Shown here: positions 1 through 64,000 of the stretch, one piece after another | Position numbering within the stretch: position 1 is the first letter of the stretch | Layout: each line of letters opens with the position of its first letter | Assembly: GCA_003220435.1 (NCBI GenBank) | Contig: QHSL01000070.1 | Coordinates: 5,511-69,510 of the forward strand | Length of the DNA stretch: 64,000 nucleotides | Source of the DNA: Candidatus Rokuibacteriota bacterium | Lineage (GTDB): Bacteria; Methylomirabilota; Methylomirabilia; Rokubacteriales; CSP1-6 | Direction of reading: 5' to 3' | Notes under the pieces: model-generated | What the model was told of the DNA's origin: nothing | Database searches by the model: none | The model's input: only the letters and a program-made list of their open reading frames with translations | Translations under genes and position numbers: made by a program

Positions 1-107
1 CACCCGTTTGGCCGGGACACCTTGCGCGACGAGGGCCGCCGCGAAGAGCTCGGGGCCGGCGACCACGGCCACGAGCGGATCGCGGAGGAGATCAGGCCCA
101 GGCGCCA

Positions 108-1589
108 TCACGCGTCTCGGGCGATCGCGCGCGCCGTCTCGGCGGCGCGCCGGTTGCTCGCGCACACGAGGGCGCCGAGATCACGCAGCGTCTTCTCTTG
201 CCGTCCGAGGCCTTGCGGGTCGTCGTCGGTCCCGACGACGTGCGCGACGACGCTGAGCGCCCGGCCTCCGCGCTGCGCACGCTCGCGCGCCTCCGCGAGC
301 GCCGATCCGACCGCGGCGGCGGGATCGGGGTGGGCGCAGTCGCCCAGAATCAGGTCCAGGAGCAACACCGACACGGTCGGATCGTCGCCCGCCTCGACGA
401 TCGCGGCGTTGCGGCGACTCGGATCGATGATCGGGTGCGGCCGCCCGCGCGTGAACTCCTCGGCGCCGAAGTCCACGAAGTCGTGTGGGGACCCGCCGAC
501 GATGCGGCGCGCCTCGTCGCAGAGCGTGCCGCCCGCGTAGAGGCCGCGCACCGCGCCGCGCGTGCCGCCCCTCGCGACCGGCGCCGGGCCATCGAGGTCG
601 ACGACCGCGCCGCCCGCGAGCATCACCGCGGCGGCGGCCGCTTCCTCGAGCGTCGTCACCGCGCGGACGCCGCCCGGCACCGCTCCGTCGTAACCGAGCA
701 GGCAAGCCACCACAGGCTTCTTCGTCTCGACCGCGGCCCTGAGCACGATGTCGGCGACGGCAGGCGACGCGGGCTTGGAGACGATCAGCACCGCGCGCGT
801 GGACTCGTCGGCGGCGAGCCGCTCGAGGGACTGGAGCGTGGTGGCGCCGCCGACGGCGGCCTGGAGGTCGCGGCCGCCGGTGCCGATCGCGTGGGAGACG
901 CCGGCGCCGAGGCGATGGATGAGGCACGTCACTTCCTGGATACCGGTGCCGGAGGCGCCGACGATCCCGATCGATCCGCGGCGCACGCGGTTCGCGAACC
1001 CCAGGCCCACGCCGTTGATGATCGCGGTGCCGCACTCGGGTCCCATGACCAGCAGGCCGCGCTCGTGTGCGCGGTGTTTCAGCGCGACCTCATCGTCGAG
1101 CGACACGCCGTCGCTGAAGAGGAACACGTGGAGGCCGCTCGACAGCGCCTGATGGGCGTCGAGGACCGCGTAGGCGCCGGGCACCGCGATCAGCGCCACG
1201 TTCGCCGACCCGCCACGGGCGGCGGAGGCGGTCGTGCGCGGCGGCGCCGCCACCCATCCGGCTGCCCCCGTGTCGCGGCCGGCGCTCAGCAGCTCCTCCA
1301 CGCACGCCAGCGCGCGGTGAGCCACCGCCTCGCTGCTCGCTCTCACCGCCACGAGCAGATCGGAGGACTCGCCCGCCGGCGCCTCCGCCGGCCACATCGC
1401 CGCCTGCGCCAGCATCGAGCGGCCGGTCGCCGTTCCCATCACGACGGCGACTTCGGTTACGCCCGCCAGCTGGCGGGCCTGCTCGGCGACACGCATGAGG
1501 TCGATCGAATCGAAGTACGAGTTCGGTCTGACTTTCCAGGATAGGTGCACGCTCGGTCCCCCGCTCGCCGCCGTCGTCGATCGTCGCAT
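108..1589 (-). CDS. FdrA-like protein (CoA-binding, acyl-CoA synthetase / succinyl-CoA synthetase alpha-like fold). Start uncertain: the ORF extends to 1706, and an internal Met at 1589 aligns better with FdrA N-termini.
   Basis: 532-aa ORF in the track. The motifs VAVVMGTATG, HVFLFSDGVSLDDE and LLVMGPECGTAIINGVGLGFAN resemble FdrA/YcdF-type proteins as I recall them. Stop at 108-110. Confidence 0.55.
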   Translation of the reverse strand: MRRSTTAASGGPSVHLSWKVRPNSYFDSIDLMRVAEQARQLAGVTEVAVVMGTATGRSMLAQAAMWPAEAPAGESSDLLVAVRASSEAVAHRALACVEELLSAGRDTGAAGWVAAPPRTTASAARGGSANVALIAVPGAYAVLDAHQALSSGLHVFLFSDGVSLDDEVALKHRAHERGLLVMGPECGTAIINGVGLGFANRVRRGSIGIVGASGTGIQEVTCLIHRLGAGVSHAIGTGGRDLQAAVGGATTLQSLERLAADESTRAVLIVSKPASPAVADIVLRAAVETKKPVVACLLGYDGAVPGGVRAVTTLEEAAAAAVMLAGGAVVDLDGPAPVARGGTRGAVRGLYAGGTLCDEARRIVGGSPHDFVDFGAEEFTRGRPHPIIDPSRRNAAIVEAGDDPTVSVLLLDLILGDCAHPDPAAAVGSALAEARERAQRGGRALSVVAHVVGTDDDPQGLGRQEKTLRDLGALVCASNRRAAETARAIARDA

Positions 1590-1656
1590 TATAGCCAGTC
1601 GGCGATCGATAAACGGGCGGGAGTGTTCGGCGCCCTTGCTACCATCGACGAACAGG

Positions 1657-2712
1657 ATGCCCGACGCGAGCCCGCCCCTGGTCAGCATCTGCGTTCCCAC
1701 TCGCAACGGGGCGCGCTATCTCCGGGAATGTCTCGAGAGCGCGCTCGCCCAGACCTTCGGGCAATTCGAGCTCCTGGTCGTGGACGACGCCTCGAGTGAC
1801 ACCACCGTCGCCGTCGCCACCGATTTCGCGCGCTCCGATGCGCGCGTCCGCGTCCATGAAAATCCCCAACGTCTCGGGCTCGTCGGCAACTGGAACCGGT
1901 GCGTCGAGCTGGCGCGTGGTGAATGGCTCAAGTTCTTGTTCCAGGACGATTGGCTGGATCGCCACTGTCTCACGCGCCTGCTGGATGCCCCCGTGCCCGG
2001 CGTTCTCCTCGTCGCGTGTCGTCGGGCGTCCTGGTTCGACTCGACGGTGCGCCCCCAATTGAGGGGCGACTACGAGCGGTACGTGGCGGAGCACAATCTG
2101 CCCCGGCGATTCCCGGGCCGGTCCATCATCGAGGCCGAGGCGTTCGCGGAGCACATGGTCGATTTTCCCCTCGACAACTGCATCGGTGAGCCCACCGCGA
2201 CCTTGATCCACGCCGACGCGTTCCGACGGTACGGGCTGTTTCACCCGCACCTCGTACAGCTGGGGGATTGGGAGCACGCGGCGCGCGTCGCGCTCCAGAA
2301 CGGCCTTTGCTACGTCGACGCTCCTCTGGTAACGTTCAGGCTGCATGGCGCATCGACCACGGCGGTCAGCTGGTCGGCGCGCAGCTACCGAAGAGACGTG
2401 ATCGATCCGCTCTTGATCCTTCATGAGGTCGTCTACGCGCCGACCTATCGGTCAGTCCGTGACGCTGCGGCGCGCCGCACGCCGCCGATCGAGTTGTCGC
2501 AGCGCCTGCACGAGGCGGTCGATCGCGCCCACGGCCGGGCGCGCGACGGTCGGGACCTCGCCGAATGGCGAGACGCCGTTCGAAATTATCCGCGGCTCCT
2601 GTCGGGGCCGCCCACGCACCGGCTCCGACGCTGGCTCAAACGCTCGGCTCCGACGTCGCTCCTGTCCCTGGGGCGGCGCGTACGGAAGCTCCGTCCGCGT
2701 CATCCCGACTGA
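1657..2712 (+). CDS. Glycosyltransferase family 2.
   Basis: Translation from ATG 1657 begins PLVSICVPTRNGARYLRECLESALAQTFGQFELLVVDDASSD, a typical GT2 N-terminus with a DxD region. TGA at 2710-2712. Divergent from the FdrA-like gene. Confidence 0.75.
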   Translation: MPDASPPLVSICVPTRNGARYLRECLESALAQTFGQFELLVVDDASSDTTVAVATDFARSDARVRVHENPQRLGLVGNWNRCVELARGEWLKFLFQDDWLDRHCLTRLLDAPVPGVLLVACRRASWFDSTVRPQLRGDYERYVAEHNLPRRFPGRSIIEAEAFAEHMVDFPLDNCIGEPTATLIHADAFRRYGLFHPHLVQLGDWEHAARVALQNGLCYVDAPLVTFRLHGASTTAVSWSARSYRRDVIDPLLILHEVVYAPTYRSVRDAAARRTPPIELSQRLHEAVDRAHGRARDGRDLAEWRDAVRNYPRLLSGPPTHRLRRWLKRSAPTSLLSLGRRVRKLRPRHPD

Positions 2713-2732
2713 GCGACGAGGCTGGACGGCCC

Positions 2733-4121
2733 GTGCTCTTCAATAGCCTGCGGTTCCTCTATGTCTTCCTCCCCATCACCTATGCAGGCTTCTGGCTGCT
2801 GCATCGCAAGACGCATCGCTACTTCTGGCTGGCGCTGACGGGATACCTCTTCTACGCTTCCTGGAACTACAAGTTCTGCGCCTTGATGGCGTTCTCCACC
2901 GCCGTCGCCTATCTGGCCGGCCACGGGCTGCTTCGATGGCAGGGCCCGCGTCTGCGCCTCCTGTGTCTCGTCGTGCCGGTCACGGCGGATCTGGCGCTCC
3001 TCGGGTTCTTCAAGTACTGGAATTTCGCGGTCGACAACGCCAACCACGCCACGGCGTGGCTGGGGATTCCCGCCGCGCTGCCCCTGTTCGACATCGTCTT
3101 GCCGGTCGGCATCTCCTTCTACACGTTTCACACCGTCACCTATATCGTCGACAGCTACCGGGGCCTGATCAAGCCGACCCGCAACGTCTTCGAGTTCGCC
3201 TGCTACGTCTCCCTGTTCGCTCAGCTGGTGGCCGGCCCGATCGTCCGATTCCGGCAGATCGAAGGGGACCTCGATCGCATCGACCGCGTCGATCGACGGA
3301 ACGCGCTGAACGTCGCGTGGTCGTTCTTCGCGATCGGGCTGGCCAAGAAGGTCCTGCTCGCCGACTCGATCGCCGCGATCGTCAATCCGGCGTTCCTCCG
3401 ATACGAGGACCTCGGGACCCTCGGCACGTGGGCGTGCATGCTCGGCTACACCTATCAGCTCTATTTCGATTTCTCGGGGTACAGCGACATGGCGGTCGGC
3501 CTCGGATACCTCTTCGGCCTGCGGCTGCCCCAAAACTTCAACTCGCCGTACAAGGCGCTCGACCCCGCTGACTTCTGGCGTCGCTGGCACATCTCGCTTT
3601 CGTCGTTCCTCCGGGACTACGTCTACATCCCGCTCGGCGGCAGCCGGTGCTCGCCCCTGGCCGCCAACCGCAACTTGCTCGTGACGATGCTGTTGGGTGG
3701 CCTGTGGCACGGCGCCAACTGGACGTTCGTCGTGTGGGGCGGTTATCACGGGGTCCTGCTGGTCCTCCATCGCCTCGTGCACGAGCCCTGGGACAGGCTC
3801 TCGCCCTTCGCCAGACGACTGACGACGTTCGTCCTGGTCGTCGTGGGCCTGGTCTTCTTTCGCGCCGGCGACTTCACGATGGCCGCGACGATGTTGCAGC
3901 GCATGTTCGTCTGGCACTCCGGGGCCGCGCCGGTCGGTGGCGAGACACTCGTCGTTCTCCTCGGCGTCGCGGCCGTGCTGGCCCACGTCGGCCCGAACAC
4001 GTTCGAGCTCGATCACGCGTGGTCGGCCCCCGCCGTCGCGGGGCTGGCCCTCTTGTTCGTGCTGTGTCTGGTCTCGATTGCCGGCTTCGAGGTCTCGCCG
4101 TTCCTCTACTTCCAGTTCTGA
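2733..4121 (+). CDS. MBOAT-family membrane-bound O-acyltransferase (AlgI/DltB-like polysaccharide O-acetyltransferase). A GTG start is proposed at 2733; the long ORF 2565-4121 overlaps the upstream gene.
   Basis: Multi-pass hydrophobic protein with MBOAT hallmarks (FYTFHTVTYIVDSYRG, LGGLWHGANWTFVVWG; conserved His). A GAGG lies 14 bp upstream of GTG 2733. Confidence 0.8.
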   Translation: MLFNSLRFLYVFLPITYAGFWLLHRKTHRYFWLALTGYLFYASWNYKFCALMAFSTAVAYLAGHGLLRWQGPRLRLLCLVVPVTADLALLGFFKYWNFAVDNANHATAWLGIPAALPLFDIVLPVGISFYTFHTVTYIVDSYRGLIKPTRNVFEFACYVSLFAQLVAGPIVRFRQIEGDLDRIDRVDRRNALNVAWSFFAIGLAKKVLLADSIAAIVNPAFLRYEDLGTLGTWACMLGYTYQLYFDFSGYSDMAVGLGYLFGLRLPQNFNSPYKALDPADFWRRWHISLSSFLRDYVYIPLGGSRCSPLAANRNLLVTMLLGGLWHGANWTFVVWGGYHGVLLVLHRLVHEPWDRLSPFARRLTTFVLVVVGLVFFRAGDFTMAATMLQRMFVWHSGAAPVGGETLVVLLGVAAVLAHVGPNTFELDHAWSAPAVAGLALLFVLCLVSIAGFEVSPFLYFQF

Positions 4122-4168
4122 GAGCTATTTCCCCTTCCCAGCGCACGGCCGTATGAGATAAAAGACGC

Positions 4169-5299
4169 ATGCGCTCGCGTCTCGCGGTCGGTTATCTCCT
4201 GCCGCGAATCCTCCTCGTGACCCTGATGATCGACGGCGGTCTTCGCTTTCTGCCGACGCGTCTGTTCACGTTCCGTCCCGAGATGCGATACCGGCTGCCC
4301 GGTGAGGCCTACGAAAGGAATGCGCACACCGTCAACGCCGTCGCCTACGGTGACCTGGCGGGGCTCGGCAATCTGCGCGACTTTCGGCAGTATCGCCCGG
4401 ACACGATGACCACCGATGGCTGGGGATTCCGCAATCTGCCATACCCCGGGCCGTTCTGCGCGATCCTGATCGGCGATTCGTTCGCGATCGGCGGCGTCGG
4501 TGTCGGCGACCGTGAAACGCTCTCGGCCCGGCTCCAGGAATTGTGGGACTGCGGCGTCTACAACGCCGCCGGCGCCACCGATCCGGCCCTGCAGGCGCCC
4601 CATGCGCAACGGGTCGCCTCGATGGCGCGGCGACTCGGTCTCGGCAAGGGTTTGGTGCTTGCGGAATTCGTGGAGCGGCTCCCGACGCCCACGATCCCAC
4701 CCCTCCCGCCGGCGTCCGCGGACGACGAGTCGAGCCCGCCGCCGCTCGCGCGTCGGCTCATGACGCTCGGGATGGGCTGGGCGAGCTTCTCCCCAGGGAA
4801 AATTCTGGCCCAGCGCGTGGGCAGCCGCCTCGAGAACGACACGGTGCTGCCGAACCGACACGCCAGGCGGGTGCCGCGAGCCACCCTCCGCGACGGGCAC
4901 TGGATGCTCTTCTTCGACGAAGAGATGGAGACGTACACGCCGGAGCGGCGCGTCTCGGCCGAGTATTGGATCTGGCTACGGCGGCAACTCGCGGAGGTGG
5001 ATCTGGAGCTCCTGGTCGTCCTGGTGCCGAACAAGTACACCGTCTACCACGATCTCCTCCGTGACGAGCCGCCGCAGGCGGTCGAGCCGGGAGAATCGCT
5101 CACGCGCCTGACGGCGCAATTGCGCGACGCCGGCGTCCCGGTGGTGAACGTCACCAGCGTCCTTCGCGCGGGCGCCGCGAGCGCCGTGGCCGAGGGGATC
5201 CACCTGTACTTTCAGGACGACACCCACTGGAACGCCCACGGCATCGACGTCGCCGCCCGCGCGGTGGCTCGTGCATGGCGCGAGGTTCTCGGGCCGTGA
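4169..5299 (+). CDS. AlgJ/AlgX-like SGNH-fold protein, the probable periplasmic partner of the MBOAT for polysaccharide O-acetylation.
   Basis: N-terminal TM anchor (LLPRILLVTLMIDGGL). GDSF block (ILIGDSFAIGG) and a C-terminal DTHWN motif (YFQDDTHWNAHG) typical of AlgJ/AlgX-type SGNH proteins. Directly downstream of the MBOAT gene. Confidence 0.7.
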   Translation: MRSRLAVGYLLPRILLVTLMIDGGLRFLPTRLFTFRPEMRYRLPGEAYERNAHTVNAVAYGDLAGLGNLRDFRQYRPDTMTTDGWGFRNLPYPGPFCAILIGDSFAIGGVGVGDRETLSARLQELWDCGVYNAAGATDPALQAPHAQRVASMARRLGLGKGLVLAEFVERLPTPTIPPLPPASADDESSPPPLARRLMTLGMGWASFSPGKILAQRVGSRLENDTVLPNRHARRVPRATLRDGHWMLFFDEEMETYTPERRVSAEYWIWLRRQLAEVDLELLVVLVPNKYTVYHDLLRDEPPQAVEPGESLTRLTAQLRDAGVPVVNVTSVLRAGAASAVAEGIHLYFQDDTHWNAHGIDVAARAVARAWREVLGP

Positions 5300-6291
5300 A
5301 CGCCACCCGACCCCAGGAAGTCCCGCCCAAAGTCAGCGTCGTGATGCTCACCTACCGGCACGAGAAGTTCATCACGCAGGCGATCGAGAGCGTCCTGATG
5401 CAGAAAACCGATTTCCCGTTCGAGCTGCTGATCGGTGAGGACAAGTCGCCCGACGCGACCCGTCGCATCGTCGAGGCATACGAGCGCCGTCACCCCGGCA
5501 AGATTCGACTGCTGGCGCGCGAGCAGAACCTGGGCATGATGCGCAACTTCGTCGACACGTATCTGCGCTGCCGCGGAACCTACGTCGCGCTCCTGGAAGG
5601 GGACGACTACTGGACCTGCGCGCAGAAGCTCCAGCTGCAGGCCGACGCGCTCGACGCCCACCCGGACTGGGTCATCTGCTTCCACACCGTGCGATTCGTG
5701 ACCGACGACGGCAGCCGGCCGTCGTATCTCTTCCCGAGCGGCCGGCCGGAAGTGTCTACGCTCGACGACCTCATGGAACAGAATTTCATGCAGACGTGCT
5801 CCCTCATGTTCCGCAACGGCGTCGTCCGGTCCTTTCCGGACTGGTACTTCTCACTGCCGGTCGGCGACTGGCCGCTCTCCATCATGTTGGCGCAGCACGG
5901 CCGGGTGGGCTACCTCGATCGGGTCATGGCCGACTATCGCATCCATCCCGGCGGCGTGTGGGCGGGCCGGGATCCCCGCTTCCAGCTCGAGCAGAGCTTG
6001 AGAATGCTGGGGCAAGTCCGCCAGATCCTGGATCCGGAGCGGGCCGCGCGGCTTGCCGCACGCATTGCGCGCGGCTACGTCGAGCTCGCCGGCCTCCACG
6101 CGGACGCCGGCGACCCGTCGAAGGCCCGCGCCGCGTTGTGGGGCCAGCGGCGCTTCGCGTCCGCGCTGCGCCGCGGGTTCCCGCACAAGCACGCCCTGCG
6201 GGAGGTGCTGCGGATCGAGGCCCCGATCATCCTCCGGGCACTCCAGTGGCTCCGGCGCCTCTCCCGTTCGCGCCGCGCGCGGAACCTTTGA
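5275..6291 (+). CDS. Glycosyltransferase family 2.
   Basis: KVSVVMLTYRHEKFITQAIESVLMQKTDFPFELLIGEDKSPD plus an EGDDYW (DxD-like) motif. Overlaps the AlgJ-like stop (alternative GTG start at 5296, 1 bp before that TGA). TGA at 6289-6291. Confidence 0.8.
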   Translation: MARGSRAVNATRPQEVPPKVSVVMLTYRHEKFITQAIESVLMQKTDFPFELLIGEDKSPDATRRIVEAYERRHPGKIRLLAREQNLGMMRNFVDTYLRCRGTYVALLEGDDYWTCAQKLQLQADALDAHPDWVICFHTVRFVTDDGSRPSYLFPSGRPEVSTLDDLMEQNFMQTCSLMFRNGVVRSFPDWYFSLPVGDWPLSIMLAQHGRVGYLDRVMADYRIHPGGVWAGRDPRFQLEQSLRMLGQVRQILDPERAARLAARIARGYVELAGLHADAGDPSKARAALWGQRRFASALRRGFPHKHALREVLRIEAPIILRALQWLRRLSRSRRARNL

Positions 6292-6308
6292 TCGCCGGCG
6301 GCGCCGGA

Positions 6309-7544
6309 CTACGGGTCCGGCATCGCCGCGCCCGGTCGCTCGCTCGCGCCCCTCTCGGCAAGCACCTGGCGCACGGCGGCGGCGCGGGCCAGGGCGGAGC
6401 GGATGATTCCGCAGACCGTTCCGACGATTTCCGGCGTAATGGCCTGGCCGGTGGGAAGCAGCAAGACGCGCGGCGCGACCCGTTCGGTGTGAGGCAGCAG
6501 CAACCCGGCGTTGGGCTGGAGTGACCGATAGGGCTCCATGCGGTGGCAGCCGGGCCAGAAGTACTTCCGGGCCAGCACGTTGTCCGCGTGCAACACCAAA
6601 ACCAGCTCGTCTCGACTCAGGGCCGCGACGTCCGGGTCCACCTCCACGACGACGTACTGATAGTTGTGGCGCTCGGCGTGGTCGTAGCCGATGAGGGAGA
6701 TGCCCGGCAGTCCCCACAACTCGGCCCGGTAGGCGTCGTAGTTCCGGCGGTTCACGCCGACCAGTTCGTCGATCGCGTCGAGGGACGTGAGGCCCATCGC
6801 CGCGCAGATCTCCGTCATCTTGCCGTTGGTGCCCAGGTAGATGACGCGATCGTAGCCGGCGAAGCCGAAGTTGCGCATGAGCCGCAGCTTGACCGCCAGC
6901 GCATCATCGCTGGTCACGACGGCGCCACCCTCGAAGCTGTTGAGGAACTTGGTCGCGTGGAAGCTGAACACCTCGCACGCGCCGAATCCGCCGATCATCC
7001 GGCCACGGTGAGAGCACCCCAGGGCGTGCGCCGCGTCGTACATCACGCGGAGACCCCGGCGGTCGGCGATCGCTTCGATGGCGGCGGTATCGCAGGGCCG
7101 GCCCCAGACGTGAACGCCGATCACGCCGGTCGTGCGCGGCGTGATGAGGCGCTCGATCGCGCCGGGGTCGATGGTGTGCGTGCGTGGATCGATGTCGGCG
7201 AACACCGGGGTGATCTCCTGCCGCTGCAGCGCGTGCGCCGTGGCCACGAACGTGTACGAGGGAACGATGACCTCGCCCCGCAGCTCCAGCGCCCGGATAG
7301 CGATCTCGAGGGCGACCGTCGCATTGCACATCGCGACACAGTGCTTGACGTCGGCAAGGTCGGCGATCCTCCGCTCGAGCTCCTTCACCAGCGGCCCGTC
7401 GTTCGTCAGCCATCGCCGGTCCAGCAGATCGCCGACGAGGGCGAGAAACTTCGCGCGATCTCCGATGTTCGGGCGCCCGACGTGGAGGTGCTCGGCGAAG
7501 GCTGGGACCCCGTCGAGAAGCGCAATCTGCTGATCTCGTCTCAT
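6309..7544 (-). CDS. DegT/DnrJ/EryC1/StrS-family PLP-dependent sugar aminotransferase.
   Basis: 411-aa ORF with a lysine-containing segment (SFHATKFLNSFEGGAVV) and the overall pattern of WecE/PglE-like nucleotide-sugar aminotransferases. Its start overlaps the upstream acetyltransferase stop (ATGA). Confidence 0.85.
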   Translation of the reverse strand: MRRDQQIALLDGVPAFAEHLHVGRPNIGDRAKFLALVGDLLDRRWLTNDGPLVKELERRIADLADVKHCVAMCNATVALEIAIRALELRGEVIVPSYTFVATAHALQRQEITPVFADIDPRTHTIDPGAIERLITPRTTGVIGVHVWGRPCDTAAIEAIADRRGLRVMYDAAHALGCSHRGRMIGGFGACEVFSFHATKFLNSFEGGAVVTSDDALAVKLRLMRNFGFAGYDRVIYLGTNGKMTEICAAMGLTSLDAIDELVGVNRRNYDAYRAELWGLPGISLIGYDHAERHNYQYVVVEVDPDVAALSRDELVLVLHADNVLARKYFWPGCHRMEPYRSLQPNAGLLLPHTERVAPRVLLLPTGQAITPEIVGTVCGIIRSALARAAAVRQVLAERGASERPGAAMPDP

Positions 7545-8152
7545 TCCTGGCCGACCTCGCGCAGCGCCTTGGGTATATAGCGACCCGACGCGTCGAACAG
7601 ATCACGGCGAAGCTGCGCCTCGAGCTCCAGGATCCGCTCTCGCGGCCGTTCCTTGAGCGGCCTCGCCGGCGAGCCCCCGTGGATCGTCCACGGCGCGCAG
7701 TCCCTGTTGACGAGTGAATTCGCCCCGATGGCCGCGCCCTCGCCGATCTCCACGCCGGGCAGGACCACCGAGTTCGCGCCGATGACCGCGTGTCGGCGGA
7801 TTCGCACGAACGAGCGGATCGCCACACGATAGGGCGCCGGCACCGTAGGGCCGGTGAGACACCCGCCCAGATAGTCGTCGTTGCCGGTGTAGACCCGCGC
7901 CCCGCCCGAGATCCCGACGAAGTCCTCCACGAAGAGCTCGCCGCCGCCGGCGATCGCCGCGTGGGCGGCGATGTGGACGAAGCTCCCGAGGGCAGTCAGA
8001 CGCCCACCCGAAAGAAACACGAAGTCATCGACGATCACCGAGTCACCGATCGAGATCACCTCGGGCCCGACGATCTTGGCGAGCGGCCAGATCATGACGT
8101 CCTGGCCGACGCGCGCGAAGGGCAGCGAATACGCCTGGCTGCGATCGCTCAT
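7541..8152 (-). CDS. Hexapeptide-repeat (left-handed beta-helix) sugar N-acetyltransferase (PglD/WbbJ-like).
   Basis: Repeated [LIV]G-x-x-x-x hexapeptide pattern (IGDSVIVDDFVFLSGG, IGANSVVLPGVEIGEGAAIGANSLV). Immediately upstream of the DegT gene; the classic aminotransferase plus N-acetyltransferase pair. Confidence 0.8.
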   Translation of the reverse strand: MSDRSQAYSLPFARVGQDVMIWPLAKIVGPEVISIGDSVIVDDFVFLSGGRLTALGSFVHIAAHAAIAGGGELFVEDFVGISGGARVYTGNDDYLGGCLTGPTVPAPYRVAIRSFVRIRRHAVIGANSVVLPGVEIGEGAAIGANSLVNRDCAPWTIHGGSPARPLKERPRERILELEAQLRRDLFDASGRYIPKALREVGQE

Positions 8153-8225
8153 CCGGGCCTCCGTGAGAACATCGGCTCCGGACCGTCCGGGGCCGCGTCG
8201 ACGGCGCGCGGTCGTTCCCGCGCGC

Positions 8226-9476
8226 TCAGAGAGGGGCGACGGTCCATGGCAATGGGGGCTGAACGACCCCGGGCTCCCGGCCCACCCAGGCCCGCGCGCG
8301 CGGCGCGGCGTCGACCACGGTGAATGACGCGATCGAGCCGTTCTCGTACACGACCTGGTTCTCGTTTTGAACGATCAAGAGTCGGAGGCTGTACGCTCCG
8401 CTGTTCAACAGGTTCGCCGGCAGCGAAAAGGAACCCCGATACAAGCCGGGCGGTCGCCGCTCGGGCGTACAGCCAGTGGTCAGCACGATGACCCCTTCGT
8501 CGTTCACCAGGACATAGGTGATGTGCAGGTGGAGCTCCGGCTTCAGCACCCAGAACTCGGTGGCCACCTCGATGGGACTGGTCATGGTGATCAAGCCGTC
8601 GGGGCGCCTCGCGGTGGATGCCACGCAGACCCGCCGGACCCGCAGCGCCTCGGTGCCCGGAGCCGCATCGGGCGCCGCCCAGTCGCTGGGCTGGTCGGAG
8701 CGGTACGCTTCGCGCAGGTAGTGGCTCACCACCGTCGAGGCCGGCCCTTCGGTCACGAGTCGGCCCTCCTGCAGCAGGATCGCGCGGTGGCAAAGACTCT
8801 GGACCGCCACCGTGTTGTGGCTCACGAACAGAACGGTCCGACCTCCGCGGGACACCTCGTTCATCTTACCCAGGCACTTCCGCTGAAACCGCGCATCGCC
8901 GACGGCCAGCACCTCGTCGACGACGAGGATCTCCGGCTCCAGATGGGCCGCAACGGCGAAGGCGAGACGGACGTACATGCCCGAGGAGTAACGCTTGACC
9001 GGCGTGTCGATAAACTCCTCGCACTCGGAAAACGCCACGATCTCGTCGAGCTTCCGCCGAATCTCCGACTTCGTCATCCCCAATATCGCGCCGTTGAGAA
9101 AGATGTTCTCCCGCCCGGTCAGCTCCGAGTGAAACCCGGTGCCGACCTCCAGCAGGCTCGCGACGCGCCCCCTCAGCGTGATCCGGCCGGACGTCGGCGC
9201 GGTCACCTGGGACAGGATCTTGAGCAACGTGCTCTTGCCCGCTCCGTTCCGACCGACGATGCCGAGCACCTCGCCCTCCCCGACGTCGAAGCTCACGTCG
9301 TGGAGCGCCCAGACGTGCTCGCCCATTCGGCGCGCGTGCTGCTCCTCGCCGATTCGGTAGGCCGGGTCCGGCCGTCCGCGCACCCTGGCCCACCACCGGT
9401 TGAGATCCTCGGCGAGCGTTCCGCTCCCGATCGTCCCGAGCCGGTAGGCCTTGCTGAGCCCTTCGACGGCGATCAT
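8226..9476 (-). CDS. wzt: Wzt: ABC transporter ATP-binding protein for polysaccharide export, with a C-terminal carbohydrate-binding extension.
   Basis: Walker A (GRNGAGKST), ABC signature (YSSGMYVRLAF) and Walker B (ILVVDE), followed by a ~150-aa non-ABC C-terminal domain as seen in O-antigen Wzt proteins. Confidence 0.9.
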   Translation of the reverse strand: MIAVEGLSKAYRLGTIGSGTLAEDLNRWWARVRGRPDPAYRIGEEQHARRMGEHVWALHDVSFDVGEGEVLGIVGRNGAGKSTLLKILSQVTAPTSGRITLRGRVASLLEVGTGFHSELTGRENIFLNGAILGMTKSEIRRKLDEIVAFSECEEFIDTPVKRYSSGMYVRLAFAVAAHLEPEILVVDEVLAVGDARFQRKCLGKMNEVSRGGRTVLFVSHNTVAVQSLCHRAILLQEGRLVTEGPASTVVSHYLREAYRSDQPSDWAAPDAAPGTEALRVRRVCVASTARRPDGLITMTSPIEVATEFWVLKPELHLHITYVLVNDEGVIVLTTGCTPERRPPGLYRGSFSLPANLLNSGAYSLRLLIVQNENQVVYENGSIASFTVVDAAPRARAWVGREPGVVQPPLPWTVAPL

Positions 9477-9489
9477 GCCGCGCCCGCCC

Positions 9490-10398
9490 CTAGACCGTGT
9501 CCATGAACGTGCGCTCGACGCGCGTGAACAGCATCAGGCCGACGGCGAGCAGCGCCAGCATCGCGCCGAAGCTGGCCAGGAGCTGCGTGAGGCTGGCGGA
9601 GCCGACGCCGAGAAAGCCGAGGCGGAAGCCCTCCATCACCGGCGTGAGCGGATTGAGCAGCAGCGCCCACCGGAGGCGCTCGGGCACCGCCGACAGGGGA
9701 TAGATGACCGGGGTGGCATACATCAGCAGCTGGACCCCAAACGTGATCAACTGCCCGAGGTCGCGGTAGCGGGTCGTCAGCGCGCACACGACGATGCCGC
9801 CGCCCAGGGCGTACCCCGCCAGCAACAGGAGAAACAGGGGCGTCAAGAGCGCCCATGCCGTCAGGCTCAGCGGCGCGCCGGAGACGACGTGGGCGCCGAG
9901 GAAGACGAGGAAAATGCCGAGCTGGATCGCGAAGGAGATCAGACTGGAGATGACCACGGAGATCGGAAGGACCAGACGATGAAAGTACACCTTCCCGAGC
10001 AGCCCGGCGTTCCACACGAACGTCCGGGCAGTGCTGGTCAGCGAGCCGGCGAAATAATTCCACAGCACAGTGCCCGCCAGGTAGAAAAGGAACGGCGGCG
10101 CCCCGTCGGTCGGCAGCGCCGCCAGCGTGCCGAAGACGATCGTGAACGTGAGGGTCGTGAGCAGCGGTTGAACGACGTGCCACGCGGGCCCCAGGATCGT
10201 CTGCTTGTACATCGATACGAAATCACGCCAGACGAACAGGCTGATCAGGTCCCGATAGCGCCACAGCTGGCCCAGGCGCCAATCGAACCAGCCGCGGTGA
10301 GGCGAAATGACCGTGGCGGCGCCCGCGGCGCGTTGCCCCTCACCGCGCGCACGCAGGGTCCCGCCCCTCTGGCGACTGTCCGCGACCACGTTCACCAC
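9490..10398 (-). CDS. wzm: Wzm: ABC-2-type polysaccharide export permease.
   Basis: Six-TM hydrophobic protein with a WRYRDLISLFVWRDF N-terminal motif typical of Wzm/KpsM/TagG permeases. Directly upstream of wzt. Confidence 0.85.
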   Translation of the reverse strand: MVNVVADSRQRGGTLRARGEGQRAAGAATVISPHRGWFDWRLGQLWRYRDLISLFVWRDFVSMYKQTILGPAWHVVQPLLTTLTFTIVFGTLAALPTDGAPPFLFYLAGTVLWNYFAGSLTSTARTFVWNAGLLGKVYFHRLVLPISVVISSLISFAIQLGIFLVFLGAHVVSGAPLSLTAWALLTPLFLLLLAGYALGGGIVVCALTTRYRDLGQLITFGVQLLMYATPVIYPLSAVPERLRWALLLNPLTPVMEGFRLGFLGVGSASLTQLLASFGAMLALLAVGLMLFTRVERTFMDTV

Positions 10399-10613
10399 AG
10401 ACGGATCATCACGAAGCCGCGCTGCTGGAGCTCGTCGTAGACGTCACGCCGCTCGCGCCGCGCCGGGCCGCTCGCGGCGCCGGGATCCGCGCCCGGCGGA
10501 GCGATGCGACGGTCCAGCAGCACCTTGATGTCGGGCATGCCCGCGAAGACGGTCTCGAAATAACTGAGCAGATCGGGGCGGTCACGCGCGACCACGACGA
10601 TGACCCGCAGCAT
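10392..10613 (-). CDS. Small hypothetical protein (73 aa), possibly translationally coupled to wzm; paralogue of the 10781-11047 ORF.
   Basis: ATG 10613 is preceded on the minus strand by a GGGGGAG Shine-Dalgarno 4 nt upstream. Its stop overlaps the wzm start by 7 bp. Shares the motif pattern hhhVxRxDxxLxxYhxxxFxxxxxhxVhLDRRxxxxG...RRxhxxELxxxGFVhhxL with the divergent neighbour. Confidence 0.45.
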   Translation of the reverse strand: MLRVIVVVARDRPDLLSYFETVFAGMPDIKVLLDRRIAPPGADPGAASGPARRERRDVYDELQQRGFVMIRLW

Positions 10614-10700
10614 CAGTCTCCCCCGTCAGAAAACTTTCCAATTGGACCGTGGCCCTTGCGGGATCCACGAGAAAGCACGGAGTTTCAACATCTTCTGAAA

Positions 10701-10715
10701 TGGCACCGCATATGC
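10701..10715 (+). promoter_or_regulatory. Candidate sigma-54 (-24/-12) promoter: TGGCAC-N5-ATGC.
   Basis: aaaTGGCACcgcatATGCTcg has a perfect -24 TGGCAC, exact 5-nt spacer and the GC of the -12 element. The predicted start site is ~55 nt upstream of ATG 10781. Confidence 0.3.
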
Positions 10716-10780
10716 TCGTGTCCGATTCAATGCGTCCAGCAAGCACGGAACCTCACGTTCGACGGCTGCTCGAGGGCCAC

Positions 10781-11047
10781 ATGGCTCGGCATCTGTTCCT
10801 CGTCTCGCGCCACGATGCTCGTCTCTATGAGTATCTGGTCGATCGGTTTCGGGACGATAGAAACGTCGAAGTCATCCTCGATCGCCGTCACATCGAGCGC
10901 CGGGGCCGAACGCACCCGCCCGCGTACGTAGGCGGCGATCGCCGGCGCGGCGACCGCCGGACTCGGCGCGAGCTCGACCTGGAGCTCAAGGTCCGGTCTC
11001 ACGTGATCCTGACGATCCCCGACGCCGACACCCCTCCCCATTTATAG
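10781..11047 (+). CDS. Small hypothetical protein (88 aa from ATG 10781; ORF opens at 10649/10700), paralogue of 10392-10613.
   Basis: HLFLVSRHDARLYEYLVDRFRDDRNVEVILDRRHIERRG and RRELDLELKVRSHVILTIP parallel the motif order of the divergent small ORF. A GAGGG sits 4 nt before ATG 10781. TAG at 11045-11047. Confidence 0.4.
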   Translation: MARHLFLVSRHDARLYEYLVDRFRDDRNVEVILDRRHIERRGRTHPPAYVGGDRRRGDRRTRRELDLELKVRSHVILTIPDADTPPHL

Positions 11048-11048
11048 C

Positions 11049-11220
11049 CGCGCCTCGGCCGGCGGGGCCCCAGCCCCGCGACGGCCTGCAGCGCGTACTT
11101 TTCCAGAGTCGCACCTCGGCTGGCGGGGCCCCAGCCCGCGACGGCCTGCAGCGCGTACTTTTCCAGAGTCGCACCTCGGCCGGCGGGGCCCCAGCCCCGC
11201 GACGGCCTGCAGCGCGTACT
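11049..11220. repeat. Tandem direct repeat of ~60 bp: 2 full copies plus 1 truncated copy, each carrying a GC-rich hairpin.
   Basis: Copies at 11049-11109, 11110-11169 and 11170-11220 (cgcacctcggcYggcggggccccagccc(c)gcgacggcctgcagcgcgtacttttccagagt). Each contains the inverted repeat ggccgGCGGGGCcccaGCCCCGCgacggcc. It fills the whole gap between the convergent small ORF (stop 11047) and the TPR-protein gene (stop 11227). Confidence 0.9.
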
Positions 11221-11226
11221 ACGGTC

Positions 11227-14200
11227 CTAGGACGCGCCGAGCTCGCGCAGCACACGGCGCGCCTCGACGGCATCGGTAGATTTCTCGTCCAGCTGGAGCG
11301 AGCGCCTCAGCGACACGATCGCATCCTCTTTCTTCCCGAGCTGGTAGTAGGTCATCCCCAGGTGATGGTGGACCGGCGCGATCCGCGCGCCGAGCTCGGC
11401 CGCCCGCTTGAGGATCGGCTCCGCCTTCGCGTACTCCCCGCGCTGGTAGTACACGAAGCCGACGGTGTCGAGGACCGACGCGGAATTGGGCGCGGCCTCC
11501 TGCGCGCTCAGCGCCAGCGTCAGCGCTTCCGCGAGGTTCTGGGTCCGCGACGCGTAGATCCACGCGAGGTTGTTGAGCACCGCCGCATCCTTTGGATTCA
11601 GGCTCTGCGCCTTCCGATAGGAGGCGATCGCCCGGTCGACCTCGCCCTTCCGCTCGTAGGCGTTCCCGAGCAAGAAGTGGGCGGGCGCGTGACCGGGCTG
11701 CAGGGCGACCACGGTGCTCAGCGCGTCGGTCGCCGGCTGGAGATTGCCGCGCTGGAGCTGGAGCTGGCCGATGATGTAGTGCGCCGCCGCCAGCTTGGGC
11801 TGGCGGGCGACCGCGTCCTTCGCGAGCGCCAGCGCTTCGTCGAACCGTCCGGCCTGCGCTTTCAGGCTGGCCAGCCGTAGCTTCAGGTCCACGTTGGGCG
11901 GGCTCACCCGGTGGGCCGTGTCGAGGTGCTGGATCGCCGCCTCGACGTTGCCCTTGCGCTGGTGGTAATCGCCGAGCAGCAGGTTCGCCTGGAGATTCTC
12001 AGGCTCCGAGCGCACGACCGCCTTGAGGTAGTCGGCCGCCTCCTCCGCCTTCTTGTCGTGAAGACGCAGCAGGCCCATCGCGAGGTTGGCCGGAACGAAC
12101 GTCGGCGCGACCTCGAGGATCCGCCGGTACTCGGCTTCGGCTTCCGCTCGCTGGCTCCGGGCCAGGTACGCCCGCGCCAGCGCGTTGCGGACGGCGACGT
12201 TGCTCCCATCCTTCTCGAGCGCGGTCTTGAGCTCGCCGATCTGCTCGACCAGCAGCGCATCGTCTGGCTTCTGGCCCGACAGCGCCGCCATCTCGATCCG
12301 GATCCCCTTGGTGTCGGGCGCGAGCTCGAGGGCCTTTTGGTACGATCGCCGCGCGCCGTCCAGGTCGCCCCGCGCGAGCAGCGCGCGCGCGCGGTAGTAG
12401 TGGCCCGCCGCGATGTTCGGATTGATCTGGTTCACCTGATCGAACTGCGTGATCGCCTCTGCGGTGTTGTACTTGCCGAGGTAGGCGAGGCCGAGGAGGA
12501 TCCGCGGCTGCACGGAGCCTGGATCGCCGGAGACCACGGGCGAGAGCAAGCTCACCGCGTCGTCGTATCGGGCTCGCTTGATATAGAGGTGGCTCAGCGC
12601 CAGGGTCAGCTCGCGCGCTGGGGGCGTGGCCTTGATCGCCGGCTCGAGGACCGCGATCGCCTGGTCGAACCGGACGTGCGCGGCGTGAACGCTCGCCAGT
12701 GTGAGCGCGGCGGCGACGTCGGCCGGCCGATCAGTCAGGATCCGCTGGAGCTGCGCGACCGCTTCACCCTCGCGCTTCCCGGTTAGCAGCAGCCGGGCCA
12801 GGGCGAAGCGCGCGGGCGCGAACCGCTCGTCGACTGCGATCGCGCGCTTGAGCTCCTCCTCGGCCTTCTTCTGGTCACCCTTCTTGTCGTGGAGCGCGGC
12901 CAGCGTCAGGATCAGCTCGGGGTTCTTCGGGTCGGCCTTCAGCGTGGCCTGCAGCGCGGCAAGCGCCTCGTCGGTCCGGTTCTGCTGGACGAGCGTGGCG
13001 ACCTTCGCCCGCAGCGCGGGCACGTATTTCGGGTTCGCCCGGAGCGCCGTCTCGTATTCCCGGAGCGCATCCTGGGGCTTCTTCTCGCTGTTGTAGACGT
13101 TTCCGAGCGCCAGCCGCCCGGGCGCGAAGCTCGGATCGACCTCGACCGCCCTCGCGTACATGTCCTCGGCGCGCTTGAGGTCGCCGCGGGCGACGTAGAT
13201 CGCCCCGAGCACTCCGTAGGGCTGCGCGCTCTGGGGCATGAGCCCGGTGGCGGTCTGGGCCGACTTCACCGCCCGGTCGAAATCTCCGAGCCGGAGATGC
13301 GCCCGAGCCACTTGCAGATGGTACTCGCCGACCTTCTCCATCGGCCTGGTGATCGCGTCGAACTCGCGAAGCGCCTCGCGCGCGCGACCACCGGCCAGGT
13401 AGGCGCCTCCCAGGCCGTAGCGGAAGAGGGGGTTGTCGGGGGCTCGCGCCACGATCGCCTGAAATTCGACGACCGCATCGTCGACCCGGTTGAGCCCAAC
13501 GAAGGCGTGCGCGAGCAAGTAGCGCACGACCGGCGTGTCCGGCAACGACCGGGCGAGCGGCCGCAGGGCCAGGATCGCCTTCTCGTACTCCTGGGCCCGG
13601 ACGTAGTACCCCCCCAGGACGACCACGACGCGCGGCGACCATGCCTGACGCGGCAGGGTTTCAAGATCCTTGATCGCGTCAAGGAGCCGGCCGTCCACGG
13701 CGTGGAGCTCGCTGGACGCCAGGGCGACTTTCGGGCTCTGCGGAGCCACCACCTTCGCCTGATTCACGACTTCGCGGGCGGCATCGCGCTGGCCCTGACG
13801 CAGCAGCAGCCCGGCGAGCCCGATCAGTGCGTCGGGATATTTCGGCCTCTCGACGAGTGCGTCGCGATAGGCCTTCTCGGCCTCCGCCAGGCGCCCGAGG
13901 ATCGCGAGGGAGTCGCCTAGAGCCCGCTGGACCTCAGGCGTCCCGGGACCGCGCGCGAGAGCCTTCGACAGTAGCGCCGCCGCCTGCTGGGCGTCTCCCT
14001 GGCCGTTGAGCACGGCCCCCCTCACGTAGAGCTCCGCCGCGCTCTCGGGAGCCTTCGCCCGGATCGCGTCGGCCTGCTCCAGCGCCGCGTTCCATCCCTC
14101 GAGGTCGAGGTACGACTGCGCCAGGTCGGCGCGCGCCTCGAGATTGTCGGGCTGCAACTCGACTGCCCGCTGGAACTCCCGCATGGCGTCGACGTTCCAG

Positions 14201-14427
14201 GACTTGGCGCGATACGCGCGGCCCATCGCGTGGAGAGCGGGCGCGAATTTCGGATCGATCTGGAGAGCGTTTTTCAGCTGAAGGATCGCCTCGTTGTACT
14301 TGCCTTCGGTGTGGTACTTGATCCCCCGCTCCAGATATTGCTGCTTCTTCACGTTCGGGTCCTGAGTGCAGGCCCCGAGCATCAGCGCGCACAGCAAGCA
14401 CACCTGGAGACGGCGGCGCGTCCTCAT
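11227..14427 (-). CDS. prsT: PEP-CTERM-system TPR-repeat lipoprotein (PrsT-like), ~1067 aa.
   Basis: Start trimmed to ATG 14427 (MRTRRRLQVCLLCALMLGACTQ: signal peptide plus lipobox LGAC), with a GAGAGGA Shine-Dalgarno 6 nt upstream. The entire protein is tandem TPR repeats (AxxxYxxAxxxxP pattern), as in the TIGR02917-type protein found with exosortase A loci. Confidence 0.88.
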   Translation of the reverse strand: MRTRRRLQVCLLCALMLGACTQDPNVKKQQYLERGIKYHTEGKYNEAILQLKNALQIDPKFAPALHAMGRAYRAKSWNVDAMREFQRAVELQPDNLEARADLAQSYLDLEGWNAALEQADAIRAKAPESAAELYVRGAVLNGQGDAQQAAALLSKALARGPGTPEVQRALGDSLAILGRLAEAEKAYRDALVERPKYPDALIGLAGLLLRQGQRDAAREVVNQAKVVAPQSPKVALASSELHAVDGRLLDAIKDLETLPRQAWSPRVVVVLGGYYVRAQEYEKAILALRPLARSLPDTPVVRYLLAHAFVGLNRVDDAVVEFQAIVARAPDNPLFRYGLGGAYLAGGRAREALREFDAITRPMEKVGEYHLQVARAHLRLGDFDRAVKSAQTATGLMPQSAQPYGVLGAIYVARGDLKRAEDMYARAVEVDPSFAPGRLALGNVYNSEKKPQDALREYETALRANPKYVPALRAKVATLVQQNRTDEALAALQATLKADPKNPELILTLAALHDKKGDQKKAEEELKRAIAVDERFAPARFALARLLLTGKREGEAVAQLQRILTDRPADVAAALTLASVHAAHVRFDQAIAVLEPAIKATPPARELTLALSHLYIKRARYDDAVSLLSPVVSGDPGSVQPRILLGLAYLGKYNTAEAITQFDQVNQINPNIAAGHYYRARALLARGDLDGARRSYQKALELAPDTKGIRIEMAALSGQKPDDALLVEQIGELKTALEKDGSNVAVRNALARAYLARSQRAEAEAEYRRILEVAPTFVPANLAMGLLRLHDKKAEEAADYLKAVVRSEPENLQANLLLGDYHQRKGNVEAAIQHLDTAHRVSPPNVDLKLRLASLKAQAGRFDEALALAKDAVARQPKLAAAHYIIGQLQLQRGNLQPATDALSTVVALQPGHAPAHFLLGNAYERKGEVDRAIASYRKAQSLNPKDAAVLNNLAWIYASRTQNLAEALTLALSAQEAAPNSASVLDTVGFVYYQRGEYAKAEPILKRAAELGARIAPVHHHLGMTYYQLGKKEDAIVSLRRSLQLDEKSTDAVEARRVLRELGAS

Positions 14428-14468
14428 CGACAGTCCTCTCGCGACGTACTGCGGCTTCCACTTCTTGG

Positions 14469-14484
14469 GCAATTGGGATGCCAA
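14469..14484 (-). promoter_or_regulatory. Sigma-54 promoter for prsT: TGGCAT-N5-TTGC.
   Basis: The minus strand reads gcTTGGCATcccaaTTGCcc, with exact -24/-12 spacing. The predicted start site is ~30 nt upstream of the prsT ATG. Three sigma-54 enhancer-binding proteins are encoded in the window. Confidence 0.55.
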
Positions 14485-14756
14485 GCCTAGCACCTTCCTT
14501 CTCGGTTTCCGGTCGGAACTCTTTCTTCAGGTGTTCAACATCTGATCAGCGAGGTGGACAGTGGAGGAGTGATGTCAATTATTTGATTCAGTGCACTTTT
14601 TACCACGTCGGCCCCGGCAGTGACCGAGAACCGTGGCAAAATCCCGGCCATACGCCGACGCCACGCAAATGCTGCCACGCCGCAAAATATGCAAGGGAAC
14701 CGAAGGGTTGGGAAGCGCAGTTCCCTTTGGTACTCGCCTTGCTCGATCCTCAGCTC

Positions 14757-16163
14757 GTGAACCAGAGCTCTCTCGTCTCGCTAGTCGTGGATCCCGAGCC
14801 ATCCTCCGCGCAAACGCTGGCGGAGATGCTCGGCCAGATCGGTTGTCAGGTGCTCAGGACCGCGACCGGGGCCGAGGCGCTCGAGCGGTTTCACTCGGCG
14901 CTGCCCTCGCTGATCTTGCTCGACCTCGACATCGCCGACATTCCGGGCCGCCATCTGCTCCGCCACTTCCGCAGCTATGCGGAGCAGACGCCGATCATCG
15001 CTCTGGCGCGTCGAGTCGACGTCCGGATCGCCGTCGAGGTCGTGCGCGCCGGCGCGACCGAAGTCGTCGAGAAGGGAATCAGCCGGGACAACCTTCGCCT
15101 CGTCCTCAAAAAGGTGCTGCCGGCGGCGATCGCGACTGGACGCCGGGAGGCCCCCGACCGGGCCCGGGTCCTCTTCTTCTCGCGGTACGAGGGGCTCTTC
15201 CGGCGCAGCGAGCGGATGAAAGCCGTGGAGACGCTCGTGGTGCGCGTCGCCGACACCGACGGGCCCGTCCTGATCCAGGGCGAGCCGGGCACCGGCAAGG
15301 AGCTGGTGGCGCAGGCCATCCACCACCTTTCCAGCCGATCGGGCAAGGCCTGGCAGCGAGTGAACTGCGCTTCGCTGCCGGGCGACCTGCTCGAGTCCGA
15401 GATCTTCGGCTACGAGGGTGAGGCGCCAGCGAACATGCCGGTCCGCCAGCCCGGGAAGCTCGACCTCGCCGACGGCGGCACGCTGCTGCTCGACGAGATC
15501 GGGGACCTTCCACCGGTCCTCCAGGCGCGGATCGTCCATCTGCTGCAGGACGGTCAGTTCTTCCGCGCCCGGGGACGCGAGCTGATCAGCACCGGCGTTC
15601 GCCTGCTCGCAACCACCGTCAAGGACCTCAAGGCCATGGCGATGGCCCACGCGTTCAGCGAGGATCTGTCTCGCTTGCTCGGCGTCGTCAACATCGTGGT
15701 CCCGCCCTTGCGGGAGCGACGCGAGGAGATCCCGCTCCTGGCCGACCATTTCCGCGTCCGGTTCGCCGGCGAGTTCAACCGACCGCAGCCGAAGCTCTCG
15801 AGCGAAATTCTGGAATTGCTCTCCGCCTACGACTGGCCGGGCAACGTCCGCGAGCTCGAAAGCCTCGTGAAGCGGTGGATCGTCCTCGGCGACGACTCGC
15901 ACGTGAAGGAAGATCTCCAGTCGCGGTTGCGGGCGAGAGGGGCGAACGGCAAGCCGAGGCCCCCGTCGGCCGACGACGTCGGTCTCCGAGAGGTCGGGCG
16001 CCGAGCGGCCCGAGCGGCCGAGCAGGCGGCGTTGCACGAGGCGCTGGCGCGCGTGGGCGGCAACCGCGCGGCGGCGGCCCGTCTGCTCAAGATCAGCTAC
16101 AAGACGCTGCTGCAGAAGCTGAACGCGGGAAAGCGCGCCAAACGCCTCGGCGGGCACGGGTGA
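14757..16163 (+). CDS. Sigma-54-dependent response regulator (REC + AAA+ sigma-54 activator + Fis-type HTH). Start uncertain: GTG 14757 proposed; the ORF opens at 14478.
   Basis: REC-like N-terminus (SLVVDPE...LILLDLDIADIPG), then GEPGTGKE Walker A, GAFTGA-like ESEIFGYEGEAP loop, R-finger region and C-terminal HTH (GGNRAAAARLLKISYKTL). Divergent from prsT. Confidence 0.75.
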   Translation: MNQSSLVSLVVDPEPSSAQTLAEMLGQIGCQVLRTATGAEALERFHSALPSLILLDLDIADIPGRHLLRHFRSYAEQTPIIALARRVDVRIAVEVVRAGATEVVEKGISRDNLRLVLKKVLPAAIATGRREAPDRARVLFFSRYEGLFRRSERMKAVETLVVRVADTDGPVLIQGEPGTGKELVAQAIHHLSSRSGKAWQRVNCASLPGDLLESEIFGYEGEAPANMPVRQPGKLDLADGGTLLLDEIGDLPPVLQARIVHLLQDGQFFRARGRELISTGVRLLATTVKDLKAMAMAHAFSEDLSRLLGVVNIVVPPLRERREEIPLLADHFRVRFAGEFNRPQPKLSSEILELLSAYDWPGNVRELESLVKRWIVLGDDSHVKEDLQSRLRARGANGKPRPPSADDVGLREVGRRAARAAEQAALHEALARVGGNRAAAARLLKISYKTLLQKLNAGKRAKRLGGHG

Positions 16164-16255
16164 TGGGGGCCCAGCCGGGTCGGGATGTCCGGGCGAACAG
16201 CCTCTTGATTGGAACGCGGCGCCCTGTCAATATCGTAGGGCTGCGGAGGGCAGCT

Positions 16256-17656
16256 GTGCACGTCACCATCGTCGACGAAACCATGACCGTAGGTGAAGCC
16301 GCCCATCGAGTGCTGTTCTCGATGGGCGTGAAGACGACGTTCGCGGGCTCGCTACACGAGCTGCCGCTCGTGCTCGAGGCGAGCGGCGTGCCGGACCTCG
16401 TGATCGTGAATGTGACCAACGACGTGACGGGCTGGGAGGTCGCGGCCCGGACGCAGCGCGCCGGCTATCAGGGCCGGCTGCTCGCGTTCGTCGACGGGCT
16501 CGACGATCCGCGGACGCGCTACCTGACGCAGCTGCCGAGGGTCGAGTGCGTGGTGCGGCCAAGCTCGCACGCCCTGCTCGAGGACATCGTGAGAAAGGCC
16601 GTTCCGGAGCCGGCGCTGACCCCGGCGCGATCGCTGCCTCCGCTGCCCGCGTCCGCCTATCACGGCATCATCGGCCACTCGCCCCAGATGCATGACATCT
16701 TCTCTCGCATCGACAAGGTGGCGTCCGGCGACGTGAACGTTTGCATCCACGGCGAGAGCGGCACCGGCAAGGAGCTGATCGCGCGGGCGATCCACTACGC
16801 GAGCCCCCGTCGCGACCGTCCCCTCATTACGCTCGATTGCACCACGATCCCGGACGGGCTGATGGAGAGCCACCTCTTCGGGCACGTCAAGGGCGCCTTC
16901 ACCGGGGCGACGGAGCATCGCGAAGGTGTCTTCGCGCTGGCCCACACGGGGACGCTGTTCATCGACGAGCTGGGCGAGCTGAGCCCGCGCCTGCAGGCCA
17001 AACTGCTGCGTGTCATCCAAACGCGCGAGTTCTCGAAGGTGGGCGGGTCCAAGTCCCTCCGGACCGACATCCGGCTCATCACGGCGACGAACAAGGACCT
17101 CAAGACGGCCGTTGCGCAGGGCACGTTCCGCGAGGACCTCTACTACCGCGTGGCGGTCTTCATGATCAAGGTTCCAGCGCTGCGCGAGCGGACCGAGGAC
17201 ATCTCGCTTCTTGTCGAGCATTTCCTCCAGCGGTTCGCCACGCTCTACGGGAAGCCGATCACGAAGGTGGCGCCGTCGACGCTCGAGCGCATGACGTTGC
17301 TGCCGTGGCCCGGCAACGTCCGGCAGCTGGAGAATTTCCTGGAGCAGGCCGTCGTCCTCGCCGAGGGCGACACGCTCACCGACCGGGATCTTTTCGCCGG
17401 AGACTTCGCGAGTGCCGCCGTCAGCGCCACGGCCAACCCAGCGCTGTCGGGACAGTTCGAGCCGGGCCTACCCCTCAGCGAGGTGGAGCGGCGCCACATC
17501 CTTCGCACGCTGCAGAAGGTCCACGGCAACCGCACCGAGGCAGCCCGGCTCCTCCAGATCAGCGTGCGCTGTCTGCAGTACAAGCTGAAGGCCTACGGCC
17601 GGGAGGTCAGCGCGGCGCCCGGGTCCAGCCGGAGTCTCGTCCCCAGCACCTCCTAA
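16256..17656 (+). CDS. Second sigma-54 enhancer-binding protein with a degenerate receiver-like N-terminus. GTG 16256 proposed, with GGAGGG 5 nt upstream; an alternative ATG 16163 overlaps the upstream stop.
   Basis: GESGTGKE Walker A, GAFTGA motif (HVKGAFTGA), a sigma-54 interaction domain and a C-terminal HTH (HGNRTEAARLLQISVRCLQ). The N-terminal domain has N in place of the phospho-acceptor Asp (DLVIVNVTNDVTGWE). Confidence 0.8.
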   Translation: MHVTIVDETMTVGEAAHRVLFSMGVKTTFAGSLHELPLVLEASGVPDLVIVNVTNDVTGWEVAARTQRAGYQGRLLAFVDGLDDPRTRYLTQLPRVECVVRPSSHALLEDIVRKAVPEPALTPARSLPPLPASAYHGIIGHSPQMHDIFSRIDKVASGDVNVCIHGESGTGKELIARAIHYASPRRDRPLITLDCTTIPDGLMESHLFGHVKGAFTGATEHREGVFALAHTGTLFIDELGELSPRLQAKLLRVIQTREFSKVGGSKSLRTDIRLITATNKDLKTAVAQGTFREDLYYRVAVFMIKVPALRERTEDISLLVEHFLQRFATLYGKPITKVAPSTLERMTLLPWPGNVRQLENFLEQAVVLAEGDTLTDRDLFAGDFASAAVSATANPALSGQFEPGLPLSEVERRHILRTLQKVHGNRTEAARLLQISVRCLQYKLKAYGREVSAAPGSSRSLVPSTS

Positions 17657-17730
17657 AGAGCCGCGCCTCGGCCGGGGCGCGCACAACAAGCGCGCACCCC
17701 CTGGCCGCCGCCGATGCTAGATTAGCGCGT

Positions 17731-19137
17731 ATGGTGGCGGTGCTCGTCTTGCTGCTGATCGTCGTGGGCCCGGTCGTCGCGTGGGCCCAGACGACCGGCG
17801 CAGGGTCGCCGCCCGCGGGCTCAGACTTCAATCCCCGCACGCCGCCGTCGCCGACGATCCACTCCGCTCCCGAGATCGTGTTCCCGGTGCCGCCGCCCGC
17901 GGCGGCGCGACCCGTCCAGCTCTTCGAGTTCCATCCACTGGCGGGCGTTTCGGAAGAGTACACCGACAATTTCAATCGCACGGTCCGCAACCGCACGGAA
18001 AACTTCCGAACCTCGGTGTCGCCCGGCCTGAGCGTCCAGATGGACGCCGGCACTCTCACGGGGCTGGCGACCTACACGATCTCCGGATTCCACGACAGCT
18101 CGCCGGACGAGCTCGGCTACTTCAACGTCTTCGCCGGCCGCCTGTCCTGGGAGGCGACACCGAGGCTGAAGCTGACGGCGACGGGCGGCATCAATCAGAG
18201 CGACGCGCCCGGCCAGGCGGACCGGCTCGGCCTGCGGATCGAGCGCCGGAAATTCACGAGCGGCAACGGGTCGCTGGGCGCCGACTGGGCCATCGACAAC
18301 GTCACGGTGTCACCGTACTACCGGCTGAGCGTCTTCTCTCAGGAGGACGGCGCCGACACGACCTCGCACACCTTCGGGCTGAGCACGTCGGTGTTGATCT
18401 ACCGGATCCACACCCTCACGCTCGGCTACGAGCACCTGACGAGCGAGACGTCGGCCACCGGCGGGCCCGGCACAGCGTCGGAGACGAACGGCCATCAGTT
18501 CACCGCCGCCTTCTCGCGCGATCTCAGCGAGCGTACCTCGGTCGGGATCACGGGAAGCTACGCGTTCAGGACGCAGGATCAGGAGCGGCCTGACGCCGAG
18601 ACCGATTTCAGGCGCTGGACCGCCGCCGCGTTCGCCAACTACGTGATCCCCGGGACGGTCATGCTGCGGGTCAACGTCGGCGCCAGCCAGCTCACGACCG
18701 ACACGTCGGACTTTCGGCCGGTGGTCTCGACCTCCAGCAGCCTGTCCTACTGGTTCGGGAAGGCCGTGGTCGGCGTTACGTTCGAACGCGGGTACTCCGA
18801 GAGCTTCGGCGAGGGACAGAACCAGGGCGTCGTCTTGACGACCGGGGGGAGCGTCTCGTTGGCCTATCCCTTCACCCCGTCGTTCGGCGGGTCGGTGAAT
18901 ATTGCGTACCGGGAAAACGAGTTCACAGGTATCGGGGGTACCCCTTCCGCGATCACCGCCGGCGGCAGCAGCACGCGGACCGACAAGGTGTTCACCGGGA
19001 CAGTCGGCGTGACTTATCAGATACTTCGATGGCTCGGCGCGTCTCTCGACTACTCATACGCTCTGACCAACTCCTCCGACGTCGACGGCGACATCACCGA
19101 GAATCGCGTCCGGCTCGCGCTGAACATCGCCTTCTAG
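17731..19137 (+). CDS. Outer-membrane beta-barrel protein (of the kind found alongside PEP-CTERM EPS loci).
   Basis: Signal peptide (MVAVLVLLLIVVGPVVAWAQ), alternating amphipathic beta-strand pattern rich in T/S/G/Y, and a C-terminal ...RLALNIAF ending in Phe. Confidence 0.8.
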   Translation: MVAVLVLLLIVVGPVVAWAQTTGAGSPPAGSDFNPRTPPSPTIHSAPEIVFPVPPPAAARPVQLFEFHPLAGVSEEYTDNFNRTVRNRTENFRTSVSPGLSVQMDAGTLTGLATYTISGFHDSSPDELGYFNVFAGRLSWEATPRLKLTATGGINQSDAPGQADRLGLRIERRKFTSGNGSLGADWAIDNVTVSPYYRLSVFSQEDGADTTSHTFGLSTSVLIYRIHTLTLGYEHLTSETSATGGPGTASETNGHQFTAAFSRDLSERTSVGITGSYAFRTQDQERPDAETDFRRWTAAAFANYVIPGTVMLRVNVGASQLTTDTSDFRPVVSTSSSLSYWFGKAVVGVTFERGYSESFGEGQNQGVVLTTGGSVSLAYPFTPSFGGSVNIAYRENEFTGIGGTPSAITAGGSSTRTDKVFTGTVGVTYQILRWLGASLDYSYALTNSSDVDGDITENRVRLALNIAF

Positions 19138-19176
19138 CCGCGTCTGCCTGAATCGTCAAGCCGGGCGTCCACGCGG

Positions 19177-19193
19177 CCCGCAATGTTTGCGGG
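19177..19193 (+). terminator. Possible weak intrinsic terminator hairpin after the beta-barrel gene.
   Basis: cccgcaa-tgt-ttgcggg is a perfect 7-bp stem, but the T-rich tract (gttttg) lies ~15 nt downstream, so this is not a canonical terminator. Confidence 0.25.
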
Positions 19194-19227
19194 GTCGTCC
19201 GCGCAAGTTTTGTAGCGCGTCGTCGAC

Positions 19228-19638
19228 ATGACCAGGCCTGCACCCTCCGAAGTGCTTGCAGCACGGCGAGTTATGGCGTTGGCCTGGTTCGTGCGTGTTT
19301 CGCACGCCGCATTGAAGCCCAGTCCTCAGTCCGGTAAGGCGACGGCGATTCGCGATCTCCTGGCGCACGACCCGGTGTGCCTCGAGATCGCGCTCTACCT
19401 CGCGCGCAACAGCGAGGCCGCCGACACCGCCCGGGGCATCGCGGAGTGGTGGATCGGTCGGAACCTCGCCTCCACCCAGGAGGCGCTGCTGAAGCTCCAG
19501 GCATGCGGCGTCGTGCAGGCGTTCGCCGTCCAGGACCACACGTTCGTGTACGCCTACACCAAGAACCCCAACCTGAGGCAGTCGATCGCTCGCCAGTTGC
19601 GCGGCGTTCTGGCGCTCCACCCGTCGAGGGGACTCTAG
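19228..19638 (+). CDS. Small hypothetical protein (136 aa), possibly winged-helix-like; start uncertain.
   Basis: It fills the gap between the beta-barrel gene and the sugar-transferase gene with no competing ORF. The last two-thirds show coding-like high GC at third positions. I recognise no family. Confidence 0.45.
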   Translation: MTRPAPSEVLAARRVMALAWFVRVSHAALKPSPQSGKATAIRDLLAHDPVCLEIALYLARNSEAADTARGIAEWWIGRNLASTQEALLKLQACGVVQAFAVQDHTFVYAYTKNPNLRQSIARQLRGVLALHPSRGL

Positions 19639-19642
19639 GCTC

Positions 19643-21073
19643 GTGCCGCGCGTCTTCGGACATTACGTGCCCGCGCCCGTGGTGGCGCTCGCCACGGCGG
19701 AGGCCGGAGTCGTCTTCGGCTCGGTCTTCGTCGGCCTTGCGCTGCCTCTCGTCGGCTTCCAGGCGATCCGGCCCGCGTTGGGCGACGCGTTCGCCCCCGC
19801 GGTCGCGCTGACGACGCTGGTCCTAACGATGGTCCACATCGCGGGTCTCTACGACACGCGGCAGATCTACGGTCGGTCGGAGCTGCTCCTGCGACTCACC
19901 ATTGCGTTCGTCGCCGCCTATCTGCTCATCGCGGTCCTCGGCTACCTGCTGCAGCCGTTGACGCTCGCCCGGAGGGCGTTCCTGCTCTCCCTCGTCTCGT
20001 CGTTCCTGGCGATCCTGCTCCTTCGCCTTGCGCACGCGCGCCTCACCCGCGGGCGTCGCACGCGACGCAAAGTCCTGCTGCTCGGCTCGGGCGAGGTCAG
20101 CCAGATGATCGCCGAGGCGATCCGGGCGTGGCGTCACAACTACGAGCTGGTGGGACGGCTGGACACCAACGGGAGCGTGGGCGACGGAGCCGACGGGGTG
20201 TGGACGCTGGGGACCCTGGCGGACCTGGCCCGGGTGTCGAAGGTGACGCGGCCCGACGTGATCGTCGTTGCGCTCCAGGAGCGGCGCGGCACGCTCCCGG
20301 TCGCCGAGATCGTGGAGGCGAAGCTCCGGGGGACCGAGGTCGAGGACTGGCCCAGCTTCTACGAGAAGCTGACCGGCAAGATCCCGGTCGGCAATCTGAG
20401 ACCCAGCTGGCTCGTCTTCGCCGACGGGTTCAAGCCGGCGCGGCTGACGCTTCTGACGAAGCGGACAATGGATCTCGTCCTCGCGCTCGGCGTGGTCGCG
20501 CTGAGCTCGCCGCTGATGCTGGCCATCGCCGTGGCGATCCGGCTCGACTCGCCGGGGCCGGTGTTCTTCCGGCAGGAGCGCATCGGGCAGTTCGGCCGCG
20601 TGTTCCGCATCTTCAAGTTCCGCTCGATGCGCGCCGACGCGCCGCGGATCTCGGCGGACGAGCCCGACACGCGCGTGACCCGCGTCGGTCGCGTCCTGCG
20701 CCGCACGCGGCTCGACGAGCTGCCGCAGTTGCTGAACGTCATCACCGGGGACATGAGCCTGATCGGCCCGCGGCCCGAGTGGGTCGCCCTCGTCTCGCAA
20801 TTTCGAGACACGGTGCCGCTCTACCTCCACCGCCTCGCCGTCAAGCCGGGCATCACCGGCTGGGCCCAGGTCAAGAATCCCTACGGCGCGACCGTCGAGA
20901 ACACCTGGGAGAAGCTGCAGTACGACCTGTACTACATCAAGAACATGTCGATCTTCCTCGACATGCTGATCCTGCTGCACACGGTCCACATCGTGCTGTT
21001 CACAAGGGGATCCGGGGAATGGACGCGAAAACAACAGGCTCAATCGACTACCTCCGTCTCGTACGCCGGGTAG
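19643..21073 (+). CDS. Polyprenyl-phosphate sugar phosphotransferase (EpsB/WbaP-type priming sugar transferase).
   Basis: N-terminus MPRVFGHYVP and TM segments, then a C-terminal bacterial sugar-transferase domain (FRQERIGQFGRVFRIFKFRSM...DELPQLLNVITGDMSLIGPRP). Confidence 0.9.
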   Translation: MPRVFGHYVPAPVVALATAEAGVVFGSVFVGLALPLVGFQAIRPALGDAFAPAVALTTLVLTMVHIAGLYDTRQIYGRSELLLRLTIAFVAAYLLIAVLGYLLQPLTLARRAFLLSLVSSFLAILLLRLAHARLTRGRRTRRKVLLLGSGEVSQMIAEAIRAWRHNYELVGRLDTNGSVGDGADGVWTLGTLADLARVSKVTRPDVIVVALQERRGTLPVAEIVEAKLRGTEVEDWPSFYEKLTGKIPVGNLRPSWLVFADGFKPARLTLLTKRTMDLVLALGVVALSSPLMLAIAVAIRLDSPGPVFFRQERIGQFGRVFRIFKFRSMRADAPRISADEPDTRVTRVGRVLRRTRLDELPQLLNVITGDMSLIGPRPEWVALVSQFRDTVPLYLHRLAVKPGITGWAQVKNPYGATVENTWEKLQYDLYYIKNMSIFLDMLILLHTVHIVLFTRGSGEWTRKQQAQSTTSVSYAG

Positions 21074-23259
21074 TCGTTCATCGCTGGCGGATCATCGTCG
21101 CCGGCTTCCTGGCCGTCGTGGTGCCAACGGTCGCCGTGGTGAGCCTGTCGACCGAGAATCTCTACGAGGCGTCGGCGACGCTCTTCCTCCTTCCGGAAAA
21201 GAGCGATCCACCGTTCCTCCGCGAGTTCACCTCACCGGAGGCGACCGCGGTCTACGTCGTGCTGCTGAGGAGCCGGTCGTTGGCCCAGGCGATCATCGAG
21301 GCGCTGCCCAAGGAGAGCCGCGAGGAGCTGACCAAGCGCGTCCTCTTCCGCGACTACCTGCTGACGGCGACCAACAGTCTCCGGCGGCTCACCGGGGGCG
21401 AGGTGGTCGTCTACAGCCCGACCGAGCTGGCGCTCCGCGAGCTGCAGGAAGCGCGCATGAACTTCACCATCGCGCGCGACGGCACCGTCACGATCACGGC
21501 GGTCGCCTTCAGCCCGCGCGTCGCGGTCGACCTGGCCAACACGTACGTCGACGTGCTCCTGAGCCGCAGCAGCTCGTTCGCCCGGCAGCAGGCGCGGGGC
21601 ACGCGCGAGCTGCTCGAAAGTCTCATGACCCAGGCCAAGATGAGCCAGGGCGAGGCCGAGGACGCGATGCGCCGCTTTCAGGCGAAGACGGGCGGCCGGA
21701 TCAAGCTGCCCGAGGAGTCCAAGAGCGACCTGACGGCGCTGGCCCAGCTCGAGAGCCAGCTCGGCGATCTCCAGGTGACGCGTGAAGTCGCCGAGAACAA
21801 GCTCACCTACCTCAAGGGCGAGAAGAGCCGACCGGGGAGCCCGACGGCCTCGGCCGATTCGTCCACCCAGGGGCTACAGGAGCGCCTCACGCAGCTCGAG
21901 GCAAAGCTGGCCGCGCTTGCTGAGAAGTACACCGACCAGCACCCATCGGTTCAGACGGCACGCGCCGAGATCCAGGAGACGCAGGAGCGTCTGGCCTCGG
22001 CGCTGCGACCGCGGCAGGCGCCGAAGCCGGGAGGCGCGTCGGCGTCCCTCAAGCCGATCGAGGCTGCCCAGCTCTCGAAGCAGATGGCGGCGCTCCAGGT
22101 GGAGATCGTCTCGCTGCAGGCGCGCGAGGAGGTCCTGCAGCAGCGCGCGGCGCGGCTCCGGAGGTCGCTCTCGGCCATGGGCGCGCGCGAGCAGGAGTAC
22201 TCGGGTTTCATGCGCACCGTGCTCACGCAGGCGAAGCTCACCGACATGATCTCCGATAAGCTCACCGCCGCCCGCATCAGCGAGCAGAGCCAGATCCGGT
22301 CCATCCACGTGATCGACCTGGCGAGCCTGCCGCGACAGCCGAGCCCCAAGCAGCCGCTGACGCTCCTGTTCATGGGCGTGCTCGGCGGCCTCGCCCTCGG
22401 CGTGGGGGCCGCGACTGCGCGCGAGTGGGTGCTGCAGGTCGTCGAGACCGAGCGGGAGGTGACCCGCGCGACCGGCCTCCCCGTCCTCGGGTCGATTCCG
22501 GTCGCCGACCGACCCGGATCGTCCGAGAAGGGCGCCGCGCCCGCCGACGACCTGCCCGTTCTGTTCGTGGCTGGCAACGATCTGCACTCGCTGCCGGCCG
22601 ACGCGTGCCGGGCCATCCGGACCGCGCTGGACTGTCAGGGCCTCGACCGGCCGCTCAAGACGCTCCTGGTCACGAGCCCCGGCGCGCACGAGGGCAAGTC
22701 CACCGTGCTCCTCAATCTGGGCCGCGCGTTCCTCGAGACCGACCGCCGTCTGCTGCTGATCGACGCTGATCTAAGAAGACCCTCGCTCCACCGCGCGCTG
22801 CGGACGCCGAACGAGATCGGGCTCGCCGACGTGCTGCGCGCCGGCACCGTGTGGCCCGAGGCCTTCCGTCCTCTGGCGCCGGGCATGGACTTCATGCCGT
22901 CGGGGATCAAGCCCGCGAACCCGTCGAGCCTGATCGCCTCCAAGCACATGCTGCGGGTGCTGGAGCTGGCGCGCGAGCGAGCCGACGTCGTGCTGATCGA
23001 TGCGCCGCCGGTGCTCGCGGTGGCCGACTGTCTGCCGCTGTGCCGGTACGTCGACGGGGTCATTCTCGTCGCCCGGTTCGGTGCCACCCGTCGGCGCAGC
23101 CTCATCCGGGCCAAGGAGCAGCTCGAGCGGGTCGGCGCCCACGTCGTGGGCGTGGTGATCAACGGTCTCTCGCGGCACGAGACACGCCACTACTACTCCG
23201 AATACACGCACTACGTCGGCATCCAGAAGCGCAAGAGGAAGGGGAAGCGACGCAAATGA
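21019..23259 (+). CDS. wzc: Wzc-like polysaccharide co-polymerase fused to a BY-kinase (chain-length determinant + tyrosine autokinase).
   Basis: Start trimmed to ATG 21019 (GGGGA Shine-Dalgarno). N-terminal TM plus Wzz-like coiled-coil periplasmic region, a second TM, then a P-loop ATPase (SPGAHEGKSTV, LIDADLRRP) and a C-terminal Tyr cluster (HYYSEYTHYVG) with a Lys/Arg tail. Confidence 0.85.
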   Translation: MDAKTTGSIDYLRLVRRVVVHRWRIIVAGFLAVVVPTVAVVSLSTENLYEASATLFLLPEKSDPPFLREFTSPEATAVYVVLLRSRSLAQAIIEALPKESREELTKRVLFRDYLLTATNSLRRLTGGEVVVYSPTELALRELQEARMNFTIARDGTVTITAVAFSPRVAVDLANTYVDVLLSRSSSFARQQARGTRELLESLMTQAKMSQGEAEDAMRRFQAKTGGRIKLPEESKSDLTALAQLESQLGDLQVTREVAENKLTYLKGEKSRPGSPTASADSSTQGLQERLTQLEAKLAALAEKYTDQHPSVQTARAEIQETQERLASALRPRQAPKPGGASASLKPIEAAQLSKQMAALQVEIVSLQAREEVLQQRAARLRRSLSAMGAREQEYSGFMRTVLTQAKLTDMISDKLTAARISEQSQIRSIHVIDLASLPRQPSPKQPLTLLFMGVLGGLALGVGAATAREWVLQVVETEREVTRATGLPVLGSIPVADRPGSSEKGAAPADDLPVLFVAGNDLHSLPADACRAIRTALDCQGLDRPLKTLLVTSPGAHEGKSTVLLNLGRAFLETDRRLLLIDADLRRPSLHRALRTPNEIGLADVLRAGTVWPEAFRPLAPGMDFMPSGIKPANPSSLIASKHMLRVLELARERADVVLIDAPPVLAVADCLPLCRYVDGVILVARFGATRRRSLIRAKEQLERVGAHVVGVVINGLSRHETRHYYSEYTHYVGIQKRKRKGKRRK

Positions 23260-24473
23260 ACTCCCTCACGCTCCGCATCTTCATCGCCTCGGCCGCGATC
23301 GCCGGCCTCACGGCCGCCGGCTCGGCGCACGGCCAGGCGCCCGCGCGGCCAGCGGCGGCGCCGGTCCCGGCGCGCCCGGCCGCGACCACCGTCGCCGCGC
23401 CCGTGGCACCCACACCGGCGACCACCGCGCCGGCCGCCGCCGGCCCGGGCGAGTACACGATCGGCATCGACGACGTCCTGCACGTCATCGTCTGGGACAA
23501 CAAGGAGCTGGAGCAAGACGTGATCGTCCGTCCCGACGGAAAGATCTCCTATCCGCTCGCCGGCGAGATCCACGCGCAGGGTCTGACGGTGCCGAAGCTC
23601 ACCGAAATCTTGAAGGAGCGTCTCGGCGCGTCGGTCAAGAACCCGAACGTCTCGGTGATGGTCAAGGAGATCCGGAGCTTCCGCGTCTACTTCGTCGGTA
23701 AGGTGGCGAAGGCGGGCGTCTATCCGATCAAGGCCGGCACGCCGCTGCTGCAGGCCCTCACGCTGGCCGGCGGCACCGCCGACGGCGCCGATCTTCCGTC
23801 CGCCTACATCATCCGCGGCGAGACGAAGATCCCGGTGGACCTCCGGCGTCTCATCCAGGAGGGCGACCTCAGCCGGAACCTCAAGCTCGAGACCGAGGAC
23901 ACGATCGTCGTTCCGGAGATCGTGATCGGCTCGAACCCCCAGGAGATCCTCGATCGCCGGATCTACCTGCTGGGCAAGGTCGTCAAGCCCGGCGTCTACA
24001 CGCTCAAGCAAGACACGCCGCTCCTGCACGCGCTGTTCCTGGCCGGCGGCGTCGCGGAAGGCGCGGACATGGCCGCCGCCTTCGTCATGCGCGGCGGCCA
24101 GAAGATCCCGGTCGACCTCTGGCGGCTCATCCAGAAGGGCGACGTCACCCAAAATCTCATGATCAAGCACGAGGACACGATCGTCGTGCCCTCCGGCGGC
24201 GAGCTGCAGAACGCGGTCTACGTGATGGGCGAGGTGCTGAAGCCGGGCGTCTACTCCCAGCCCGAGGCGCTCACGCTCCTGAAGCTCGTCACGCTGGCCG
24301 GCGGCTTCACCAAGTACGCCGCGCCGAGCCGTTCGACGCTGATCCGCCGCGACGGCGAGAAGAAGACGCTGCTCAAGGTGGACTTGAAGGACATCATGAA
24401 CGACCCCAAGGCGAACGAGGACATCGCGCTGCGCCCCGGCGACGTCCTCATCGTGCCCGAGCGGATCTTCTGA
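23256..24473 (+). CDS. wza: Wza-like polysaccharide export protein with repeated SLBB domains.
   Basis: ATG 23256 overlaps the wzc stop (ATGA). Signal peptide, a polysaccharide-export motif (IGIDDVLHVIVWDNKEL) and duplicated SLBB-like segments (GEVLKPGVY... / GKVVKPGVY...). Confidence 0.85.
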   Translation: MNSLTLRIFIASAAIAGLTAAGSAHGQAPARPAAAPVPARPAATTVAAPVAPTPATTAPAAAGPGEYTIGIDDVLHVIVWDNKELEQDVIVRPDGKISYPLAGEIHAQGLTVPKLTEILKERLGASVKNPNVSVMVKEIRSFRVYFVGKVAKAGVYPIKAGTPLLQALTLAGGTADGADLPSAYIIRGETKIPVDLRRLIQEGDLSRNLKLETEDTIVVPEIVIGSNPQEILDRRIYLLGKVVKPGVYTLKQDTPLLHALFLAGGVAEGADMAAAFVMRGGQKIPVDLWRLIQKGDVTQNLMIKHEDTIVVPSGGELQNAVYVMGEVLKPGVYSQPEALTLLKLVTLAGGFTKYAAPSRSTLIRRDGEKKTLLKVDLKDIMNDPKANEDIALRPGDVLIVPERIF

Positions 24474-24474
24474 G

Positions 24475-25512
24475 ATGGCAGATGCGCTCGAGCGGCTGGA
24501 CGCGGCGACGGCGACGACCGCGCCCTGCCCGCGCCCCGATCTGCGCGTCGTCGCCCTCGGCGGTGGCACCGGCCTGCCGGCCGTGCTCCGCGGCCTCCGC
24601 GGGGCGCTGTTCGGGTCGCGTCCGCGGGATCCGGATCGCGACCCCGCCCGGCTGACGGCGATCGCCACCGTCGCCGACGACGGCGGCAGCTCGGGCAAGC
24701 TCCGGGCGATGTACCACCTGCCGTCACCGGGTGACGTCCGGAACTGTCTGCTGGCGCTCGCCGAGGGCGATCCCCTGATGTCGGACATGTTCGACTTCCG
24801 CTTCGACCGCGGCGGCGAGGTGGCGGGCCACAGCCTCGGCAACCTGATCCTCACCGCGCTCACCGAGCTGGAGCAGGATTTCTCGAAGGCCATCGCGCGG
24901 GGCGGCCGCATGCTGGCGACGCGGGGCCGCGTGCTGCCCTCGACCGCCGAGAACGTGGCGCTCCACGCCGAGCTCTGCGACGGCACGGTGATCGAAGGCG
25001 AGTCGCGCCTCGCCGACGCGCGGTGCCCGATTCGTCGCATGAGGCTCGAGCCGGCCCGCGCCGCGGCGCTGCCCGAGGCGCGGGAAGCCCTCGAGACCGC
25101 CGACGTCATCGTGATCGGTCCCGGCAGCCTCTACTCGAGCCTGATCGCGGTGCTGCTCGTCGGCGAGCTCCCCGAGGCGATCGCCCGCTCGCGCGCGCGC
25201 GTCGTGATGGTGATGAACCTCATGACCGAGCCCGGCGAGACCGACGGCCACACCGGCGTCGACCACCTGATCGCGATCCGGCGCCACGCGCCGGCGATCA
25301 CGATCCACGATGTCCTGGTCAACACGGCGCCGATCGCTCCGGAGCCGCTGGCGCGGTACGCGGCGCGGGGCGCCGTGCCCGTCCGGGCGGATGTCGACCT
25401 CCTGAAGGCGCTCGGCCACTCGGTCACCGAGTGCGATCTGCTGGCCGCCGGCGCCGAGGTGCGGCACGATCCCGCAAAGCTGACGCGCGCCATCCTGGCG
25501 CGGGTGGTCTGA
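24475..25512 (+). CDS. YvcK/UPF0052 (CofD-like) family protein.
   Basis: VVALGGGTGLPAVLRGL, TVADDGGSSGKLR, GHSLGNLILTA and IGPGSLYSS match the YvcK/GlmR-type motifs as I recall them. Confidence 0.8.
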   Translation: MADALERLDAATATTAPCPRPDLRVVALGGGTGLPAVLRGLRGALFGSRPRDPDRDPARLTAIATVADDGGSSGKLRAMYHLPSPGDVRNCLLALAEGDPLMSDMFDFRFDRGGEVAGHSLGNLILTALTELEQDFSKAIARGGRMLATRGRVLPSTAENVALHAELCDGTVIEGESRLADARCPIRRMRLEPARAAALPEAREALETADVIVIGPGSLYSSLIAVLLVGELPEAIARSRARVVMVMNLMTEPGETDGHTGVDHLIAIRRHAPAITIHDVLVNTAPIAPEPLARYAARGAVPVRADVDLLKALGHSVTECDLLAAGAEVRHDPAKLTRAILARVV

Positions 25513-25522
25513 GAGCCGTCGC

Positions 25523-26698
25523 GTGCTGGCCTACGCGATCTTCTGGACGTGTCTCTCCCTCGTGAGCTACACGTATCTCCTCTATCCGTGCGTGCTCTTC
25601 GTCATCTACGCGTTCGCCCAGGCGCGCACGGACCTCCGCTTCCTCAGCACGCGGCGCGATCGCCGACGCCGCGCGCTCGCCGACGGCGAGCTGCCGCCGG
25701 TGACGCTGATCGTTCCCGCCCACAACGAGGAGGCTCACCTCAAGGACAAGGTGGCCAACGTGCAGGAGCTCGACTACCCTCGCGGCCGCCTCCAGGTAAT
25801 CCTGGTCTCGGACGGCTCGACCGATCGCACCAACGAGATCCTCGCGGCCGTCGACGATCCGGCGGTCGAGACGCTGCTGCTCTCCGAGCGCGCCGGCAAG
25901 GCCACCGCCCTCAACCGCGCGCTGGAGCGCGCTCGACACGGGATCCTCGTGTTCTCGGACGCGTCGACCCTCTTCCACCCGGACGCGATCAAGCAGCTCG
26001 TCCGTCACTTCGCCGACCCGCGCGTCGGCGTCGTGTGCGGGGCGCTCGGGCTCCGGGGCGGCGACGAGTTCTCCCGGACCGAGGGCATCTACTGGCGCTA
26101 CGAGACGTCGCTGCGGCTCATGGAGGCGCGGCTGGGCGCGACGCTCACCGCCAGCGGCGCGATCTACGCGGTGCGCCGCGAGTGCTACCGGCCCCTCACA
26201 CCCGACGACGTCATCGACGACTTCGTCATCCCGATGCGCGCCCGCGCGCTCGGCTTCCAGGTGGTGTTCGATCCGGAGGCCCAGGCCGTCGAGTTCGCCG
26301 GGGAGTCGGTGCGGGAAGAGTTCACGCGGCGGGTGCGGATTGCGGCCGGTAGCTTCCGCGCCCTGCGCGAGCTCGCTCAGGTCCCGCTGGCGCCGCTCGC
26401 GTGCCTGGCGTTCTTCTCCCACAAGATCCTGCGCTGGGTGCTTCCGTTCCTGCTCATCGGCCTCCTGGCCGCCAATCTCTTCCTCATCGAGGGCGGGCCC
26501 TTCTACCTCGGGCTGCTGGCCGCGCAGTGCGCCTTCTATCTCTGGGCCGGCGTGGGCTTCCTCTTCCGCGAGCGCGCGCGGCCCGTGCCGCTGGCGCCGC
26601 TCTGCTACTTCCTCGTCGCCATCAACGTGGCGTTCCTGGTGGGTTTTCTGCGGTTCCTCGGCGGTCACAAGGAGACGGCATGGCAGCGCGTGAGCTGA
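25523..26698 (+). CDS. Membrane-embedded GT2 glycosyltransferase.
   Basis: GTG 25523. N-terminal TM, a GT2 catalytic core (VTLIVPAHNEE, LVFSDASTLF with DxD-like, QxxRW-like region), and C-terminal TM helices. Confidence 0.8.
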   Translation: MLAYAIFWTCLSLVSYTYLLYPCVLFVIYAFAQARTDLRFLSTRRDRRRRALADGELPPVTLIVPAHNEEAHLKDKVANVQELDYPRGRLQVILVSDGSTDRTNEILAAVDDPAVETLLLSERAGKATALNRALERARHGILVFSDASTLFHPDAIKQLVRHFADPRVGVVCGALGLRGGDEFSRTEGIYWRYETSLRLMEARLGATLTASGAIYAVRRECYRPLTPDDVIDDFVIPMRARALGFQVVFDPEAQAVEFAGESVREEFTRRVRIAAGSFRALRELAQVPLAPLACLAFFSHKILRWVLPFLLIGLLAANLFLIEGGPFYLGLLAAQCAFYLWAGVGFLFRERARPVPLAPLCYFLVAINVAFLVGFLRFLGGHKETAWQRVS

Positions 26699-27486
26699 CG
26701 CTGTCCGGCGCTCCGGTTCTGATGTACCACGGGCTCGCCGCCTCCCTGCCCGCCGCCGTCGGCGCGCGCGAGGCCAAGTACTGGGTCTCGCCCGCCGCGT
26801 TCGCGCGCCACCTCGCACAGATCCGCGAGGCCGGCCAGAGGGTCCGGCGCCTCTACGACTTCTGGTCGGGCGCGGCGGACGGACCCGACAACCGGTCGGC
26901 GATCGTACTGACCATCGACGACGGGCGGGCGACGGACTACGAGGTCGCCTTTCCCCTGCTGCTCGCGGCGGGCGTCCGGGCCGAGTTCTTCGTCAACACG
27001 GCCACGATCGAGCGGCCTGGCCATCTCACCTGGAGCCAGATCGTGGAGATGCATCGCGCGGGGATGTCGTTCCAGTCGCACGCGCACGATCACGTCCTGC
27101 TGCCCGGGATGCCGGCGCGTTTGCTGCGCAACGAGCTGGAGACCTCGAAGCGCCTCATCGAGGAACGGGTTGGCCGCGGCGTGGATTTCCTCGCCGCGCC
27201 GTACGGCCTCCTCGACCGTCGGGTCATCGCCGCCGCGCGGGACGTCGGCTACCAGGCGGTGTGCAGCTCGCTGAGCTGGCCGGCGCGACCCGGCCGCACC
27301 GTCGTGAACCGCGTCGTGGTGCATCGTGACACGACGGCCGCGCGCTTCGCCGCAATCCTGGCGCGCCAGCCCTCGGCCTTTCTCCCGAGCGTGGCGCGAG
27401 CGGCGCTGACGTACCTGCCCAGGCGCGTCCTCCTCAAGGTTCGGCCGCGCCAGCTCGGGGCCCACCTCCACCTGGAGGACGCGTGA
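26680..27486 (+). CDS. Polysaccharide deacetylase (CE4 / NodB homology domain).
   Basis: ATG 26680 with AAGGAG 5 nt upstream. Motifs VLMYHGL, LTIDDGRATDY and HAHDHVLL are typical of CE4. Confidence 0.8.
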   Translation: MAARELTLSGAPVLMYHGLAASLPAAVGAREAKYWVSPAAFARHLAQIREAGQRVRRLYDFWSGAADGPDNRSAIVLTIDDGRATDYEVAFPLLLAAGVRAEFFVNTATIERPGHLTWSQIVEMHRAGMSFQSHAHDHVLLPGMPARLLRNELETSKRLIEERVGRGVDFLAAPYGLLDRRVIAAARDVGYQAVCSSLSWPARPGRTVVNRVVVHRDTTAARFAAILARQPSAFLPSVARAALTYLPRRVLLKVRPRQLGAHLHLEDA

Positions 27487-28673
27487 GCCGCGTGGACCGC
27501 CTCAACCTCCACGTGTTCGTGCTGATCGACGCCTTCGGGTGGGAGATCGCGCAGCGGCTCGGCTTCCTCTCCGACGCGCTGCCGCACCGGGCACCGCTCA
27601 GGACCGTCCTCGGCTACAGCTCGGGCGCGATCCCCACCATGCTCACCGGCAAGTCGCCGGCCCAGCACGGACACTGGAATCTCTTCTACTACGATCCGGA
27701 GGGCTCGCCCTTCCGCTGGCTCCGGCGGTTGCATTTCCTGGGGGACAAGGTCCTCGGCCATCGAGTCGCGCGCAAGGTGGTCAAGGAGGTGGGCCGGCGG
27801 GCGCTCGGGCTCGGGCCGCTGTTCGAATGCGCGGTGAGCCCGCGGCTGCTCCCGTGGTTCAACTGGGTCGAGACGCGCAACATCTATCGGCCGCACGGCA
27901 TCCGCGGCGCCGCCTCGATCTTCGACCGGCTTGCGGTGGCCGGGGTGCCGCACCGGGTGTACACGTACCACGACGGGAGCGACGCGGAGATCCTGAGCCA
28001 CGCCCGTCACGACATCGAGTCCGGGCGAGCGACGCTGTTCTTCGTCTATCTCAGCGAGATCGACGCGTTTCTCCACCGCCACGTCGAGGACGACGCTCCG
28101 CTGAAGGACAAGTTCGCCACCTACGAGACCGAGCTTCGCGAGCTGCTCGCGACGGCGCGCCGGCGCGATCCTCAGGCCGGCCTCACGCTCTTCTCCGACC
28201 ACGGGATGACCCCGGTGCGCAGCCATTACGACCTCGCGCGCGACGTCGAAGCGCTCGGGCTCCGGATGCCCGACGACTACCTGGCCGTCTACGACTCCAC
28301 GATGGCGCGCTTCTGGTTCTTCTCCGAGCGCGCCCGCGCGCTGGTCGTCGAGCGGCTCGCGTCGGTCACCTGTGGTCGCGTCCTCAGCGACGAGGAGCAG
28401 ACGGAGCTCGGCATCGGCTTCGGCGACCGACGCTACGGCGATCTGGTGTTCCTGCTCGAGCCCGGCTGGCTCGTGTCGAGCAGCGACTTCAACGCCCCGG
28501 GGTGGCTGCCGGCCGGGATGCACGGCTACCATCCGGACGACCCGTCGTCCGACGCGATCTTCCTCAGCAACCAGGCGCCGCCGCGGGCGATGCGAACGAT
28601 CGCCGACGCGTACGCGTGCATGGCGCGCGCCGCCGGCCTCCTGCCCGAGCCCGCCGAGGCGCCCCGCCGGTGA
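27483..28673 (+). CDS. Alkaline-phosphatase-superfamily enzyme (type I phosphodiesterase / nucleotide pyrophosphatase-like), soluble.
   Basis: Metal-ligand-like motifs: HVFVLIDAFGWE (Asp), YSSGAIPTMLTGKSPAQHG (Thr nucleophile context), FSDHGM, and YHPDD...H near the C-terminus. GTG 27483 overlaps the upstream stop. Confidence 0.7.
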   Translation: MSRVDRLNLHVFVLIDAFGWEIAQRLGFLSDALPHRAPLRTVLGYSSGAIPTMLTGKSPAQHGHWNLFYYDPEGSPFRWLRRLHFLGDKVLGHRVARKVVKEVGRRALGLGPLFECAVSPRLLPWFNWVETRNIYRPHGIRGAASIFDRLAVAGVPHRVYTYHDGSDAEILSHARHDIESGRATLFFVYLSEIDAFLHRHVEDDAPLKDKFATYETELRELLATARRRDPQAGLTLFSDHGMTPVRSHYDLARDVEALGLRMPDDYLAVYDSTMARFWFFSERARALVVERLASVTCGRVLSDEEQTELGIGFGDRRYGDLVFLLEPGWLVSSSDFNAPGWLPAGMHGYHPDDPSSDAIFLSNQAPPRAMRTIADAYACMARAAGLLPEPAEAPRR

Positions 28674-29839
28674 TCTCGGTCCTTTACTTCTCGAACACGC
28701 TCGTCCGCGGCGGGGCGGAGGAGCACATCCTCACGCTGCTCCGAGGGCTCGACCGGCTGCGGTTCCGGCCCTCGCTGGTCTGCACGCCCGAGGTGGCCGA
28801 GAAGATCCGGGGCGACGTGCCGCACGACGTGGAGCTGATCGGCCTCCGCCTGCGCAAGCCGTACGAGGCCGGGGCGGTCCGCGCGCTTTTCTCGATCATG
28901 CACGAGCGGCGCCCGGACATCGTGCACTCGCACCTCTTCTATTCGAGCCTCTTCGCGTCGCCGATCGCCACGTTGGCCCGGGTCCCGCTGGTCGTCGAGA
29001 CGCCGCACCTGCGCGAGTCCTGGCGCCGAGGCCTCAAGGCCCGCTTCGTCGTCGATCGGATCGCCGGACGCTTCGTGGACCAGTACATCGCGGTGTCCGA
29101 GGCCAATCGCCGGTACCTCGTCGAGGAGAAGGGGTTGCCGCGGCACAAGGTCGTCGTGATCCACAACGGCAGCGACCTCCGGCGCTTCAACCCCCACCAT
29201 CGCGCCCCTGCCGGCATGCGGGAGACCCTCGGCTTCGGCGCGAGCGACCCGGTCCTCCTGGTCGTCGGACGGCTCGAGCCCCAGAAGGGCCATCGCGTGC
29301 TGTTCGACGCACTGCCCGCCGTGCGGGCCCACTTCCCGTGCGTGCGCGTGGTGTGCGTGGGCGAAGGGGCGCTGCGTGACGAGCTCGTCGGGCGCGTCGT
29401 GGCGTCCGGGCTCGGCGACGCGGTGCGGTTCGTCGGCCAGCAGGCGAACGTCGCCGATTGGCTGGCGCTCGCCGACGTGACGGTGCTTCCGTCGTTCTTC
29501 GAGGGGTTGCCGCTCGCGGCGATCGAGTCGCTCGCGGCCGGGCGTCCCATGGTGGCGACCGCGGTGGACGGCACGCCGGAGGTCGTGGTGGACGGCGCCA
29601 CCGGTCTCACGGTGCCGCCCGGTGACGCCGCCCAGCTCGCGCGAGCACTCTGCCGGCTCCTGGGCGATGCGTGGCTGCGCGAGAAGCTGGCGCTCGCGGG
29701 GCGCGACTGGGTCCTCGAGCGATTCAACCAGGACCGCCAGATTCAGCGCACCGAAGCGCTCTACCAGCTGGCGCTGTCGCGCCTCGGCCGCTTGCCGCGA
29801 CCGGGTGGGGTGCCGGCGACCGCGTGGGGACCGCGATGA
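28670..29839 (+). CDS. GT4 (group 1) glycosyltransferase.
   Basis: GTG 28670 overlapping the upstream TGA. VSEANRRYL...VGRLEPQKG...FEGLPLAAIESLAAGRPMV is the canonical GT4 pattern. Confidence 0.8.
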   Translation: MISVLYFSNTLVRGGAEEHILTLLRGLDRLRFRPSLVCTPEVAEKIRGDVPHDVELIGLRLRKPYEAGAVRALFSIMHERRPDIVHSHLFYSSLFASPIATLARVPLVVETPHLRESWRRGLKARFVVDRIAGRFVDQYIAVSEANRRYLVEEKGLPRHKVVVIHNGSDLRRFNPHHRAPAGMRETLGFGASDPVLLVVGRLEPQKGHRVLFDALPAVRAHFPCVRVVCVGEGALRDELVGRVVASGLGDAVRFVGQQANVADWLALADVTVLPSFFEGLPLAAIESLAAGRPMVATAVDGTPEVVVDGATGLTVPPGDAAQLARALCRLLGDAWLREKLALAGRDWVLERFNQDRQIQRTEALYQLALSRLGRLPRPGGVPATAWGPR

Positions 29840-31011
29840 AGGCCGTGATCTGCGAGGAGAGCGCGCGGCTCTGCCGGCAGGTGTATCGTGAGCGCCTTCG
29901 TGCGGTCGTGCTCGCCGGCAGCCTGGCGCGGGACGAAGGGACCTTCGTGGAAACCGAGCGGGGGCGCCGGCTGCTGGGCGACGCCGAGCTCCTGCTGGTG
30001 TTCGACGATGGGATCACGCCGCCGCCCGCCGCGGATCTCGCGCTGATCCGCGATCAGATCGAGGCCCGGCTCCGCCGGCGCGGGCTCCGCGCCGAGATCG
30101 CGCTGAGCGCGGTCGGGCGCGCCTACCTGCGCCGGTTGCCGCCGAGCATCTTCGCCTACGAGCTCCGTGCGTCCGGGAAAGCCGTCGCGGGTGAGGCGTC
30201 GGTGCTCGGGCTCATCCCGAGGTTCCCGGCGGCCGACATTCCCCGTGAGGACGCCTGGCGGATGCTCGCGAACCGGCTCGTCGAGCAGCTCGCCGGCACG
30301 GACGAGCTCCTGGATGAGCGCGCCATCCTCTCGCCGGAGGCGCACTACCGGACCGTGAAGCTCTACCTGGACATGACCACTTCGCTGCTCGTCTTCGCCG
30401 GCGCCTACGCGCCGACCTACGGGGAGCGAGCCGACAACCTCGCGCGGCTGGCGAAGTGGTCGGGGACGACGACGTGGCCGTTTCCGCTCGCGCCGTTCGC
30501 CGAGCAGGTCACGGCCGTGACCTGCTGGAAGCTCTCCGGCGGCTCGCTCGTCACCGAGGCGCGACGGATGTTCTGGGAGCGGGCGATCGACTACGCGGAG
30601 GCGCTCTGGCGCTGGGAGCTCGGCCGGCTGACGGACCCGGATCGTGTCGATTCGCCGTCGGCGCTGATGTCGCTCTGGATGCGACGGCAACCGTGGAGCG
30701 GCCGCGTCCGGGGCTGGGCCCACGTGGTTCGGGCGCGCGGCTGGCATCGCAGCTGGCCGCTCTGGCCCCGCTGGCTCCGGCAGGCCTCGCACGGATCGCC
30801 GCGCCATCTGGTCTATCGGGCCGCCAGCACCCTCGTGTTCGAGCTGCGCGCCACGGCCGGCCAGCGGCGCTCCCTGTCGGACCTCCGGCGACTCGCGCGC
30901 GATTTGCCACTCGCGACGTGGCCGGGGCAGCCCGGGCGCGATTCGCTCGGCTCCCTCGCCGCCGCGATCCTCGCCAACTACCGGAGCTTCGTGATGGAGA
31001 CCCGCGCGTGA
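29836..31011 (+). CDS. Hypothetical protein (391 aa); weak nucleotidyltransferase-like N-terminal motif.
   Basis: ATG 29836 overlaps the GT4 stop (ATGA). AVVLAGSLARDEG...GDAELLLVFDD is reminiscent of a GS...DxE minimal nucleotidyltransferase signature, but the spacing is atypical. No other recognisable motifs. Confidence 0.5.
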   Translation: MKAVICEESARLCRQVYRERLRAVVLAGSLARDEGTFVETERGRRLLGDAELLLVFDDGITPPPAADLALIRDQIEARLRRRGLRAEIALSAVGRAYLRRLPPSIFAYELRASGKAVAGEASVLGLIPRFPAADIPREDAWRMLANRLVEQLAGTDELLDERAILSPEAHYRTVKLYLDMTTSLLVFAGAYAPTYGERADNLARLAKWSGTTTWPFPLAPFAEQVTAVTCWKLSGGSLVTEARRMFWERAIDYAEALWRWELGRLTDPDRVDSPSALMSLWMRRQPWSGRVRGWAHVVRARGWHRSWPLWPRWLRQASHGSPRHLVYRAASTLVFELRATAGQRRSLSDLRRLARDLPLATWPGQPGRDSLGSLAAAILANYRSFVMETRA

Positions 31012-32957
31012 GCGTCGTGACCGCGCCGACACTCGACGCGCCGCCGGCGGAGTCTTATCGGTTCGACCCGCTCACGAGCGTCGAGGCCGCACGCTGGGAT
31101 CAGCTGATCACGCCGTACGACGGGCGCACGCTCTTCCATCAGAGCATGTGGCTCGACTACCTGGCGGCCAGTCGCCGCGTCGAGACCGCGCGGTGGGCGA
31201 TCCGCACCGAGGATCGGACCGTCGGCTACCTCTGCGGCGGCTTCTTGCAGATGGGCCCCTATCGGATCCTCGGCACGCCGCTGCGGAGCTGGGGCACGAA
31301 CGTCATGGGCCCCCTGCTCGATCACGACGCCGACCAGACCGCGCTCTTCCGCGCGCTCGATCGCCTGGCGGCCGCCGACCGGCTCGCGATGATCGAGCTC
31401 GAGCACCCCAGCCTGTCGCCCCGCCTGCTCCAGTCCTTCGGCTTCGCGCCGGTGGAGGACTGGACATATCGGGTGACGCTCGACGAGCCGAACGCGATGT
31501 GGCGCCGGCTCGAGTCCACCTGCCGCAATCGCATTCGCAAGGCGCAGACGGCCGGCCTCGTGGTCGAGGACACCGACGATCCGGCGGTCGCCGACGAATA
31601 CTACGATTTCTACCTGGACCTGATGCGCCGGAAGGGCCGCCGGCCGCCCTTCTCGCGCGAGACGCCGCGGCTGCTCTTCTCGCATCTGAAGAAAGCGGAC
31701 TGCCTGTTCGCGCTGCGCGTGCGGGACGCGGCGGGCCGCCTCCTCGCCGTCGGCCTGTTCCCGCACGACGAGCACGCCATGTACTTCTGGAGCGGCGCCA
31801 GCCGGGAAGAGAGTCATCCGCTGTGCCCCAACGACCACATGCAGTGGGTCGCCATGGGGCTGGGCGCCGGCCACGGGCTTCGGCTCTACAACATGTCCGG
31901 TCACGGACGGTTCAAGCGGAAGTTCGGCGGCACCCTGACCGCGGTCGCCCGCTGGCACAAGTGCTACTGGCGGACGGCGAAGTGGGCGCGCAAGGGCTAC
32001 CAGCTCTGGGCCGAAACGTCGGCGGCGCGCATGCCCTGGCGCCCGACCACCCCGCGATCGAGCGAGCCGAAGCGGGCCGCGCCCGCGCGGCGGAGCGTCG
32101 AGATCGTCACGACGTCGCAGCGGCCGTCGTTCCGGCCCTCGGACATTTTCAAGGCGCCGCTCCACGACTTCCCGATCCGGGACGAGATCCTCTATCAGTA
32201 CCTGTCGCTCTCGCCGGACATGGACGTGCTCGAAGTCGGGCCGGGCAGCGGTGTCACCGCGTTCCGTGTCGCCCGTCGCCTCCGCTCGCTGACCCTGGTC
32301 GACATCGCCGCGGCGAACATCGCCCATCTGCGCGGCGCGCTTGGCGGCCAGCCGAACATCCGCTTCGTGCGCGCCGACGTCTGCCAGCCCGGGCTGGGAG
32401 CGCTGCTCGGACGCACCTTCGATGCCGCGTACGCGATCGAGGTGTTCGAGCTCTTGCCGGATCCTGAGCAGTGCCTGCGGAACCTCGCGGCGGTGATCCG
32501 ACCTGGCGGGCGGCTGCTGCTCCAGTTCCCCAACTATCCGCCGTCGCTTTCGCCCGGCATGACGCACTTCCGCACCAAGGCGGAGCTCGGGCGGCTCCTG
32601 CAACGCGCGGGCTTCGGGGAGTGGAGCGTGTGCTCGCTGCGGCTGCGCCGGCACGCCTGGCTCCTGTACGAGCACCTGCACGAGCGGCCGATCCGCGCCT
32701 ACCGGCGCCACCGGAGCCCCAACGGCCACGATCGCCCGCTGATCTATGACGAGTCGTGGGCGTTCCAGCACGGCCGGCGGCTGGAGCCGTTCAAGTACGC
32801 GCTGCACGCCGCGTGGGCGGCCCTGTCGGCGGCGATGCGCGCCGGCGGCCCGGCCTTCGACCACGCCGCGGTCGGCGACGACATACTCAACCGCAACCTG
32901 ATCGTGCTCGCGCGCCGCTCGCGAGGCAGAGCCAGGCCCCTTGACCGAGACGCCTAA
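31008..32957 (+). CDS. FemAB-like (GNAT-fold, PEP-CTERM-associated type) domain fused to a C-terminal class I SAM-dependent methyltransferase domain.
   Basis: GTG 31008 overlaps the upstream TGA. The N-terminal ~350 aa resemble FemAB-family proteins associated with exosortase loci. The C-terminal ~250 aa carry MTase motif I (VLEVGPGSGVTAFRVA) and a post-I acidic residue (LVDIA). Confidence 0.72.
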   Translation: MSVVTAPTLDAPPAESYRFDPLTSVEAARWDQLITPYDGRTLFHQSMWLDYLAASRRVETARWAIRTEDRTVGYLCGGFLQMGPYRILGTPLRSWGTNVMGPLLDHDADQTALFRALDRLAAADRLAMIELEHPSLSPRLLQSFGFAPVEDWTYRVTLDEPNAMWRRLESTCRNRIRKAQTAGLVVEDTDDPAVADEYYDFYLDLMRRKGRRPPFSRETPRLLFSHLKKADCLFALRVRDAAGRLLAVGLFPHDEHAMYFWSGASREESHPLCPNDHMQWVAMGLGAGHGLRLYNMSGHGRFKRKFGGTLTAVARWHKCYWRTAKWARKGYQLWAETSAARMPWRPTTPRSSEPKRAAPARRSVEIVTTSQRPSFRPSDIFKAPLHDFPIRDEILYQYLSLSPDMDVLEVGPGSGVTAFRVARRLRSLTLVDIAAANIAHLRGALGGQPNIRFVRADVCQPGLGALLGRTFDAAYAIEVFELLPDPEQCLRNLAAVIRPGGRLLLQFPNYPPSLSPGMTHFRTKAELGRLLQRAGFGEWSVCSLRLRRHAWLLYEHLHERPIRAYRRHRSPNGHDRPLIYDESWAFQHGRRLEPFKYALHAAWAALSAAMRAGGPAFDHAAVGDDILNRNLIVLARRSRGRARPLDRDA

Positions 32958-33924
32958 GTCGAGAGTCGTACTGCGGAGCGTCCGCCGGCGCAGCCTCCTG
33001 CACGCGGTCGCCGAGTGCATGGAGCGCTGCGGCTGGGAGCAGATCGTGCCCCGCGACGCCTCGGTGGTCGTCAAGCCGAACCTGTGCACCGCCGTCGCCG
33101 ACAAGGCAGCCTCGTCCAACACCGACCCGCTGCTGGCGGAGGCGGTGTGCGAGGTGCTGCGGAGCCGTACGCGGCGCATCGTGCTCGCCGAGTCGGACGG
33201 TCTCCGCCAGAAGGCGCAGGAGGCGTTCTCCGCCTCCGGCTACGTCGACCTGGCGCACCGGCTCGACGTGCCGCTCGTGAACCTGAGCGAGACCCCGTGG
33301 GTGCCGGTGTCGTGCGAGCCGGCGGGCAACGTCGAGCTGCCGCGGCTCCTGCTCGAGGCCGACGCGCTGATCACGCTCCCGGTGCTCAAGACCCACGCGC
33401 TCACGTATTTCACCGGCGCGATCAAGAACCAGTGGGGCTGCCTGCCCCAGCACAACCGAATCTTGTTACACAAGCACCTCGATCCGCTCCTGGCCACGCT
33501 GCACCGGGTGCTCCGCCCGAAGCTGGCGATCATGGACGGCATCATCGGCATGGAAGGCCGCGGGCCCGCCAACGGCAAGCCCCGGCGGATGGACGTCGTC
33601 CTGGCGAGCCGCGACGGGGTCGCGCTCGACGCCACCGCGATGCGGCTGATCGGGCTCGAGCCGGCGCGCGCGCAGCACCTCGTGCTGACTGCCCGGCAGG
33701 GTCTGGGCCGGATCGACGCGGACTCCATCGAGGTCGACGGCGACTTCGAGGGGCTCAAGACCACCTTCGAGCCGGCGATCCTCGACCGGGCGGTCGCGGC
33801 GATGAACTACCTGAGCCGCTACCGCTGGTTCGTGAAGCACATGCTCGAGCGCGACAGCGTCTTCTACCCGATTCGCACCGTCGTCCAGGCGCTCCGGCGC
33901 GTGGGGGTAGTCGAGGGTGGCTAG
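32941..33924 (+). CDS. DUF362-family protein.
   Basis: VVKPNLCTA...LITLPVLKTHALTYFTGAIKNQWGCLP...MDGIIGMEGRGP matches the DUF362 pattern as I recall it. Start codon uncertain (TTG 32941 in the ORF track). Confidence 0.65.
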   Translation: MTETPKSRVVLRSVRRRSLLHAVAECMERCGWEQIVPRDASVVVKPNLCTAVADKAASSNTDPLLAEAVCEVLRSRTRRIVLAESDGLRQKAQEAFSASGYVDLAHRLDVPLVNLSETPWVPVSCEPAGNVELPRLLLEADALITLPVLKTHALTYFTGAIKNQWGCLPQHNRILLHKHLDPLLATLHRVLRPKLAIMDGIIGMEGRGPANGKPRRMDVVLASRDGVALDATAMRLIGLEPARAQHLVLTARQGLGRIDADSIEVDGDFEGLKTTFEPAILDRAVAAMNYLSRYRWFVKHMLERDSVFYPIRTVVQALRRVGVVEGG

Positions 33925-35131
33925 ACCGCTGCGCGTCCTCTTCGCCGGGTTGACGCTGCCGTATCCGCCGACCAACGGCCATCGCCTGCGGACGTGGGCG
34001 ATGGTGCAGGCGCTCGCCGACGACGGCCACCGCGTCACGCTCGTCGCCTTCGCCGAGCGCGCCGAGCTGCTCGGAGACCTCGAGCCCCTCCGCACCGCGT
34101 GCGCCGAGATCGATCTGGTCCCCACGCCGCTGGGCCCGCGTGGACGCGGTCGCGATGCGCTGAAGCGCCTCCGGGCGCTCGCCTCGCCGTTGCCGTTCGG
34201 GGCGTGGAAGTTCCGGTCGCCCGAGCTCAGGGAAGCGCTGGAGCGGCAGCTCGCGCGGCAGGACTTCGACGTGCTGATCTGCGACGGCGTCTACAACATG
34301 CAGAACCTGCCGGCCCATCTGGCGATCCCTGTCCTGCTCAACAAGGACGACGTCGCCCACGTTCTGATTCGGCGCTACCTCGCCCTGGAGCCGAGCACCG
34401 TCCGCCGCCTCTACGGCGCGCTCGAGGCCCGCAAAGTGGAGCGCTGGGAACGCGCGGCGCTCCGGAGGGCCGCCGCGGTTCTCGCGTGCTCCGAGCTCGA
34501 CCGGTCGCTCCTGCGCGAGCTGTGCCCGGCGGCCTCGGTGGTGGTCGTCCCCAACGTGGTGGACACCGATCACTACGCTCCCCGCGACGGCGCGGAGCCC
34601 GCCACGGTGCTCTTTCAGGGGGGGATGGACTGGCAGCCGAACCGGGACGCGGTCGAGTTCTTCGTCGCCGAGATCCTTCCGGCGCTGCGGCGCCGGGCGC
34701 CGTCCGCCCGCTTCCGGGTGGCGGGACGCAGCCCGACCGAACCGTTCCGGCGCCGGTTCGCCGAGGTCCCCGGCTTCGAGTTCTCGGGCACGGTGGCGGA
34801 CATGCGCGACGAGATCGCGAAGGCGACGGTCTGCGTGGTGCCGTTGCGGATCGGCAGCGGGACCCGGCTGAAGATCCTCGAAGCCGGCGCAATGGCCAAG
34901 CCCATCCTGTCCACCGCGCTGGGCGCCGAGGGGCTGGAGCTGGTGGACGGGGAGGAGATCGTGCTCGCGGACGAGCCGCGGGCGTTCGCCGACGGCGTGG
35001 CGAAGCTCCTCCACGATGCGGCCCGCCGCCGGGAGCTCGGTCGGGCCGCCCGGCTGCGGGTCGAGAAGCAGTACGGCCTGGCGGTCTTCAAGACGTCGCT
35101 CCGCCAGGCGGTCTCGGGCAGCCTCCGATGA
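33917..35131 (+). CDS. GT4 (group 1) glycosyltransferase.
   Basis: GTG 33917. Rossmann halves with the C-terminal EX7E-like region (GSGTRLKILEAGAMAKPILST). Confidence 0.8.
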   Translation: MARPLRVLFAGLTLPYPPTNGHRLRTWAMVQALADDGHRVTLVAFAERAELLGDLEPLRTACAEIDLVPTPLGPRGRGRDALKRLRALASPLPFGAWKFRSPELREALERQLARQDFDVLICDGVYNMQNLPAHLAIPVLLNKDDVAHVLIRRYLALEPSTVRRLYGALEARKVERWERAALRRAAAVLACSELDRSLLRELCPAASVVVVPNVVDTDHYAPRDGAEPATVLFQGGMDWQPNRDAVEFFVAEILPALRRRAPSARFRVAGRSPTEPFRRRFAEVPGFEFSGTVADMRDEIAKATVCVVPLRIGSGTRLKILEAGAMAKPILSTALGAEGLELVDGEEIVLADEPRAFADGVAKLLHDAARRRELGRAARLRVEKQYGLAVFKTSLRQAVSGSLR

Positions 35132-36387
35132 TCCTCTTCTACCTGCTCGTCACCGTGATGCCGATGATCCGCCATCCGCTGTGGTCGCAATTCGTCGGCG
35201 ACCTGACGGTCATCAAGTATCTCGGCATCGCGTGCCTGATCTACGCGGTCCTCTATCTGCCGGCGCGCGCGACGTCCCTCCGGTTCTTCGCGACGTGGCA
35301 GATACGCTTCTTCGTCGCCTTCGCCGTCCTCGTCATGATCCTGTTCGTCCGGTATGGCGACACGCTGCTGCCGCTCGAAGTGAGCCCGCTCATGAGCTTC
35401 GCGTCGTTCCTCGCCTTTCTCTTCGTCACGCTGACGGTCGTGGACTCGCTCCAGCGCCTGCGCTGGGTCCTGCTGATGGCGATCGGCTCGGTAGGCTACG
35501 CGTCGCTCCACCTGATCCGCGAGTGGCAAAAGTACGGCGGCATGGCGGCCGGCTATCGGCCGGGCTGGGTGGTCGGCGACCCGAACTACTACAGCGTCTC
35601 CGCTCTGCTCTGCATCCCGATGGCGATCTACCTCCTGCGAACGAAGCAGCCGCGGTGGGAGCGTTACTTCTGCATCGGGTCCGTGGTCGTCACGGTGCTG
35701 GCGCTCACGCTGGCCGCCTCGCGCGGCGGGCTCGTGGGCATGGCGGTCGGCCTCCTGGTGATGGCCCTCCACACGCGCCGCAGGGTGAGGATGCTGGCGA
35801 TGGCACTCGTCGTGACGCTGCCGCTCATGGTGATGGCGCCCTCGTCGCCGCTGTCGAGGATCCTGAGCCCGGACCAGCATGACGTCTACGCCGCCCAGCA
35901 TCGCGCCGACCTGGCGATGGCCGGTCTTCGGATGTTCCGGGCCCACCTGCTCACCGGCATAGGGCCCGGGAACTTCAAGCCCCTGCTCGGACAGTTCATC
36001 GACCTCGAGGAGCACAACATCGCCCACAACACTTTCGTCGAGGTCATGGCCGAGACCGGCCTGCCCGGCATCGTGCTCTTTCTCGCCACGATCGTCGCGA
36101 CATACGCCAGCCTCGAGCGGATCCGCCGGGCGCGGGAGACGAATCACGAGCTGGTCACCCGAACCGCCGAAGCGCTGGAGGTCGGTCTCACCGCGTTCCT
36201 GGCCGCCGGGTTCTTCGTTTCCGCCGAGGCCCACCGGCTCTTCTGGCTCATCATCTTCCTGTCGGCGGCGCTGGTCCCCCTGGCGGTGACCGCGACGGAG
36301 TCTTCGTCGCTGCGCGCTCCGGCCGCCCACACGCCCGTCGCGCCTGCCCCGAGAGCGCCGCGGCCGGCGCCCGAAGCGCCGCGATGA
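35128..36387 (+). CDS. Wzy-like O-antigen polymerase/ligase-family membrane protein.
   Basis: ATG 35128 overlaps the upstream TGA. About 10 predicted TM helices with a larger loop containing RxxxxxHNxxxE-like residues (EEHNIAHNTFVEVMAETG), typical of the O-antigen ligase/Wzy family. Confidence 0.78.
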   Translation: MILFYLLVTVMPMIRHPLWSQFVGDLTVIKYLGIACLIYAVLYLPARATSLRFFATWQIRFFVAFAVLVMILFVRYGDTLLPLEVSPLMSFASFLAFLFVTLTVVDSLQRLRWVLLMAIGSVGYASLHLIREWQKYGGMAAGYRPGWVVGDPNYYSVSALLCIPMAIYLLRTKQPRWERYFCIGSVVVTVLALTLAASRGGLVGMAVGLLVMALHTRRRVRMLAMALVVTLPLMVMAPSSPLSRILSPDQHDVYAAQHRADLAMAGLRMFRAHLLTGIGPGNFKPLLGQFIDLEEHNIAHNTFVEVMAETGLPGIVLFLATIVATYASLERIRRARETNHELVTRTAEALEVGLTAFLAAGFFVSAEAHRLFWLIIFLSAALVPLAVTATESSSLRAPAAHTPVAPAPRAPRPAPEAPR

Positions 36388-37637
36388 GGACACTCTTCGT
36401 GATCTCCGGCGTGCCGCTGCCGCTCAACGTCGGGGGCAACCACCGCCCGTATCACATGCTGCGGGCGCTCGCCGGGATCAGCGACGTGTCGGTCGTGTGC
36501 GCCGCGAAGGCGGGCGACGATCCACGCCATCTCGCCGAGCTTCGCGCGATGTGCCACCACGTGTTCCCGTTCCCCGATGCGTCCTTCCGCTGGCACCGCG
36601 ACACCCGGCGGCGCCTGCCGGGCCTGCGCGCGGCGCTCCAGCACCTCGACCCGTTCGAGCCGGCGCTGCTGAAGTCCTACCACTCGGCGCCCGCCGCCAC
36701 GCTGCTGAGAAACCTGGCGCAGGTGCCCTTCGACCTGGTCTGGATCGAGCGCATCCGCCTCCTGCCCAATCTGCCGCCGACCCTCCCCGGCCGGGTGATC
36801 CTCGATCTCGACGACCTCGAGCACCGCAAGCTCGCCGGCAAGCTGAGGACGCGGCGCTGGAGCCGGAGCCTGCCGTTCGACCTGGCCGACTACGTCAAGC
36901 TGCGCGCGCTCGAGCGCTCGCTCGCCCGGCGGCGATGGGAGGTGGTGGTGTGCTCGGACACGGATCGGCAGGCGCTCGGCGCCCATCCGCGCGTGTCGGT
37001 GGTGCCCAACGGTGTCGACCTGCCCGCCGTGGCCGAACGGGCCGTCGATCCGGCGTCGCCGACCTTCGTCTTCGTCGGTGCGATGTTCTACGCGCCGAAC
37101 GTCGACGCAGTGCGCTTCTTCGCGCGCGAGATCCTGCCGCGGATACGCAGGCAATCGCCGCGGGCGCGCTTCGTCGTCGTCGGACGGGACCCCCATCCGG
37201 AGGTCGCGGCGCTCCACGACGGCGACGCGATCACGGTCACCGGGACGGTCGACGACGTCGCGCCGTATCTGCGCGTCGCCTCGGTCGCCGTCGTGCCCAT
37301 CCGTTTCGGTAGCGGGACCCGGATCAAGATCCTCGAAGCCTTCGCCCACCGGGTGCCCGTCGTCAGTACCACGTTCGGCGCCGAGGGCCTCGACGTCGCG
37401 CACGGACGCGAGCTCCTCCTGGCGGACGATCCCGAGGCCTTCGCCGCCGCGTGCACCGGTCTGGCCGGCGACCGGCGATTGCAAGAAGCGCTCACCGAGC
37501 GAGGCCACGACCTCGTGCGCCACCGCTACCAGTGGCACGACGTCGAACGGCAGGTCCAGGCCCTGGCCGGCCGCGCCGACGACCGGGCGACCGCCGTCCC
37601 CGGCGCCCCTGCCCACCGAGGCGCCGAATGGCGCTGA
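36384..37637 (+). CDS. GT4 (group 1) glycosyltransferase.
   Basis: ATG 36384 overlaps the upstream TGA. C-terminal GT4 signature (PIRFGSGTRIKILEAFAHRVPVVST). Confidence 0.8.
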   Translation: MRTLFVISGVPLPLNVGGNHRPYHMLRALAGISDVSVVCAAKAGDDPRHLAELRAMCHHVFPFPDASFRWHRDTRRRLPGLRAALQHLDPFEPALLKSYHSAPAATLLRNLAQVPFDLVWIERIRLLPNLPPTLPGRVILDLDDLEHRKLAGKLRTRRWSRSLPFDLADYVKLRALERSLARRRWEVVVCSDTDRQALGAHPRVSVVPNGVDLPAVAERAVDPASPTFVFVGAMFYAPNVDAVRFFAREILPRIRRQSPRARFVVVGRDPHPEVAALHDGDAITVTGTVDDVAPYLRVASVAVVPIRFGSGTRIKILEAFAHRVPVVSTTFGAEGLDVAHGRELLLADDPEAFAAACTGLAGDRRLQEALTERGHDLVRHRYQWHDVERQVQALAGRADDRATAVPGAPAHRGAEWR

Positions 37638-39358
37638 CCTTCGACCGCTACGGAGGCGCAAAGGCCCGCCCCCTGCTCGGCGGCGGGACCGCGTTTCGCA
37701 TCGTCAAGCGGGGCCAGCGGTTCCTCCTCGCAACCCCGGACGGCAACGCCTTCTGGCTCAAGGCCTGCTACGGCATTGACATCACTGACGGCGGCGAGAC
37801 GTTCGTCCGCACGCTGCACGCCAAGTACTCCGGTGACCCGACCTACCCGACCTGGGGCTACTGGTGGCCCTTCGTGGCCCAGGCCGTGCGCAACCTCCGG
37901 CAGTGGGGCTTCAACGCCATCGGGGAATACTCGTCGAACTACGCCATGCCCGTCGATACCAACAACCGCGGGCGCGGCAACAGCGAGAAGATGCCGTTCA
38001 TCCCGCTGACCAACGCCGCGCTTCAGGCGAAACGGAGCTACGGCGTCAAAGAACTCATGTACGGCGTCGACGAAGCCGTCACGCCCGGCCTCTGGCGCGT
38101 CGAGGGCTTTCCCGACGTTTTCGATCCCGCCTTCGCGCGCGCCGTCGGCGAATTGACCTGGCCCGCCCAGCTGCCATGGCTGCTCGGGACGTCGACGGAC
38201 GACCGTGACTATCTTTTCGGCTTCGGGCCCTCACGGGCGCTCGGCGGCTGGCACAACCACCTGGGATGGCAGGCGGCAGCGACGCGCCCGACGCAGACGC
38301 GGAATCCGCGGCTCTGGGTGGGCGCGAAGCAAGGCGTCACGTACACCGACACCACGGTCTACACCAAACTGGCGCTGCGCGACCACCTGCGAACGAAGTA
38401 CCGCGCGCTGGATCAGCTGAACTCGGCATGGGGATCGCGCTACACCACCTGGGACAGCGACGACACGCCCTGGCCCACGGGCCGCGGCTTCCTCGACGAG
38501 AGCGGTCGGAGCCCCTGGCTCGGCCGTGACTTCTACTCGTTGAGCGACTCGGCGCCGGCGGTGCGGGCCGACCTCGACGAGTTCGTCGGCGTCATCGCCG
38601 AGCGTTACTTCTCGGTGACCGTCGGGGCGCTTCGGTCGAAGCGTCCGGGGCACCTGGTCTTCGGTCCGGCGACCATCAGCCCGGCGGCGCATCCCGAAAT
38701 CCTCCGGGCCGCCGGCCGCTGGTGCGACGCCGTCCAGTTCTCCAACGAAGGCGTGAAGGCGCTTCGCCGAGGCCACAGCCTGGTCGGCAAGCCGTTCTTC
38801 GTCTGGACGACCTTCATGGCCCAGGCGGATTCACCGCAGGCGAGCACGAAGGGATGGGCGGGCTTCGACTTTCCCACCCAGGCGGAGCGCGGGCGCGCCT
38901 ATGCCCGGTCCCTCAACGAGCTCACCGGCTTCCGCGCCGACGACGACACGTTCCCGTGCATCGGGATCGACTGGTGGGCCTACTGCGACAAGGTCACCGG
39001 CGGCGAATCGCACAACTTCGGCCTCGTCACCGTTCACGACAATCCGTACGACGGCGTCGCGGCGCGCGTGAGCAAGACGCGCGACACCTCGGGCCAGCCG
39101 GTCGGCGGCGAGACACGCGACTATGGCGACTTCGTGAGCCACGTCAAGCAGGCGAACGACGCCGTCTTCGAGCAGATGCGCGACCTGGCCGCGCGCGACG
39201 CGAGCAGACTCTCGAGCCGCTCGGGCCTGGCCCTGCTGCTGCCGCTGGCCGTCTGGCTCGCCCATCGGACGGACGCCCCGGCGCTCACCCGCCGCGAGCT
39301 GCTGTGCCTGCCAGGCGGCGCCGCGCCGATCGCGAGCGCCCGGAAGGTACCAAGATGA
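37628..39358 (+). CDS. Hypothetical protein, possibly a glycoside-hydrolase-like (TIM-barrel) enzyme.
   Basis: 576 aa from ATG 37628. Segments such as NLRQWGFNAIGEYSS and the Trp/acidic-rich composition resemble GH-type barrels, but I cannot assign a family by eye. Confidence 0.55.
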   Translation: MALTFDRYGGAKARPLLGGGTAFRIVKRGQRFLLATPDGNAFWLKACYGIDITDGGETFVRTLHAKYSGDPTYPTWGYWWPFVAQAVRNLRQWGFNAIGEYSSNYAMPVDTNNRGRGNSEKMPFIPLTNAALQAKRSYGVKELMYGVDEAVTPGLWRVEGFPDVFDPAFARAVGELTWPAQLPWLLGTSTDDRDYLFGFGPSRALGGWHNHLGWQAAATRPTQTRNPRLWVGAKQGVTYTDTTVYTKLALRDHLRTKYRALDQLNSAWGSRYTTWDSDDTPWPTGRGFLDESGRSPWLGRDFYSLSDSAPAVRADLDEFVGVIAERYFSVTVGALRSKRPGHLVFGPATISPAAHPEILRAAGRWCDAVQFSNEGVKALRRGHSLVGKPFFVWTTFMAQADSPQASTKGWAGFDFPTQAERGRAYARSLNELTGFRADDDTFPCIGIDWWAYCDKVTGGESHNFGLVTVHDNPYDGVAARVSKTRDTSGQPVGGETRDYGDFVSHVKQANDAVFEQMRDLAARDASRLSSRSGLALLLPLAVWLAHRTDAPALTRRELLCLPGGAAPIASARKVPR

Positions 39359-40578
39359 CGCGCGGGAACCCACCGACGCCCGCCGCCCCCACGAGCGCCA
39401 CTGCGACGCTCGGCGCCGTCCGGCCCGCGGCGCCGACGACACCCTTCGACGGCGTCGTCATCCTCTCGCCCTTCGCGTGGGACGGCGCCTGGCAGACGCC
39501 TCACTACGTCGCGCGACAGCTCGGTCGCCACGTCCCGGTGGTCTTCGCGGAGAAGCCCGCCACGTGGAGCCCGGGCGACGCCGACTTCGCTCTCGCGAGG
39601 CTACGGCGTCGCAGTCGTGTCCGCGTCGAGTCGACCTCCATTTCGGTCGTATCGCCGAAGGGCCTCCCGCTGAGCCGCCTTCGCACGGTCCGCGGCTGGG
39701 CGATTCGAAGCTTCGGTGCCACGCTCGCCGGCGAGCTCAAGCGGCAGCAGATCAGGAATCCTCTGGGCTGGATCTCCTATTTCGCCGGCTGCACCGAATA
39801 TCTCGAGACGATCGCCAACGGCGCCTACGTGTATCACTGCCTCGATGCCTTCGACTCGGCCGAGGAATCCGAGCTGGCTCGCCGGGCGGCGGCCGTGTTC
39901 GCCGTCAGCCGTCGCCTCTACGAACGGCACGCGGCGAGCAACCCCAACACCTTCCACGTGCCCAACGGCATCGACGCGCAGACCCTCGCGGCCCGGCCGC
40001 CAAGCGCCTGGTCGGCTCGAACGGGTCGCGTGATCGGCTTCGTCGGCATCCTGAACCGTCACATCGACTTCACGCTGCTGGAGAAGATCGCCCGGGCGTT
40101 CACGAACGATCACCTCGTCCTCGGCGGGCCAGTCCTGCGCGGCGCGTCGGCCCCGAGCGGTGAGCAGAGAGCGGCGATGGCCCGGCTGCGCCGTCTGCCG
40201 AATGTCCGCTTCGCCGGCTTCGTGGAGCCGGCGCTCGTCCCACGCCTGGTCGAATCATTTTCGGTCGGCATCATCCCCTTCCTGGCGGACGCGTTCAACG
40301 CCGGTCGCGACCCGATCAAGTTCTATCAGTACTTCGCCCAGGGTAAGGCGGTGGTGACGACGTCCGTCGCGGTCGCCGAGGAGAACGCGACTCTCTGCCA
40401 ACTCGGTGATTCTCACGCCGACTTCCTGGCCGGGATCGACCGGGCGTTGTCGTCGACTGACGATGGCGCCCCTCGCGCGCGCATCGAGCTCGCGCGGCGC
40501 CATACCTGGGAAGCGCTCGCACGAAGAGCCATCCGCTCGCTGGAAGCCGTCGGTATCCACCTCCGGAGGACACCGTGA
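39355..40578 (+). CDS. Glycosyltransferase-like protein (GT4-like fold).
   Basis: ATG 39355 overlaps the upstream TGA. C-terminal IIPFLADAFNAGRDPIKFYQYFAQGKAVVTT resembles the GT-B donor-binding region. Confidence 0.6.
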   Translation: MTRGNPPTPAAPTSATATLGAVRPAAPTTPFDGVVILSPFAWDGAWQTPHYVARQLGRHVPVVFAEKPATWSPGDADFALARLRRRSRVRVESTSISVVSPKGLPLSRLRTVRGWAIRSFGATLAGELKRQQIRNPLGWISYFAGCTEYLETIANGAYVYHCLDAFDSAEESELARRAAAVFAVSRRLYERHAASNPNTFHVPNGIDAQTLAARPPSAWSARTGRVIGFVGILNRHIDFTLLEKIARAFTNDHLVLGGPVLRGASAPSGEQRAAMARLRRLPNVRFAGFVEPALVPRLVESFSVGIIPFLADAFNAGRDPIKFYQYFAQGKAVVTTSVAVAEENATLCQLGDSHADFLAGIDRALSSTDDGAPRARIELARRHTWEALARRAIRSLEAVGIHLRRTP

Positions 40579-41579
40579 ACAGCTGCGCGTCGCCTCTTGA
40601 AAGGATCGGCCCGAGCGCGATGACGCTCTCGGTGGTGATCGCCACCAGGGACCGTCCTCGAGAGCTCCACGGCACGGTGTTCAGTCTTCTCGGGCAAACG
40701 CGTGCGGCGAACGAACTGATCGTCATCGACCAGAGTATCGAGTCCGGCGGTCGGCGGGCCGTCGAACGGGCGGTCGCCGCCCGATCACGGGATCACGGCA
40801 CCGCCCCCATGCTCCGTTACATCCACGACCCCAGCATCCGGGGCGCCGCCCCCGCTCGCAACGTCGGAATCGACCTGGCGGGCGGCGACATCGTGGTCTT
40901 CCTGGACGATGACGTCATTCTGGAGCCGGACTTCTTGCTCGAGATCGCTGCGGTGTACGCGCAGGATCCGACGGTCACCGGCGTCTCCGGCATCATCACC
41001 AACTACGAGCGGCCGCCGGTGTGGCAGCGCGCCTTGCTGCGCGTCTTCTGGCGGGGCCCCTTCCACGACCAGCGCCAGCCGATCTACTGGAATGCCGATG
41101 GGCTGCGGGGAGCGCCACCGCTGAACGTGGACCGGTTCGGAACCACCGGCATGAGCCTCCGTCGCCGCGCCCTCGGTCCCCTCCGCTTCGACCCTCGGCT
41201 GCGAGACGCCTGGCCCGGCGAGGACGTGGACCTGTGCTGCCGGCTGGGAAGCGATCGCAAGCTGGTGATCGCAACCGAGGCGAGATTCGCGCACATGCGC
41301 GTGCCGACGAACCGGCCGCGGGAGCATTGGATCAAGCGAGACGTCCAGGCCATGTACTACCTCTACCGGCGGCACTGGGATCGCGGACCCAAGAATCGTG
41401 TCCGCTTCGGCTGGCTCAATCTCGGCTACGTGTTGCTGGCCACGCTCGGGGGTCTGCGGCGGCGCACGCTCGAGCCATGGCGCATGTTCCTCGAAGCCCG
41501 GCGGGAAGCGCGCGCGTACCGGGAGCCGTTGCGTGTGGAGCACGCCGCGGACCTGGAGCGAAGACTCACGGAGCGATGA
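40575..41579 (+). CDS. Glycosyltransferase family 2.
   Basis: GTG 40575 with GGAGGA 4 nt upstream. LSVVIATRDRPRELHGTVFSLLGQT...DIVVFLDDDV has the GT2 DxD motif. Confidence 0.75.
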   Translation: MNSCASPLERIGPSAMTLSVVIATRDRPRELHGTVFSLLGQTRAANELIVIDQSIESGGRRAVERAVAARSRDHGTAPMLRYIHDPSIRGAAPARNVGIDLAGGDIVVFLDDDVILEPDFLLEIAAVYAQDPTVTGVSGIITNYERPPVWQRALLRVFWRGPFHDQRQPIYWNADGLRGAPPLNVDRFGTTGMSLRRRALGPLRFDPRLRDAWPGEDVDLCCRLGSDRKLVIATEARFAHMRVPTNRPREHWIKRDVQAMYYLYRRHWDRGPKNRVRFGWLNLGYVLLATLGGLRRRTLEPWRMFLEARREARAYREPLRVEHAADLERRLTER

Positions 41580-42214
41580 GCGTGAAAACGACCCTGATCG
41601 GTCTGGCGGGCGGCACCGGCGCGGGCAAGAGCACGATCGTGCGCGCGCTGGTGGACCGCTTCGGCGGGTGCGCGATCGACCTCGACTCGTACTACCTCGA
41701 CCGCAGCGCGCTGCCGCCGGAGGAGCGTAGCCGGGTCAACTACGACCAGCCCGCCGCCTTCGACGACGCGCTGCTGGTCGAGCACCTGGAGCGGCTCATC
41801 GCCGGCGCGGCGGTGCCGAAGCCGCTGTACTCGTTCGAGACTCACACGCGAATCGGCGTCGAGACGCTGGCGCCGGCCCGGCTCGTGATCGTCGAGGGGC
41901 TGTTCACGCTCTGGTGGGAGTCCCTCCGATCGCTGCTGGCGGTGAAGGTGTTCGTCGACGCGCCGCCCGACGTCCGCCTCGTCCGGCGCATCAGGCGCGA
42001 CGTCGCCGAACGGCACCGCACAACCGAACAGGTCCTGCAGCAGTACGTGAGCTCCGTGCGCCCGATGCACGAGCGCTACGTGGAGCCGACGCGCGCCCAC
42101 GCGGACCTGATCATCACCAACGACGGCCCGATCGAGGACACCGTAGAGCGCGCGATCAGCGCGCTCCGAGGGAGGATGGCCGATGGCTCTGCAATCGCTA
42201 CAGCGGGTCGATAA
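41576..42214 (+). CDS. Uridine kinase / phosphoribulokinase-family P-loop kinase.
   Basis: LIGLAGGTGAGKST Walker A, DLDSYYLD and the overall Udk-like pattern. ATG 41576 overlaps the upstream TGA. Confidence 0.75.
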   Translation: MSVKTTLIGLAGGTGAGKSTIVRALVDRFGGCAIDLDSYYLDRSALPPEERSRVNYDQPAAFDDALLVEHLERLIAGAAVPKPLYSFETHTRIGVETLAPARLVIVEGLFTLWWESLRSLLAVKVFVDAPPDVRLVRRIRRDVAERHRTTEQVLQQYVSSVRPMHERYVEPTRAHADLIITNDGPIEDTVERAISALRGRMADGSAIATAGR

Positions 42215-42554
42215 GCCGTGGGGGTACGAGCTGATCTGGGCTCGAACGGACGGGTACGCCGCGAAGATCCTGCACATCAAGGGCGGCCACAAGCTCTCGC
42301 TCCAGTACCACCGGCAGAAGGAGGAGACCATCTATCTGCAGTCCGGGCGGATGATCCTCGTCATCGAGAACGACCACGGCGAGCTCTGTGACGTGGAGCT
42401 CTCGGTCGGCCAGGCGCACCACGTCGCGGTGGGCCGCAGGCACCGGATGATCGCGATCGAGGACTGCGACGTGTTCGAGGTGTCGACCAACCATCTGGAC
42501 GACGTGGTCCGGCTCGAGGACAGCTACGGCCGGGCGGGGACGGCGGCGCCCTGA
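42183..42554 (+). CDS. Cupin-domain protein, mannose-6-phosphate isomerase type II-like.
   Basis: PWGYELIW...KILHIKGGHKLSLQYHRQKEETIYLQSG resembles the PMI-type cupin of ManC-like proteins. Overlaps the kinase gene by 32 nt, so the real start may be later. Confidence 0.55.
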   Translation: MALQSLQRVDKPWGYELIWARTDGYAAKILHIKGGHKLSLQYHRQKEETIYLQSGRMILVIENDHGELCDVELSVGQAHHVAVGRRHRMIAIEDCDVFEVSTNHLDDVVRLEDSYGRAGTAAP

Positions 42555-43414
42555 TGCACCTGGCGTCGCTCGGGCGGGGGCTCCGGCTGGGCGCGGCCGT
42601 CGCGCTGGCGGCGCTCTATGCGCCGGCGATGGCCGCGCTCGTCCACGTCTGGCGCACCGACACGTACGCCGGCCACGGGATGTTCGTGCCGCTCTTCAGC
42701 GCGGTCATCGCCTGGACGGAGCGTGACCGGCTGGGCCGGGCGGCCGGGCGCGGCCATCCGGCCGGCGCCGCGATCGTCCTGGGCGGCCTCGGTCTGCTGG
42801 CGCTCGGCACCGTGGCGGACAGCGTGCTGCTCCAGGGGGTCTCGGTGGCCGTCGCGATCGCCGGCCTCGTCGCGTGGAGCTTCGGCCTACGCTGCCTGCG
42901 CGCGGCAGCGTTCCCCATCGCGTTCCTGCTGCTGATGTCGCCGCTGCCGCGCACGGTCGTCGCGGCGGTCACGCTCCAGGTCCAGCTCTTCGCGGCCGCC
43001 TTTGCGGTCGGCGTGCTGCGGCTGCTCGACCTGCCCGTTTACCAGAGCGGCGTCACGATCGAGCTGCCCTCGATGACGCTGCAGGTCGCCGAAGCGTGCA
43101 ACGGCCTGCGCTTCCTCGTGGCGCTGCTGGTGCTGACGGCGGCGTTCGCGCAGATCACGCAGCGGACCGTCGCCGACAAGGCGGCGCTGGTGGTCGCGGC
43201 GATCCCGATCGCGGTCCTCGCCAACGCGATGCGCGTGGCCGCCATCGTGCTTGGGGTCCAGTACGTGGGCCCGGAGGCGGCCAGCGGCACGATTCACAAC
43301 TGGATCGGCAAGGGCATGTGGGGGCTCACGCTCGTTCCGCTGGTCGGGCTCGGCTTCCTGCTCGCGCGGCGCTCCTCGCCGAAGGTCGGGCCGCTCGAGG
43401 AGGGTATCGCGTGA
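42554..43414 (+). CDS. xrtA: Exosortase (XrtA/EpsH-type transpeptidase), stand-alone without an EpsI domain.
   Basis: 286-aa polytopic membrane protein with hallmark exosortase motifs: conserved Cys (VAEACNGLRF), Arg (ANAMRVAA) and HNWIGK near the C-terminus. ATG 42554 overlaps the upstream TGA. Confidence 0.85.
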   Translation: MHLASLGRGLRLGAAVALAALYAPAMAALVHVWRTDTYAGHGMFVPLFSAVIAWTERDRLGRAAGRGHPAGAAIVLGGLGLLALGTVADSVLLQGVSVAVAIAGLVAWSFGLRCLRAAAFPIAFLLLMSPLPRTVVAAVTLQVQLFAAAFAVGVLRLLDLPVYQSGVTIELPSMTLQVAEACNGLRFLVALLVLTAAFAQITQRTVADKAALVVAAIPIAVLANAMRVAAIVLGVQYVGPEAASGTIHNWIGKGMWGLTLVPLVGLGFLLARRSSPKVGPLEEGIA

Positions 43415-45489
43415 GCGCGACCCTGCTCGCCTTCGTCCTGGCGGCGGCTACGAGCCTCGGGCTCGCCGGGCTGGCGGTGGCCCGGCGACCGCGCGGCGCG
43501 CTCCGCTGGAGCTTCGCGGGAGGCATGGCGGGGTTCGCGGTCGAGTCGATCGCCGCCCTCGTTCTGGTGACGCAGACCGACGCGCCCGATGAGCGGTTGC
43601 TGTGGCTCAAGGTCACCGAGGTCGCGGGGCTCCTGCTCCTGGCGCCGTGGTCCGTCTTCGTCGCGTCGCTGGCGCGTCCCGACGGCCCGGAGCTCTCGCG
43701 GGGCTTCCGCGCCGGTCTCGGGGCGCTCGCGTGCATCGTGACGGCGAGCGCGGCGGCCGTCGCGTATCTGCCCGCGTTCCAGATCGCGGACGTGGTCGGG
43801 CCGTTCCACGCGGCGCGGCTGGACATCCCGGCGCGGGTGTCGGTGCTCGTGCAGCTGGTGGGCACCGTGGTCCTCCTGGCCGGGCTCGAGGCCGCGCTGC
43901 GCACCTCACGGCGCGACGCGCGCTGGCGCATCAAGTACCTGGTGCTGGGTCTGGGCGGCGTGCTGCTCGCCCGCTTCTACTTCATGAGCCAGGTGGCCCT
44001 CTTCAACGTCGAGATGGCGAGCTTTCTCATCACCGGCGCCGCCATCCTGGTCATCGGCAACGTCGCGATCGCGACCTCGATGACGCGGGACCGGCTCGGC
44101 GTCGCCCTGTCGGTGTCGCGCCAGGTGCTGTACCGCTCGGTCGTCGTCGGCGCGCTCGGCGTGTACCTGTTCGCCGTCGGCGTGCTCGGCTGGCTGCTCA
44201 ATTGGCTGGGCATCGGCGAGGAGCTGTTCTTGGGCTCCGTGATCGTCTTCGTCTCGGCGCTCGGGCTGGCCGCCGTGCTGCTCTCCGAGGCGGTGCGCTG
44301 GCGCGTGAAGCGCTTCGTCGCCCGGAACTTCTACCGGAGCAAGTACGACTACCGGGCGCAGTGGGTCAACTTCACCAAGCGGCTGGGCTCGCTGGTGACG
44401 CTCGACGAGCTGGCGCCGCAGCTCCTGTCCACCGTCGTCGAGACGGTCGGCGCCGCCGCGGGCCTTCTGTATCTGCGAGAGGCCGGCAAGGCGTGCCACC
44501 ACGCGACCGCCGCGGTTGGCGCGCGGCGGCCCGTCGCGACGCTCGCCGACGCCCACCCACTGATCGCGTCGCTCGGGGCGCGCCGGGCGCCGCACGTGCT
44601 CGAGAACGGCTGGGCCGGCGCCCTGCTCGAGTCGCCGACTGCGGCCGCGTTTCCGGAGGGATCGGTGCTGGTCCCGCTGCGCTGGCGCGACGAGCTGGCG
44701 GGCTTCCTCCTGATCGGAGGGGAGCAGACTGGCGTGCCGTACACCAGCGAAGACCTCGAGTTCATGGAGACCGTGGCCGAGCAGGCGGTCGGCGCCATCG
44801 TCACCACGCGGCTCTCCGAGAGCCTGGCCCGATCGCGCGAGTTCGAGGCGATCCATCGACTGACGTCGTTCGTGATCCACGACCTCAAGAACTCGATCTC
44901 GGCGCTCTCGATGCTGAGCGAGAACGCGCTCAAGAACTTCGACGACCCCGAGTTCCAGCGCGACGCGCTCCGGACGGTCGTCAAGACCGTGGACCGCATG
45001 ACGGCGCTCCTCGGGCGCCTCAGCGGGGCGCCGGAGGCGGCCCGGCTTCGCCTCGAGGTCGTCGACCTGGCGGCCCTGGTGCTGGACGCGGCGCGACCGA
45101 CCGTCCGGAGCGACCGGATCGCGCTCGTCAAGGAGCTGGCGCCGCTGCCGATCTCCGCCGATCCCGAGGCCCTCTCGAAGGTGATCCAGAACCTCGTCAC
45201 CAACGCCGTGCAGTCGATCGAGGGCCAGGGCACCGTGACCCTGCGCACCTTCGTCGACGGCGGCTGGGCCGTCTTCGCGATCACCGACACCGGCTGCGGC
45301 ATGTCCGTGGAATTCGTGCGCCGGTCGCTGTGGGCGCCGTTCCACTCCACGAAGAAGGGCGGCTGGGGCATCGGCCTCTACCAGGCCAAGGGCATCGTCG
45401 AGGCTCACGGCGGCACCATCGACGTGGCGAGCCGGGAAGGGGCGGGCACCACGTTCTCGATCAAGCTTCCGATCGGAGAGGGAACATGA
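43411..45489 (+). CDS. prsK: PEP-CTERM-system sensor histidine kinase (PrsK-like).
   Basis: GTG 43411 (GAGGAGGG Shine-Dalgarno) overlaps the xrtA stop. ~8 N-terminal TM helices, a GAF-like middle region, an H-box (IHDLKNSISALS) and HATPase motifs (NLVTNAVQS, DTGCGM, GWGIGL). Confidence 0.85.
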   Translation: MSATLLAFVLAAATSLGLAGLAVARRPRGALRWSFAGGMAGFAVESIAALVLVTQTDAPDERLLWLKVTEVAGLLLLAPWSVFVASLARPDGPELSRGFRAGLGALACIVTASAAAVAYLPAFQIADVVGPFHAARLDIPARVSVLVQLVGTVVLLAGLEAALRTSRRDARWRIKYLVLGLGGVLLARFYFMSQVALFNVEMASFLITGAAILVIGNVAIATSMTRDRLGVALSVSRQVLYRSVVVGALGVYLFAVGVLGWLLNWLGIGEELFLGSVIVFVSALGLAAVLLSEAVRWRVKRFVARNFYRSKYDYRAQWVNFTKRLGSLVTLDELAPQLLSTVVETVGAAAGLLYLREAGKACHHATAAVGARRPVATLADAHPLIASLGARRAPHVLENGWAGALLESPTAAAFPEGSVLVPLRWRDELAGFLLIGGEQTGVPYTSEDLEFMETVAEQAVGAIVTTRLSESLARSREFEAIHRLTSFVIHDLKNSISALSMLSENALKNFDDPEFQRDALRTVVKTVDRMTALLGRLSGAPEAARLRLEVVDLAALVLDAARPTVRSDRIALVKELAPLPISADPEALSKVIQNLVTNAVQSIEGQGTVTLRTFVDGGWAVFAITDTGCGMSVEFVRRSLWAPFHSTKKGGWGIGLYQAKGIVEAHGGTIDVASREGAGTTFSIKLPIGEGT

Positions 45490-46847
45490 ACAAGCCAAAG
45501 TTGCTGGTCGTCGACGACGACGAAGCCATCCGCACGCAGCTGAAGTACGCGCTGCGAGACGATTTCACGCTGCTCTTCGCCGAGGACCGCGGCGAGGCCA
45601 TGACGGCGGTCAAGGGCGAGCGCCCGCCCATCGTCAGCCTGGATCTCGGGCTGCCGCCGCGACCCGAGAGCGCCGAGGAGGGGCTCCACGCGCTGGACGA
45701 GATCATGAAGCTGGCGCCCGACACCAAGGTGGTCGTCCTCACCGGCAACGGCGACCGCGACAACGCGCTCCGCGCGGTCCGGCTCGGCGCGTTCGACTAC
45801 CACCAGAAGCCCATCCAGCTGACGGATCTGAAGGTCGTCCTCCAGCGGGCGGCGTATCTCCAGACGCTCGAGGCCGATGCCGAGCAGCAGCAGCGTGCCA
45901 CCGAGACCACCACCCGCTTCGAGGACATCCTGGGCAATACGCCCGCCATGCGGGAGATCTTCGGGGTGGTGGCCCGGGTCGCGCGGACCGATGTGACGGT
46001 GCTCGTCCAGGGCGAGAGCGGCACCGGCAAGGAGCTCCTCGCGCGCGCGATCCACGCGAACAGCCCGCGGCGCAAGGGGCCGTTCGTGGCGATCAACTGC
46101 GGGGCGATCCCGGAAACCCTGCTGGAGTCCGAGCTGTTTGGCCATGAAAAAGGCGCCTACACCGGCGCTCACATCCAGCGGAAGGGGAAGCTGGAGCTGG
46201 CCGAGGGCGGCGCCCTGTTCCTCGACGAGATCGGCGAGATGAGTGTGCCGCTCCAGGTGAAGCTTCTCCGGTTCCTGCAGGAGCGGGAGATCGAGCGCGT
46301 GGGCGGCCGCGAGGTACTCCGGGTAGACGCGCGCGTCATCGCCGCCACCAACAAGGATCTGAAATCCGAGCTGCAGGCCGGACGCTTCCGCGAGGACCTC
46401 TATTACCGGCTCTCGGTCGTGAATCTGAAATTGCCGCCCCTGCGCGAGCGAGGCGAGGACGTCGTGCTCATCGCCAACGCCTTCCTGAGAAAGAGCTGCA
46501 AACAGCACCGGCGCAAGCTCCGGTTCGCGAGCGCGGCGCTGGAGGCGATCGCCCGCTACGCCTGGCCGGGGAACATCCGCGAGCTCGAGAACGCGGTCGA
46601 GCGGGCCGTCATCATGGCCCGCACCAAGCTCATCGAGGCGCGCGATCTCGGTATCGAGATCGCCGACGGCGTCGATCTCGCGTCGCTCCGGCAGGCCCGT
46701 GACCGGGCCGAGCGCGAAGCGCTCATCGAGGCGCTCGTGAAGACTCGGGGGAACATCAGCCAGGCCGCGAAGCTCCTGGGGGTGAGCCGGCCGACCTTCC
46801 ACGGGCTGATCGCCAAGTGCGAAGTGAACGCGCGAGACTTTCGTTGA
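45486..46847 (+). CDS. prsR: PEP-CTERM-box response regulator transcription factor (PrsR-like): REC + sigma-54 activator + HTH.
   Basis: ATG 45486 (GGAGAGGGAA Shine-Dalgarno). [11 protein letters not shown]...LDLGLPP receiver, then [14 protein letters not shown], and C-terminal [21 protein letters not shown]. Confidence 0.9.
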
Positions 46848-46890
46848 GCGGCGCGCGCGACGCCTCGGGGGATCGGCCACGATCTCGCTC

Positions 46891-47769
46891 GTGATCTGTA
46901 CCCGCAACCGGGTCCACCGGCTCCGGTCGTGTCTCCGCTACCTGAGGGGAGCGCAGGTCCCGCGGGGCGGCTGGGAGCTCGTGCTGGTAGACAACGGCTC
47001 GACCGACGCCACACCGGCGGTCATCGAAGAATTCCGCCGATCGGCGCTGTGCGAGGTGATCGTCGTGAGCCAGCCGATCGAAGGCCTCGCCCGCAGCCGC
47101 AACGCGGGACTGCGGCGCGCGCGAGGGGACATCATCGCCTTCACCGACGACGACTGCTACATCGACCCAGGCTTCCTCGTGCAGATCGAGACGGTCTTCG
47201 CGTCGCGGAAGATCGACTTCCTTGGCGGTCGCATCCTGCTCTACGACCCAGCCGACGATGCGATCACGACCCAGACGCGGCCACACGCGGTCGTCCTGGA
47301 GCCTGGCAGCTTCGTCACTCCCGGCTTCATCCACGGCGCGAACATGGCGGTCCGACGCGACGTGGTCGTCGCGATCGGCGGATTCGATCCCGGGTTGGGC
47401 GCGGGCACCGCCCTGTACGCGGCGGAGGACACCGAGTTCCTGGCGCGGGCCAGCGCCTACGGTTGGCGGGGCGCCTATGATCCCGGGCCCGTCGTCTACC
47501 ATCACCACGGCCGGAAACCGGGGCGCGATGTGTGGCGGCTTATGAAAAGATACGACTACGGCCGCGGCGCATACTACGCGAGCTGCCTCCTGATGCCGAC
47601 TGTACGCGTGTCGTGCCTGCGTCACATCTATCGGGAGCTCAAAGCGAGCCTCCGGCGGACCGATTTCGGATCGATCGCCCGCGAGCTCAGCGGCATGATC
47701 CAATTTCTGTTCTACCGGGCGACGCACGTCGACTCGGTGCCCTCCCTGCGTGAGAAGCCGGCGAGATAG
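46891..47769 (+). CDS. Glycosyltransferase family 2.
   Basis: ISLVICTRNRV...LVLVDNGSTD...IAFTDDDC has the DxD motif. GTG start as given in the ORF track. Confidence 0.72.
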   Translation: MICTRNRVHRLRSCLRYLRGAQVPRGGWELVLVDNGSTDATPAVIEEFRRSALCEVIVVSQPIEGLARSRNAGLRRARGDIIAFTDDDCYIDPGFLVQIETVFASRKIDFLGGRILLYDPADDAITTQTRPHAVVLEPGSFVTPGFIHGANMAVRRDVVVAIGGFDPGLGAGTALYAAEDTEFLARASAYGWRGAYDPGPVVYHHHGRKPGRDVWRLMKRYDYGRGAYYASCLLMPTVRVSCLRHIYRELKASLRRTDFGSIARELSGMIQFLFYRATHVDSVPSLREKPAR

Positions 47770-48787
47770 ACCCTTGCCTCGGGTCAGCGTCGTCGTCACC
47801 ACCCACAACCAGCGCGCCTACGTGGCCGCCGCGATCGAGTCGGCGCTGGGCCAGACCTTCGCCGATCGCGAGGTGGTCGTCGTCGACGACGGCTCGACCG
47901 ACGGCACCGACGCGATCGTCGCGTCGCTCGGCGATCGTGTCCGGCTCATCCGGCAGGAGAACCAGGGCGTCGCCGGGTCGCGCAACACCGGGGTGCTCAA
48001 CGCGGGCGGCGAGCTGGTGGCGTTCCTGGACGGCGACGACCTCTGGGAGCCGAACAAGCTCGCGGTCCAGGTGGAGGCGGCCGAGCGCTATCCGCAGGCT
48101 GGTCTGGTCGCGGTCGACGGCGTGCTCTTCGACGACGCCGGAGCGATCCTGGGGCCGACGCTGTTCGCCGATCGGATCCGCGAAATGCTCGGCCCGGACG
48201 TCGCGCTCGTTCCCCACCGCCGGTGCTACGGACAGCTCCTCCACGAAAACGCCATCTCGACCATGTCGCAGGTGATGGTGCGGCGAAAGGTGCTGGACGA
48301 GGTGGGCCCGTCGGATCGCCGCTTCAGCCTGTCGAGCGACTGCGACCTGTATCTGCGGATCGCCGCGTGGCACGACTTCGCGTTCGTCCCCCGTCGGCTC
48401 GTGCGATGGCGCTATCACGCGCGGAGCGCCTCCGGCCCGATCCATCGCCGCCGGCTGGCGTGGGCGACCGACGACATCGCGATCTTGAAGAAGCAGCTGG
48501 ACCAGGCGCCGGCCGATCTGGTCGGCGAGGTCCGCCGCGCGCTGCGGGACCGGGTCGGCCGGGCGGCGCGAGACGCCTACGCGTACGGCCGAACGCACGA
48601 ACGAGCGTTCGCGGCGCGCTATCTCCTCGATCTCGCCCGCCGCGACTGGACCCGTCACGGCGCGGTGGTCACCCGCCTGCTGGCGCTCGGCGTTCCAGAA
48701 GCGCTGGCCGCGCGGCTCGGGTCCGTCTCCCGCGCCGTGGCCGGCTACAAACAACGCGCGCAGATGCGGTATCATGCCCGCCAGTAA
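47750..48787 (+). CDS. Glycosyltransferase family 2; the likely true start is TTG 47774, just after the upstream TAG.
   Basis: RVSVVVTTHNQRAYVAAAIESALGQTF...VVVDDGSTDGT...AFLDGDDLW are the canonical GT2 motifs. Confidence 0.75.
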   Translation: MRSRRDRPLPRVSVVVTTHNQRAYVAAAIESALGQTFADREVVVVDDGSTDGTDAIVASLGDRVRLIRQENQGVAGSRNTGVLNAGGELVAFLDGDDLWEPNKLAVQVEAAERYPQAGLVAVDGVLFDDAGAILGPTLFADRIREMLGPDVALVPHRRCYGQLLHENAISTMSQVMVRRKVLDEVGPSDRRFSLSSDCDLYLRIAAWHDFAFVPRRLVRWRYHARSASGPIHRRRLAWATDDIAILKKQLDQAPADLVGEVRRALRDRVGRAARDAYAYGRTHERAFAARYLLDLARRDWTRHGAVVTRLLALGVPEALAARLGSVSRAVAGYKQRAQMRYHARQ

Positions 48788-48809
48788 CCCGATCCAGGGA
48801 GGATCTGCC

Positions 48810-49796
48810 GTGAAAACTGTCGTCTGTGCTTGCGTTGTGGCGTTCGTGGTGCTGCTCGTCGGCGTGGGCGCTGACTGCGCCGCCCAGGACATGGGGTTGA
48901 TCACCGGCAGCGACAAGGGCACCTACTACCAGTTCGGCCTCGATCTGCAGAAGCTGGTGAAGTCCCAGGGTATCAATCTCAGCGTGCACACGTCCAAGGG
49001 GTCGGTCGAGAACATCTTCGCGGTGTACCAGCGGCCGGGCGTGCAGATGGGCATCGTGCAGTCCGACGTGCTCGCGTTCGTCGCGCGCTTGCAGTCGGAT
49101 CCGGTGCTGACCAGGATCGCCAAAAAGACGAAGATGGTGTTCCCGCTCTACAACGAGGAGATCCACTTGCTCGGCCGCAAGGGCATCACCGACTTCGACG
49201 ACCTTGCCGGGCGGAAAGTGGCGGTCGGCCGCGAGGGCAGCGGCACGTACCTGACCGCGCGACTGCTCTTCAAGCTGTCGGAGGTGGCGCCGGCGGAGAT
49301 GCTCTTCATCGACACCACCGAGGCGCTCGGCGAGCTCAAGGCCGGACGGATCGACGCGATGTTCTACGTGGCCGGCTACCCGGTGAAGCTGCTCAAGGAC
49401 GACGTCACCGACAAGGATCAGCTCGTGCTGGTGCCGATCACCAACAAGAGCATCCTCGAGTTCTATCCGCAGGCCGAGGTTCCGGCGGGCGTCTATGCCT
49501 GGCAGCCGACGCCGGTCGTCACGGCGGCGGTGAAAGCCGTGCTGGTCTCGTTCGACTTCCGCCGGAAGGACTGCGACAACGTGGGCCGCTTCTCGCAAAT
49601 CTTGTCAACGCACCTCGACGGGCTACAGAAGGGCGGACACCCGAAGTGGAAGGTCGTCGACCTCAACTACCCGCTTCGTGGATGGGAGCAGTACGACTGC
49701 GTCCGGAAGCACCTCGGCAAGGCGTCCGCCCCGGCCGCGCCGAGGCCTGGTCAGAACCCGGTGCTCGACGCGATCAAGGGCGTCCTCGACCAGTAG
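48810..49796 (+). CDS. TAXI-family TRAP-type solute-binding protein; no cognate TRAP permease is adjacent.
   Basis: GTG 48810 with GGGAGG 7 nt upstream. Signal peptide, then LITGSDKGTYYQFGLDLQKLV...VAVGREGSGTYLTA, characteristic of TAXI/Imp-like receptors. Confidence 0.68.
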   Translation: MKTVVCACVVAFVVLLVGVGADCAAQDMGLITGSDKGTYYQFGLDLQKLVKSQGINLSVHTSKGSVENIFAVYQRPGVQMGIVQSDVLAFVARLQSDPVLTRIAKKTKMVFPLYNEEIHLLGRKGITDFDDLAGRKVAVGREGSGTYLTARLLFKLSEVAPAEMLFIDTTEALGELKAGRIDAMFYVAGYPVKLLKDDVTDKDQLVLVPITNKSILEFYPQAEVPAGVYAWQPTPVVTAAVKAVLVSFDFRRKDCDNVGRFSQILSTHLDGLQKGGHPKWKVVDLNYPLRGWEQYDCVRKHLGKASAPAAPRPGQNPVLDAIKGVLDQ

Positions 49797-49810
49797 TCGA
49801 GGGGTCACCG

Positions 49811-50515
49811 TTGGCGGAGGTCGAAGGGACCCGCGGTCGAACGCGATGGCTGATCGTCGTCATCGCGATCGTCGCGGTCGTGGTCCTCGGACGCAGCCAG
49901 GTCGGCTCGCGGCTCCTCTCGTTCGACCGAAGTCAGGATGAGCCGCAGGCCGGTCAGCTCGAGGGACGGATCTGGCGGATCGACGGGAACACCCGCACAA
50001 TTCAAATCACCGCACGCGCATTCGGCATCGGCGCGACCTCGGTCGCGGTCACCGACGACACGCTCGTGATCGTCGGGAGCAAGGAGGGCGGATTCGGCGA
50101 TCTGCGTGAGGGTCTCCGGGTGCGCGCGGCCTGGGAGAAACGCAAGGACGTGCGTCAGGCGCGCTTCGTCCAGGTGCTCGACCGCGCGACACCCGAGGGC
50201 GCGCCGGCCAGCGCTCCGGCGTCGAGCCGTCCCGACCGACCGGCCACGCCGGCCACCAACGCCGAGCCGGCGCGCGTCCCGACCCGGGTGCCGCCGGCGG
50301 CGGCACCCCCCACTCTCTCCGCTCCGCCGACGGAGCCGCGCCGAGCGGCGCCGAAGCCGACGGTCAAAGCCGCGCCGGAGCCGCCTCGCGCGACGCCGCA
50401 GCCCGCTCCGTCGCCGGCGACGCAGGCGACCCCTCCCCTCACGGCGCCGAGCCGCGAGCCCGACTCCAGTGACCCGGCCGCGGTCATCGACTGGCTGCTG
50501 AACCGGAAGGACTGA
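49811..50515 (+). CDS. Hypothetical membrane-anchored protein with a Pro/Ala-rich low-complexity C-terminal tail.
   Basis: TTG 49811 with GAGGGG 6 nt upstream. One N-terminal TM (WLIVVIAIVAVVVLG), a ~110-aa domain, then a PAxPA-rich tail. Start and reality of the gene are uncertain. Confidence 0.4.
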   Translation: MAEVEGTRGRTRWLIVVIAIVAVVVLGRSQVGSRLLSFDRSQDEPQAGQLEGRIWRIDGNTRTIQITARAFGIGATSVAVTDDTLVIVGSKEGGFGDLREGLRVRAAWEKRKDVRQARFVQVLDRATPEGAPASAPASSRPDRPATPATNAEPARVPTRVPPAAAPPTLSAPPTEPRRAAPKPTVKAAPEPPRATPQPAPSPATQATPPLTAPSREPDSSDPAAVIDWLLNRKD

Positions 50516-50518
50516 CGC

Positions 50519-51511
50519 TCAGACCCCGAGGAGTCGGAAGAGGGCCCAGGCGCCGGCGGCAACGATCGCCGAGGCCGGGATGGTCAGGATCCACGCCCAG
50601 AGGATGCGGCCCGCCACTCCCCAGCGGACGGCGGAGAAGCGCTGGATGGCGCCGACGCCCATGATCGAGCCGCTGATCGTCTGGGTCGTGCTGACGGGAA
50701 TGCCGCCGATCGCGGTGCCGAGCAGCGTGATGGCGCCGGCGGTCTCGGCGCAGAATCCGCCCACCGGACGCAGCTTGGTGATCCGCATCCCCATCGTCTT
50801 CACGATGCGCCAGCCGCCGGTCATCGTCCCCAGGGCGAGCGCGGCGTGCGCGGCCAGCACGACCCAGAACGGCACGTAGAACTCGGGCCCGAGGTGGCCT
50901 GTGGTGAAGAGCAGCACCGCGATGATCCCCATCGTCTTCTGCGCGTCGTTGGTGCCGTGACCCAGGCTGTACGCGGCCGCCGACAGGAGCTGGCCGCGCC
51001 GGAAGATCTTGTCCACGCGCCCGGGCGTCGCGTGCCGGAAGACGTTGAGGGTCAGGACCATCATCGCGAAGCCGACCACCAGCCCCACCAGCGGCGCCAG
51101 GATCATGAACGCGCCGATCTTGACGAGACCGCCCGCGATGAGCGAGCCGAAGCCCGCCTTGGCCACCGCCGCGCCCGCGAAGCCGCCGATAAGCGCGTGG
51201 GAGGAGCTGGTGGGAATCCCCCACGCCCACGTGATCAGGTCCCAGACGATCGCGCCGATGAGCCCGGCCAGGATCACCCACTGATCGACCACGTTCGTCT
51301 CGACGACCCCCTTGCCGACCGTCTTTGCCACGCCCACGCCGAAGCCGAACGCGGCCACGAAGTTGAAGAAGGCCGCCCACACGACCGCCTGGAGCGGCGT
51401 GAGGACCCGGGTCGAGACCACGGTGGCGATGGAGTTCGCGGCGTCGTGAAAGCCGTTGATGAAGTCGAAGACGAGCGCGATGAAGACGATGAAGACGACG
51501 GTCGTGAGCAA
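50519..51511 (-). CDS. pitA: Inorganic phosphate transporter, PiT family.
   Basis: FDFINGFHDAANSIATVVST and GHGTNDAQKTMGI are the duplicated PiT signature motifs. Confidence 0.9.
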   Translation of the reverse strand: MLTTVVFIVFIALVFDFINGFHDAANSIATVVSTRVLTPLQAVVWAAFFNFVAAFGFGVGVAKTVGKGVVETNVVDQWVILAGLIGAIVWDLITWAWGIPTSSSHALIGGFAGAAVAKAGFGSLIAGGLVKIGAFMILAPLVGLVVGFAMMVLTLNVFRHATPGRVDKIFRRGQLLSAAAYSLGHGTNDAQKTMGIIAVLLFTTGHLGPEFYVPFWVVLAAHAALALGTMTGGWRIVKTMGMRITKLRPVGGFCAETAGAITLLGTAIGGIPVSTTQTISGSIMGVGAIQRFSAVRWGVAGRILWAWILTIPASAIVAAGAWALFRLLGV

Positions 51512-51528
51512 TGCTCAGGCCGGGACGG

Positions 51529-52146
51529 TCAGGCCATCTTGAGGATGATCCCCTCGATCACGTTCGCGACGTCCTCGCAGCGGTCGGTGACGATCTCCAT
51601 CGTCTCGTAGATCTCTTTCCACTTGATGACCTCGATGGGGTCGCTCGACTCGTCGAACATCGCGGCCAGGCTGTCGCGCAGCAGGACGTCGGCGGTGTTC
51701 TCCAGGCGGTTCACTTCGACGGTGTGCTCGTGAAACGCCGGGTCCATCGTGCGCAGGCACTTGATGGTCCGATCCATCGCGTGCGTGGTCTGGACGATGA
51801 CCTCGGCCATCGCCCGGCACGCCGAGGTGGGCTCCTTGATGCGGTAGACGACCAGCCGCTCGGCGGCCGCTTCGATGTAATCGAGCACGTCGTCGAGGCG
51901 CGACGCCAGGTCGTGGATGTCCTCGCGGTCGATCGGCGTGATGAACGTCGTGTTGAGCTTCTTGATGATCTCGTGCGTCACGTGATCGCCCTGGTGCTCG
52001 ACTTCCTTGATCGCGTGGGCCTTGGCCCGCGCGTCGGCGAAGTTGTGGATCATCTCGTGGAGCAGGGCGCCGGCGTGGATGATGTGCTGGGACTGCTCCT
52101 CGAAGTAATCGAAGAACCGGACTTCCTTCGGAATCAGGTTGAACAT
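51529..52146 (-). CDS. DUF47 (PhoU-like) protein paired with PiT.
   Basis: 205-aa helical protein immediately upstream of pitA on the same strand, matching the usual DUF47-PiT gene pair. Confidence 0.85.
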   Translation of the reverse strand: MFNLIPKEVRFFDYFEEQSQHIIHAGALLHEMIHNFADARAKAHAIKEVEHQGDHVTHEIIKKLNTTFITPIDREDIHDLASRLDDVLDYIEAAAERLVVYRIKEPTSACRAMAEVIVQTTHAMDRTIKCLRTMDPAFHEHTVEVNRLENTADVLLRDSLAAMFDESSDPIEVIKWKEIYETMEIVTDRCEDVANVIEGIILKMA

Positions 52147-52188
52147 GAGGCTCCGGGGTCTCAGTGTAATGGAAACGTAACGATTCCG

Positions 52189-53049
52189 CTACGGCTTGCG
52201 CAGGGCGAGCGGCGGGAGCCCAAGGAGCGCCGCGCGCGCCGCCGCCCAGACCAGGTCGACGGTCTGCGCGAGCGCCGGCGCGCCGGCGGCCAGACAGCGG
52301 ACGAGGGCGCCGCCGCGCGCGAGATCGGCCACGCCGACCTGCGCGCCGGCGCACTCTGCCGCGCGACGCGCCACGTCGGCGGCGAACCGCTCCCCGTCGA
52401 ACTTACCGAGGACGGCGACGGAGGCCAAGTAGGCGTGGGACTCGGCGAGCCCCAGCCCGTCCCACTTCGGCTGGTCCGGAGCGCCCGGGGGACGCAGGAC
52501 GAACCGGTCGCGCAGGCGCCAGCCCCGCCGGTCGCGAACGGAGAGAGTGGTTTCTAAGAGAGAGAACCGCCACGCCTCGCCGCGCGCGATCCGGCCCGCG
52601 GAGAACGCGTCCACGAGGACGAGCCCCGCGGTCTCGTCCATCTCGACGTCGATCGCCTGCCGGAAGGCCGAGCCAGCGAACGGGATCGCCTGATCCGGCA
52701 CCCACTCGACGACCGCGTGGGGCCCGACACGGAGGCGCACGGTCTGCGTGGCGGGGTCCCCGTCGGTGCGGTAGACCCGGGTCGCCGAGGGGGTCGTGAG
52801 CACCGCGTGGGCGCCCGCGCCCGCGTCGACGTCGATCGAGAGCCGGTCGCCGCCGACCAGGCCGCCCGTCGGGTTCAGGATCGAGACGACCACCGCCGGG
52901 TCGTCGAGGGCCAGCGGCGCCAGGACTTGGAGAGGCAGCGTGTACCGGCACCGGGTGACGACCGTCGCTCCGCCTCGTCGCTCGACCGCGAGCCGCAGCG
53001 CGCCGTCGTGTCCGACCCGCGCGGCGTCGAGCGCGGCCGGGGCGGTCAC
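52189..53049 (-). CDS. ureD: Urease accessory protein UreD/UreH.
   Basis: GTG 53049 overlaps the ureG stop (GTGA). Last gene of the urease cluster. The sequence has the UreD-like pattern (LAPLALDDP...[14 protein letters not shown]). Confidence 0.78.
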
Positions 53050-53672
53050 GCCTTCGCGGCGTCGAGCAGGAGCTCTTGCCGAATCCACGTGAGGATCGCC
53101 TCCACCCCCTCGCCCGTCCGGAGGTTCGTGAAGACGAACGGCCGCTCGCCGCGCATCCGGCGCGCGTCGCGCTCCATCACCGAGAGGTCCGCCCCCACGT
53201 GCGGCGCCAGATCGATCTTGTTGATCACGAGGAGGTCCGAGCGCGTGATGCCGGGCCCACCCTTGCGCGGGATCTTCTCGCCCTCGGCGACGTCGATCAC
53301 GTAGACGGCCGCGTCCACCAGCTCGGGGCTGAACGTCGCCGCGAGGTTGTCGCCGCCGCTCTCGATCAGCAGGAGCTCGAGCCCGGGAAACCTTTTCTGG
53401 AGGTCGTGGACCGCCTCGAGGTTCGCGGAGGCGTCTTCCCTGATCGCCGTGTGGGGGCAGCCGCCCGTCTCCACCCCGACGACCCGCTCCGCCGGCAGGG
53501 CACCGCGGCGGACGAGGAACTCCGCGTCCTCCTTGGTGTAGATGTCGTTGGTGATCACGGCCATGTCGACCTCGGCGCGCAGGCGCCGACAGAGCGTCTC
53601 GGCGAGCGCGGTCTTGCCCGAGCCGACGGGGCCGCCGATGCCGATCTTCAGCGGCCGCGGAATCGCGTTCAC
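53046..53672 (-). CDS. ureG: Urease accessory GTPase UreG.
   Basis: [18 protein letters not shown]-loop, ESGGDNL and the NKIDL motif. GTG 53672 overlaps the ureF stop; the ORF extends to 53744. Confidence 0.9.
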
Positions 53673-54361
53673 GACTTGAAGAGCCTCGTCTCGAGCGTCG
53701 AGTGGCGGAGGGATGCGATCTCGAGCGCCGGATTGAAGCTCCACAGGTCGTCGACTGTCGCCCTCGCCGCGGCCGCGGCCAGCCGCTGGATGCGGGGCCG
53801 CGTCGCGGCCAGCACCCGTTGTCCCTCGAGCTGGCCGAGTGAGATCAGCCGCAGTCCGGCGCCGACCAGCAGGGCCGCAGTCGAGTACAGGTACGCGGCC
53901 GCGGCGCGCTCGGGCTCCACGCCGCCACGCCCGAGGGCCGCGCCGACGACCGCCGCGTGATGGCCGACGGCCAGCTCCTCGTCGACCGCGCGCCTGAGCT
54001 GCGCGAGGAACGGGTCGTCGCCCAATGCCGCCGCGATCCGGAGAGTCTGGCGGCCCATCTGCCGGCTCGCCGTCCTGAGCTCCGGCACGCTCTTCATCGC
54101 GTCGAGCCGCTCGTCGAGCGCGATCCAGCCGGCGGCGTCGCCGTAGAACGCCAGGCGCACCGCGACCGCGGCGGCGGCGGCATCGGCGGGGCCGGCCGAG
54201 CCCTCGAGGTGGGCCGCGATGAAAGCCTCGAGCCCCTCGCGATCACGCACGCGCCCGTCCTGGACGTAGGTCTCGAGGCCGAGCGAGTGGGCGAATCCGC
54301 CAGCTGGGAAGAGCCCGTCGGCGAATTGTAAAAGTGTCAGGAACGCGTGATCAGGGCTCAT
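53669..54361 (-). CDS. ureF: Urease accessory protein UreF.
   Basis: Trimmed to ATG 54361 ([30 protein letters not shown]). The upstream part of the ORF is an out-of-frame artefact. Confidence 0.8.
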
Positions 54362-54791
54362 GACGGTGCCCCACTCCCACCGGCACGAACACGGCCCGCT
54401 CGCGCGTGAACGGGGCGTCGGCCCGCGAGAGGAGCCGCTCCATCGCCGGATCGTCCGGCACCAGGAGCCGGTCGCCGTCCAGCGCGAAGGAGAAGTGCCG
54501 GTTGCCGACTTCGAACGCCAGGCGCAGCGCCTCCTCTCGCGAGCGCGGCGTGACCGCCAGCACCGGCTCCGGCGCGGCCTCGACCATGACGTACCAATTC
54601 GGGCCGACGTGCAGGATCTGACCCGGGACGAGCAAGCTTCCGGTCGGCAGCGCCAGCGCGAGCACGCGCCCACCGCTCGTGGTCACTCGCCTCCGCCCCC
54701 ACCGCCGCTCCGCCGCCGTCAGCACGAGCGTGTCCCGCTGGTGGCCCAACAGCTCGTCTTCGCGCACTCGCCCGTGGATCTGCGTCACCAC
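54351..54791 (-). CDS. ureE: Urease accessory protein UreE.
   Basis: The C-terminal 146 aa of ORF 54351-56168 match UreE (RDTLVLTAAERRWGRRRV, His-rich tail GVGHRHEP). GTG start near 54791 or 54788. Confidence 0.7.
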   Translation of the reverse strand: MVTQIHGRVREDELLGHQRDTLVLTAAERRWGRRRVTTSGGRVLALALPTGSLLVPGQILHVGPNWYVMVEAAPEPVLAVTPRSREEALRLAFEVGNRHFSFALDGDRLLVPDDPAMERLLSRADAPFTRERAVFVPVGVGHRHEP

Positions 54792-54970
54792 GACCGCAGC
54801 AGAACCACTGGCAGGAGCCCTAGAATCCTCGGAAGCTCCATCTCCGGCGGAAACGGATTGTCCGCCGGTGCGATCGAGCCCCCGGCTCGATCGATTCGCG
54901 GATGGGGGAGTATGGGGGGCCATCTCGGGGCCCCCCATGTCATTCAACCGGGCCATGTCGGGGGCCCCCA

Positions 54971-56689
54971 TTAGAACAAGAAATAACGCTGAGCCATGGG
55001 CAACACCTGTGCCGGCTCGCACGTCAGGACTTCGTCGTTCGCGCGCACCTGATACGTCTCGGGATCGACCTCGATGCGAGGCAGCGCGTCGTTGTGGATC
55101 ATGTCCCGCTTGCCGAGCCCGCGACAGCGGGCCACCGCGACCGCTCGCCGCGCGAGGCCCAGGCGCTGCGGCACGCCGCCGGCGAGCGCCGCCGCCGAGA
55201 CGAACGTGAGCGACGTGGCGCCGACCGCGCGGCCGAACGCGCCGAACATCGGTCGATAGAGCACGGGCTGAGGCGTCGGGATCGACGCGTTCGGATCGCC
55301 CATCGCCGCCCAGGCGATGACGCCGCCCTTGACGACCAGCTCGGGCTTGACGCCGAAGAACGCGGGCTTCCACAGCACGAGATCCGCGAGCTTGCCCCGC
55401 TCCACCGACCCGACGTGGTCGGCCAGGCCGTGGGCAATCGCTGGGTTGATGGTGTACTTCGCGACGTAGCGCTTCACGCGCAGGTTGTCGTCGCCCGGCG
55501 TCTCGCCGGGGAGCGGGCCACGCTGGCGCTTCATCTTGTCCGCGGTCTGCCAGGTGCGGATGACGACCTCGCCGATCCGGCCCATCGCCTGCGAGTCGGA
55601 GGACATCATGCTGATCGCGCCCAGATCGTGCAGCACGTCCTCGGCGGCGATCGTCTCGGCGCGGATCCGCGACTCGGCGAAGGCCAGGTCCTCCGGGATC
55701 CGGGCGCTCAGATGGTGGCAGACCATCAGCATGTCGAGGTGCTCGTCCATGGTGTTCACCGTGAACGGCATCGTGGGGTTCGTCGACGACGGCAGGCAGT
55801 TTGGCTCGCCGCAGACGCGGATGATGTCGGGCGCGTGGCCGCCCCCGGCGCCCTCGGTGTGATAGGTGTGGATCGTCCGCCCCTTGAAGGCGCGGATCGA
55901 GTCCTCGACGAAGCCGCTCTCGTTCAGCGTGTCGGTGTGGATCGCCACCTGCACGTCGAGCTCGTCGGCGACCCCGAGCGCACAGTCGATCGCCGCCGGC
56001 GTCGTGCCCCAGTCCTCGTGGAGCTTGAGCCCGATGGCGCCCGCGAAGATCTGCTCGCGCAGCGGCTCGGGCGCCGAGGCGTTGCCCTTGCCGAGAAAGC
56101 CGAGGTTGATCGGAAATGCCTCGGCGGCCTCGAGCATCCGGTGCACGTTCCACACGCCGGGCGTGCACGTCGTGGCGTTGGTTCCGGTCGCCGGGCCGGT
56201 GCCGCCGCCGACCAGCGTCGTGAGACCGGCGCTGATCGCCTCGAACACGAGCTGCGGGCAGATCAGATGGACGTGCGCGTCGAGCCCACCCGCGGTCACG
56301 ATCCGCCCCTCGCCGGCGATCACCTCGGTGGCCGCGCCGACGACCATACCCTCGCTGACGCCCGCCATCAGATCCGGGTTCCCCGCCTTTCCGACGCCGA
56401 CGATCCGCCCATCGCGAATCCCGATGTCGGCCTTCACGATGCCCCAGTGGTCCACGATGACCGCGTTGGTGATGACGACGTCGAGAGCGCCCTCGGCGCG
56501 CGTGGCGCGGACGGACTGACCCATGCCATCGCGGATCACCTTGCCGCCGCCGAACTTCGCCTCTTCGCCCGGCGTCGTCAGGTCCCGCTCGATCCGGATG
56601 AACAGCTCGGTGTCGGCCAGGCGCACGCGGTCGCCGGTGGTCGGGCCGTAGAGATCCGCGTACTGCCGGCGGGTCATCCTGAGGGTCAT
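54971..56689 (-). CDS. ureC: Urease alpha subunit UreC.
   Basis: [30 protein letters not shown] and the HxH, carbamylated-Lys region and MVCHHL motifs. ATG 56689 overlaps the ureB stop (ATGA); the ORF extends to 56704. Confidence 0.95.
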
Positions 56690-57036
56690 GACGTCCGCTC
56701 CCACGCCGCGAGCTTCGCGAGCGCCTGGTCGCGGCCTCCGCCGTCAGTCAACGCGTTCAGCCCGAAGACACGCCGCGCGCCGGCCAGCTCGACGAGCGTC
56801 ACGCGCTTCTCGTCGCCGGGCTCGAAGCGGACGGCGGTGCCGGCGGGCACGTTCAACCGCATGCCGAACGCCTGAGCGCGATCGAACCGCAGGGCGCGGT
56901 TGACTTCGAAGAAGTGGAAATGCGAGCCGATCTGGATCGGCCGGTCGCCGGTGTTGGTCACGGTCAGCGCGACCGTGCGGCGGCCCTCGTTGGCGATGAT
57001 GTCCCCCTCGCCCAGCACGTACTCACCCGGAATCAC
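56686..57036 (-). CDS. ureB: Urease beta subunit UreB.
   Basis: [46 protein letters not shown] is the canonical UreB sequence. Confidence 0.92.
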
Positions 57037-57064
57037 CGTTGCCCTCCTTCGGCCGAGGCGGAGC

Positions 57065-57367
57065 CTAGCGGATCGGGTGGTGGATGGTAACGAGCTTGGT
57101 GCCGTCGGGAAAGGTGCCCTCGATCTGCACCTCGTCGATCATCTCCGGCACGCCTTCCATCACGTCGTTCCGCCCGAGAATGCCGAGCCCCGTCGCCATC
57201 AGCTCGGAGACGGTGCGTCCGTCGCGGATGCCCTCGAGGATCTCGGCGGTGATGATCGCGAGCGCCTCGGGATGGTTGAGCTTGAGGCCGCGGGCTCGCC
57301 GCCGGCGGGCGACTTCGGCCGCGGTGAAGATGAGCAGCTTCTCCTGCTCACGGGGGGTGAGGTGCAT
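57065..57367 (-). CDS. ureA: Urease gamma subunit UreA.
   Basis: [39 protein letters not shown] is the canonical UreA sequence. Confidence 0.92.
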
Positions 57368-57390
57368 CGTCGAGCCTCCTGACGCACGGG

Positions 57391-58066
<676 letters not shown>

Positions 58067-58080
<14 letters not shown>

Positions 58081-58849
58081 CGCGCGCCTCGCGCTGGCGT
58101 CCGAGGTAGACCTCGAGGACGCGCGGATCGTTCTGCACTTGCTCGACCGGCCCCTCGCAGAGGACGGCGCCCTGGTGGAGGACAGTGACCTTGCGCGCGA
58201 TCTGCCGCACGAACTCCATGTCGTGCTCGATCACGAGGACCGAGCGGTCCGCCGCGATCGTCTCGAGCAGCTCGCCGGTGCGCGCGGTCTCCTCATCGGT
58301 CATGCCGGCGACCGGCTCGTCCACGAGCAGGAGCTCCGGGTCCTGCGCGATCACCATCCCGATCTCGAGCCACTGCTTCTCACCGTGCGAGAGGGCGCCC
58401 GCCTTCCCGTCGGCCTTGTCGGCGAGCTGCACCGTCTCCAGCGTGCGCGCGATCCGCTCGCGCTCCTCGTGGGCGTCCGGCTGACGGAGCGCGGCAAAGA
58501 CGCCCTTCGAGGCCCGCCGCAGCGACAGCTCGACGTTGTCCCACACCGTGAGGTTCACGAACACCGACGGCGTCTGGAACTTGCGGCCGATTCCCAGCTG
58601 GGCGATCTCGTTCTCGCGCAGCGGCAACAGGTCGGTGTTGTCGCCGAAGATCACGCGTCCGCTCTCGGGCTTCACGCGACCGGAGACGACGTCGATCAGC
58701 GTCGTCTTACCGGCGCCGTTCGGGCCGATGACCACCCGCAGCTCCCGGCGGTCCATGAAGAAGTTGAGGCGGCTGAGCGCCTTGAACCCGTCGAAGTTCA
58801 CGGTCACGTCTTCGAGGTAGACGATGCTGCCAGTCCCGCGGTTTCTCAT
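58067..58849 (-). CDS. urtD: Urea ABC transporter ATP-binding protein UrtD.
   Basis: LYLEDVTVNFDGFKAL N-terminus typical of UrtD, with GPNGAGKTT, LSHGEKQWLEIGMV and LLVDEP. Confidence 0.88.
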
Positions 58850-60078
58850 TGCTCTGAGCTCGGCGGTCGCATCACACCGAGGGTGGCCTGAGAGAGTTGC
58901 GGGCCGGCTCCGCTCGCCCGGTCGAGGACGCCAGGCCTCCGAGCCCGGCTGGAGTCGAGAGCGACCCGCGGCCTATCACCTGGCGAGCCCGGCTCGCCGG
59001 TCCTGGTCAGGAGGCGTCGCGCGCGCGCTGTCAGGCGGCCGAGGGCGCCGACGACTCCGTCGGGGAAGAACAGCACCGCACCCATGAAGAGTCCGCCCAG
59101 GAAGAGGAGCCAGAAGTCGGGGTAGCTCGTGGTGAGCCAGCTCTGGATCCAGTTCACGCCGAACGCGCCGAGCACCGCACCGTAGAGCGTCCCCCGCCCA
59201 CCAGCGGCGACCCACACCACCATCTCGATCGACGGCAAGACGCCGATCTTCGCCGGCGTGATGATGCCGACCTGCGGCGCGTAGAGGGCGCCGGCGACGC
59301 CGGCGAGCACCGCCGACACCACGAACACGAAGAGCTTGTAGGCGGCCGGCGAGTATCCGGAGAAGAGCACGCGTGTCTCGCTGTCGCGTATCGCGACGAG
59401 GACCTTGCCGGCGCGCGTCAACGTGATCCAGCGACAGAGCAGGTACGCCGCGACCAGCGTGACGGCCGTGACCACGTACAGCGCCCGCTGGGTCCCGACG
59501 TGGTTCAGCGGAAAGCCGAAGGCCGTCTTGAAGTCAGCGAGCCCGTTGGTGCCACCGAGGTTCATCTCGTTGCGGTTGAACACGAGCCAGGCGCTGAGCG
59601 CCAGCGCCTGGGTGATGATCGAGAAGTACACGCCGCGAATTCGACTCCGGAACGCGAGGTAACCGAAGGCGAGGCCGAACAGCCCGGGCACCAGCACGAT
59701 CGCGAGCAGCGTGAACGCGCCGCTGTGGAACGGTTTCCAGAAGAGCGGTAGCGCCGTGACCTGGTTCCACACCATGAAGTCGGGCAGGGCGCTCTGGTAG
59801 ACGCTCTTCGACCCGATCTCGAGCATCAGGTGCATTCCCATCGCGTAGGCGCCGAGGCCGAAGAACACGCCGTGCCCGAGCGAGAGCACGCCGGCGTAGC
59901 CCCACAGGAGATCGAGTCCCAGGGCCAGGATCGCGTACGTGAGGAACTTGCCGAAGAGGTTGAGCGTGAAGTTCGAGACCGCGAGAGGCGAGGACGCCGG
60001 CAACAGGTTGCAGACGGGCAGCACGACGGTGAGCGCGACCGCGGCGATCCCGAGCGCCACCGCTTCACGCTTCGGCAT
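58846..60078 (-). CDS. urtC: Urea ABC transporter permease UrtC, with an unusual Arg/Pro-rich C-terminal tail.
   Basis: Branched-chain-type permease core. The ORF runs to a TGA overlapping the urtD ATG (ATGA). The last ~60 aa are low complexity. Confidence 0.82.
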   Translation of the reverse strand: MPKREAVALGIAAVALTVVLPVCNLLPASSPLAVSNFTLNLFGKFLTYAILALGLDLLWGYAGVLSLGHGVFFGLGAYAMGMHLMLEIGSKSVYQSALPDFMVWNQVTALPLFWKPFHSGAFTLLAIVLVPGLFGLAFGYLAFRSRIRGVYFSIITQALALSAWLVFNRNEMNLGGTNGLADFKTAFGFPLNHVGTQRALYVVTAVTLVAAYLLCRWITLTRAGKVLVAIRDSETRVLFSGYSPAAYKLFVFVVSAVLAGVAGALYAPQVGIITPAKIGVLPSIEMVVWVAAGGRGTLYGAVLGAFGVNWIQSWLTTSYPDFWLLFLGGLFMGAVLFFPDGVVGALGRLTARARRLLTRTGEPGSPGDRPRVALDSSRARRPGVLDRASGAGPQLSQATLGVMRPPSSEQ

Positions 60079-61726
60079 TGCGCCCGCGCGTCGCGAAGAG
60101 GCCCGCCGGCCTGCGCTGGAGGAACAAGATGACGGCCACGAGGATCGCGACCTTGCCGAAGACCGCGCCGAGCGCCGGCTCGACGCCCTTGGTGAGGCCG
60201 CCGAGCCCCGCCGACGCGAGAATCGTCCCGGCGAGCTTGCCGACGCCGCCGGTCACGACGACCATGAACGAGTCCACGATGTAGTTCTGGCCGAGCGACG
60301 GTCCGACGTTGCCGATCTGCGTGAGCGCGCAGCCCGCGAGCCCGGCGAGCCCGGCGCCGAAGGCGAACGTCGTCGCGTCCACCACCCCCGCCCGCACCCC
60401 GAGACACGAGCTCATCGCGCGGTTCTGGGTCACCGCGCGGATGCGGAGGCCCGCGCTCGTCCGGAACAGGAGCCAGTACATCGCGGCGACCGACACCGTC
60501 GCGAGCCCGATGATGAACACGCGATTGTACGGCAGCGTGAGCCCCACCATGACCGGCACGCCGCCCGAGAGCCACGAGGGCGAGCTCACGTCGACGTTCG
60601 CCGCCCCGAACCAGAGCCGCAGCCCCTGCTGGATGATCAGCGACGCGCCCCACGTCAGGAGCAGCGTCTCCAGCGGCCGCCCGTAGAGGAACCGGATGAC
60701 GCCCCGCTCGAGGACGAGCCCCACCGCCGCCGCCACCACGAACGAGACGGGCAGGGCCACCAAGAAGTAGGAGTCGAAGTGCGCCGGCCACGCGGCGCGG
60801 AACCAGTTCTGCACGACGTACGTCGCGTAGGCGCCCAGCGCCATCAGCTCACCGTGCGCCATGTTGATCACGCCCATGAGCCCGAAGACGACCGCGAGAC
60901 CGAGGGCCATCAAGAGCAGGATCGAGGCGAGCGAGGCGCCCTGGAACAGGGTCTCCACGGTCCGCGTCAGGAGACCCCATCGCTGGATGCCACGGATCGC
61001 GTGCACCGCGGCCTCACGCTCCGTCGCCGAGGCGGCGGTGTCCGCCGCCAACCGCTGGAGCGCCGGCAACGCGCTCTCCGAGTGGAGCTCGCCGAGCGCC
61101 TGGGCCGCCGCCGCCCGCTGCGCTCCGTCGCCGTTGGCCAGGCGGATCAGCGCCAGCGCCTCGGCGAGCGCGTGGCGGACCCAGCGATCGCCTTCCTTCT
61201 TGAGCGCTTCTTCCACGACCGGCGCCGCGCCGGCGGCCGCCTGGTTGCCGAGCTTGACGGCAGCGCCGCGCCGCACGCCGGGATCGGGGTCGGCGAACTG
61301 CCCCTTCGTCTCGTCGGCGTCGAGGAACGGCTTGATGACGAGGCGCAGGCGACGATCGGCTGGAACCTCCTTCAGCTCGGCCAGCGGCACCGTACCGAGT
61401 GGCTCACGATCGTAGGCGCCGGCAATGTCGATGACGTCCTGGTCGCCGCGGGTGGCCTTGCTGCCGCCGACCACGAGCTCGGTGACGCCGGCGCGCGTGC
61501 GCGCGTAGACGCTGCCGTCGCGGAGCCCGCTGAGGAACTGGATCCACTTCGGGTCACGCGTCTGGCCGATGACGGTCACGGCGGCCTCGCGCTTGTCGGC
61601 GTCGTCGGTCGTGAGGTCCGCCAGCGCGCGGGCGACCTCGGAGGACGGCGGGGCGCCGGCCGCATGGCCCGCCGCTCCCGCGGCGAGCCATACGGTCAGC
61701 GAAAGGAGGACGGTGAGACGGATCAC
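60065..61726 (-). CDS. urtB: Urea ABC transporter permease UrtB, with the N-terminal periplasmic extension typical of UrtB.
   Basis: GTG 61726 (AGAAGAAGG upstream) gives a signal-like N-terminus (IRLTVLLSLTVWLAAGAAG), a ~270-aa soluble region, then the LivH-like permease core. Confidence 0.82.
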   Translation of the reverse strand: MIRLTVLLSLTVWLAAGAAGHAAGAPPSSEVARALADLTTDDADKREAAVTVIGQTRDPKWIQFLSGLRDGSVYARTRAGVTELVVGGSKATRGDQDVIDIAGAYDREPLGTVPLAELKEVPADRRLRLVIKPFLDADETKGQFADPDPGVRRGAAVKLGNQAAAGAAPVVEEALKKEGDRWVRHALAEALALIRLANGDGAQRAAAAQALGELHSESALPALQRLAADTAASATEREAAVHAIRGIQRWGLLTRTVETLFQGASLASILLLMALGLAVVFGLMGVINMAHGELMALGAYATYVVQNWFRAAWPAHFDSYFLVALPVSFVVAAAVGLVLERGVIRFLYGRPLETLLLTWGASLIIQQGLRLWFGAANVDVSSPSWLSGGVPVMVGLTLPYNRVFIIGLATVSVAAMYWLLFRTSAGLRIRAVTQNRAMSSCLGVRAGVVDATTFAFGAGLAGLAGCALTQIGNVGPSLGQNYIVDSFMVVVTGGVGKLAGTILASAGLGGLTKGVEPALGAVFGKVAILVAVILFLQRRPAGLFATRGRNAEA

Positions 61727-63015
61727 GCCTTCTTCTGGTACGTGCCCTGGTACTTGACCCAGTCGCAACCCTTGTCGGGGCTCGTGTACTTGCTCCACGG
61801 CTCCGGCTCGACCAGGCCCTTGGTGCGCGAGATGATCTTGAACTGGCCGTCCTTGAGGATCTCGCCGATGAGCACCGGACGGTAGGTGTGGTGGTTGACC
61901 TCGTGCATCTTGATGGTGCCGCTCGGCGCCGCGAACGTCTGGCCGTAGACGGCCTTGCGGACCGGATCGACGTCGAAGGACTTGGCCTTCTCGACGGCCT
62001 GCTTCCAGATGTACACACCGAAGTAGGCGGCCTCCATCGGGTCGTCGGTGACGCGCTTGTCGCCGCCGGGCAGGTTGGCCTTCTTGGCGTACGCCTTGAA
62101 CGCCTGGACGAACTTCTTGTTGTTCGCGGTCTCCACCGACTGGAAGTAGTTCCAGGCGGCGAGATGGCCGACGAGGGCCGAGGTGTCCATGCCGCGCAGC
62201 TCGTCCTCGGCGACGCTGTAGGCCATGATGGGCGCGTTCTCCGAGCGCAGCCCCTGGTTGGTGAACTCCTTGTAGAAAGGAACGTTGGAGTCGCCGTTGA
62301 TCGTCGACAGCACGCAGGCAGTGCCGCCGGAGGAGAAGCGTTTGATCTTGCCGACGATCGTCTGGTAGTCCTGATGGTTGAACGGCGTGTATTCCTCGGC
62401 GATGTTGTCCGCCGGCACGCCCTTGGCGAGCAGGAACGCGCGCAAGATCTTGTTGGCGGTGCGCGGGAACACGTAGTCCGTCCCGAGAAGATAGAATTTC
62501 TTGTAAGCGCCGCCCTCTTTGGACATCAGATATTCAGCGCCAGGAATCAACTGTTGGTTGGGAGTCGCGCCCGTGTAGAAGACGTTCTTCGAGCACTCCT
62601 CGCCTTCATACTGCACCGGGTAGAAGAGCAGGCCGTTGTTGTTCTCGAACACGGGCAGGACCGACTTGCGGCTGACCGAGGTCCAGCAGCCGAAGACGGC
62701 CGCGACCTTGTCCTGGAGCAGGAGCTGCTTGGCCTTCTCCGCGAACAGATCCCAGTTCGAGGCCGGATCGACGACGACGGGGGTGACCTTCTTGCCCATC
62801 ACGCCGCCCTTGGCGTTGATCTCTTCCACCGCCATCAGCACGACGTCCCGCAGCGAGACTTCGCTGATGGCCATCGTACCGGAGAGCGAGTGGAGGACGC
62901 CGATCTTGACCGTATCCTGCGCCCTCAGGACGCTGGGGAAGCCCACGCCTGCGCCGAGCGCGGCTCCTGCCACGAGCGAGCCTTTCACGAAGTCGCGACG
63001 CGAGAACGCTGCCAT
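61723..63015 (-). CDS. urtA: Urea ABC transporter substrate-binding protein UrtA with a Tat-type signal.
   Basis: Trimmed to ATG 63015 (AAAGGAG 5 nt upstream). MAAFSRRDFVKGSLVAGAALGAG twin-arginine signal, then a Leu/Ile/Val-binding-protein-family fold (IGVLHSLSGTMAISE...). Confidence 0.85.
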   Translation of the reverse strand: MAAFSRRDFVKGSLVAGAALGAGVGFPSVLRAQDTVKIGVLHSLSGTMAISEVSLRDVVLMAVEEINAKGGVMGKKVTPVVVDPASNWDLFAEKAKQLLLQDKVAAVFGCWTSVSRKSVLPVFENNNGLLFYPVQYEGEECSKNVFYTGATPNQQLIPGAEYLMSKEGGAYKKFYLLGTDYVFPRTANKILRAFLLAKGVPADNIAEEYTPFNHQDYQTIVGKIKRFSSGGTACVLSTINGDSNVPFYKEFTNQGLRSENAPIMAYSVAEDELRGMDTSALVGHLAAWNYFQSVETANNKKFVQAFKAYAKKANLPGGDKRVTDDPMEAAYFGVYIWKQAVEKAKSFDVDPVRKAVYGQTFAAPSGTIKMHEVNHHTYRPVLIGEILKDGQFKIISRTKGLVEPEPWSKYTSPDKGCDWVKYQGTYQKKA

Positions 63016-63185
63016 ACCGTCTCCTTTCACCTCAAGGTGGTTGTGGGTCTCTGATCGCGACGTCGCTGGCGCGTGTCCGCGAGCGTCCCTGGCCGCGGAC
63101 CATCGCCACACGAGCAAGGGTTGTACCGATCCCGAGGGCGCTGATTTGTTCGTGAGTTACGGGCGAGTGCGTCCGAACTTGCTGC

Positions 63186-63767
63186 TCAACGCGTAGGCAC
63201 ATCCGAAGCGACTGACTCCGAGACGAGCAGCGCCTTTGCGATCTCCACCATCGGGCGCCGGCTGTCCATCGCGGCTCGTCGAAGGCGATGGAACGCCTCG
63301 TCCTCGGTGAGCTGGTAGCGCGCCATCAGCCGCCCCTTCGCGCGCTCGATGACTTTTCGATCCTCGAGGGTGCGGCGGAGCTCGCGGGTCTCGCGGAAGC
63401 GCGCGACGGCGAGGTCGAGCACCGGGGCCAGCTCGGCGGCGCGGAGGGGCTTCAGGAGGAAGGACATCACGCCGGTCGCGCGCGCGCGATCGACCAGCTC
63501 CTGGCGCGTGTGGCTCGTGAAGAGAACGACCGGGCACCCGGCCTCGGTCAGCTGCCGCGCTGCTTCGACGCCGTCGCCATCCGGCAGCCCCACGGCCGCG
63601 ATGACGACGTCGGGCGTGACGCGCTGCATGAGCGCGATCGCGTCGGCGCAGCGTAACGCCTCGCCGACCACCTCGCCCCCGGCCGCCCAGATCGCGGCCC
63701 GGAGCGACGCGCGCGAGCGCTCGTGATCGTCCAGAATTGCGACGCGCCAGCGTGGTCCAGTCTCCAT
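63186..63767 (-). CDS. ANTAR-domain response regulator (REC + ANTAR RNA-binding antiterminator; AmiR/NasT-like).
   Basis: REC domain (VAILDDHERSR...VVIAAVGLPDGDG), then a C-terminal ANTAR motif (LEDRKVIERAKGRLMARYQLTEDEAFHRLRRAAMDSRRPMVEIA). Confidence 0.8.
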   Translation of the reverse strand: METGPRWRVAILDDHERSRASLRAAIWAAGGEVVGEALRCADAIALMQRVTPDVVIAAVGLPDGDGVEAARQLTEAGCPVVLFTSHTRQELVDRARATGVMSFLLKPLRAAELAPVLDLAVARFRETRELRRTLEDRKVIERAKGRLMARYQLTEDEAFHRLRRAAMDSRRPMVEIAKALLVSESVASDVPTR

Positions 63768-63891
63768 GGCGCCAGCCCTCGCCTATCGCAAGCGAAGTGC
63801 CACGACCCGCGTTCAGGAAATCAGCTAGTTACCGAAAAACACGCTGCGCTCCCCTGCCCATCGCTCTGGCAGCGCTAAGCGTTCTGCCCAT

Positions 63892-63929
63892 CAAAACAGC
63901 ACGGCCCCCGCGAAGATTTCGCCGGGGCC
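63892..63929 (-). terminator. Probable intrinsic terminator for a minus-strand gene that lies beyond the window end.
   Basis: On the minus strand, ggccccggcgaa-atctt-cgcgggggcc (12-bp stem with 1 mismatch) is followed by gtgctgtttt. Confidence 0.4.
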
Positions 63930-64000
63930 GTCGAACGATTGGGGGGTCTGGGGGGCCCTTCGAGGGGTAATAACATACTTGACGCATCACAGGCAGCAGC

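Follow-up and report, generated by a model that had tools for sequence, protein, structure and literature searches.

A conserved divergent pair of small paralogous proteins, likely regulators in a sigma-54 activator circuit, in Rokubacteria

At the head of a wzm-wzt polysaccharide export operon in a Rokubacteria genome, two short open reading frames point away from each other across a spacer with a sigma-54-like promoter, which raises the question of whether they are genes, whether they are related, and whether they belong to the exporter or to sigma-54 control. In the 64,000-nt stretch of DNA analysed here (the window), both were found where the initial annotation had placed them: gene A at 10392..10613 on the minus strand, encoding a basic protein of 73 aa (pI 9.7), and gene B at 10781..11047 on the plus strand, encoding a very basic protein of 88 aa (pI 10.6) with 19 arginines. 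Gene A starts with ATG at 10613-10611, 4 nt downstream of the Shine-Dalgarno sequence GGGGGAG (10624-10618), and a CCcCGTCG block at this site is at least 90% conserved among 74 aligned spacers. The stop codon of gene A, TGA at 10394-10392, lies within GTGGTGA (10398-10392), the 7 nt by which the GTG start of wzm at 10398 overlaps the A reading frame, confirming the overlap reported before. Gene B carries a Shine-Dalgarno sequence of its own, GAGGG at 10772-10776, 4 nt 5′ of ATG 10781, which was absent from the initial annotation; in 12 sequences of the window's clade, this site reads GAGGG, GGGGG or GGGGA. An alternative in-frame start at ATG 10730, which would give a protein of 105 aa, is not favoured; about 4 nt would separate it from the predicted start of transcription, and the extension shows no codon periodicity in the window's clade. 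A still longer gene B from GTG 10649 was rejected because this codon lies upstream of the sigma-54 promoter of gene B.

Both genes are conserved in relatives, with 146 homologs of gene A (identity 71-99%) and 139 of gene B (60-100%), contrary to the lack of conservation that the initial annotation had considered. The dN/dS ratios were 0.11-0.33 for gene A, measured against 25 loci, and 0.08-0.35 for gene B, with synonymous divergence up to saturation among the loci compared; these values are in the same range as those of the enzymes encoded nearby. Judged by this substitution pattern, A and B are real protein genes under purifying selection, with dN/dS of about 0.1-0.35.

The two proteins are also related to each other. 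A pairwise comparison of A and B gave 30% identity over 77 columns (E 0.009), and an hhalign comparison of the two family profiles gave a full-length match with a probability of 96.3% (E 1.6e-9). In related Rokubacteria/Methylomirabilota loci, A and B are divergent neighbours in all 103 cases where the sequence extends far enough upstream of A, and a divergent pair of A-like and B-like genes is found in one distant Methylomirabilota MAG as well. By these comparisons, A and B are ancient paralogs, and their description as divergent paralogous small proteins is upheld by both the profile match and the pairing. A recent DNA duplication as the origin of their likeness was rejected because A and B share no more than 30% identity and because both types occur in the distant MAG. 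A DNA-level duplication without purifying selection, which the initial annotation had raised, is likewise at odds with this identity and with the low dN/dS.

The family to which A and B belong is, on the evidence of profile searches, large and absent from all libraries searched. It comprises at least 1,894 clusters (50% identity), whose members are mostly 70-110 aa long, and gene A scores 81 bits against the family HMM. A has the signature VVVARDRP...LDRR...RRD.YDEL..RGFV.IRL and B the signature MARHLFLVSR...VEVILDRR.GERR...DRRR.DRR.RRE.DLEL..RSHVILT, the hallmark of the family being the invariant arginines of DRR...RR. Against Pfam-A 2025, A and B match no family at E values up to 10, and the sole NCBIfam 20.0 line for them is an adenylate kinase model (E 0.1, 12 bits vs. 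a cut-off of 160). A Pfam scan of 112 diverse members gave no family that matches more than two of them (best E 0.009), PHROGs v4 and PADLOC 2.0 scans of A, B and relatives gave no match, and neither did a profile search of the PDB sequences with the family. The claim of an unrecognised family thus holds for A, B and the 112 further members in the libraries named. The PADLOC scan also gave no support to a toxin-antitoxin or defence-system reading of the pair. Proteins of this type may be common in cultured proteobacteria, to which a tblastn search of 72,556 plasmids of cultured organisms with a generic family member lent no support, as it returned no match.

The predicted fold of the family is beta-alpha-beta, loop, alpha-beta. 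In the AlphaFold model of B (pLDDT 69-72), a strand at residues 3-8, a helix at 10-22 and a strand at 29-33 are followed by a disordered segment at 38-54, a helix at 56/63-72 and a final strand at 74-79. The D-R-R motif follows strand 2 and the R-R motif precedes helix 2, both being invariant in the family. The disordered linker of B is rich in arginine, RR.(I/G)ERR...DRRR.DRR.RR, and is replaced in A by a linker rich in Pro, Gly and Ala; therefore, the arginine-rich linker is not a defining feature of the family. A fold search found no convincing match to a solved structure, its top hits being of the thioredoxin-like/KaiB type, with which the family shares a small alpha/beta sandwich that opens strand-helix-strand. 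Natural multi-domain proteins carry two or three family domains each (P0280, P0247, P0242, P0244, P0260 and P0344), suggesting that the domains act pairwise. The domain is also found fused behind TPR modules, at the C-terminal end, or to a receiver domain, which points to a role in signalling.

The spacer between the two genes contains a predicted sigma-54 promoter for B, TGGCACCGCATATGCT (TGGCAC-N5-ATGCT, 10701-10716, plus strand), with GG at 10702-10703 and GC at 10714-10715. It differs by one mismatch from the consensus TGGCAC-N5-TTGCW, predicts a transcription start near 10727, and is the only exact match to TGGCAY-N5-WTGCW in the 64 kb, compared with 0.08 expected. TGGCA and ATGCT are invariant across 14 loci, and a GG-N10-GC motif precedes B in 80 of 81 distinct spacers. 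The distance from this motif to the start of B is 82-83 nt in 59 spacers, with small groups at 38-41, 80-85 or 143 nt. The promoter ahead of the plus-strand gene, already suspected in the initial annotation, is thus conserved as a predicted element in both sequence and position. Further upstream, about 25 and 70 bp from the −24 element, lie conserved inverted repeats. One, just 5′ of the promoter, is the block GAAAG-N6-GTTTCAA (10671..10688, identity 0.7-0.99); the other, about 70 bp upstream of −24 in the leader of A, is the palindrome GAAAACTTTC (10629..10638, consensus GGAA-N4-TTCC), which might serve as an activator-binding site or as a translational operator. As for gene A, a scan of the spacer for sigma-70 promoters gave no site, and a minus-strand sigma-54 motif (TGGAAAG-N-...GA) was rejected, as it has no −12 GC and is too near the ATG.

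Genes for sigma-54 activators accompany B. In most related loci, such a gene lies behind B on the same strand, and in most loci with enough sequence a second sigma-54-type motif precedes it; TGGTAY-N5-TTGCT is found once before the activator in each of 76 related loci. In the window, a convergent gene for a PrsT-type TPR lipoprotein (11227..14427, minus strand; TIGR02917, 470 bits vs. a cut-off of 312) follows B, and behind it lie two activator genes on the plus strand. Activator 1 (14757..16163) combines receiver, AAA+ and HTH_8 domains (PF00072, PF00158, PF25601 and PF02954); its start codon is uncertain, the reading frame opening at 14478, and it is preceded by the sigma-54 promoter-like site TGGTAC-N5-TTGCT (14728..14743, plus strand). 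Activator 2 (16160..17656, start approximate) is the ortholog of the activator found behind B elsewhere, with 69-85% identity, best in the AAA+ core, to the post-B activators of L001, L005, L008 and L010-L020. NCBIfam matched only its AAA+ sigma-54 core.

In several genomes, the activator behind B has little or no sequence before the AAA+ core. The one in L001 is 392 aa long or less. In L030, the genes of four family members are interspersed with three activator genes, and one of these activators is 344 aa long, its AAA+ core beginning at about residue 20. A relative with 53% identity to B shows the order B, a gene for 1069 aa, activator, activator. The TPR gene adjoins B only where A is about 89% or more identical, and in L089 and L107. 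Neither an activator gene nor a strict sigma-54 motif lies near the distant family members L021, L032 and L114, and therefore the sigma-54 link may be restricted to the Methylomirabilota branch.

The exporter side of the locus has a different history. The wzm gene (ABC-2 permease, 9490..10398, minus strand; PF01061, E 1.7e-20; NCBIfam Wzm/RfbD below cut-off) and wzt (exporter ABC ATPase, 8226..9476, minus strand; PF00005; NCBIfam Wzt/TagH-type below cut-off) belong to an 8.8-kb polysaccharide cassette at 1603..10388, which holds genes for GT2, MBOAT, AlgX-like, GT2, DegT aminotransferase, hexapeptide acetyltransferase, Wzt and Wzm. The cassette separates A from an FdrA-like AllF gene (108..1550, minus strand), which is 77.5% identical by tblastn to the AllF of L001, a homolog with HMA_AllF_N, CoA_binding and Ligase_CoA on its Pfam record. 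It directly follows the stop codon of A and is missing at that place in L007 and 90 other loci; in a blastn comparison, window positions 1-1602 and 10389-11039 are collinear with L007 positions 5877-7473 and 7605-8259. L007-type relatives retain a relic of about 100 bp and an intact A (89-90% identity). The GC content is 0.64-0.70 in the cassette vs. 0.75 in AllF. Among the 99 loci whose gene downstream of A is readable, an AllF, AllG or xanthine-dehydrogenase-like (molybdenum hydroxylase) gene lies behind A in 90 and wzm in 9, all of the latter in the PrsT-bearing sub-clade. By this synteny, wzm-wzt beside A is a recent, lineage-specific cassette insertion and not a property of the family. 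The placement at the head of the wzm-wzt operon therefore stands for A and fails for B, which is monocistronic in the window and points away from wzm-wzt. The proposed link of the family to polysaccharide export falls with the same counts, since co-localisation with wzm/wzt is confined to one sub-clade. As for co-localisation with PEP-CTERM loci, PrsT does lie beside B in the window's sub-clade, but most genomes with the A/B pair do not show it.

Translational coupling of A and wzm within the sub-clade is nonetheless plausible. The stop-start overlap is kept in L024-L027, whose wzm is 82% identical, and also in L080 and L082 with a second wzm type of 42% identity, L080 reading ATGGTGA. Together with the large exopolysaccharide locus and PrsT that border the B side of the window, this overlap speaks for A (and perhaps B) serving the Wzm-Wzt exporter specifically, as an accessory subunit or chaperone kept stoichiometric with Wzm via the coupling. 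However, synteny largely refutes such a role, which we consider improbable: wzm is the neighbour of A in one sub-clade and AllF in most loci, A survives in the L007-type relatives that lost the cassette, L030 has an A-like gene without an exporter, and distant members stand in unrelated contexts with no exporter at the loci that were read. It is also scarcely credible that the reading frames are not functional proteins and owe their conservation to overlapping regulatory DNA or RNA, or to a recent duplication. The genome is GC-rich with many spurious reading frames, and gene callers disagree over the start of B, but the dN/dS values with synonymous divergence up to saturation, the size of the family and the distance between A and B, with both types in another lineage, all argue otherwise, and an Rfam scan of 10300-11400 gave no match.

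Two further explanations accept A and B as regulators and differ in what the proteins would bind. Dimers of A and B may be sequence-specific DNA-binding autoregulators that act on the GAAA/TTTC inverted repeats of the spacer and control both divergent promoters, independently of the activator or in competition with it. Both proteins are basic, palindromic blocks are kept in the spacer, regulators that control their own genes are typically encoded in a divergent arrangement, and the family domain is fused C-terminally behind TPR modules, the position of the DNA-binding domain in MalT/LuxR-type regulators. However, no known DNA-binding fold, such as a helix-turn-helix or ribbon-helix-helix, was found, one of the conserved blocks is the ribosome-binding region of A and may be kept for translation, and the HTH_8 domain of the activator is the expected reader of the upstream sites, so that we regard autoregulation of this kind as unlikely. 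A lower probability still is assigned to the domain being a small receptor that binds a phosphorylated ligand or a nucleotide (for example, a cyclic dinucleotide, (p)ppGpp or polyphosphate) and signals to the sigma-54 activator, thereby linking it to exopolysaccharide and catabolic genes. The invariant D-R-R behind strand 2 and R-R ahead of helix 2 are at the sheet edge that binds phosphates in Rossmann-like and flavodoxin-like folds, and some members are fused to signalling modules. The window combines exopolysaccharide loci with sigma-54 activators, which are both common targets of c-di-GMP. On the other side, the family does not resemble PilZ, MshEN, the I-site or another known receptor, and the arginines of B lie partly within the disordered loop.

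The explanation that we prefer, with moderate confidence, is that A and B form a conserved divergent module of dimeric small regulators in a sigma-54 activator circuit. Each would be a three-stranded alpha/beta mini-domain in which, going by topology, the invariant arginines (R10, D34-R35-R36 and R59-R60, numbered as in B) come together at the C-terminal edge of the sheet. This cluster would bind an anionic partner, be it a nucleic acid, a ligand of the nucleotide type or an acidic patch on the activator, and the domains would act pairwise, either with A and B in a heterodimer or with each protein pairing with itself. The activator would switch on B via the sigma-54 promoter, and B, with A, would feed back on either the activator or the control region that the two genes share, tuning sigma-54-dependent transcription. 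The promoter, the transcription start and the activator dependence of B are predictions in this scheme. A opens the opposite transcription unit, whose genes vary, and the polysaccharide cassette would merely borrow the transcription and translation signals of A.

Precedents for parts of such a circuit exist. PspA with PspF, and HrpV/HrpG with HrpS, are trans-acting partners of sigma-54 activators that have no sensory domain. As in these systems, a small protein gene lies beside a sigma-54 activator gene and is itself under a predicted sigma-54 promoter, and the post-B activators of L030 and L001 nearly lack an N-terminal regulatory domain; this layout would give a feedback loop. In contrast to PspA and HrpV, A and B are two paralogs rather than one partner and have no sequence or fold similarity to either, and in the window activator 2 is N-terminally extended by about 165 aa and activator 1 has its receiver domain. 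The PEP-CTERM/PrsK-PrsR-PrsT regulon includes sigma-54-dependent single-gene units (Haft et al. 2006, PMC1569441). In the window, B resembles such a unit in being monocistronic with a −24/−12 promoter and a long upstream region, and it adjoins a PrsT-type lipoprotein gene, sigma-54 response regulators and exopolysaccharide genes. However, B has no signal peptide, PEP motif or C-terminal transmembrane helix of the TIGR02595 class (inspection of its sequence showed no hydrophobic segment at either end, and NCBIfam gave no match), activator 1 scores 274 bits vs. the PrsR cut-off of 503, and most genomes with the pair have no adjoining PrsT. A literature search on Rokubacteria and sigma-54 found nothing.

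At the level of the domain, the alternating strand-helix elements, a parallel sheet inferred from topology, the conserved charged residues right after the strands and the signalling contexts recall CheY-like receivers and flavodoxin-like folds. The family differs from the (beta-alpha)5 receiver in having three strands, two helices and about 70 residues; PF00072 is not matched, and the arginine cluster takes the place of the acidic phospho-acceptor pocket. The arginine-rich disordered linker of B is reminiscent of arginine-rich-motif RNA-binding peptides such as lambda N and HIV Tat/Rev, but it is embedded in a folded domain, the linker of A does not contain it, and no Rfam element lies near A or B.

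What is new here is the protein family, the surrounding logic of a sigma-54 promoter and an activator being classical. Its signature of strand-helix-strand, DRR, variable loop, RR and helix-strand can be modelled, and a Pfam-type model could give a name to thousands of soil-metagenome proteins now called "hypothetical". The gain of the cassette, its divergence or replacement and its later loss, always directly behind the stop codon of A, represent the reuse of a module. Sigma-54 activators without a sensory domain need trans-acting partners, of which, to our knowledge, few are known, and in the uncultured soil Rokubacteria (Methylomirabilota), B offers a concrete candidate, a small gene kept beside such activators under a predicted sigma-54 promoter. 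More tentatively, the family may represent small dimeric regulators of a new and widespread class, marked by an arginine cluster and acting in trans, possibly in response to a ligand, as modulators or co-factors of sigma-54 activators, with the A/B pair as a two-component switch that would couple a sigma-54 feedback loop to the operon behind A.

The divergent genes A (10392–10613, minus strand, 73 aa) and B (10781–11047, plus strand, 88 aa), whose coordinates in the initial annotation matched exactly on re-reading, lie in a window with a GC content of 0.65–0.75, the nearest public relatives of which are MAGs named Candidatus Rokuibacteriota or Methylomirabilota. B is preceded by the Shine–Dalgarno sequence GAGGG (10772–10776, plus strand) and A by the strong GGGGGAG (10624–10618, minus strand); as had been claimed for A, its stop overlaps the wzm start, with GTGGTGA holding both the TGA of A and the GTG start (10398) of the next gene. 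The initial annotation had made its case depend on conservation of both ORFs in related genomes, and this was found: 146 database relatives of A (71–99% identity) and 139 of B (60–100% identity) were retrieved, none of them named beyond unnamed or “hypothetical”. Compared with 23–25 orthologous loci, dN/dS was 0.11–0.33 for A and 0.08–0.35 for B (dS up to saturation), comparable to the neighbours AllF (0.20–0.36) and wzm (0.21–0.23), indicating that both ORFs are protein-coding and under constraint. In the majority clade (L010–L016-type loci), B apparently starts 14 codons earlier, 42 nt upstream of MARHLF (MTCHAQCRQTIDKP-MARHLF), with its own Shine–Dalgarno GAGGA; codon-position entropy over these codons is 0.50/0.68/0.95 and flat further upstream. 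The window's clade has neither that upstream ATG nor such periodicity.

The proposed paralogy of A and B is weak in pairwise comparison (30% identity, E 0.009) but significant between their family profiles, which align end to end (probability 96.3%, E 1.6e-9). L030, a locus from a distant Methylomirabilota MAG, also has a divergent A-type/B-type pair, so the duplication is old rather than a recent DNA-level copy. The statement that no known family is recognisable was borne out, since A, B and 112 diverse relatives were without a match among the Pfam, NCBIfam, PHROGs and PADLOC models, and a PDB sequence search of the family gave no match. A profile of both types, searched against 1.84 billion representative proteins, returned 1,894 clusters with an E-value of 1e-3 or lower, of which 252 reached 1e-10 or lower; the median length was 89 aa among 148 newly returned sequences. 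The small-protein family is thus widespread and genuinely without annotation. A and B are its only members within the 64-kb window. In B numbering, R36 is invariant among the 112 members and V8, L15, F23, V31, D34, R35, R59, R60 and L69 each reach 90% conservation or more, and these columns define the signature strand 1, helix 1, strand 2, DRR, variable loop, RR, helix 2, strand 3. AlphaFold gave the same topology in two runs (strand 3–8, helix 10–22, strand 29–33, disordered 38–54, helix ~56/63–72, strand 74–79), with pLDDT of 69–72 overall and 85–93 in the N-terminal half. Both proteins are basic (pI 9.7 for A, 10.6 for B), and the variable loop is arginine-rich in B and Pro/Gly/Ala-rich in A. 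Elsewhere in the family the domain occurs in two or three copies (P0280, P0247, P0242, P0244, P0260, P0344), after TPR modules (P0302, P0367, P0368, P0380, P0388) or before a receiver domain (P0363), and some members have coiled-coil-like tails.

Among 114 comparison loci (some contigs redundant), B lies divergent from A, 118–232 bp apart, in all 103 with room upstream of A. The sigma-54-like promoter noted ahead of B, TGGCAC-N5-ATGCT (10701–10716), is the sole exact TGGCAY-N5-WTGCW in the 64 kb (0.08 expected), and its presence was confirmed across relatives: TGG[CT]A[CT]-N5-NNGC occurs in 79 of 81 distinct A–B spacers, L089 reading CGGCAC-N5-TTGCT instead and L004 differing at one position of the −12 GC. 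The motif starts 82–83 nt before B in 59 of the 81, 38–41 nt before it in a small sub-clade and 143 nt before it in a group that carries a repeat-element insertion. Among the non-coding spacer columns, conservation is highest in TGGCA and ATGCT; the ribosome-binding block of A, the palindrome GGAA-N4-TTCC and a GAAAG...TTTCAA block are also conserved. The B-like gene of L030 has TGGCAC-N5-AAGCT 97 nt upstream. Directly after B there are 2.8 tandem copies of a GC-rich 60-bp unit (core GGCGGGGCCCCAGCCCCGC; 11049–11220, 95% matches). It also occurs singly between genes in other Rokubacteria loci (L002 4839–4857, L004 1458–1476, L010 4007–4025, L015 7952–7970, the last an insertion in the A–B spacer) and has the appearance of a dispersed REP- or MITE-like repeat.

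In most loci B is followed on its own strand by a sigma-54 activator gene. Ahead of the first activator gene, 76 related loci each have a single copy of a second motif, TGGTAY-N5-TTGCT (TGGTAC-N5-TTGCT, 14728–14743, plus strand, in the window), which suggests that this gene is itself sigma-54 dependent. For a relative with 53% identity to B, the order is B, 1069-aa gene (opposite strand), activator, activator. The distant members L021, L032 and L114 lack both a nearby activator and a strict sigma-54 motif. On purely computational evidence, the link of the family to sigma-54 control is solid in Methylomirabilota. L030 (1459–6462; the same in L031) carries four family members within 4 kb, interleaved with three activator genes, one of which encodes a protein of just 344 aa, the AAA+ core beginning at about residue 20. 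Beside B in the window lies a PrsT-type TPR lipoprotein gene (11227–14427; TIGR02917, 470 bits vs. a cut-off of 312), the likely true start of which is an ATG near 14427 (MRTRRRLQVCLLCALMLGAC, lipoprotein-like signal); TGGCAT-N5-TTGCC (14468–14483, minus strand), ~40 nt upstream, is a candidate third sigma-54 promoter given the recurrence of TGGCAY-N5-TTGCC in five loci in all (the window, L007 and three others). Some 400 bp spanning the receiver domain of activator 1 (14769–15168) are absent from the otherwise collinear L007 (11802–11804), so the receiver domain is variably present in this activator.

The proposed link to polysaccharide export held in part. The gene after A encodes an ABC-2 permease (PF01061) and is followed by an ABC ATPase gene, together a Wzm/Wzt-type exporter, with a real stop/start overlap. 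However, wzm follows A in only 9 of 99 readable loci, all nine in the sub-clade with the PrsT-type gene beside B, whereas AllF (FdrA-like), then AllG and a molybdenum hydroxylase, follow in 90; L076 (A at 603–821) is the sole locus in which neither AllF nor wzm was detected after A despite sufficient downstream sequence (540 nt). The window and the close relative L007, whose A is 90% identical, are collinear at 1–1602 and from 10389 on, separated by 8.8 kb in the window vs. ~130 bp in L007. The extra 8.8 kb, lower in GC content than AllF, encodes GT2, MBOAT, AlgX-like, GT2, DegT aminotransferase, hexapeptide acetyltransferase, Wzt and Wzm. L024–L027 are arranged as in the window (wzm 82% identical); in L080/L082 wzm is only 42% identical, starting again inside A's stop (ATGGTGA). 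Between A and AllF in L007 (7473–7609), L083 and L098, a ~100-bp relic of an L080-type wzm 5′ end was read directly, including the overlapping start GTGGTGA; L084, L085 and L099 share the 183–188-nt gap, and L101 holds a shorter remnant. The relic reads VVTAASKHEA-DRELFWGLARRDLKVRDTQAA, the first 10 codons plus a later segment of L080-type Wzm (MVSAASRQEA...RELFWVLAQRDLKVRYKQAA). The cassette was thus gained behind A at the sub-clade base, later diverged or was replaced, and was lost in some lines, with A remaining intact all along. A perfect TATAAT (1588–1593, minus strand), ~38 nt ahead of the GTG start of AllF (1550), lies within GGCTATAATGCGACGA, a stretch conserved in L007, L083, L098, L101 and L103. 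In this sub-clade AllF is therefore probably served by a sigma-70-type promoter of its own, and co-transcription with A would not be required.

An exporter accessory role for A/B, to which the overlap would point, is therefore largely refuted by synteny; the exporter link is real but local and belongs to the insertion site rather than to the protein family. On the B side, a large exopolysaccharide locus downstream of the activators (19643–39358) encodes a Bac_transf priming transferase, a Wza-like Poly_export/SLBB protein, a CofD-like protein, several GT2/GT4 glycosyltransferases, a DUF362 protein and a methyltransferase/GNAT fusion, and other genomes have a CofD-like gene after the activator, one also with a polysaccharide-deacetylase gene, making a looser association of the A/B module with envelope-polysaccharide genes possible.

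We propose that B would be transcribed from ~10727 by sigma-54 RNA polymerase, switched on by a neighbouring activator. The domain would be an alpha/beta unit of three strands, in which the conserved arginines occupy the C-terminal edge of the sheet and may bind an anionic partner; strict A–B pairing and natural multi-domain fusions suggest that domains act in pairs, and the A/B pair may modulate the sigma-54 circuit. Rival readings are a DNA-binding autoregulator acting on spacer repeats and a small-ligand receptor. In PspA/PspF and HrpV/HrpS, a small partner is encoded next to a sigma-54 activator, a layout similar to that of A/B. A second parallel to this layout is found in the sigma-54 single-gene units of the PEP-CTERM/Prs regulon (PMC1569441). 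As members of any of these families, A/B fail on sequence, fold or defining motifs. The initial observation thus stands, and its interpretation is supported in part, as a new family linked to sigma-54 control but not as one tied generally to export: A/B represent an unannotated, widespread family linked computationally to sigma-54 control in Methylomirabilota, with the export link a lineage-specific insertion.

Follow-up and report, generated by a model that had tools for sequence, protein, structure and literature searches.

REPs are GC-rich imperfect palindromes of 20-40 nt that are typically present in more than 100 copies per genome. MIRU-type VNTR loci of mycobacteria consist of 40-100-nt units dispersed between genes and within operons. 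REP/RAYT systems act on single-stranded DNA, in which they recognise a tetranucleotide on the 5' side of a bulged palindrome; the AG of this tetranucleotide determines the C|T sites to be cleaved, and the related IS200/IS605 elements insert in a strand-specific manner (PMC8266576). REP termini can supply TAG stop codons, tandem reiteration of REPs is known, and junctions between convergent genes are typical locations for terminators and REPs alike (PMC3733652).

The locus analysed here lies at such a junction. The stretch of DNA under analysis, designated the window, comprises 64,000 nt of contig QHSL01000070.1 and has a G+C content of 69%. Three head-to-tail copies of a palindromic unit separate a small conserved gene from a convergent prsT gene. 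These units are, with high probability, copies of a non-autonomous REP-like palindromic element dispersed in soil Rokubacteria (GTDB Methylomirabilota). The family appears to be undescribed, although the kind of element is well known; the literature searched contained no paper linking Rokubacteria or Methylomirabilota with REP- or MITE-type repeats. The features of the locus are the following.

10781..11047, + strand: small conserved gene, 88 aa, Arg-rich (P0160 100% identical, called as 88 aa)
11030..11039, + strand: tag-side flank ACCCCTCCCC, CT-rich, abutting the 5' side of the 11039/11040 insertion point
11040..11100, + strand: unit 1, with tag ATTTATAGC (11040-11048), 50-nt core (11049-11098), and linker TT (CM R1)
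11101..11160, + strand: unit 2, with tag TTCCAGAGT, degenerate 49-nt core, and linker TT (CM R1)
11161..11221, + strand: unit 3, with tag TTCCAGAGT, 50-nt core (11170-11219), then TA (CM R1)
11222..11231, + strand: right flank CGGTCCTAGG, ancestral sequence, with overlapping convergent stops in CTAG (11227-11230)
11227..14493, - strand: PrsT-like PEP-CTERM-system TPR lipoprotein gene, convergent with the small gene (TIGR02917)

Analysis of the 64-kb window with TRF identified the array as the top tandem repeat (positions 11049-11220, period 60, 2.8 copies, 95% matches), with a score of 323 versus 60 for the runner-up. This score bears out the three tandem repeats of about 60 bp that a first-pass annotation had reported at 11049-11220. 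The partition into 61 + 60 + 51 bp has to be corrected, since the unit begins 9 nt earlier. Defined by comparison with the empty site, the inserted block extends from 11040 to 11221 (182 nt, 61 + 60 + 61). The true unit of the array has 60-61 nt: the tag (ATTTATAGC or TTCCAGAGT, 9 nt) is followed by a bulged GC hairpin (50 nt) whose last nucleotides are GCGCGTAC and by 2 linker nucleotides. An exact 30-nt hairpin core is found at both 11057-11086 and 11178-11207, for 0 matches expected from shuffled sequences.

Unit 1 matched covariance model CM R1 at 11040-11098 (90.4 bits, E-value of 4e-22), and its core is identical in unrelated loci, such as L007, L008, and L012. The left boundary of the block was set by the empty site in L064-L068. 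In unit 2 (11101-11158, 72.1 bits), the core has undergone a C>T change at 11121 and a 1-nt deletion in the 3' arm of the stem. Unit 3 (11161-11219, 84.6 bits), whose right boundary was also set by the empty site, matches the single copy present in a Methylomirabilota MAG (locus L001) with 98.3% identity over 59 nt that include the tag. BLASTN (word size 7) and the covariance model detected no copy in the window beyond the three array units, as the first-pass annotation had stated for the 64 kb. The next window match to the covariance model scored 22 bits and is located within a coding region. Weak BLASTN matches at window positions 32793-32841 (coding region) and at positions 2539-2578 of L001 (an unrelated hairpin) were rejected.

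The hairpin comprises about 17 bp with a GA bulge, the outer CGCGC/GCGCG pairing surrounding the GGCCG/CGGCC and GCGGGGC/GCCCCGC stems; the stem of about 12 bp described previously was too short, as it did not include the outer pairing. The CGCGC/GCGCG inverted termini are simply the base of the palindrome. The consensus unit folded as RNA with energies of -34.2 kcal/mol (+ strand) and -39.5 kcal/mol (- strand), corresponding to z scores of about -2.5. As single-stranded DNA, the energies were -22.1 and -23.7 kcal/mol (z about -3). The unit is therefore a short GC-rich imperfect palindrome capable of forming a stem-loop, as are REPs. The earlier description of each copy as a GC-rich hairpin is valid for the consensus unit but not for copy 2, which folded no better than shuffled sequence (-24.7 kcal/mol, z of -0.3). 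Unit 2 is decaying. Because the stems are bulged, the array was not listed by a gapless inverted-repeat finder, which detected no other comparable element in the window.

The first-pass annotation considered that the array filled a gap between convergent genes and started 2 bp after the stop codon of the small gene. Both statements have to be reversed: the array made the gap and supplies the stop codon. In relatives L064-L068, which read ..cccccggCCTAGGacgcgcc.., the TAG of the small ORF and the stop codon of prsT (CTA on the + strand) share the sequence CTAG, gene calls overlap by 4 nt, and there is no intergenic DNA. Since the stop codons overlap in these empty relatives, the whole intergenic gap present in the window was created by the array. 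The empty site reads ..acgcttcccc^cgg.., that is ..acgcttcccc^cggCCTAGGacgcgcc.. The last two codons and the stop codon of the small gene (CAT TTA TAG) originate from the tag of unit 1, the TAG being located at 11045-11047. As a consequence, the small protein ends with ..DADTPPHL in the window versus ..DDDTLPPA in relatives, its length being unchanged. The stop codon of prsT (11227-11229) was untouched by the insertion. Thus, the insertion altered the C-terminus and the stop codon of the small gene and separated two genes that formerly overlapped.

More than 160 homologues of the small gene were found, none of them named except PYN84904.1 (Candidatus Rokuibacteriota), and the search for Pfam or NCBIfam matches to this gene was negative. 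The small gene is on record with the 88-aa start; exact look-up of the 132-aa delimitation of this gene and of a 1088-aa ORF delimitation did not retrieve any record. The prsT gene matched TIGR02917 with a score of 469.8 bits (cutoff of 312). A 95-aa minus-strand ORF running across the array is spurious. The prsT orthologue of L064 is about 87% identical at the DNA level. L003, the closest in the PrsT orthologue search (68% identical), has an unalignable 134-nt gap, from which the element is absent. The element is also absent from the P0193 contig, where the gene context is different.

Alleles differing in the number of units were found at the window site and at the junction between rpsD and rpoA, the latter comparison covering populations with RpoA 91-100% identical.

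Window site, empty (0 units): L064-L068; identity of 84% for the small protein and of about 87% for the flanking DNA
Window site, 2 units: L062, assembled independently (ENA); 120-nt gap versus 179 nt, with flanks 99.6-99.85% identical
Window site, 3 units: window and L009/L063; ..cccctcccc[182 nt]cggtCCTAGG..
rpsD-rpoA, empty: six contigs; 8-nt gap, TAA GGAAGGCT ATG
rpsD-rpoA, 1 unit: L052, L058, and L027/L032; 70-nt gap
rpsD-rpoA, 2 head-to-tail units: three contigs; 132-nt gap

L009, a JGI contig belonging to the same record as L063 and assembled independently, is 99.89% identical to the window over 5346 nt, the differences being 6 SNPs without any gap; its three units are identical to those of the window. 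The 2-unit allele of L062, which comes from short-read assemblies and could in principle result from short-read collapse, is devoid of unit 2, and its second unit is similar to unit 3 with a private extra C. Copy number at the window site therefore varies (2 versus 3 units) among near-identical strains. In the filled rpsD-rpoA alleles, the stop codon of rpsD (TGA) is supplied by the element, and the two units of the double allele differ from each other. A shorter related palindrome (46 nt) is located between two genes in L058 and is absent from L051 and L055. In L022 and L023/L025, a first-subfamily copy has a copy of a second subfamily nested precisely within the loop of its hairpin. Finally, in the orthologous regions upstream from a MarR gene, the orientation of the element is reversed between L033 and L013.

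A search for dispersed copies had been proposed by the first-pass annotation, which listed a REP-like repetitive element among its readings of the array. This search retrieved copies at about 19 unrelated intergenic sites and, together with presence or absence of the element at orthologous sites, supports that reading. An exact 38-mer from the unit had a single match in 185,579 species-representative genomes; this match, in a Candidatus Methylomirabilota MAG (L001), is a single copy located upstream from a DUF1330 gene in a context unrelated to that of the window. A 21-mer invariant in four known copies matched 45 metagenome contigs, mostly from soil. The complete element was present in about 39 of the 45 contigs, in about 19 distinct flank contexts, and about 6 contigs were chance matches inside genes; the requirement for an exact 21-mer leads to under-representation of diverged members and biases the alignment in its 3' half. 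A match in a viral contig, obtained with a two-anchor pattern (n = 1), was rejected as a chance match since it was located inside a coding region and lacked a hairpin.

Copies at dispersed sites are about 90-100% identical, with a mean identity of 90% for the 21 distinct aligned copies. The unit size in the family is 59-62 nt. The alignment consists of a tag with the consensus nTTCATAGn or aTTCATAGn followed by the 50-nt core CGCGCCTCGGCCGGCGGGGCCCCAGCCCCGCGACGGCCTGCAGCGCGTAC, RTAG being located one base 5' of the stem and the conserved 3' end being GCGCG(T/C)AC. The covariance model based on the aligned copies recovered all known copies with scores of 64-90 bits. It also detected additional copies lacking the 21-mer, at 1.2-1.5 kb from known ones, in contigs L010 and L012, and a tandem partner in L011. 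No covariation was detected in the main subfamily, a result that is uninformative given that identity between copies is about 90% and that the search pattern fixed the 3' half. The subfamilies keep the hairpin despite sequence change, the outer stem GGCCG/CGGCC being replaced by GGGCC/GGCCC.

The genes adjacent to the element are unrelated. They encode a glyoxalase, two amidohydrolases, MarR, an aminotransferase, an alcohol dehydrogenase (ADH), a MetE-like protein, RpoA, a 2-hydroxyacid dehydrogenase, cytochrome oxidase subunit IV (COX4), and a DUF1330 protein. The element occupies short gaps between divergent, tandem, and convergent genes, at 1-36 nt from the flanking ORFs. Regarding the host, L001 is labelled Candidatus Methylomirabilota and the named RpoA homologues belong to Candidatus Rokubacteria. 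Non-redundant sequence surrounding selected copies (about 115 kb) contained only two additional dispersed sites, which suggests a density of one element per tens of kilobases at most. The 64-kb window contains one site, and the sole species-representative genome that was matched contains one exact copy. Abundance per genome may thus be well below the copy number usual for REPs.

Among described elements, the REP GTAG superfamily, BIMEs, and SMAG of Stenotrophomonas (RAYT/TnpA_REP) are close to this family and share the following features with it: an extragenic, GC-rich, bulged imperfect palindrome; an unpaired tag on one side, ending in TAG or AG, with a short conserved motif on the opposite side; the 1-nt spacer between tag and stem found in the REP GTAG-1/2 and Marinomonas types; and a location within a few nucleotides of gene ends, the TAG of the tag providing a stop codon in the case of unit 1. 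Subfamilies with alternative complementary stems, tandem reiteration, and the lack of target duplication are also common to both. The family departs from classical REPs by its length (59-62 nt versus 20-40 nt), by its tag, which is mainly of the ATAG type (GTAG in only 2 of 24 units), by its arrays, which were all head-to-tail whereas REP dimers are mostly head-to-head or tail-to-tail, and by its frequent position beside ribosome-binding sites, many copies being located just upstream from start codons rather than downstream of genes. The host phylum is outside the 8 phyla surveyed for REPs in a 2013 study.

Hairpin-based recognition and strand- or orientation-specific insertion 3' of a short target, with neither the usual terminal inverted repeats nor target-site duplication, also relate the element to the ends of IS200/IS605 elements and their miniatures. 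In contrast to IS200/IS605, which have two different subterminal hairpins, usually tnpA and tnpB, and a fixed tetra- or pentanucleotide target, the element has one hairpin, no gene, and a loose CT-rich target motif. Direct tandem arrays abutting stop or start codons, with copy numbers varying between close strains, are reminiscent of MIRUs. However, the latter lack strong palindromes, form their own sequence family, and often contain short coupled ORFs, no such ORF being evident in the element. Comparison of positions 10500-11800 with Rfam 15 gave best scores of 12-19 bits (miRNA or unrelated families) for thresholds of 42-97 bits, and the gathering-threshold Rfam scan of the whole window returned nothing at the array. 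An integron attC or cassette array was rejected since the ends (TTCATAGnCGCGCC...GCGCGTAC) lack the GTT/AAC cores (RYYYAAC ... GTTRRRY). The integron-cassette and regulon-leader ideas were dropped, the Pfam-annotated neighbours being unrelated housekeeping genes, including rpsD-rpoA. A CRISPR array was also rejected: the units abut, with 2 nt between a core and the next tag, and the whole 60 nt are repeated.

Comparison of empty and filled alleles at two sites revealed no target-site duplication beyond a 1-nt ambiguity. At 21 independent sites, the direct repeats flanking the element did not exceed those obtained by permuting the pairings (p = 0.89 and 0.28 in two tests). L001 and L051 have 6/7 flanking direct repeats, and a duplication-generating mechanism is possible for some events; the repeats at L051 (8 nt) and L001 (6 nt) were rejected as target duplications because they did not generalise. 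The two ends of the element differ by their flanks. A CT-rich motif (CTCC, CCTC, TCCT, or CCTT, within 10 nt of the tag end) adjoins the tag at 15 of the 21 sites, its equivalent being next to the opposite end at 3 of them (Fisher p = 4e-4). At most sites, the CT-rich flank is the reverse complement of the Shine-Dalgarno sequence of the neighbouring gene. At the window site, it is coding sequence (..CTCCCC), not a Shine-Dalgarno sequence, which supports target choice and argues against selection for a regulatory position.

In the tag, A is present at position -3 in 19 of 25 units, G at -2 in 16 of 25, and T at -4 in 15 of 25. The tetranucleotide located 1 nt 5' of the stem (24 units) is ATAG in 6 cases, GTAG, AGAG, and ATAA in 2 cases each, the rest being singletons. 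Thus, A is commoner than G at the first position, which differs from the published GTAG consensus, since its variants (GYAG, GYRG, GTRG, and GTMG) all keep G1. The conserved AG is the part that has been shown to select cleavage sites; in the case of Marinomonas TnpA_REP, altering it shifts the position of cleavage.

Because the element combines a hairpin with an asymmetric tag, orientation-specific junctions, no duplication, and insertions nested in loops, we infer mobilisation of the HUH/RAYT single-strand type. The element would move as single-stranded DNA by the action of an HUH/Y1 transposase of the RAYT or IS200/IS605 type, and the AG of its tag would select CT-rich target sites. In the lineage of the window, as comparison with the empty site shows, insertion took place between ..CTCCCC and CGG.., at the precise point where the stop codons of the small gene and prsT overlapped. 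The core of unit 1 begins with CGCGCC..., those of units 2 and 3 with CGCACC..., and the TTCCAGAGT tag is also found at the unrelated locus L001. The tag and core variant shared by units 2 and 3, unlike unit 1, suggest that at least two insertions took place side by side, possibly followed by local duplication or loss of one 60-nt unit. Since the double allele at rpsD-rpoA likewise consists of two different units, side-by-side insertion may be a general route to arrays. A six-frame search of 346 kb (window and loci) for the HUH motif [ML]P[NDET]HxH was negative, which is a weak test because a RAYT gene is usually single per genome. Cognate RAYT genes are generally bordered by REPs.

A different origin by transposition would be a conventional MITE, namely a deletion derivative of an IS with a DDE transposase amplified in tandem by recombination between duplications. 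The CGCGC...GCGCG termini can be read as inverted repeats, the rpsD-rpoA unit is bracketed by TGAGG/TAAGG with one such pentamer separating the tandem units, and the repeats flanking the L001 and L051 copies point in the same direction. We nevertheless consider this origin unlikely, since flanking repeats over the 21 sites did not exceed the permuted level, and no duplication of fixed length was detected, the empty and filled forms of the window site displaying none. In addition, the ends are asymmetric, with a conserved tag on one side only, orientation is biased with respect to a CT-rich flank that is not palindromic, and 466 kb of related sequence contained no IS with such ends. A structured cis-regulatory RNA (leader or translational operator) located just upstream from Shine-Dalgarno sequences, and present in triplicate in the window, is more doubtful still and very improbable. 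The tag end lies within about 3 nt of the reverse complement of a Shine-Dalgarno sequence at 15 of the 21 sites, with the start codon 5-9 nt further, and the hairpin is stable and retained by the subfamilies. However, the downstream genes have no common function, the element is found in either orientation with respect to transcription as well as between convergent genes, its CT-rich flank in the window is coding, its presence varies among close relatives at essential-gene junctions, and neither an Rfam match nor covariation within the family was detected. Least probable of all, to the point of being negligible, is an assembly artefact or a chance low-complexity GC repeat. Short-read assemblers can expand or collapse tandem repeats, and one related contig contains 2 units instead of 3, but the artefact that the first-pass annotation had envisaged is contradicted by the independent contig L009, which contains the same three units with their unit-specific variants in spite of 6 SNPs elsewhere. 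The unit is moreover present at about 19 other loci, and shuffled sequences gave 0 matches.

The remaining alternative, also put forward by the first-pass annotation, is a locally evolved multi-hairpin bidirectional terminator or attenuator insulating the small gene and prsT. It agrees with the strong GC hairpins on both strands, with the UACUUUUCC found on the + strand after units 1 and 2, and with the position between convergent genes, which is typical of terminators. Scanning positions 10300-11900 for canonical terminators (a GC-rich stem, then at least 5 T in 8 within 0-2 nt) and promoters did not reveal any terminator in the array. The + strand tail of the array is TACTTTTCC, that of the - strand CTATAAAT or ACTCTGGAAAA; a short UUUU is found on the + strand alone, where it follows the stems of units 1 and 2, but no other, at a distance of 3 nt. 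Thus, a GC-rich stem-loop at gene 3' ends and a short U run are shared with intrinsic terminators, but the U run is 3 nt away from the stem, the - strand has none, and the mobile family is also found inside operons. Indeed, the identical unit is present within operons and upstream from start codons, in either orientation, including one or two copies between rpsD and rpoA, where its orientation is that in which prsT transcripts would read the array. Relatives with overlapping stop codons have no hairpin, and copy number differs between strains with flanks more than 99.5% identical. As the element is tolerated in rpsD-rpoA, unit 2 is decaying, and relatives are hairpin-free, a dedicated bidirectional terminator is therefore improbable. 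Both convergent mRNAs would terminate within these highly stable hairpins or traverse them. REP hairpins can stabilise mRNA 3' ends, and a stabilising or terminating side effect of the hairpins on both convergent mRNAs is possible. Any such effect on transcription would be a by-product, not the reason for the sequence.

The array is most probably a selfish repeat of a known kind rather than a purpose-built terminator. With respect to annotation, the 180-nt 'intergenic region' is inserted mobile DNA rather than a regulatory module of the PEP-CTERM/EPS locus. Going further, and tentatively, the family could be an active, target-specific HUH/RAYT-like element of an uncultured phylum, whose tag directs insertion 3' of CT-rich (anti-Shine-Dalgarno-like) motifs. 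If so, its preferred landing points would be the immediate vicinity of ribosome-binding sites and stop codons, as well as the loops of existing copies. The element would rewrite gene termini, split overlapping genes, and form head-to-tail arrays by repeated insertion next to copies already in place, thereby providing a REP-type system with a readable targeting rule and natural alleles containing 0, 1, 2, or 3 copies.

The results extend the REP-like families to Rokubacteria/Methylomirabilota, a soil phylum documented mainly through metagenomes. They provide clean natural comparisons, which include empty, single, and multi-copy alleles at two sites, one of them the essential rpsD-rpoA junction, an insertion that parted genes with overlapping stop codons, and copies nested in loops. 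Together, these comparisons offer a concrete hypothesis for target choice and array growth in REP-type elements. The covariance model and the VNTR-like markers could aid strain typing and MAG curation in Rokubacteria/Methylomirabilota.

Insertion of one element into another was observed among the related loci, which contain copies of a second subfamily nested within copies of subfamily 1, the ~60-nt palindromic unit that forms the array:

L022, 6361-6481: subfamily 2 inside a subfamily-1 copy
L023, 33-149: subfamily 2 inside a subfamily-1 copy
L025, 2173-2289: subfamily 2 inside a subfamily-1 copy

The second subfamily is ~66 nt long and has the sequence CGCTCGCCTCGGGCCTGGGGGCCCCAGCCCCCCGGGCGGCCCTGCGGCTCGCAC. 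Its insertion point is precisely the loop of the subfamily-1 hairpin, as seen at two different genomic sites. The outer stem is GGCCG/CGGCC in subfamily 1 and GGGCC/GGCCC in subfamily 2, a difference of two compensatory pair changes.

Polymorphic copies of the element were detected between rpsD and rpoA (L051-L061 and L027/L032), their number being 0, 1, or 2 among populations with RpoA sequences 91-100% identical. The element at this junction is co-transcribed as part of the alpha operon, and it provides the stop codon of rpsD. For the final Ser of rpsD, the double-copy alleles L051 and L053 use TCC, which matches the tag end of the element (the unpaired side, 5' of the hairpin stem), versus AGC in the other alleles. 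The 3' end of rpsD may therefore have been converted by the repeat in L051 and L053.

The element was also found upstream of the MarR gene in two orthologous regions:

L033, 6499-6557, plus strand: element copy
L013, 13617-13673, minus strand: element copy

These regions are ~85% identical, with the element in opposite orientations. They also differ in the distance from the element to the start codon, and the first ~15 residues of MarR in L033 are unlike those in L013.

A shorter related palindrome was identified together with its empty counterparts:

L058, 15667-15716: palindrome of ~46 nt, CGCGCCCCGGCCCGCAGAGCGGCGATGGCCCGGGCGCGCAC
L051, ~5193-5206: empty site
L055, ~12039-12053: empty site

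The insertion point is located between the stop codon of a CNNM-family gene and the ribosome binding site of the next gene, where the relatives harbor TAAGGAG. The CNNM-family stop codon is TGA in the filled allele versus TAA in the relatives.

Beside the array, the window encodes two small Arg-rich proteins from a divergent gene pair:

10392-10613, minus strand: 73-aa protein
10781-11047, plus strand: 88-aa protein

The two proteins are 30% identical (E 2e-6), match no Pfam or NCBIfam family, and are kept as a pair in all related loci, even with different neighbor genes (L069). A homologue carries the name 'transcription termination factor Rho' in one JGI record, an apparent mis-annotation.

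The only Rfam match over the gathering threshold in the window was 5_ureB_sRNA (56242-56538, plus strand; 41.4 bits versus a threshold of 40). In Helicobacter pylori, members of this RNA family are antisense to ureB at its 5' end, and the match therefore probably just mirrors a urease gene on the opposite strand.

An additional reading frame spans the whole array and encodes a repeated peptide:

10986-11273, minus strand: 95-aa ORF

This ORF, which has no family match, is an artefact of the repeat that a gene caller could annotate.

Follow-up and report, generated by a model that had tools for sequence, protein, structure and literature searches.

What drives transcription of prsT in an uncultured Rokubacterium, and which of the regulators encoded around it would be the activator? 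The biochemical function of PrsT and its regulation are both poorly understood. Here the gene lies in a 64-kb stretch of DNA ("the window" in what follows; G+C ~69%) that carries a polysaccharide locus of ~48 kb. To the left of prsT are a Wzm/Wzt exporter, sugar-modifying enzymes and glycosyltransferases; the plus strand encodes first EBP1, EBP2, a TIGR03016-like outer-membrane protein, g15, EpsB_2, a Wzc-like kinase and an export protein, and further along many glycosyltransferases, an exosortase (a TIGR02602 match), PrsK and PrsR. PrsK, PrsR and PrsT match TIGR02916, TIGR02915 and TIGR02917, respectively, all above cutoff, and the window holds no PEP-CTERM ORF of any length. prsT, whose ATG at 14427 opens MRTRRRLQVCLLCALMLGAC, a lipoprotein signal peptide with the lipobox LGAC, appears to be monocistronic; on its 3′ side follow 2.8 copies of a 60-bp tandem repeat and then a convergent small gene. 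Our reading of the locus, to which we give a probability of roughly 0.8, is that the element just upstream of prsT functions as a sigma-54 promoter of the enhancer-dependent kind, P(prsT), which would transcribe the gene as a single cistron from about position 14457.

The preliminary description of this DNA had reported TTGGCAT-cccaa-TTGC on the minus strand with exact -24/-12 geometry, then a GAGAGGA Shine-Dalgarno sequence, with the prsT ATG ~30 nt past the predicted start. The motif is accurate to the base: in the minus-strand context gctaggcTTGGCATcccaaTTGCccaagaagtggaagccgcagtacgtcgcGAGAGGActgtcgATG, the GG falls at 14482-14481 and the GC at 14470-14469, giving the canonical GG-N10-GC spacing. 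The Shine-Dalgarno sequence and the ATG are likewise where they had been placed, at 14440-14434 and 14427, and the leader from the predicted +1 to the ATG would be ~30 nt. The core (Table 1) is intergenic, lies on the correct strand 41 nt upstream of the ATG, and departs from the consensus, reportedly as Barrios et al. gave it in 1999, at -21 (T), -20 (C) and -11 (C).

Table 1. Positions of the promoter, its neighbouring elements and the genes discussed, numbered from the first base of the window.
Feature	Coordinates	Strand	Basis or description
prsT, XrtA/PEP-CTERM system TPR lipoprotein, 1066 aa	11227..14427	-	TIGR02917, 470 bits (cutoff 312)
Shine-Dalgarno sequence GAGAGGA, 6 nt 5′ of prsT ATG	14434..14440	-	Sequence; GAGAGG kept in relatives
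Predicted transcription start, +1 ~14457	14455..14459	-	Geometry only, from C(-12) at 14469
-24/-12 core of P(prsT), TGGCAT-CCCAA-TTGC	14469..14483	-	Sequence, rarity, conservation
Conserved near-palindrome TTCCGACCGGAAACCG (TTCCGACCGGAA), ~-46 to -61	14503..14518	-	Alignment
Conserved 17-bp imperfect dyad TGATCA-GATGT-TGAACA, ~-75 to -91	14532..14548	-	Alignment
IHF-consensus match AATCAAATAATTG, ~-119 to -131, between the dyads and P(prsT)	14576..14588	-	Consensus WATCAANNNNTTR
Conserved block, candidate enhancer (UAS), two GCA-N3-TTTGCG dyads (14681-14692, 14664-14675)	14659..14700	-	Conservation, rarity
Divergent -24/-12-like site TGGTAC-TCGCC-TTGC, facing EBP1-EBP2 operon	14728..14742	+	Relaxed pattern, conservation
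EBP1: REC, sigma-54-type AAA+, HTH_8, without GAFTGA; GTG start inferred	14757..16163	+	Pfam
EBP2: sigma-54 AAA+ with intact GAFTGA, HTH_8; candidate activator	16163..17656	+	Pfam, loop alignment
Second dyad-promoter pair: dyad GCAATGTTTGCG (19180-19191), ~89 nt, site TGGCCT-GGTTC-GTGC (19280-19294)	19180..19294	+	
prsK, canonical PEP-CTERM two-component pair with prsR	43411-45489	+	TIGR02916, 407 bits (cutoff 300)
prsR, GAYTGA loop	45486-46847	+	TIGR02915, 592 bits (cutoff 503)

Could such a motif arise by chance, or survive as a vestige, with prsT transcribed from another, sigma-70-type promoter, for example one that uses TTGGCA as its -35 box? The sigma-54 position-weight matrix seems to leave room for this, since P(prsT) scores 13.8 bits against a mean maximum of 13.4 bits in random 64-kb sequences; that matrix, however, is a rough one, is non-discriminating and served only to list candidates, and the significance of P(prsT) was taken from exact-pattern shuffles and from conservation. 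The pattern TGGCAYN5TTGC occurs twice in the window against an expectation of 0.06, a count that none of 100 shuffles reached, and scaled to the correct strand of the 100 nt that precede prsT, the expectation falls to ~5e-5. The looser TGGYAYN5WTGC has four matches (0.28 expected), all of them intergenic and each directed at a nearby gene start, in a window where intergenic sequence accounts for 3,594 of 64,000 bases (5.6%). Moreover, no -10-like hexamer lies 16-18 nt from TTGGCA, and a scan for sigma-70-type promoters found no match on the prsT strand, its single match being the plus-strand TGGACA-16-AATTAT at 14555-14582. The other occurrence of the stricter pattern, TGGCAC-TTCGC-TTGC at 63788-63802, precedes a gene for an ANTAR response regulator, behind which lie urtABCDE and urease genes. 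An ANTAR regulator with urtABCDE and urease is a classic nitrogen-regulated setting, and this site, as an internal control, suggests that the host uses the canonical sigma-54 consensus. The window contains no rpoN; its presence elsewhere in the genome is implied by the sigma-54 activator genes.

Conservation was assessed on one genome locus and 26 metagenome loci (single loci are identified below, where necessary, by L numbers). Ten loci in which the intergenic region is common to all were aligned, their PrsT identity ranging from 100% down to 69%; the closest genome match is a Candidatus Rokuibacteriota MAG (PrsT 84% identical), and contig Ga0066710_100045757 matches at 100% identity. Across these 10 Rokubacteria loci CTTGGC.T...(A/C)TTGC is invariant, despite indels on both sides of it: a 10-nt deletion immediately upstream, and insertions of 7 to ~30 nt before the Shine-Dalgarno sequence. 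Mean column conservation is 0.94 for the 15-mer, against 0.77 for the intergenic region as a whole, which makes it the second-most conserved spot there, and the core is seen also in L008 and L021. This invariance speaks against a vestigial site. It could in principle reflect coding instead, given that two ORFs crossing the element exist mechanically, an N-terminally extended PrsT from GTG 14493 and a plus-strand ORF running from ATG 14478 into EBP1. In the relatives, however, the stretch is broken by in-frame stops and by indels of 10, 7 and 1-2 nt, which excludes both ORFs; GC3 is not coding-like from 14430 to 14750, and the lipoprotein signal starts exactly at ATG 14427, with the conserved Shine-Dalgarno sequence before it. 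We give a coding origin next to no weight. An Rfam scan of 10300-15000 had no match at E<=1, and the conservation is therefore not accounted for by a known RNA element either.

Beyond the aligned set the picture is mixed. In two more distant clades independent -24/-12 variants occupy the same place, again an argument against chance: L032 and L040 (PrsT identity ~50%) have CGGTAC-N5-TTGC upstream of prsT and differ from each other only in the spacer, and a Tectomicrobia MAG (48%) has TGGCAA-GCCCC-TTGC 64 nt before the prsT ATG. L033 is among the loci with such a variant site. No -24/-12 site was found before prsT in L039, L034 or L035, and none that is clear in L013. In L009 and L020 (PrsT identity 75-76%), a deletion from -22 to the Shine-Dalgarno sequence has removed the element; both have TTGACA... 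instead, and prsT is presumably still expressed there, a point in favour of the sigma-70-type alternative. L020 carries a gene for an 853-aa secreted protein between prsT and EBP2, and L009 has the same upstream sequence. The 330 nt that precede prsT in Nitrotoga, Nitrosospira multiformis and Sedimenticola contain no -24/-12 site, so that sigma-54 control of the gene is not a general rule.

The one organism in which the matter has been put to experiment is Aquincola tertiaricarbonis RN12, in which prsT is genetically required for flocculation and floc formation (PMC9850573). The start of its pepA gene maps to a -24/-12 promoter (TGGCAC...CTGCTT) and is RpoN1-dependent, while transcription of the downstream prsT is unaffected by disruption of rpoN1 (PMC9850573). 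Both organisms have a sigma-54 promoter in the neighbourhood of prsT, but in Aquincola it drives the upstream PEP-CTERM gene pepA, whereas here it directly precedes prsT. The RpoN-independence of the Aquincola gene is a further point for the sigma-70-type alternative; it also means that sigma-54 wiring of prsT is lineage-specific. With the chance statistics and the invariance of the core on the other side, we consider a fortuitous or vestigial match very improbable. A possible path between the two arrangements is offered by L012, in which a TGGTAC-N5-TTGC promoter and a Shine-Dalgarno sequence are followed by a 37-aa ORF consisting of a PEP-CTERM signal alone (MPVISVPEPSVIVLLGAACLGLWWLARRARRRK...) and then by prsT. 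This locus bridges the PEP-CTERM-gene and direct-prsT promoter arrangements, and we speculate that loss of such a PEP-CTERM ORF brought the promoter next to prsT.

If P(prsT) is a sigma-54 promoter, its upstream sequence should offer sites for an activator. The control region, 330 bp long and common to a divergent -24/-12-like promoter, has three more conserved blocks upstream of the -24/-12 core. The most conserved stretch of the whole intergenic region (score 0.95) is the block with the two dyads, at ~-202 to -243 relative to P(prsT) and, counted from the divergent promoter P(EBP1), at ~-54 to -95. Its word GCA-N3-TTTGCG (GCANNNTTTGCG) is found three times in the window, where 0.30 occurrences would be expected, and each time between genes: the two copies here and a third before the -24/-12-like site at 19280. 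In L032, L040 and L033, palindromes of a similar kind precede the prsT sites by 90-155 nt (e.g., GCAAAGTTTGC, GCGCAA-CTT-TTGCGC). At ~200 bp from P(prsT) and ~55-95 bp from the divergent site, the dyads may mainly serve the divergent promoter. The IHF consensus has a single match in the 64 kb, with 0.02 expected, and the AAT...TTGA core of that match is largely kept in relatives. Two more elements lie closer to the promoter: the TGATCA-N5-TGAACA dyad has no second copy in the window and hence cannot be tied to a regulon, and the word TTTCCGGTC of the near-palindrome recurs twice in L012. A candidate hairpin, AAGGGAAC/GTTCCCTT, was discarded; it is not kept in relatives.

This arrangement is familiar. 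Classical NtrC/NifA-type promoters such as glnAp2 and nifH have a UAS - IHF - -24/-12 architecture, and P(prsT) resembles them in its GG-N10-GC spacing, its TGGCA and TTGC cores, its tandem upstream dyads as a putative UAS and the IHF-consensus match between; the dyad itself, however, is unrelated to the NtrC site TGCACC-N5-GGTGCA. The earlier proposal that a sigma-54 promoter at prsT links the enhancer-binding proteins (EBPs) with the EPS locus draws support from upstream architecture as well as from chance statistics and phylogenetic footprinting.

The divergent site is conserved in nine relatives (L001, L007, L012, L013, L014 and L016-L019), with PrsT identity down to 57% and changes confined to the spacer or to -21. 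The conserved GTG of EBP1 at 14757 would lie ~3 nt past the predicted start, from which we infer an almost leaderless message. We also considered whether the 14728 site might instead code for the N terminus of EBP1 (LVLALL), and rejected this on L014, which has a stop codon and a 2-nt indel before the receiver-domain frame. The second dyad-promoter pair precedes g15 (TTG 19312) and epsB2; in L011 both its dyad and its site are kept, and the sequence between them has diverged.

Which protein, then, would act at P(prsT)? Three sigma-54 EBPs had been counted in the window, and all three genes are indeed present, each product carrying a sigma-54 AAA+ domain and HTH_8; the count of activators nevertheless has to be corrected, as one of the three is predicted to be unable to contact sigma-54. 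In EBP1 the GAFTGA position reads FGYEGEAPANMP, and the loop is degenerate in all EBP1 orthologs. GAFTGA is treated as essential, and the GAFTGA-less TyrR, DhaR, HupR and VpsR do not act via sigma-54 (PMC3162934, PMC6158489). EBP1, with its REC-AAA+-HTH_8 order and degenerate sigma-54-contact loop, resembles VpsR, which controls Vibrio polysaccharide genes (PMC6158489, PMC3162934). Unlike VpsR, TyrR, DhaR and HupR, EBP1 is co-transcribed with a GAFTGA-bearing paralog beside sigma-54 promoters. Its REC domain is missing in L001 and L021. Our prediction is that EBP1 does not activate but modulates, by competing for sites or by forming mixed oligomers. From their domain and loop sequences, the proteins that seem equipped to engage sigma-54 are EBP2 and PrsR alone.

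Between these two, the adjacent EBP2 is the most likely activator, at about even odds; it is favoured by its intact GAFTGA and by its place as the divergent neighbour of prsT in relatives. EBP1 and EBP2 are in tandem and divergent from prsT, and wherever the promoter is kept among the aligned relatives (nine of them), an EBP2-type gene divergently adjoins prsT, as one does in L013 and, beside their -24/-12-like sites, in L012, L032 and L040; in L011 such a gene stands divergent next to prsT with no EBP1. EBP2 orthologs keep GAFTGA, with 90-100% identity in that segment. The N-terminal ~165 aa of EBP2 contain no recognisable receiver, and its homologs in L032 and L040 are without any N-terminal domain. 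PrsR is the main alternative, a possible activator to which we assign a distinctly smaller chance.

The case for PrsR extends to a full counterproposal, namely, that P(prsT) is real but belongs to a PrsK/PrsR regulon in which phosphorylated PrsR binds the dyads as the Rokubacterial counterpart of the PEP-CTERM box, and EBP2 serves other targets. Haft et al. (2006; PMC1569441), who named PrsK, PrsR and PrsT by phylogenetic profile, tied the three to an activator site and a sigma-54 motif: a 17-nt motif 1 ending in TTTACA, the predicted PrsR site, then, after a spacer of 32-92 nt (mean 63), a -24/-12 motif, the whole located upstream of PEP-CTERM genes and seen only in Proteobacteria. The window resembles this in having a sigma-54 promoter and an upstream activator-type site in an exosortase/EPS locus with PrsK, PrsR and PrsT, the first two of which are genuine members of their families. 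Moreover, the ~89-nt spacing of the 19180/19280 pair is inside Haft's range, and the homologous region of L012 drives the PEP-CTERM-signal ORF and then prsT. L033 has the dyad and the promoter with no activator gene within 3.5 kb, an arrangement just as compatible with an activator encoded at a distance, such as PrsR.

There are also differences. The upstream word here is GCA-N3-TTTGCG, not ...TTTACA, and TTTACA occurs neither 32-92 nt upstream of the -24 element nor anywhere in the prsT upstream sequence of the window; the nearest dyad (14664) lies ~175 nt from the -24 element of P(prsT), beyond Haft's range; and the gene served is prsT rather than one for a PEP-CTERM protein. P(prsT) therefore fails three defining features of the PEP-CTERM box: motif-1 word, spacing and PEP-CTERM target. 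In addition, the organism is a Rokubacterium, outside the proteobacterial range of the box, and an extra tandem activator pair adjoins the promoter; across two clades, the conserved neighbour of prsT is EBP2, not PrsR. On balance a PrsK/PrsR regulon is a tentative alternative, serious enough to keep in mind but unlikely.

With EBP2 as the preferred activator, the following sequence of events can be proposed for P(prsT). Sigma-54 RNA polymerase would bind TGGCAT-N5-TTGC as a closed complex, and an activator hexamer would bind the two GCA-N3-TTTGCG dyads ~200 bp upstream. Bending of the DNA at the IHF-type site near -125 would then allow the GAFTGA loop of the activator to contact sigma-54, and ATP hydrolysis would open the promoter. 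On the other side, the divergent -24/-12-like promoter may drive the EBP1-EBP2 operon and probably the long plus-strand EPS cluster behind it.

How much of this is new? PEP-CTERM systems were known before to be under sigma-54 (Haft et al., 2006; PMC1569441), a precedent that, with the RpoN-dependent pepA start of Aquincola (PMC9850573), speaks for P(prsT). What is new is the place of an ordinary type of sigma-54 promoter, now before prsT, a different target, in a phylum that is still uncultured; in the literature searched, we found no mention of Rokubacteria together with PEP-CTERM. In this sense the result is incremental, and P(prsT) leaves the understanding of sigma-54 or of exosortase systems unchanged. 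It suggests that the sigma-54 logic of proteobacterial PEP-CTERM systems reaches the TPR lipoprotein and possibly EPS export genes, with different wiring and a different upstream site.

A more ambitious reading, and in our view a rather doubtful one, is that 14428-14756 is the hub of a Rokubacteria-type "EPS box" regulon unlike the proteobacterial PEP-CTERM box, composed of a CGCAA-N3-TTGCG-like enhancer, a receiver-less EBP2 and an EBP1 gate. If so, EBP2 would fire the divergent sigma-54 promoters of prsT and of its own operon, together with that of the g15/epsB2 export genes, and two of the promoters would yield almost leaderless GTG- or TTG-initiated mRNAs. The co-transcribed EBP1, with a receiver but no GAFTGA, would be a phosphorylation-controlled brake or gate, and sensing and activating would be split between two paralogs in a way not described for PEP-CTERM systems. 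For prsT itself, P(prsT) provides a specific, mutable cis-element with a short list of candidate activators in Rokubacteria, an abundant but uncultured soil phylum.

The intergenic region that separates prsT, the PrsT TPR lipoprotein gene, from the divergent tandem sigma-54-activator-family genes EBP1 and EBP2 carries a second -24/-12-like site, a mirror image that faces the activator operon. The site is non-coding, as shown in the relative locus L014, and its conservation reaches loci with 57% PrsT identity. The conserved start of the operon, GTG 14757, lies about 3 nt past the predicted transcription start, and thus the predicted EBP1-EBP2 mRNA would be near-leaderless. Autoregulation of the operon via this site is possible, and a sigma-70-like sequence in the middle of the region may be a source of basal activator expression. 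From the perspective of the activators themselves, EBP1 (14757-16163, plus strand) lacks the GAFTGA sigma-54-contact loop both in the window copy (FGYEGEAPANMP) and in all orthologs, and it evolves faster than EBP2; moreover, its receiver domain is gone from the L001 and L021 orthologs by clean internal deletion.

Features in the window and in relative loci (L numbers)
Feature	Locus	Position	Strand
TGGTAC-TCGCC-TTGC, -24/-12-like, toward EBP1-EBP2	window	14728-14742	+
TGGACA-16-AATTAT, sigma-70-like, in A+T-rich middle of intergenic region, directed at EBP1	window	14555-14582	+
Strong -24/-12 site adjoining prsT	L037	6018-6035	+
Strong -24/-12 site adjoining prsT	L036	8329-8346	-
-24/-12-like site ahead of PEP-CTERM gene divergent from prsT	L042	2286-2303	-
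37-aa ORF, PEP-CTERM sorting signal only, own Shine-Dalgarno	L012	1934-2038	+
853-aa secreted-protein gene between EBP2 and prsT	L020	1088-3649	
73-aa ORF similar to the 88-aa ORF, adjoining it divergently	window	10392-10613	-
TGGCAC-CGCAT-ATGC, ahead of 88-aa ORF	window	10701-10715	+
88-aa arginine-rich ORF, convergent with prsT	window	10781-11047	+
60-bp G+C-rich unit, 2.8 tandem copies, 95% matches, directly past prsT stop	window	11049-11220	
Third GCA-N3-TTTGCG dyad	window	19180-19191	+
TGGCCT-GGTTC-GTGC, directly ahead of g15 (TTG 19312) and epsB2	window	19280-19294	+
Near-perfect sigma-54 site TGGCAC-TTCGC-TTGC	window	63788-63802	-

Among the relatives, the surroundings of prsT vary. In L012 (61% PrsT identity), a sigma-54-like promoter is followed by the short sorting-signal ORF and then by prsT. 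In L009 (about 2900-2955), where a PEP-CTERM protein gene is convergent with prsT, and in L020 (about 3940-4000), the -24/-12 element has been deleted from -22 to the Shine-Dalgarno, and TTGACA remains. In Nitrosospira and Nitrotoga, the strong sites adjoining prsT serve neighboring FeeM/acetyltransferase-type genes instead.

On the other side of prsT, the 88-aa ORF gave no family match. The -24/-12-like sequence ahead of it is retained in L001, L007, L008, and L021, with only the spacer varying. Every copy of the adjacent tandem repeat contains the palindromic stretch GGCCGGCGGGGCCCCAGCCCCGCGACGGCC, and the array is possibly a terminator or an element of the REP type.

Two further sites lie farther from prsT. 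Downstream of the near-perfect one are a REC-ANTAR response regulator and then urtABCDE and urease genes, an operon that is likely nitrogen-controlled. The other has the third copy of the dyad, a candidate enhancer word, about 89 nt upstream; both are kept in L011, and together they possibly constitute a promoter for the export and biosynthesis genes.

Follow-up and report, generated by a model that had tools for sequence, protein, structure and literature searches.

Exopolysaccharide loci of the PEP-CTERM/exosortase kind are widespread among bacteria of soil and sediment, and to our knowledge what is known of their regulation is limited to PrsK, PrsR and PrsT. The 64-kb stretch of Candidatus Rokuibacteriota DNA analysed here (the window) comes from a genome of Rokubacteria/Methylomirabilota type, a kind mostly known as metagenome-assembled genomes only, and constitutes an XrtA/PEP-CTERM exopolysaccharide locus. 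It carries two additional NtrC-family genes, EBP1 and EBP2, lying in tandem on the plus strand and divergent from prsT on the minus strand (Table 1), as the first-pass annotation had described. What do two extra activator-like proteins do in such a locus, and are both of them activators? The PrsK/PrsR/PrsT description of Haft et al., 2006 contains no extra EBP pair and leaves further regulatory proteins still to be found (PMC1569441).

Table 1. Features of the locus, in positions of the window.
Feature	Position	Strand	Remark
Regulatory region holding promoter-like elements	10701..16233	.	context span
Sigma-54 promoter-like -24/-12 site TGGCACCGCATATGCT, 5' of orf132	10701..10716	+	motif match
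orf132, conserved small ORF, 88 aa (MARHLFLV...)	10781..11047	+	no Pfam family
prsT, XrtA/PEP-CTERM TPR lipoprotein	11227..14493 (ORF); 11227..14427 (from likely start)	-	TIGR02917
-24/-12 promoter-like site TGGCATCCCAATTGCC, 5' of prsT	14468..14483	-	motif match
Sigma-54 promoter-like -24/-12 site TGGTACTCGCCTTGCT, 14 nt before EBP1 GTG	14728..14743	+	
EBP1	14757..16163	+	receiver (Asp56), degenerate AAA+ domain, Fis-type HTH
EBP1 LILLDLD with phospho-acceptor Asp56	14910..14930	+	alignment to NtrC1
EBP1 L1 loop EAPANM at GAFTGA position	15420..15437	+	ungapped NtrC1 alignment
EBP1 sensor-I ATTV (for ATN) and arginine-finger segment FSEDLSRLL (for FREDLYYRL)	15609..15680	+	
Sigma-70-like element in spacer: TTGATT, 17 nt ending TGT, CAATAT	16205..16233	+	
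EBP2	16256..17656	+	aspartate-less pseudo-receiver (predicted), intact sigma-54 AAA+ domain, Fis-type HTH
EBP2 LVIVNV, Asn52 at end of beta-3 (phospho-acceptor position)	16397..16414	+	predicted secondary structure
EBP2 VVRPSS, Arg101-Pro102 where receivers carry Lys-Pro	16550..16567	+	
EBP2 intact GAFTGA loop	16892..16909	+	
prsK-prsR, canonical two-component pair	43430..46847	+	TIGR02916, TIGR02915

Setting of the tandem genes

The pair shares the setting of the PrsK/PrsR/PrsT system, namely sigma-54-dependent control of PEP-CTERM/exopolysaccharide genes, with prsT adjacent (TIGR02917, 469.8 bits against a cut-off of 312.2; likely start ATG 14427, signal sequence MRTRRRLQVCLLCALMLGAC with a lipobox) and prsK-prsR in the locus. 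The canonical PrsR expected further downstream as an extra gene is indeed found there (45498-46847; TIGR02915, 588.8 bits, cut-off 502.6), adjoining PrsK (about 43430-45489; TIGR02916, 405.5 bits, above its cut-off). Neither EBP1 nor EBP2 is a second PrsR, as they reach only 274.6 and 307.7 bits with TIGR02915, and the true PrsR is a third gene. PrsK is the sole histidine kinase found: a search for a second one across the 64-kb window returned none, so that no kinase stands beside the EBP pair. Nor was rpoN seen within the window, a point against the roles proposed below. At the right-hand end of the window, urea-transporter and urease genes cluster with one for an ANTAR response regulator.

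EBP1 combines a receiver with a degenerate AAA+ domain

In Pfam terms EBP1 is made up of REC, Sigma54_activat, AAA_lid_14 and HTH_8; its best NCBIfam matches are all under cut-off and its PDB sequence matches include VpsR (7v2b, E = 7.8e-41). The receiver (PF00072, 60.6 bits) keeps Asp56 and Lys106, and Asp56 aligns with the NtrC1 phospho-acceptor, in agreement with the earlier reading of LILLDLD. Phosphorylation is nevertheless not certain, since the receiver is atypical, with Ala84 in place of the switch threonine and D-P-E as the acidic pair. Walker A (GEPGTGKE), Walker B (LLLDEI), the lid domain (PF25601) and the Fis-type HTH (PF02954) are also kept. Other parts of the AAA+ domain are lost or altered: the GAFTGA loop is destroyed, the sensor-I asparagine is missing and the arginine-finger register is displaced, and with these losses EBP1 should be unable to remodel sigma-54 polymerase. 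The description of the pair as two complete activators thus fails for EBP1, which is, judged by its motifs, sigma-54-blind.

This state is not peculiar to one genome. The loop at the GAFTGA position is variable or deleted in all EBP1 orthologues of at least 56% identity, the arginine-finger segment is deleted in P0126 and P0127, and Walker B varies in some orthologues; the decay of the AAA+ domain is common to the whole clade, with lineage-specific indels. Asp56 and the Walker A glycine and lysine show little or no variation, and the HTH too is well conserved. In a neighbour-joining tree the GAFTGA-less EBP1s form one clade, spanning 42–87% identity with intact ORFs, rather than arising several times, which tentatively suggests that the loop was lost once, although long-branch attraction is possible in such a tree.

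EBP2 combines an intact activator domain with a predicted aspartate-less receiver fold

EBP2 contains Sigma54_activat (PF00158, E = 1.2e-66), AAA_lid_14 and HTH_8, and its AAA+ domain is complete, including Walker A, Walker B, sensor I, the arginine fingers, sensor II and GNVRQLE. It is strongly constrained, with dN/dS of 0.06–0.07 in the AAA+ domain and 0.02–0.05 in the HTH. As all activator motifs are kept, EBP2 is probably capable of ATP-dependent sigma-54 activation.

The N-terminal domain has no Pfam receiver match, and a profile search for the FleQ domain in EBP2 gave no match at E ≤ 0.1. Since a search of this domain alone against PDB sequences yielded only a marginal receiver match (E = 0.25), comparison at the level of the fold was needed. 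The AlphaFold2 prediction (pLDDT 87.3) is a (beta-alpha)5 fold, and its top Foldseek matches among solved structures are nearly all receiver domains. In this fold the phospho-acceptor position, in the segment DLVIVNVTND, is taken by Asn52, as the first-pass annotation had noticed, and the substitution is not due to chance: asparagine is present in 89 of the 92 orthologues and also in five distant relatives (L012, L019, L021, L017 and L011). At the position of the receiver lysine Arg101 is similarly conserved (89/92), and the following Pro102 is found in all 92. The domain is therefore receiver-like in its predicted fold and has no conserved aspartate at the acceptor position. Conservation of the asparagine throughout a phylum-level family, together with the receiver-like fold, makes the pseudo-receiver reading stronger than originally proposed, and the sequence and the model support an N-terminus that is phosphorylation-incompetent at the canonical site.

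The family of this domain appears narrow: a profile search of 1.84 billion representatives gave 32 clusters at E ≤ 1e-10. The search returned fragments for the most part, and since other EBPs probably stand for the full-length EBP2s at 50% clustering, the family size is underestimated. Its named relatives are labelled Rokubacteria/Methylomirabilota, except for one metagenome-assembled genome labelled Binatia.

Start site and promoter-like elements

Two starts had been considered for EBP2, giving either a stop/start overlap with EBP1 or a gap of about 90 nt. The gap stands: EBP2 starts at GTG 16256, preceded by GGAGG, both of which (as GGAGG and GTG/ATG) are kept in 13 loci, and the resulting spacer is 92 nt. 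The overlapping start, ATG 16163, is rejected, as no coding conservation extends 5' of GTG 16256.

The site TGGTACTCGCCTTGCT ahead of EBP1 is the sole match to TGGYAYN5TTGCW in the 64-kb window, where none is expected by chance, and TGGTAY-N5-TTGCT is kept in nine loci, with or without EBP1, along with some 200 nt of conserved blocks 5' of it. With only 14 nt between the GC of this -24/-12 site and the EBP1 GTG, the transcript would have almost no leader and a GTG start codon. Such an mRNA is unusual, and this counts against our best reading. Further -24/-12 promoter-like sites have counterparts in other loci: the one 5' of orf132 has TGGCAY-N5-ATGCT counterparts 5' of the orthologous small ORF in L001 and L005–L010, and the one upstream of prsT has a counterpart, TGGCATTCCACTTGCG, upstream of prsT in L014. 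In seven related loci the small ORF of the orf132 type is directly followed by EBP2 or EBP1.

The spacer between the two genes contains an element, TTGMTT...CCCTGTCAGAAT, kept in 9 of 13 loci, which by its resemblance to the consensus is a putative sigma-70 promoter of EBP2. A standard sigma-70 scan of 14300-17900 did not call it, giving one weak promoter-like match at 14555, and a terminator scan of the same range gave nothing useful, with one weak terminator-like match inside EBP2. Candidates for a shared enhancer were discarded: TGATCAG, with 13 occurrences where 5.7 are expected, lies mostly within genes, and the inverted repeats of 14400-14800 are short and lack conservation.

Pairing and loss among relatives

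EBP2 is present in all 11 related genome loci, adjoining exopolysaccharide or prsKR genes. EBP1 is absent or a relic in eight of them (L002 and L004–L010) and present in L001 and L011, its presence or absence not being assigned in L003; L014 also carries it. The relics mark where the gene once stood. In L006 (E = 9e-9) and L010 the stretch from the conserved promoter to EBP2 still contains remnants of the first EBP1 codons (VDQTA) and of the EBP1 HTH, and in L002 an EBP1 HTH relic lies between prsT and EBP2. EBP1 is thus probably a dispensable, optional and often-deleted accessory.

Tandem pairs of EBP1-type and EBP2-type genes are adjacent in six distant loci. In deeper relatives EBP1 is intact and accompanied by a degenerate GGDEF gene and an EBP2 of the Asn type, and because of this the pairing looks ancient; in deep relatives whose EBP1 has GAFTGA, the stretch separating EBP1 from the GGDEF-EBP2 operon contains a -24/-12 site. 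Presence of the GGDEF gene and of GAFTGA in EBP1 are associated (5 loci against 6), a link that may reflect phylogeny. The adjacency of the pair over such deep divergence argues for a coupling tighter than that of an optional tuner.

Relation to known systems

EBP2 resembles FleQ/FlrA-type EBPs, which place a receiver fold without the aspartate ahead of an intact sigma-54 AAA+ domain and Fis-type HTH; FleQ also controls exopolysaccharide genes. With no sequence match to the FleQ domain, the likeness is architectural only and homology is unsupported; EBP2 further differs in its specifically conserved Asn/Arg-Pro active-site face and in the narrow family of its N-domain.

EBP1 is similar to Rhodobacter capsulatus NtrC, Caulobacter NtrC, NtrX and Vibrio cholerae VpsR (by name the Vibrio polysaccharide regulator) in joining a receiver aspartate to a loop-less AAA+ domain and an HTH, but it is orthologous to none of them. 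Unlike these, it also lacks the sensor-I asparagine and has its arginine finger out of register, it shares an operon, headed by a sigma-54-type promoter, with an intact EBP, and it is often deleted in relatives. These GAFTGA-less EBPs act at sigma-70 promoters (10.1101/2023.06.06.543975).

Pairs of EBPs acting as hetero-oligomers are also known, as in FleQ/FleT of Rhodobacter sphaeroides (PMC7277832) and in HrpR/HrpS of Pseudomonas syringae, which are tandem paralogues whose co-dependence has been proposed to originate from 'partial paralogue degeneration' and in which both GAFTGA-type loops are strictly required (PMC3105312). Strict co-dependence of this kind is unsupported for EBP1 and EBP2, since EBP2 occurs without EBP1 in most relatives. 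HrpR and HrpS are not known to carry N-terminal regulatory domains, whereas both members of our pair carry N-terminal domains and one of them is loop-less.

Proposed roles of the two proteins

On the basis of motif states, conservation, synteny, promoter-motif conservation and fold prediction, we lean, with modest confidence, towards a reading in which EBP2 activates sigma-54 transcription independently of phosphorylation, while EBP1 is an accessory regulator, sigma-54-blind and probably responsive to phosphorylation. EBP2 would be the working sigma-54 activator of the Rokubacterial PEP-CTERM/exopolysaccharide locus, and since its Asn52/Arg101 receiver fold should not be able to take the canonical phosphoryl group, its activity would be set by protein amount, a ligand or a partner, and not by a kinase. 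A basal level of EBP2 probably comes from the sigma-70-like element just 5' of it and is probably boosted from the conserved -24/-12 promoter ahead of the EBP1-EBP2 operon, with either EBP2 itself or PrsR as its proposed activator. EBP1 would descend from a once-complete partner activator and is now most likely an optional, phosphorylation-responsive tuner that presumably binds DNA and is presumably fed by a kinase. As it is predicted to make no sigma-54 contact, it may work as a repressor, an anti-activator or a sigma-70-type regulator, like other GAFTGA-less EBPs.

The roles are thus probably the inverse of those proposed in the first-pass annotation, where EBP1 was the phosphorylated sigma-54 activator and EBP2 its phosphorylation-independent partner or modulator. 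That assignment, in line with a receiver aspartate in EBP1 and none in EBP2, would also fit the -24/-12 site of the deep relatives, where a GAFTGA-keeping EBP1 could activate EBP2 expression. We consider it very improbable here, since without GAFTGA and the arginine-finger register, in the window and the whole clade, EBP1 should be incapable of activating sigma-54 polymerase, while EBP2 is conserved and fully equipped; a protein that keeps all sigma-54-activator motifs and is present in all related loci is unlikely to be a mere partner. Could EBP1 then be a decaying paralogue without any remaining role, an ORF heading for deletion that leaves the pair with no regulatory significance? The three- to four-fold looser constraint on its AAA+ domain relative to EBP2, the decay of several catalytic features with lineage-specific indels and the repeated losses that left relics behind all point that way. 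However, dN/dS of 0.26–0.33 is far under neutrality at dS of about 0.8–0.9, the ORFs stay intact over a divergent clade, and the receiver aspartate, Walker A residues and HTH are preserved, so we regard simple decay as quite unlikely.

The strongest link between the two proteins would be a mixed AAA+ ring, in which the input and output of one ancestral activator are divided between tandem paralogues, EBP1 subunits providing the phospho-input through the receiver aspartate and EBP2 subunits the sigma-54-contacting loops and ATP hydrolysis. The defects of the two are complementary, they share one operon behind a single conserved promoter, the pairs persist in six distant loci, the Walker A and lid/oligomerisation region of EBP1 is under purifying selection, and HrpR/HrpS (PMC3105312) and FleQ/FleT (PMC7277832) offer precedents for hetero-oligomers. 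Nevertheless, EBP2 stands alone in 8 of 11 genome loci with its motifs and promoter unchanged and so needs no EBP1; the recognition helices differ (ISYKTLLQKL in EBP1, ISVRCLQYKL in EBP2), so that a shared enhancer is not expected; HrpRS strictly needs both of its GAFTGA loops (PMC3105312); and the displaced arginine finger of EBP1 would cripple the ATP site of the neighbouring subunit that it contacts. A mixed ring therefore seems unlikely to us. Its evolutionary version, a tandem duplication followed by reciprocal loss, of phospho-input in one copy and of sigma-54 output in the other, leaving a split activator with a mixed ring wherever both are kept, is one we hold, like simple decay, to be quite unlikely. 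If true, EBP1~P would control whether EBP2 subunits assemble or hydrolyse ATP, EBP1-less genomes would contain an EBP2 released from EBP1 control, and the pair would be a natural case of EBP input and output modules partitioned between subunits.

Implications

The favoured reading, with EBP2 as the activator and EBP1 as its accessory, carries a warning for annotation, as the label 'Sigma-54-dependent response regulator' would be wrong for both proteins, differently for each. The relatives provide a degeneration series of EBP1, from intact partner through sigma-54-blind regulator and relic to complete loss, which lets one ask how AAA+ activators lose or repartition their functions and whether GAFTGA-less subunits can modulate intact ones, while EBP2 raises the question of which input replaces phosphorylation in aspartate-less receivers. 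To the PrsK/PrsR/PrsT system, Rokubacteria/Methylomirabilota-type genomes would add a conserved and, as predicted for EBP2, kinase-independent sigma-54 activator.

Organisation of the locus

The window (G+C ~0.69) carries an XrtA/PEP-CTERM exopolysaccharide (EPS) locus (see table), the exosortase of which misses the XrtA cut-off (166.4 vs 208 bits) and has its best scores with the XrtW and XrtD models, over their N-terminal part. A gene related to YvcK/CofD (321 bits; UDP-GlcNAc-binding protein family; 24475-25512) lies amid the EPS genes, directly after the export protein. Two small conserved ORFs, of 88 aa upstream of EBP2 (10781-11047) and 136 aa downstream (19228-19638), keep their synteny with EBP2 from one Rokubacterial locus to another and match no Pfam or NCBIfam family. 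On the minus strand a good -24/-12 site, TGGCACTTCGCTTGCG (63787-63802), precedes an ANTAR response-regulator gene (63186-63767), beyond which come genes for a Peripla_BP_5 periplasmic-binding protein, for two ABC permeases of the branched-chain type, one of them with HEAT repeats, and for a urease alpha subunit. This region (50519-63767) would seem to be a separate, nitrogen-regulated unit with no relation to the EPS locus.

Features of the window and of the distant loci
Feature	Position	Strand	Details
prsT	11227-14493	minus	TIGR02917, 469.8 bits
Outer-membrane protein	in EPS locus		TIGR03016-like
Priming glycosyltransferase	in EPS locus		TIGR03013
Chain-length determinant/tyrosine kinase	in EPS locus
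Export protein	in EPS locus		TIGR03027
Glycosyltransferases	in EPS locus		many
Exosortase	42554-43414		passes only the general TIGR02602 model
prsK	about 43430-45489
prsR (true)	45498-46847		588.8 bits, cut-off 502.6
EBP1	14757-16163	+	receiver, Sigma54_activat, lid, HTH_8
-24/-12 site upstream of EBP1	14728-14743		TGGTACTCGCCTTGCT; sole TGGYAY-N5-TTGCW match in 64 kb
-24/-12 site upstream of prsT	14483-14468	minus	also in L014
-24/-12 site upstream of 88-aa ORF	10701-10716		TGGCAY-N5-ATGCT, conserved; also in seven loci
Small GGDEF gene between EBP1 and EBP2	L012:9704-10165; L019:8677-9174; L021:3404-3925; L017:9758-10255

Domain matches confirm that EBP1 and EBP2, the tandem NtrC-family genes divergent from prsT, are both real, and the first-pass annotation rightly set them apart from a canonical PrsR encoded downstream; a PrsR identity was rejected for either. 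A single conserved site, predicted to be a sigma-54-type promoter, stands ahead of the EBP1-EBP2 operon: its motif, for which no chance match is expected in the 64-kb window, is kept with ~200 nt of upstream blocks in nine loci, before EBP1 or a mere relic of it. The TTGMTT-N17(TGT)-CAGAAT element conserved immediately upstream of EBP2 is, by resemblance, a putative sigma-70 extended -10 promoter. In the long leaders of L005-L009, which run from the sigma-54-type promoter to EBP2, a TTTCCGGAAYGGC motif with the palindrome TTCCGGA recurs (e.g. L006:~3800; L007:~9800) and may be an operator; its weak counterpart in the window is ATGTCCGGGCGAAC (about 16180-16195).

Reciprocal defects of EBP1 and EBP2

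Pfam recognises Sigma54_activat, lid and HTH_8 domains in EBP2 but no receiver. At the receiver acceptor site EBP2 reads DLVIVNVTND, and this column is Asn in 89 of 92 orthologues (63-92% identity), which bears out the Asp-to-Asn substitution first proposed; the receiver Lys is likewise replaced by Arg in 89/92, and the next residue, Pro, is invariant. The N-domain, modelled with confidence from a 20-sequence alignment (pLDDT 87.3), has five beta-alpha units, with beta-3 ending at Asn52 and Arg101 following beta-5, and receiver domains make up almost all of its best matches among solved structures. Among the weaker profile-search matches are long multidomain proteins that align over one stretch the length of a domain, the pattern that receiver domains should give. 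With no hidden Asp and a predicted fold that is receiver-like, the suggestion of a pseudo-receiver stands. Judging by sequence, EBP2 retains every activator motif and would be impossible to phosphorylate at the canonical site. Its start is GTG 16256, just after GGAGG and kept in 13 loci, so that the gap to EBP1 is 92 nt; of the two spacings originally offered, ~90 nt survives and the stop/start overlap does not.

The description of the pair as two complete activators fails for EBP1. The acceptor Asp is present, as had been claimed (Asp56, aligned with the phospho-acceptor of NtrC1), in a receiver that is atypical (switch Thr replaced by Ala84; acidic site D-P-E). However, in an ungapped alignment to NtrC1 the L1 loop reads EAPANM in place of GAFTGA, the motif contacting sigma-54. 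Without exception, orthologues of at least 56% identity have this loop degenerate, each differently, or deleted (13 residues are missing in L001, and in L011 neither the L1 nor the pre-sensor-I insertion is present), while relatives at ~50% identity (P0137-P0146) retain GAFTGA. Throughout the GAFTGA-less clade the sensor-I Asn is gone (ATTV/ATTT/ASSA vs ATN) and the second arginine finger is off by one residue (DLSRLL/DLYRLL vs DLYYRL); the first is Ser in the window, two orthologues have the finger segment deleted, and a few have an altered Walker B. With GAFTGA gone, EBP1 should be unable to contact sigma-54 through L1. The Walker A Gly/Lys residues are invariant, and the lid, Asp56, Lys106 and HTH are well conserved. 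EBP1 is still under constraint (dN/dS 0.26-0.33 at dS ~0.8-0.9), three to four times weaker in the AAA+ domain than that on EBP2 (0.21-0.31 vs 0.06-0.07). One 463-aa protein, P0136 (L016:1828-3219), joins an EBP1-type receiver and GAFTGA-less AAA+ to an EBP2-type C-terminal HTH (LSEVERRHILRTLHKARGNRTEAARLLQISIRCLQYKLKAYG); it arose either by recombination between the tandem paralogues or as an artificial chimera in the assembly of its 3.4-kb contig.

Loss and relics of EBP1

For EBP1 and EBP2 alike, the close homologues stem from metagenomes and MAGs of Candidatus Rokubacteria/Methylomirabilota. The EBP2 N-domain, searched against species-representative genomes, yielded 11 loci (ten labelled Rokubacteria/Methylomirabilota or 'uncultured bacterium', one MAG Binatia), and in every one EPS genes or prsK-prsR adjoin EBP2. 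EBP1 adjoins it in two (L001, L011), and also in the metagenome contig L014, which shares synteny with the window. In L005-L010 (six loci) EBP2 comes directly after the conserved small ORF, and intact EBP1 is also missing from L004 and L002. EBP2 is the constant member of the pair and EBP1 the dispensable one.

In genomes without EBP1, relics of it are left in the stretch that leads from the conserved sigma-54-type promoter (or prsT) to EBP2. Its first five codons (VDQTA) remain behind the promoter; an in-frame HTH remnant is kept in L006:3539-4074 (E = 9e-9) and a weaker one in L010:2168-2583, each united with the VDQTA start in one short ORF; and L002:6653-7024 keeps ...LERVGGNRAAA... next to an inserted 860-aa gene. 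These relics, which may be mini-proteins or plain debris, imply that EBP1 was ancestral here and was worn away by internal deletion. Two Rokubacterial MAGs, AR27 (L002, L006) and AR28 (L008, L011), each have two EBP2 paralogues in separate loci, the first neighbouring the small ORF and prsK-prsR and the second neighbouring prsT and EPS export genes; in the window these two settings are united in one locus.

Five distant loci (L012, L013, L017/L018, L019, L021) encode EBP1 homologues of 43-53% identity and share a divergent single-domain receiver gene, a GAFTGA-positive EBP1-type gene and a small degenerate GGDEF gene (GGACF in L012). Four of the five reach far enough for an EBP2-type gene and polysaccharide export genes to be seen next, and L017/L018 terminates in a fragment of the EBP2-type gene; in the EBP2-type genes that were translated the acceptor site is Asn and the loop GAFTSA or GSFTGA. 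The conserved -24/-12 site lies here instead between EBP1 and the GGDEF-EBP2 operon, upstream of the GGDEF gene. Two further GAFTGA-less homologues of EBP1, P0227/L020 and P0158, beside prsT-like genes and directly upstream of an EBP2-type gene, have no GGDEF gene beside them; among the sampled loci this gene accompanies GAFTGA-positive EBP1 in 5/5 and GAFTGA-less EBP1 in 0/6. A neighbour-joining tree unites every GAFTGA-less EBP1 in a clade whose sister is P0137-P0146, which tentatively suggests that GAFTGA was lost once, with long persistence and later deletions.

Possible mechanism

We propose that EBP2 would activate the locus, possibly including its own operon, under control by abundance or a non-phosphoryl input, and that EBP1 would be a phospho-responsive DNA-binding accessory working with no contact to sigma-54, a mode of action described in other GAFTGA-less EBPs (10.1101/2023.06.06.543975). 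The deeper, intact arrangement may have been a cascade in which EBP1~P drove GGDEF-EBP2 expression.

The main alternative is a mixed EBP1-EBP2 ring with input and output split between the two. The complementary defects, the deep synteny of the pair and the precedents of HrpRS (PMC3105312) and FleQ/FleT (PMC7277832) speak for such a ring, but we consider it unlikely, as EBP2 is independent of EBP1 in most genomes, the recognition helices differ and HrpRS needs both loops (PMC3105312). That EBP1 is simply decaying, with no remaining role, is quite improbable: both its dN/dS and the fact that its clade persists contradict this.

Both halves of the pair have precedents: EBP2 resembles FleQ and other EBPs with aspartate-less receivers, EBP1 resembles the GAFTGA-less VpsR and the NtrC of Rhodobacter capsulatus and of Caulobacter, and tandem EBPs are already known in HrpRS. 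To the specialist the reciprocal degeneration is neat and testable, and it would be paradigm-shifting only if the mixed ring were real. What is new is the combination of the halves with their reciprocal defects, its occurrence at the PEP-CTERM loci of a phylum that is represented largely by MAGs, and a series, visible across these loci, that runs from an intact EBP1 partner to a relic.
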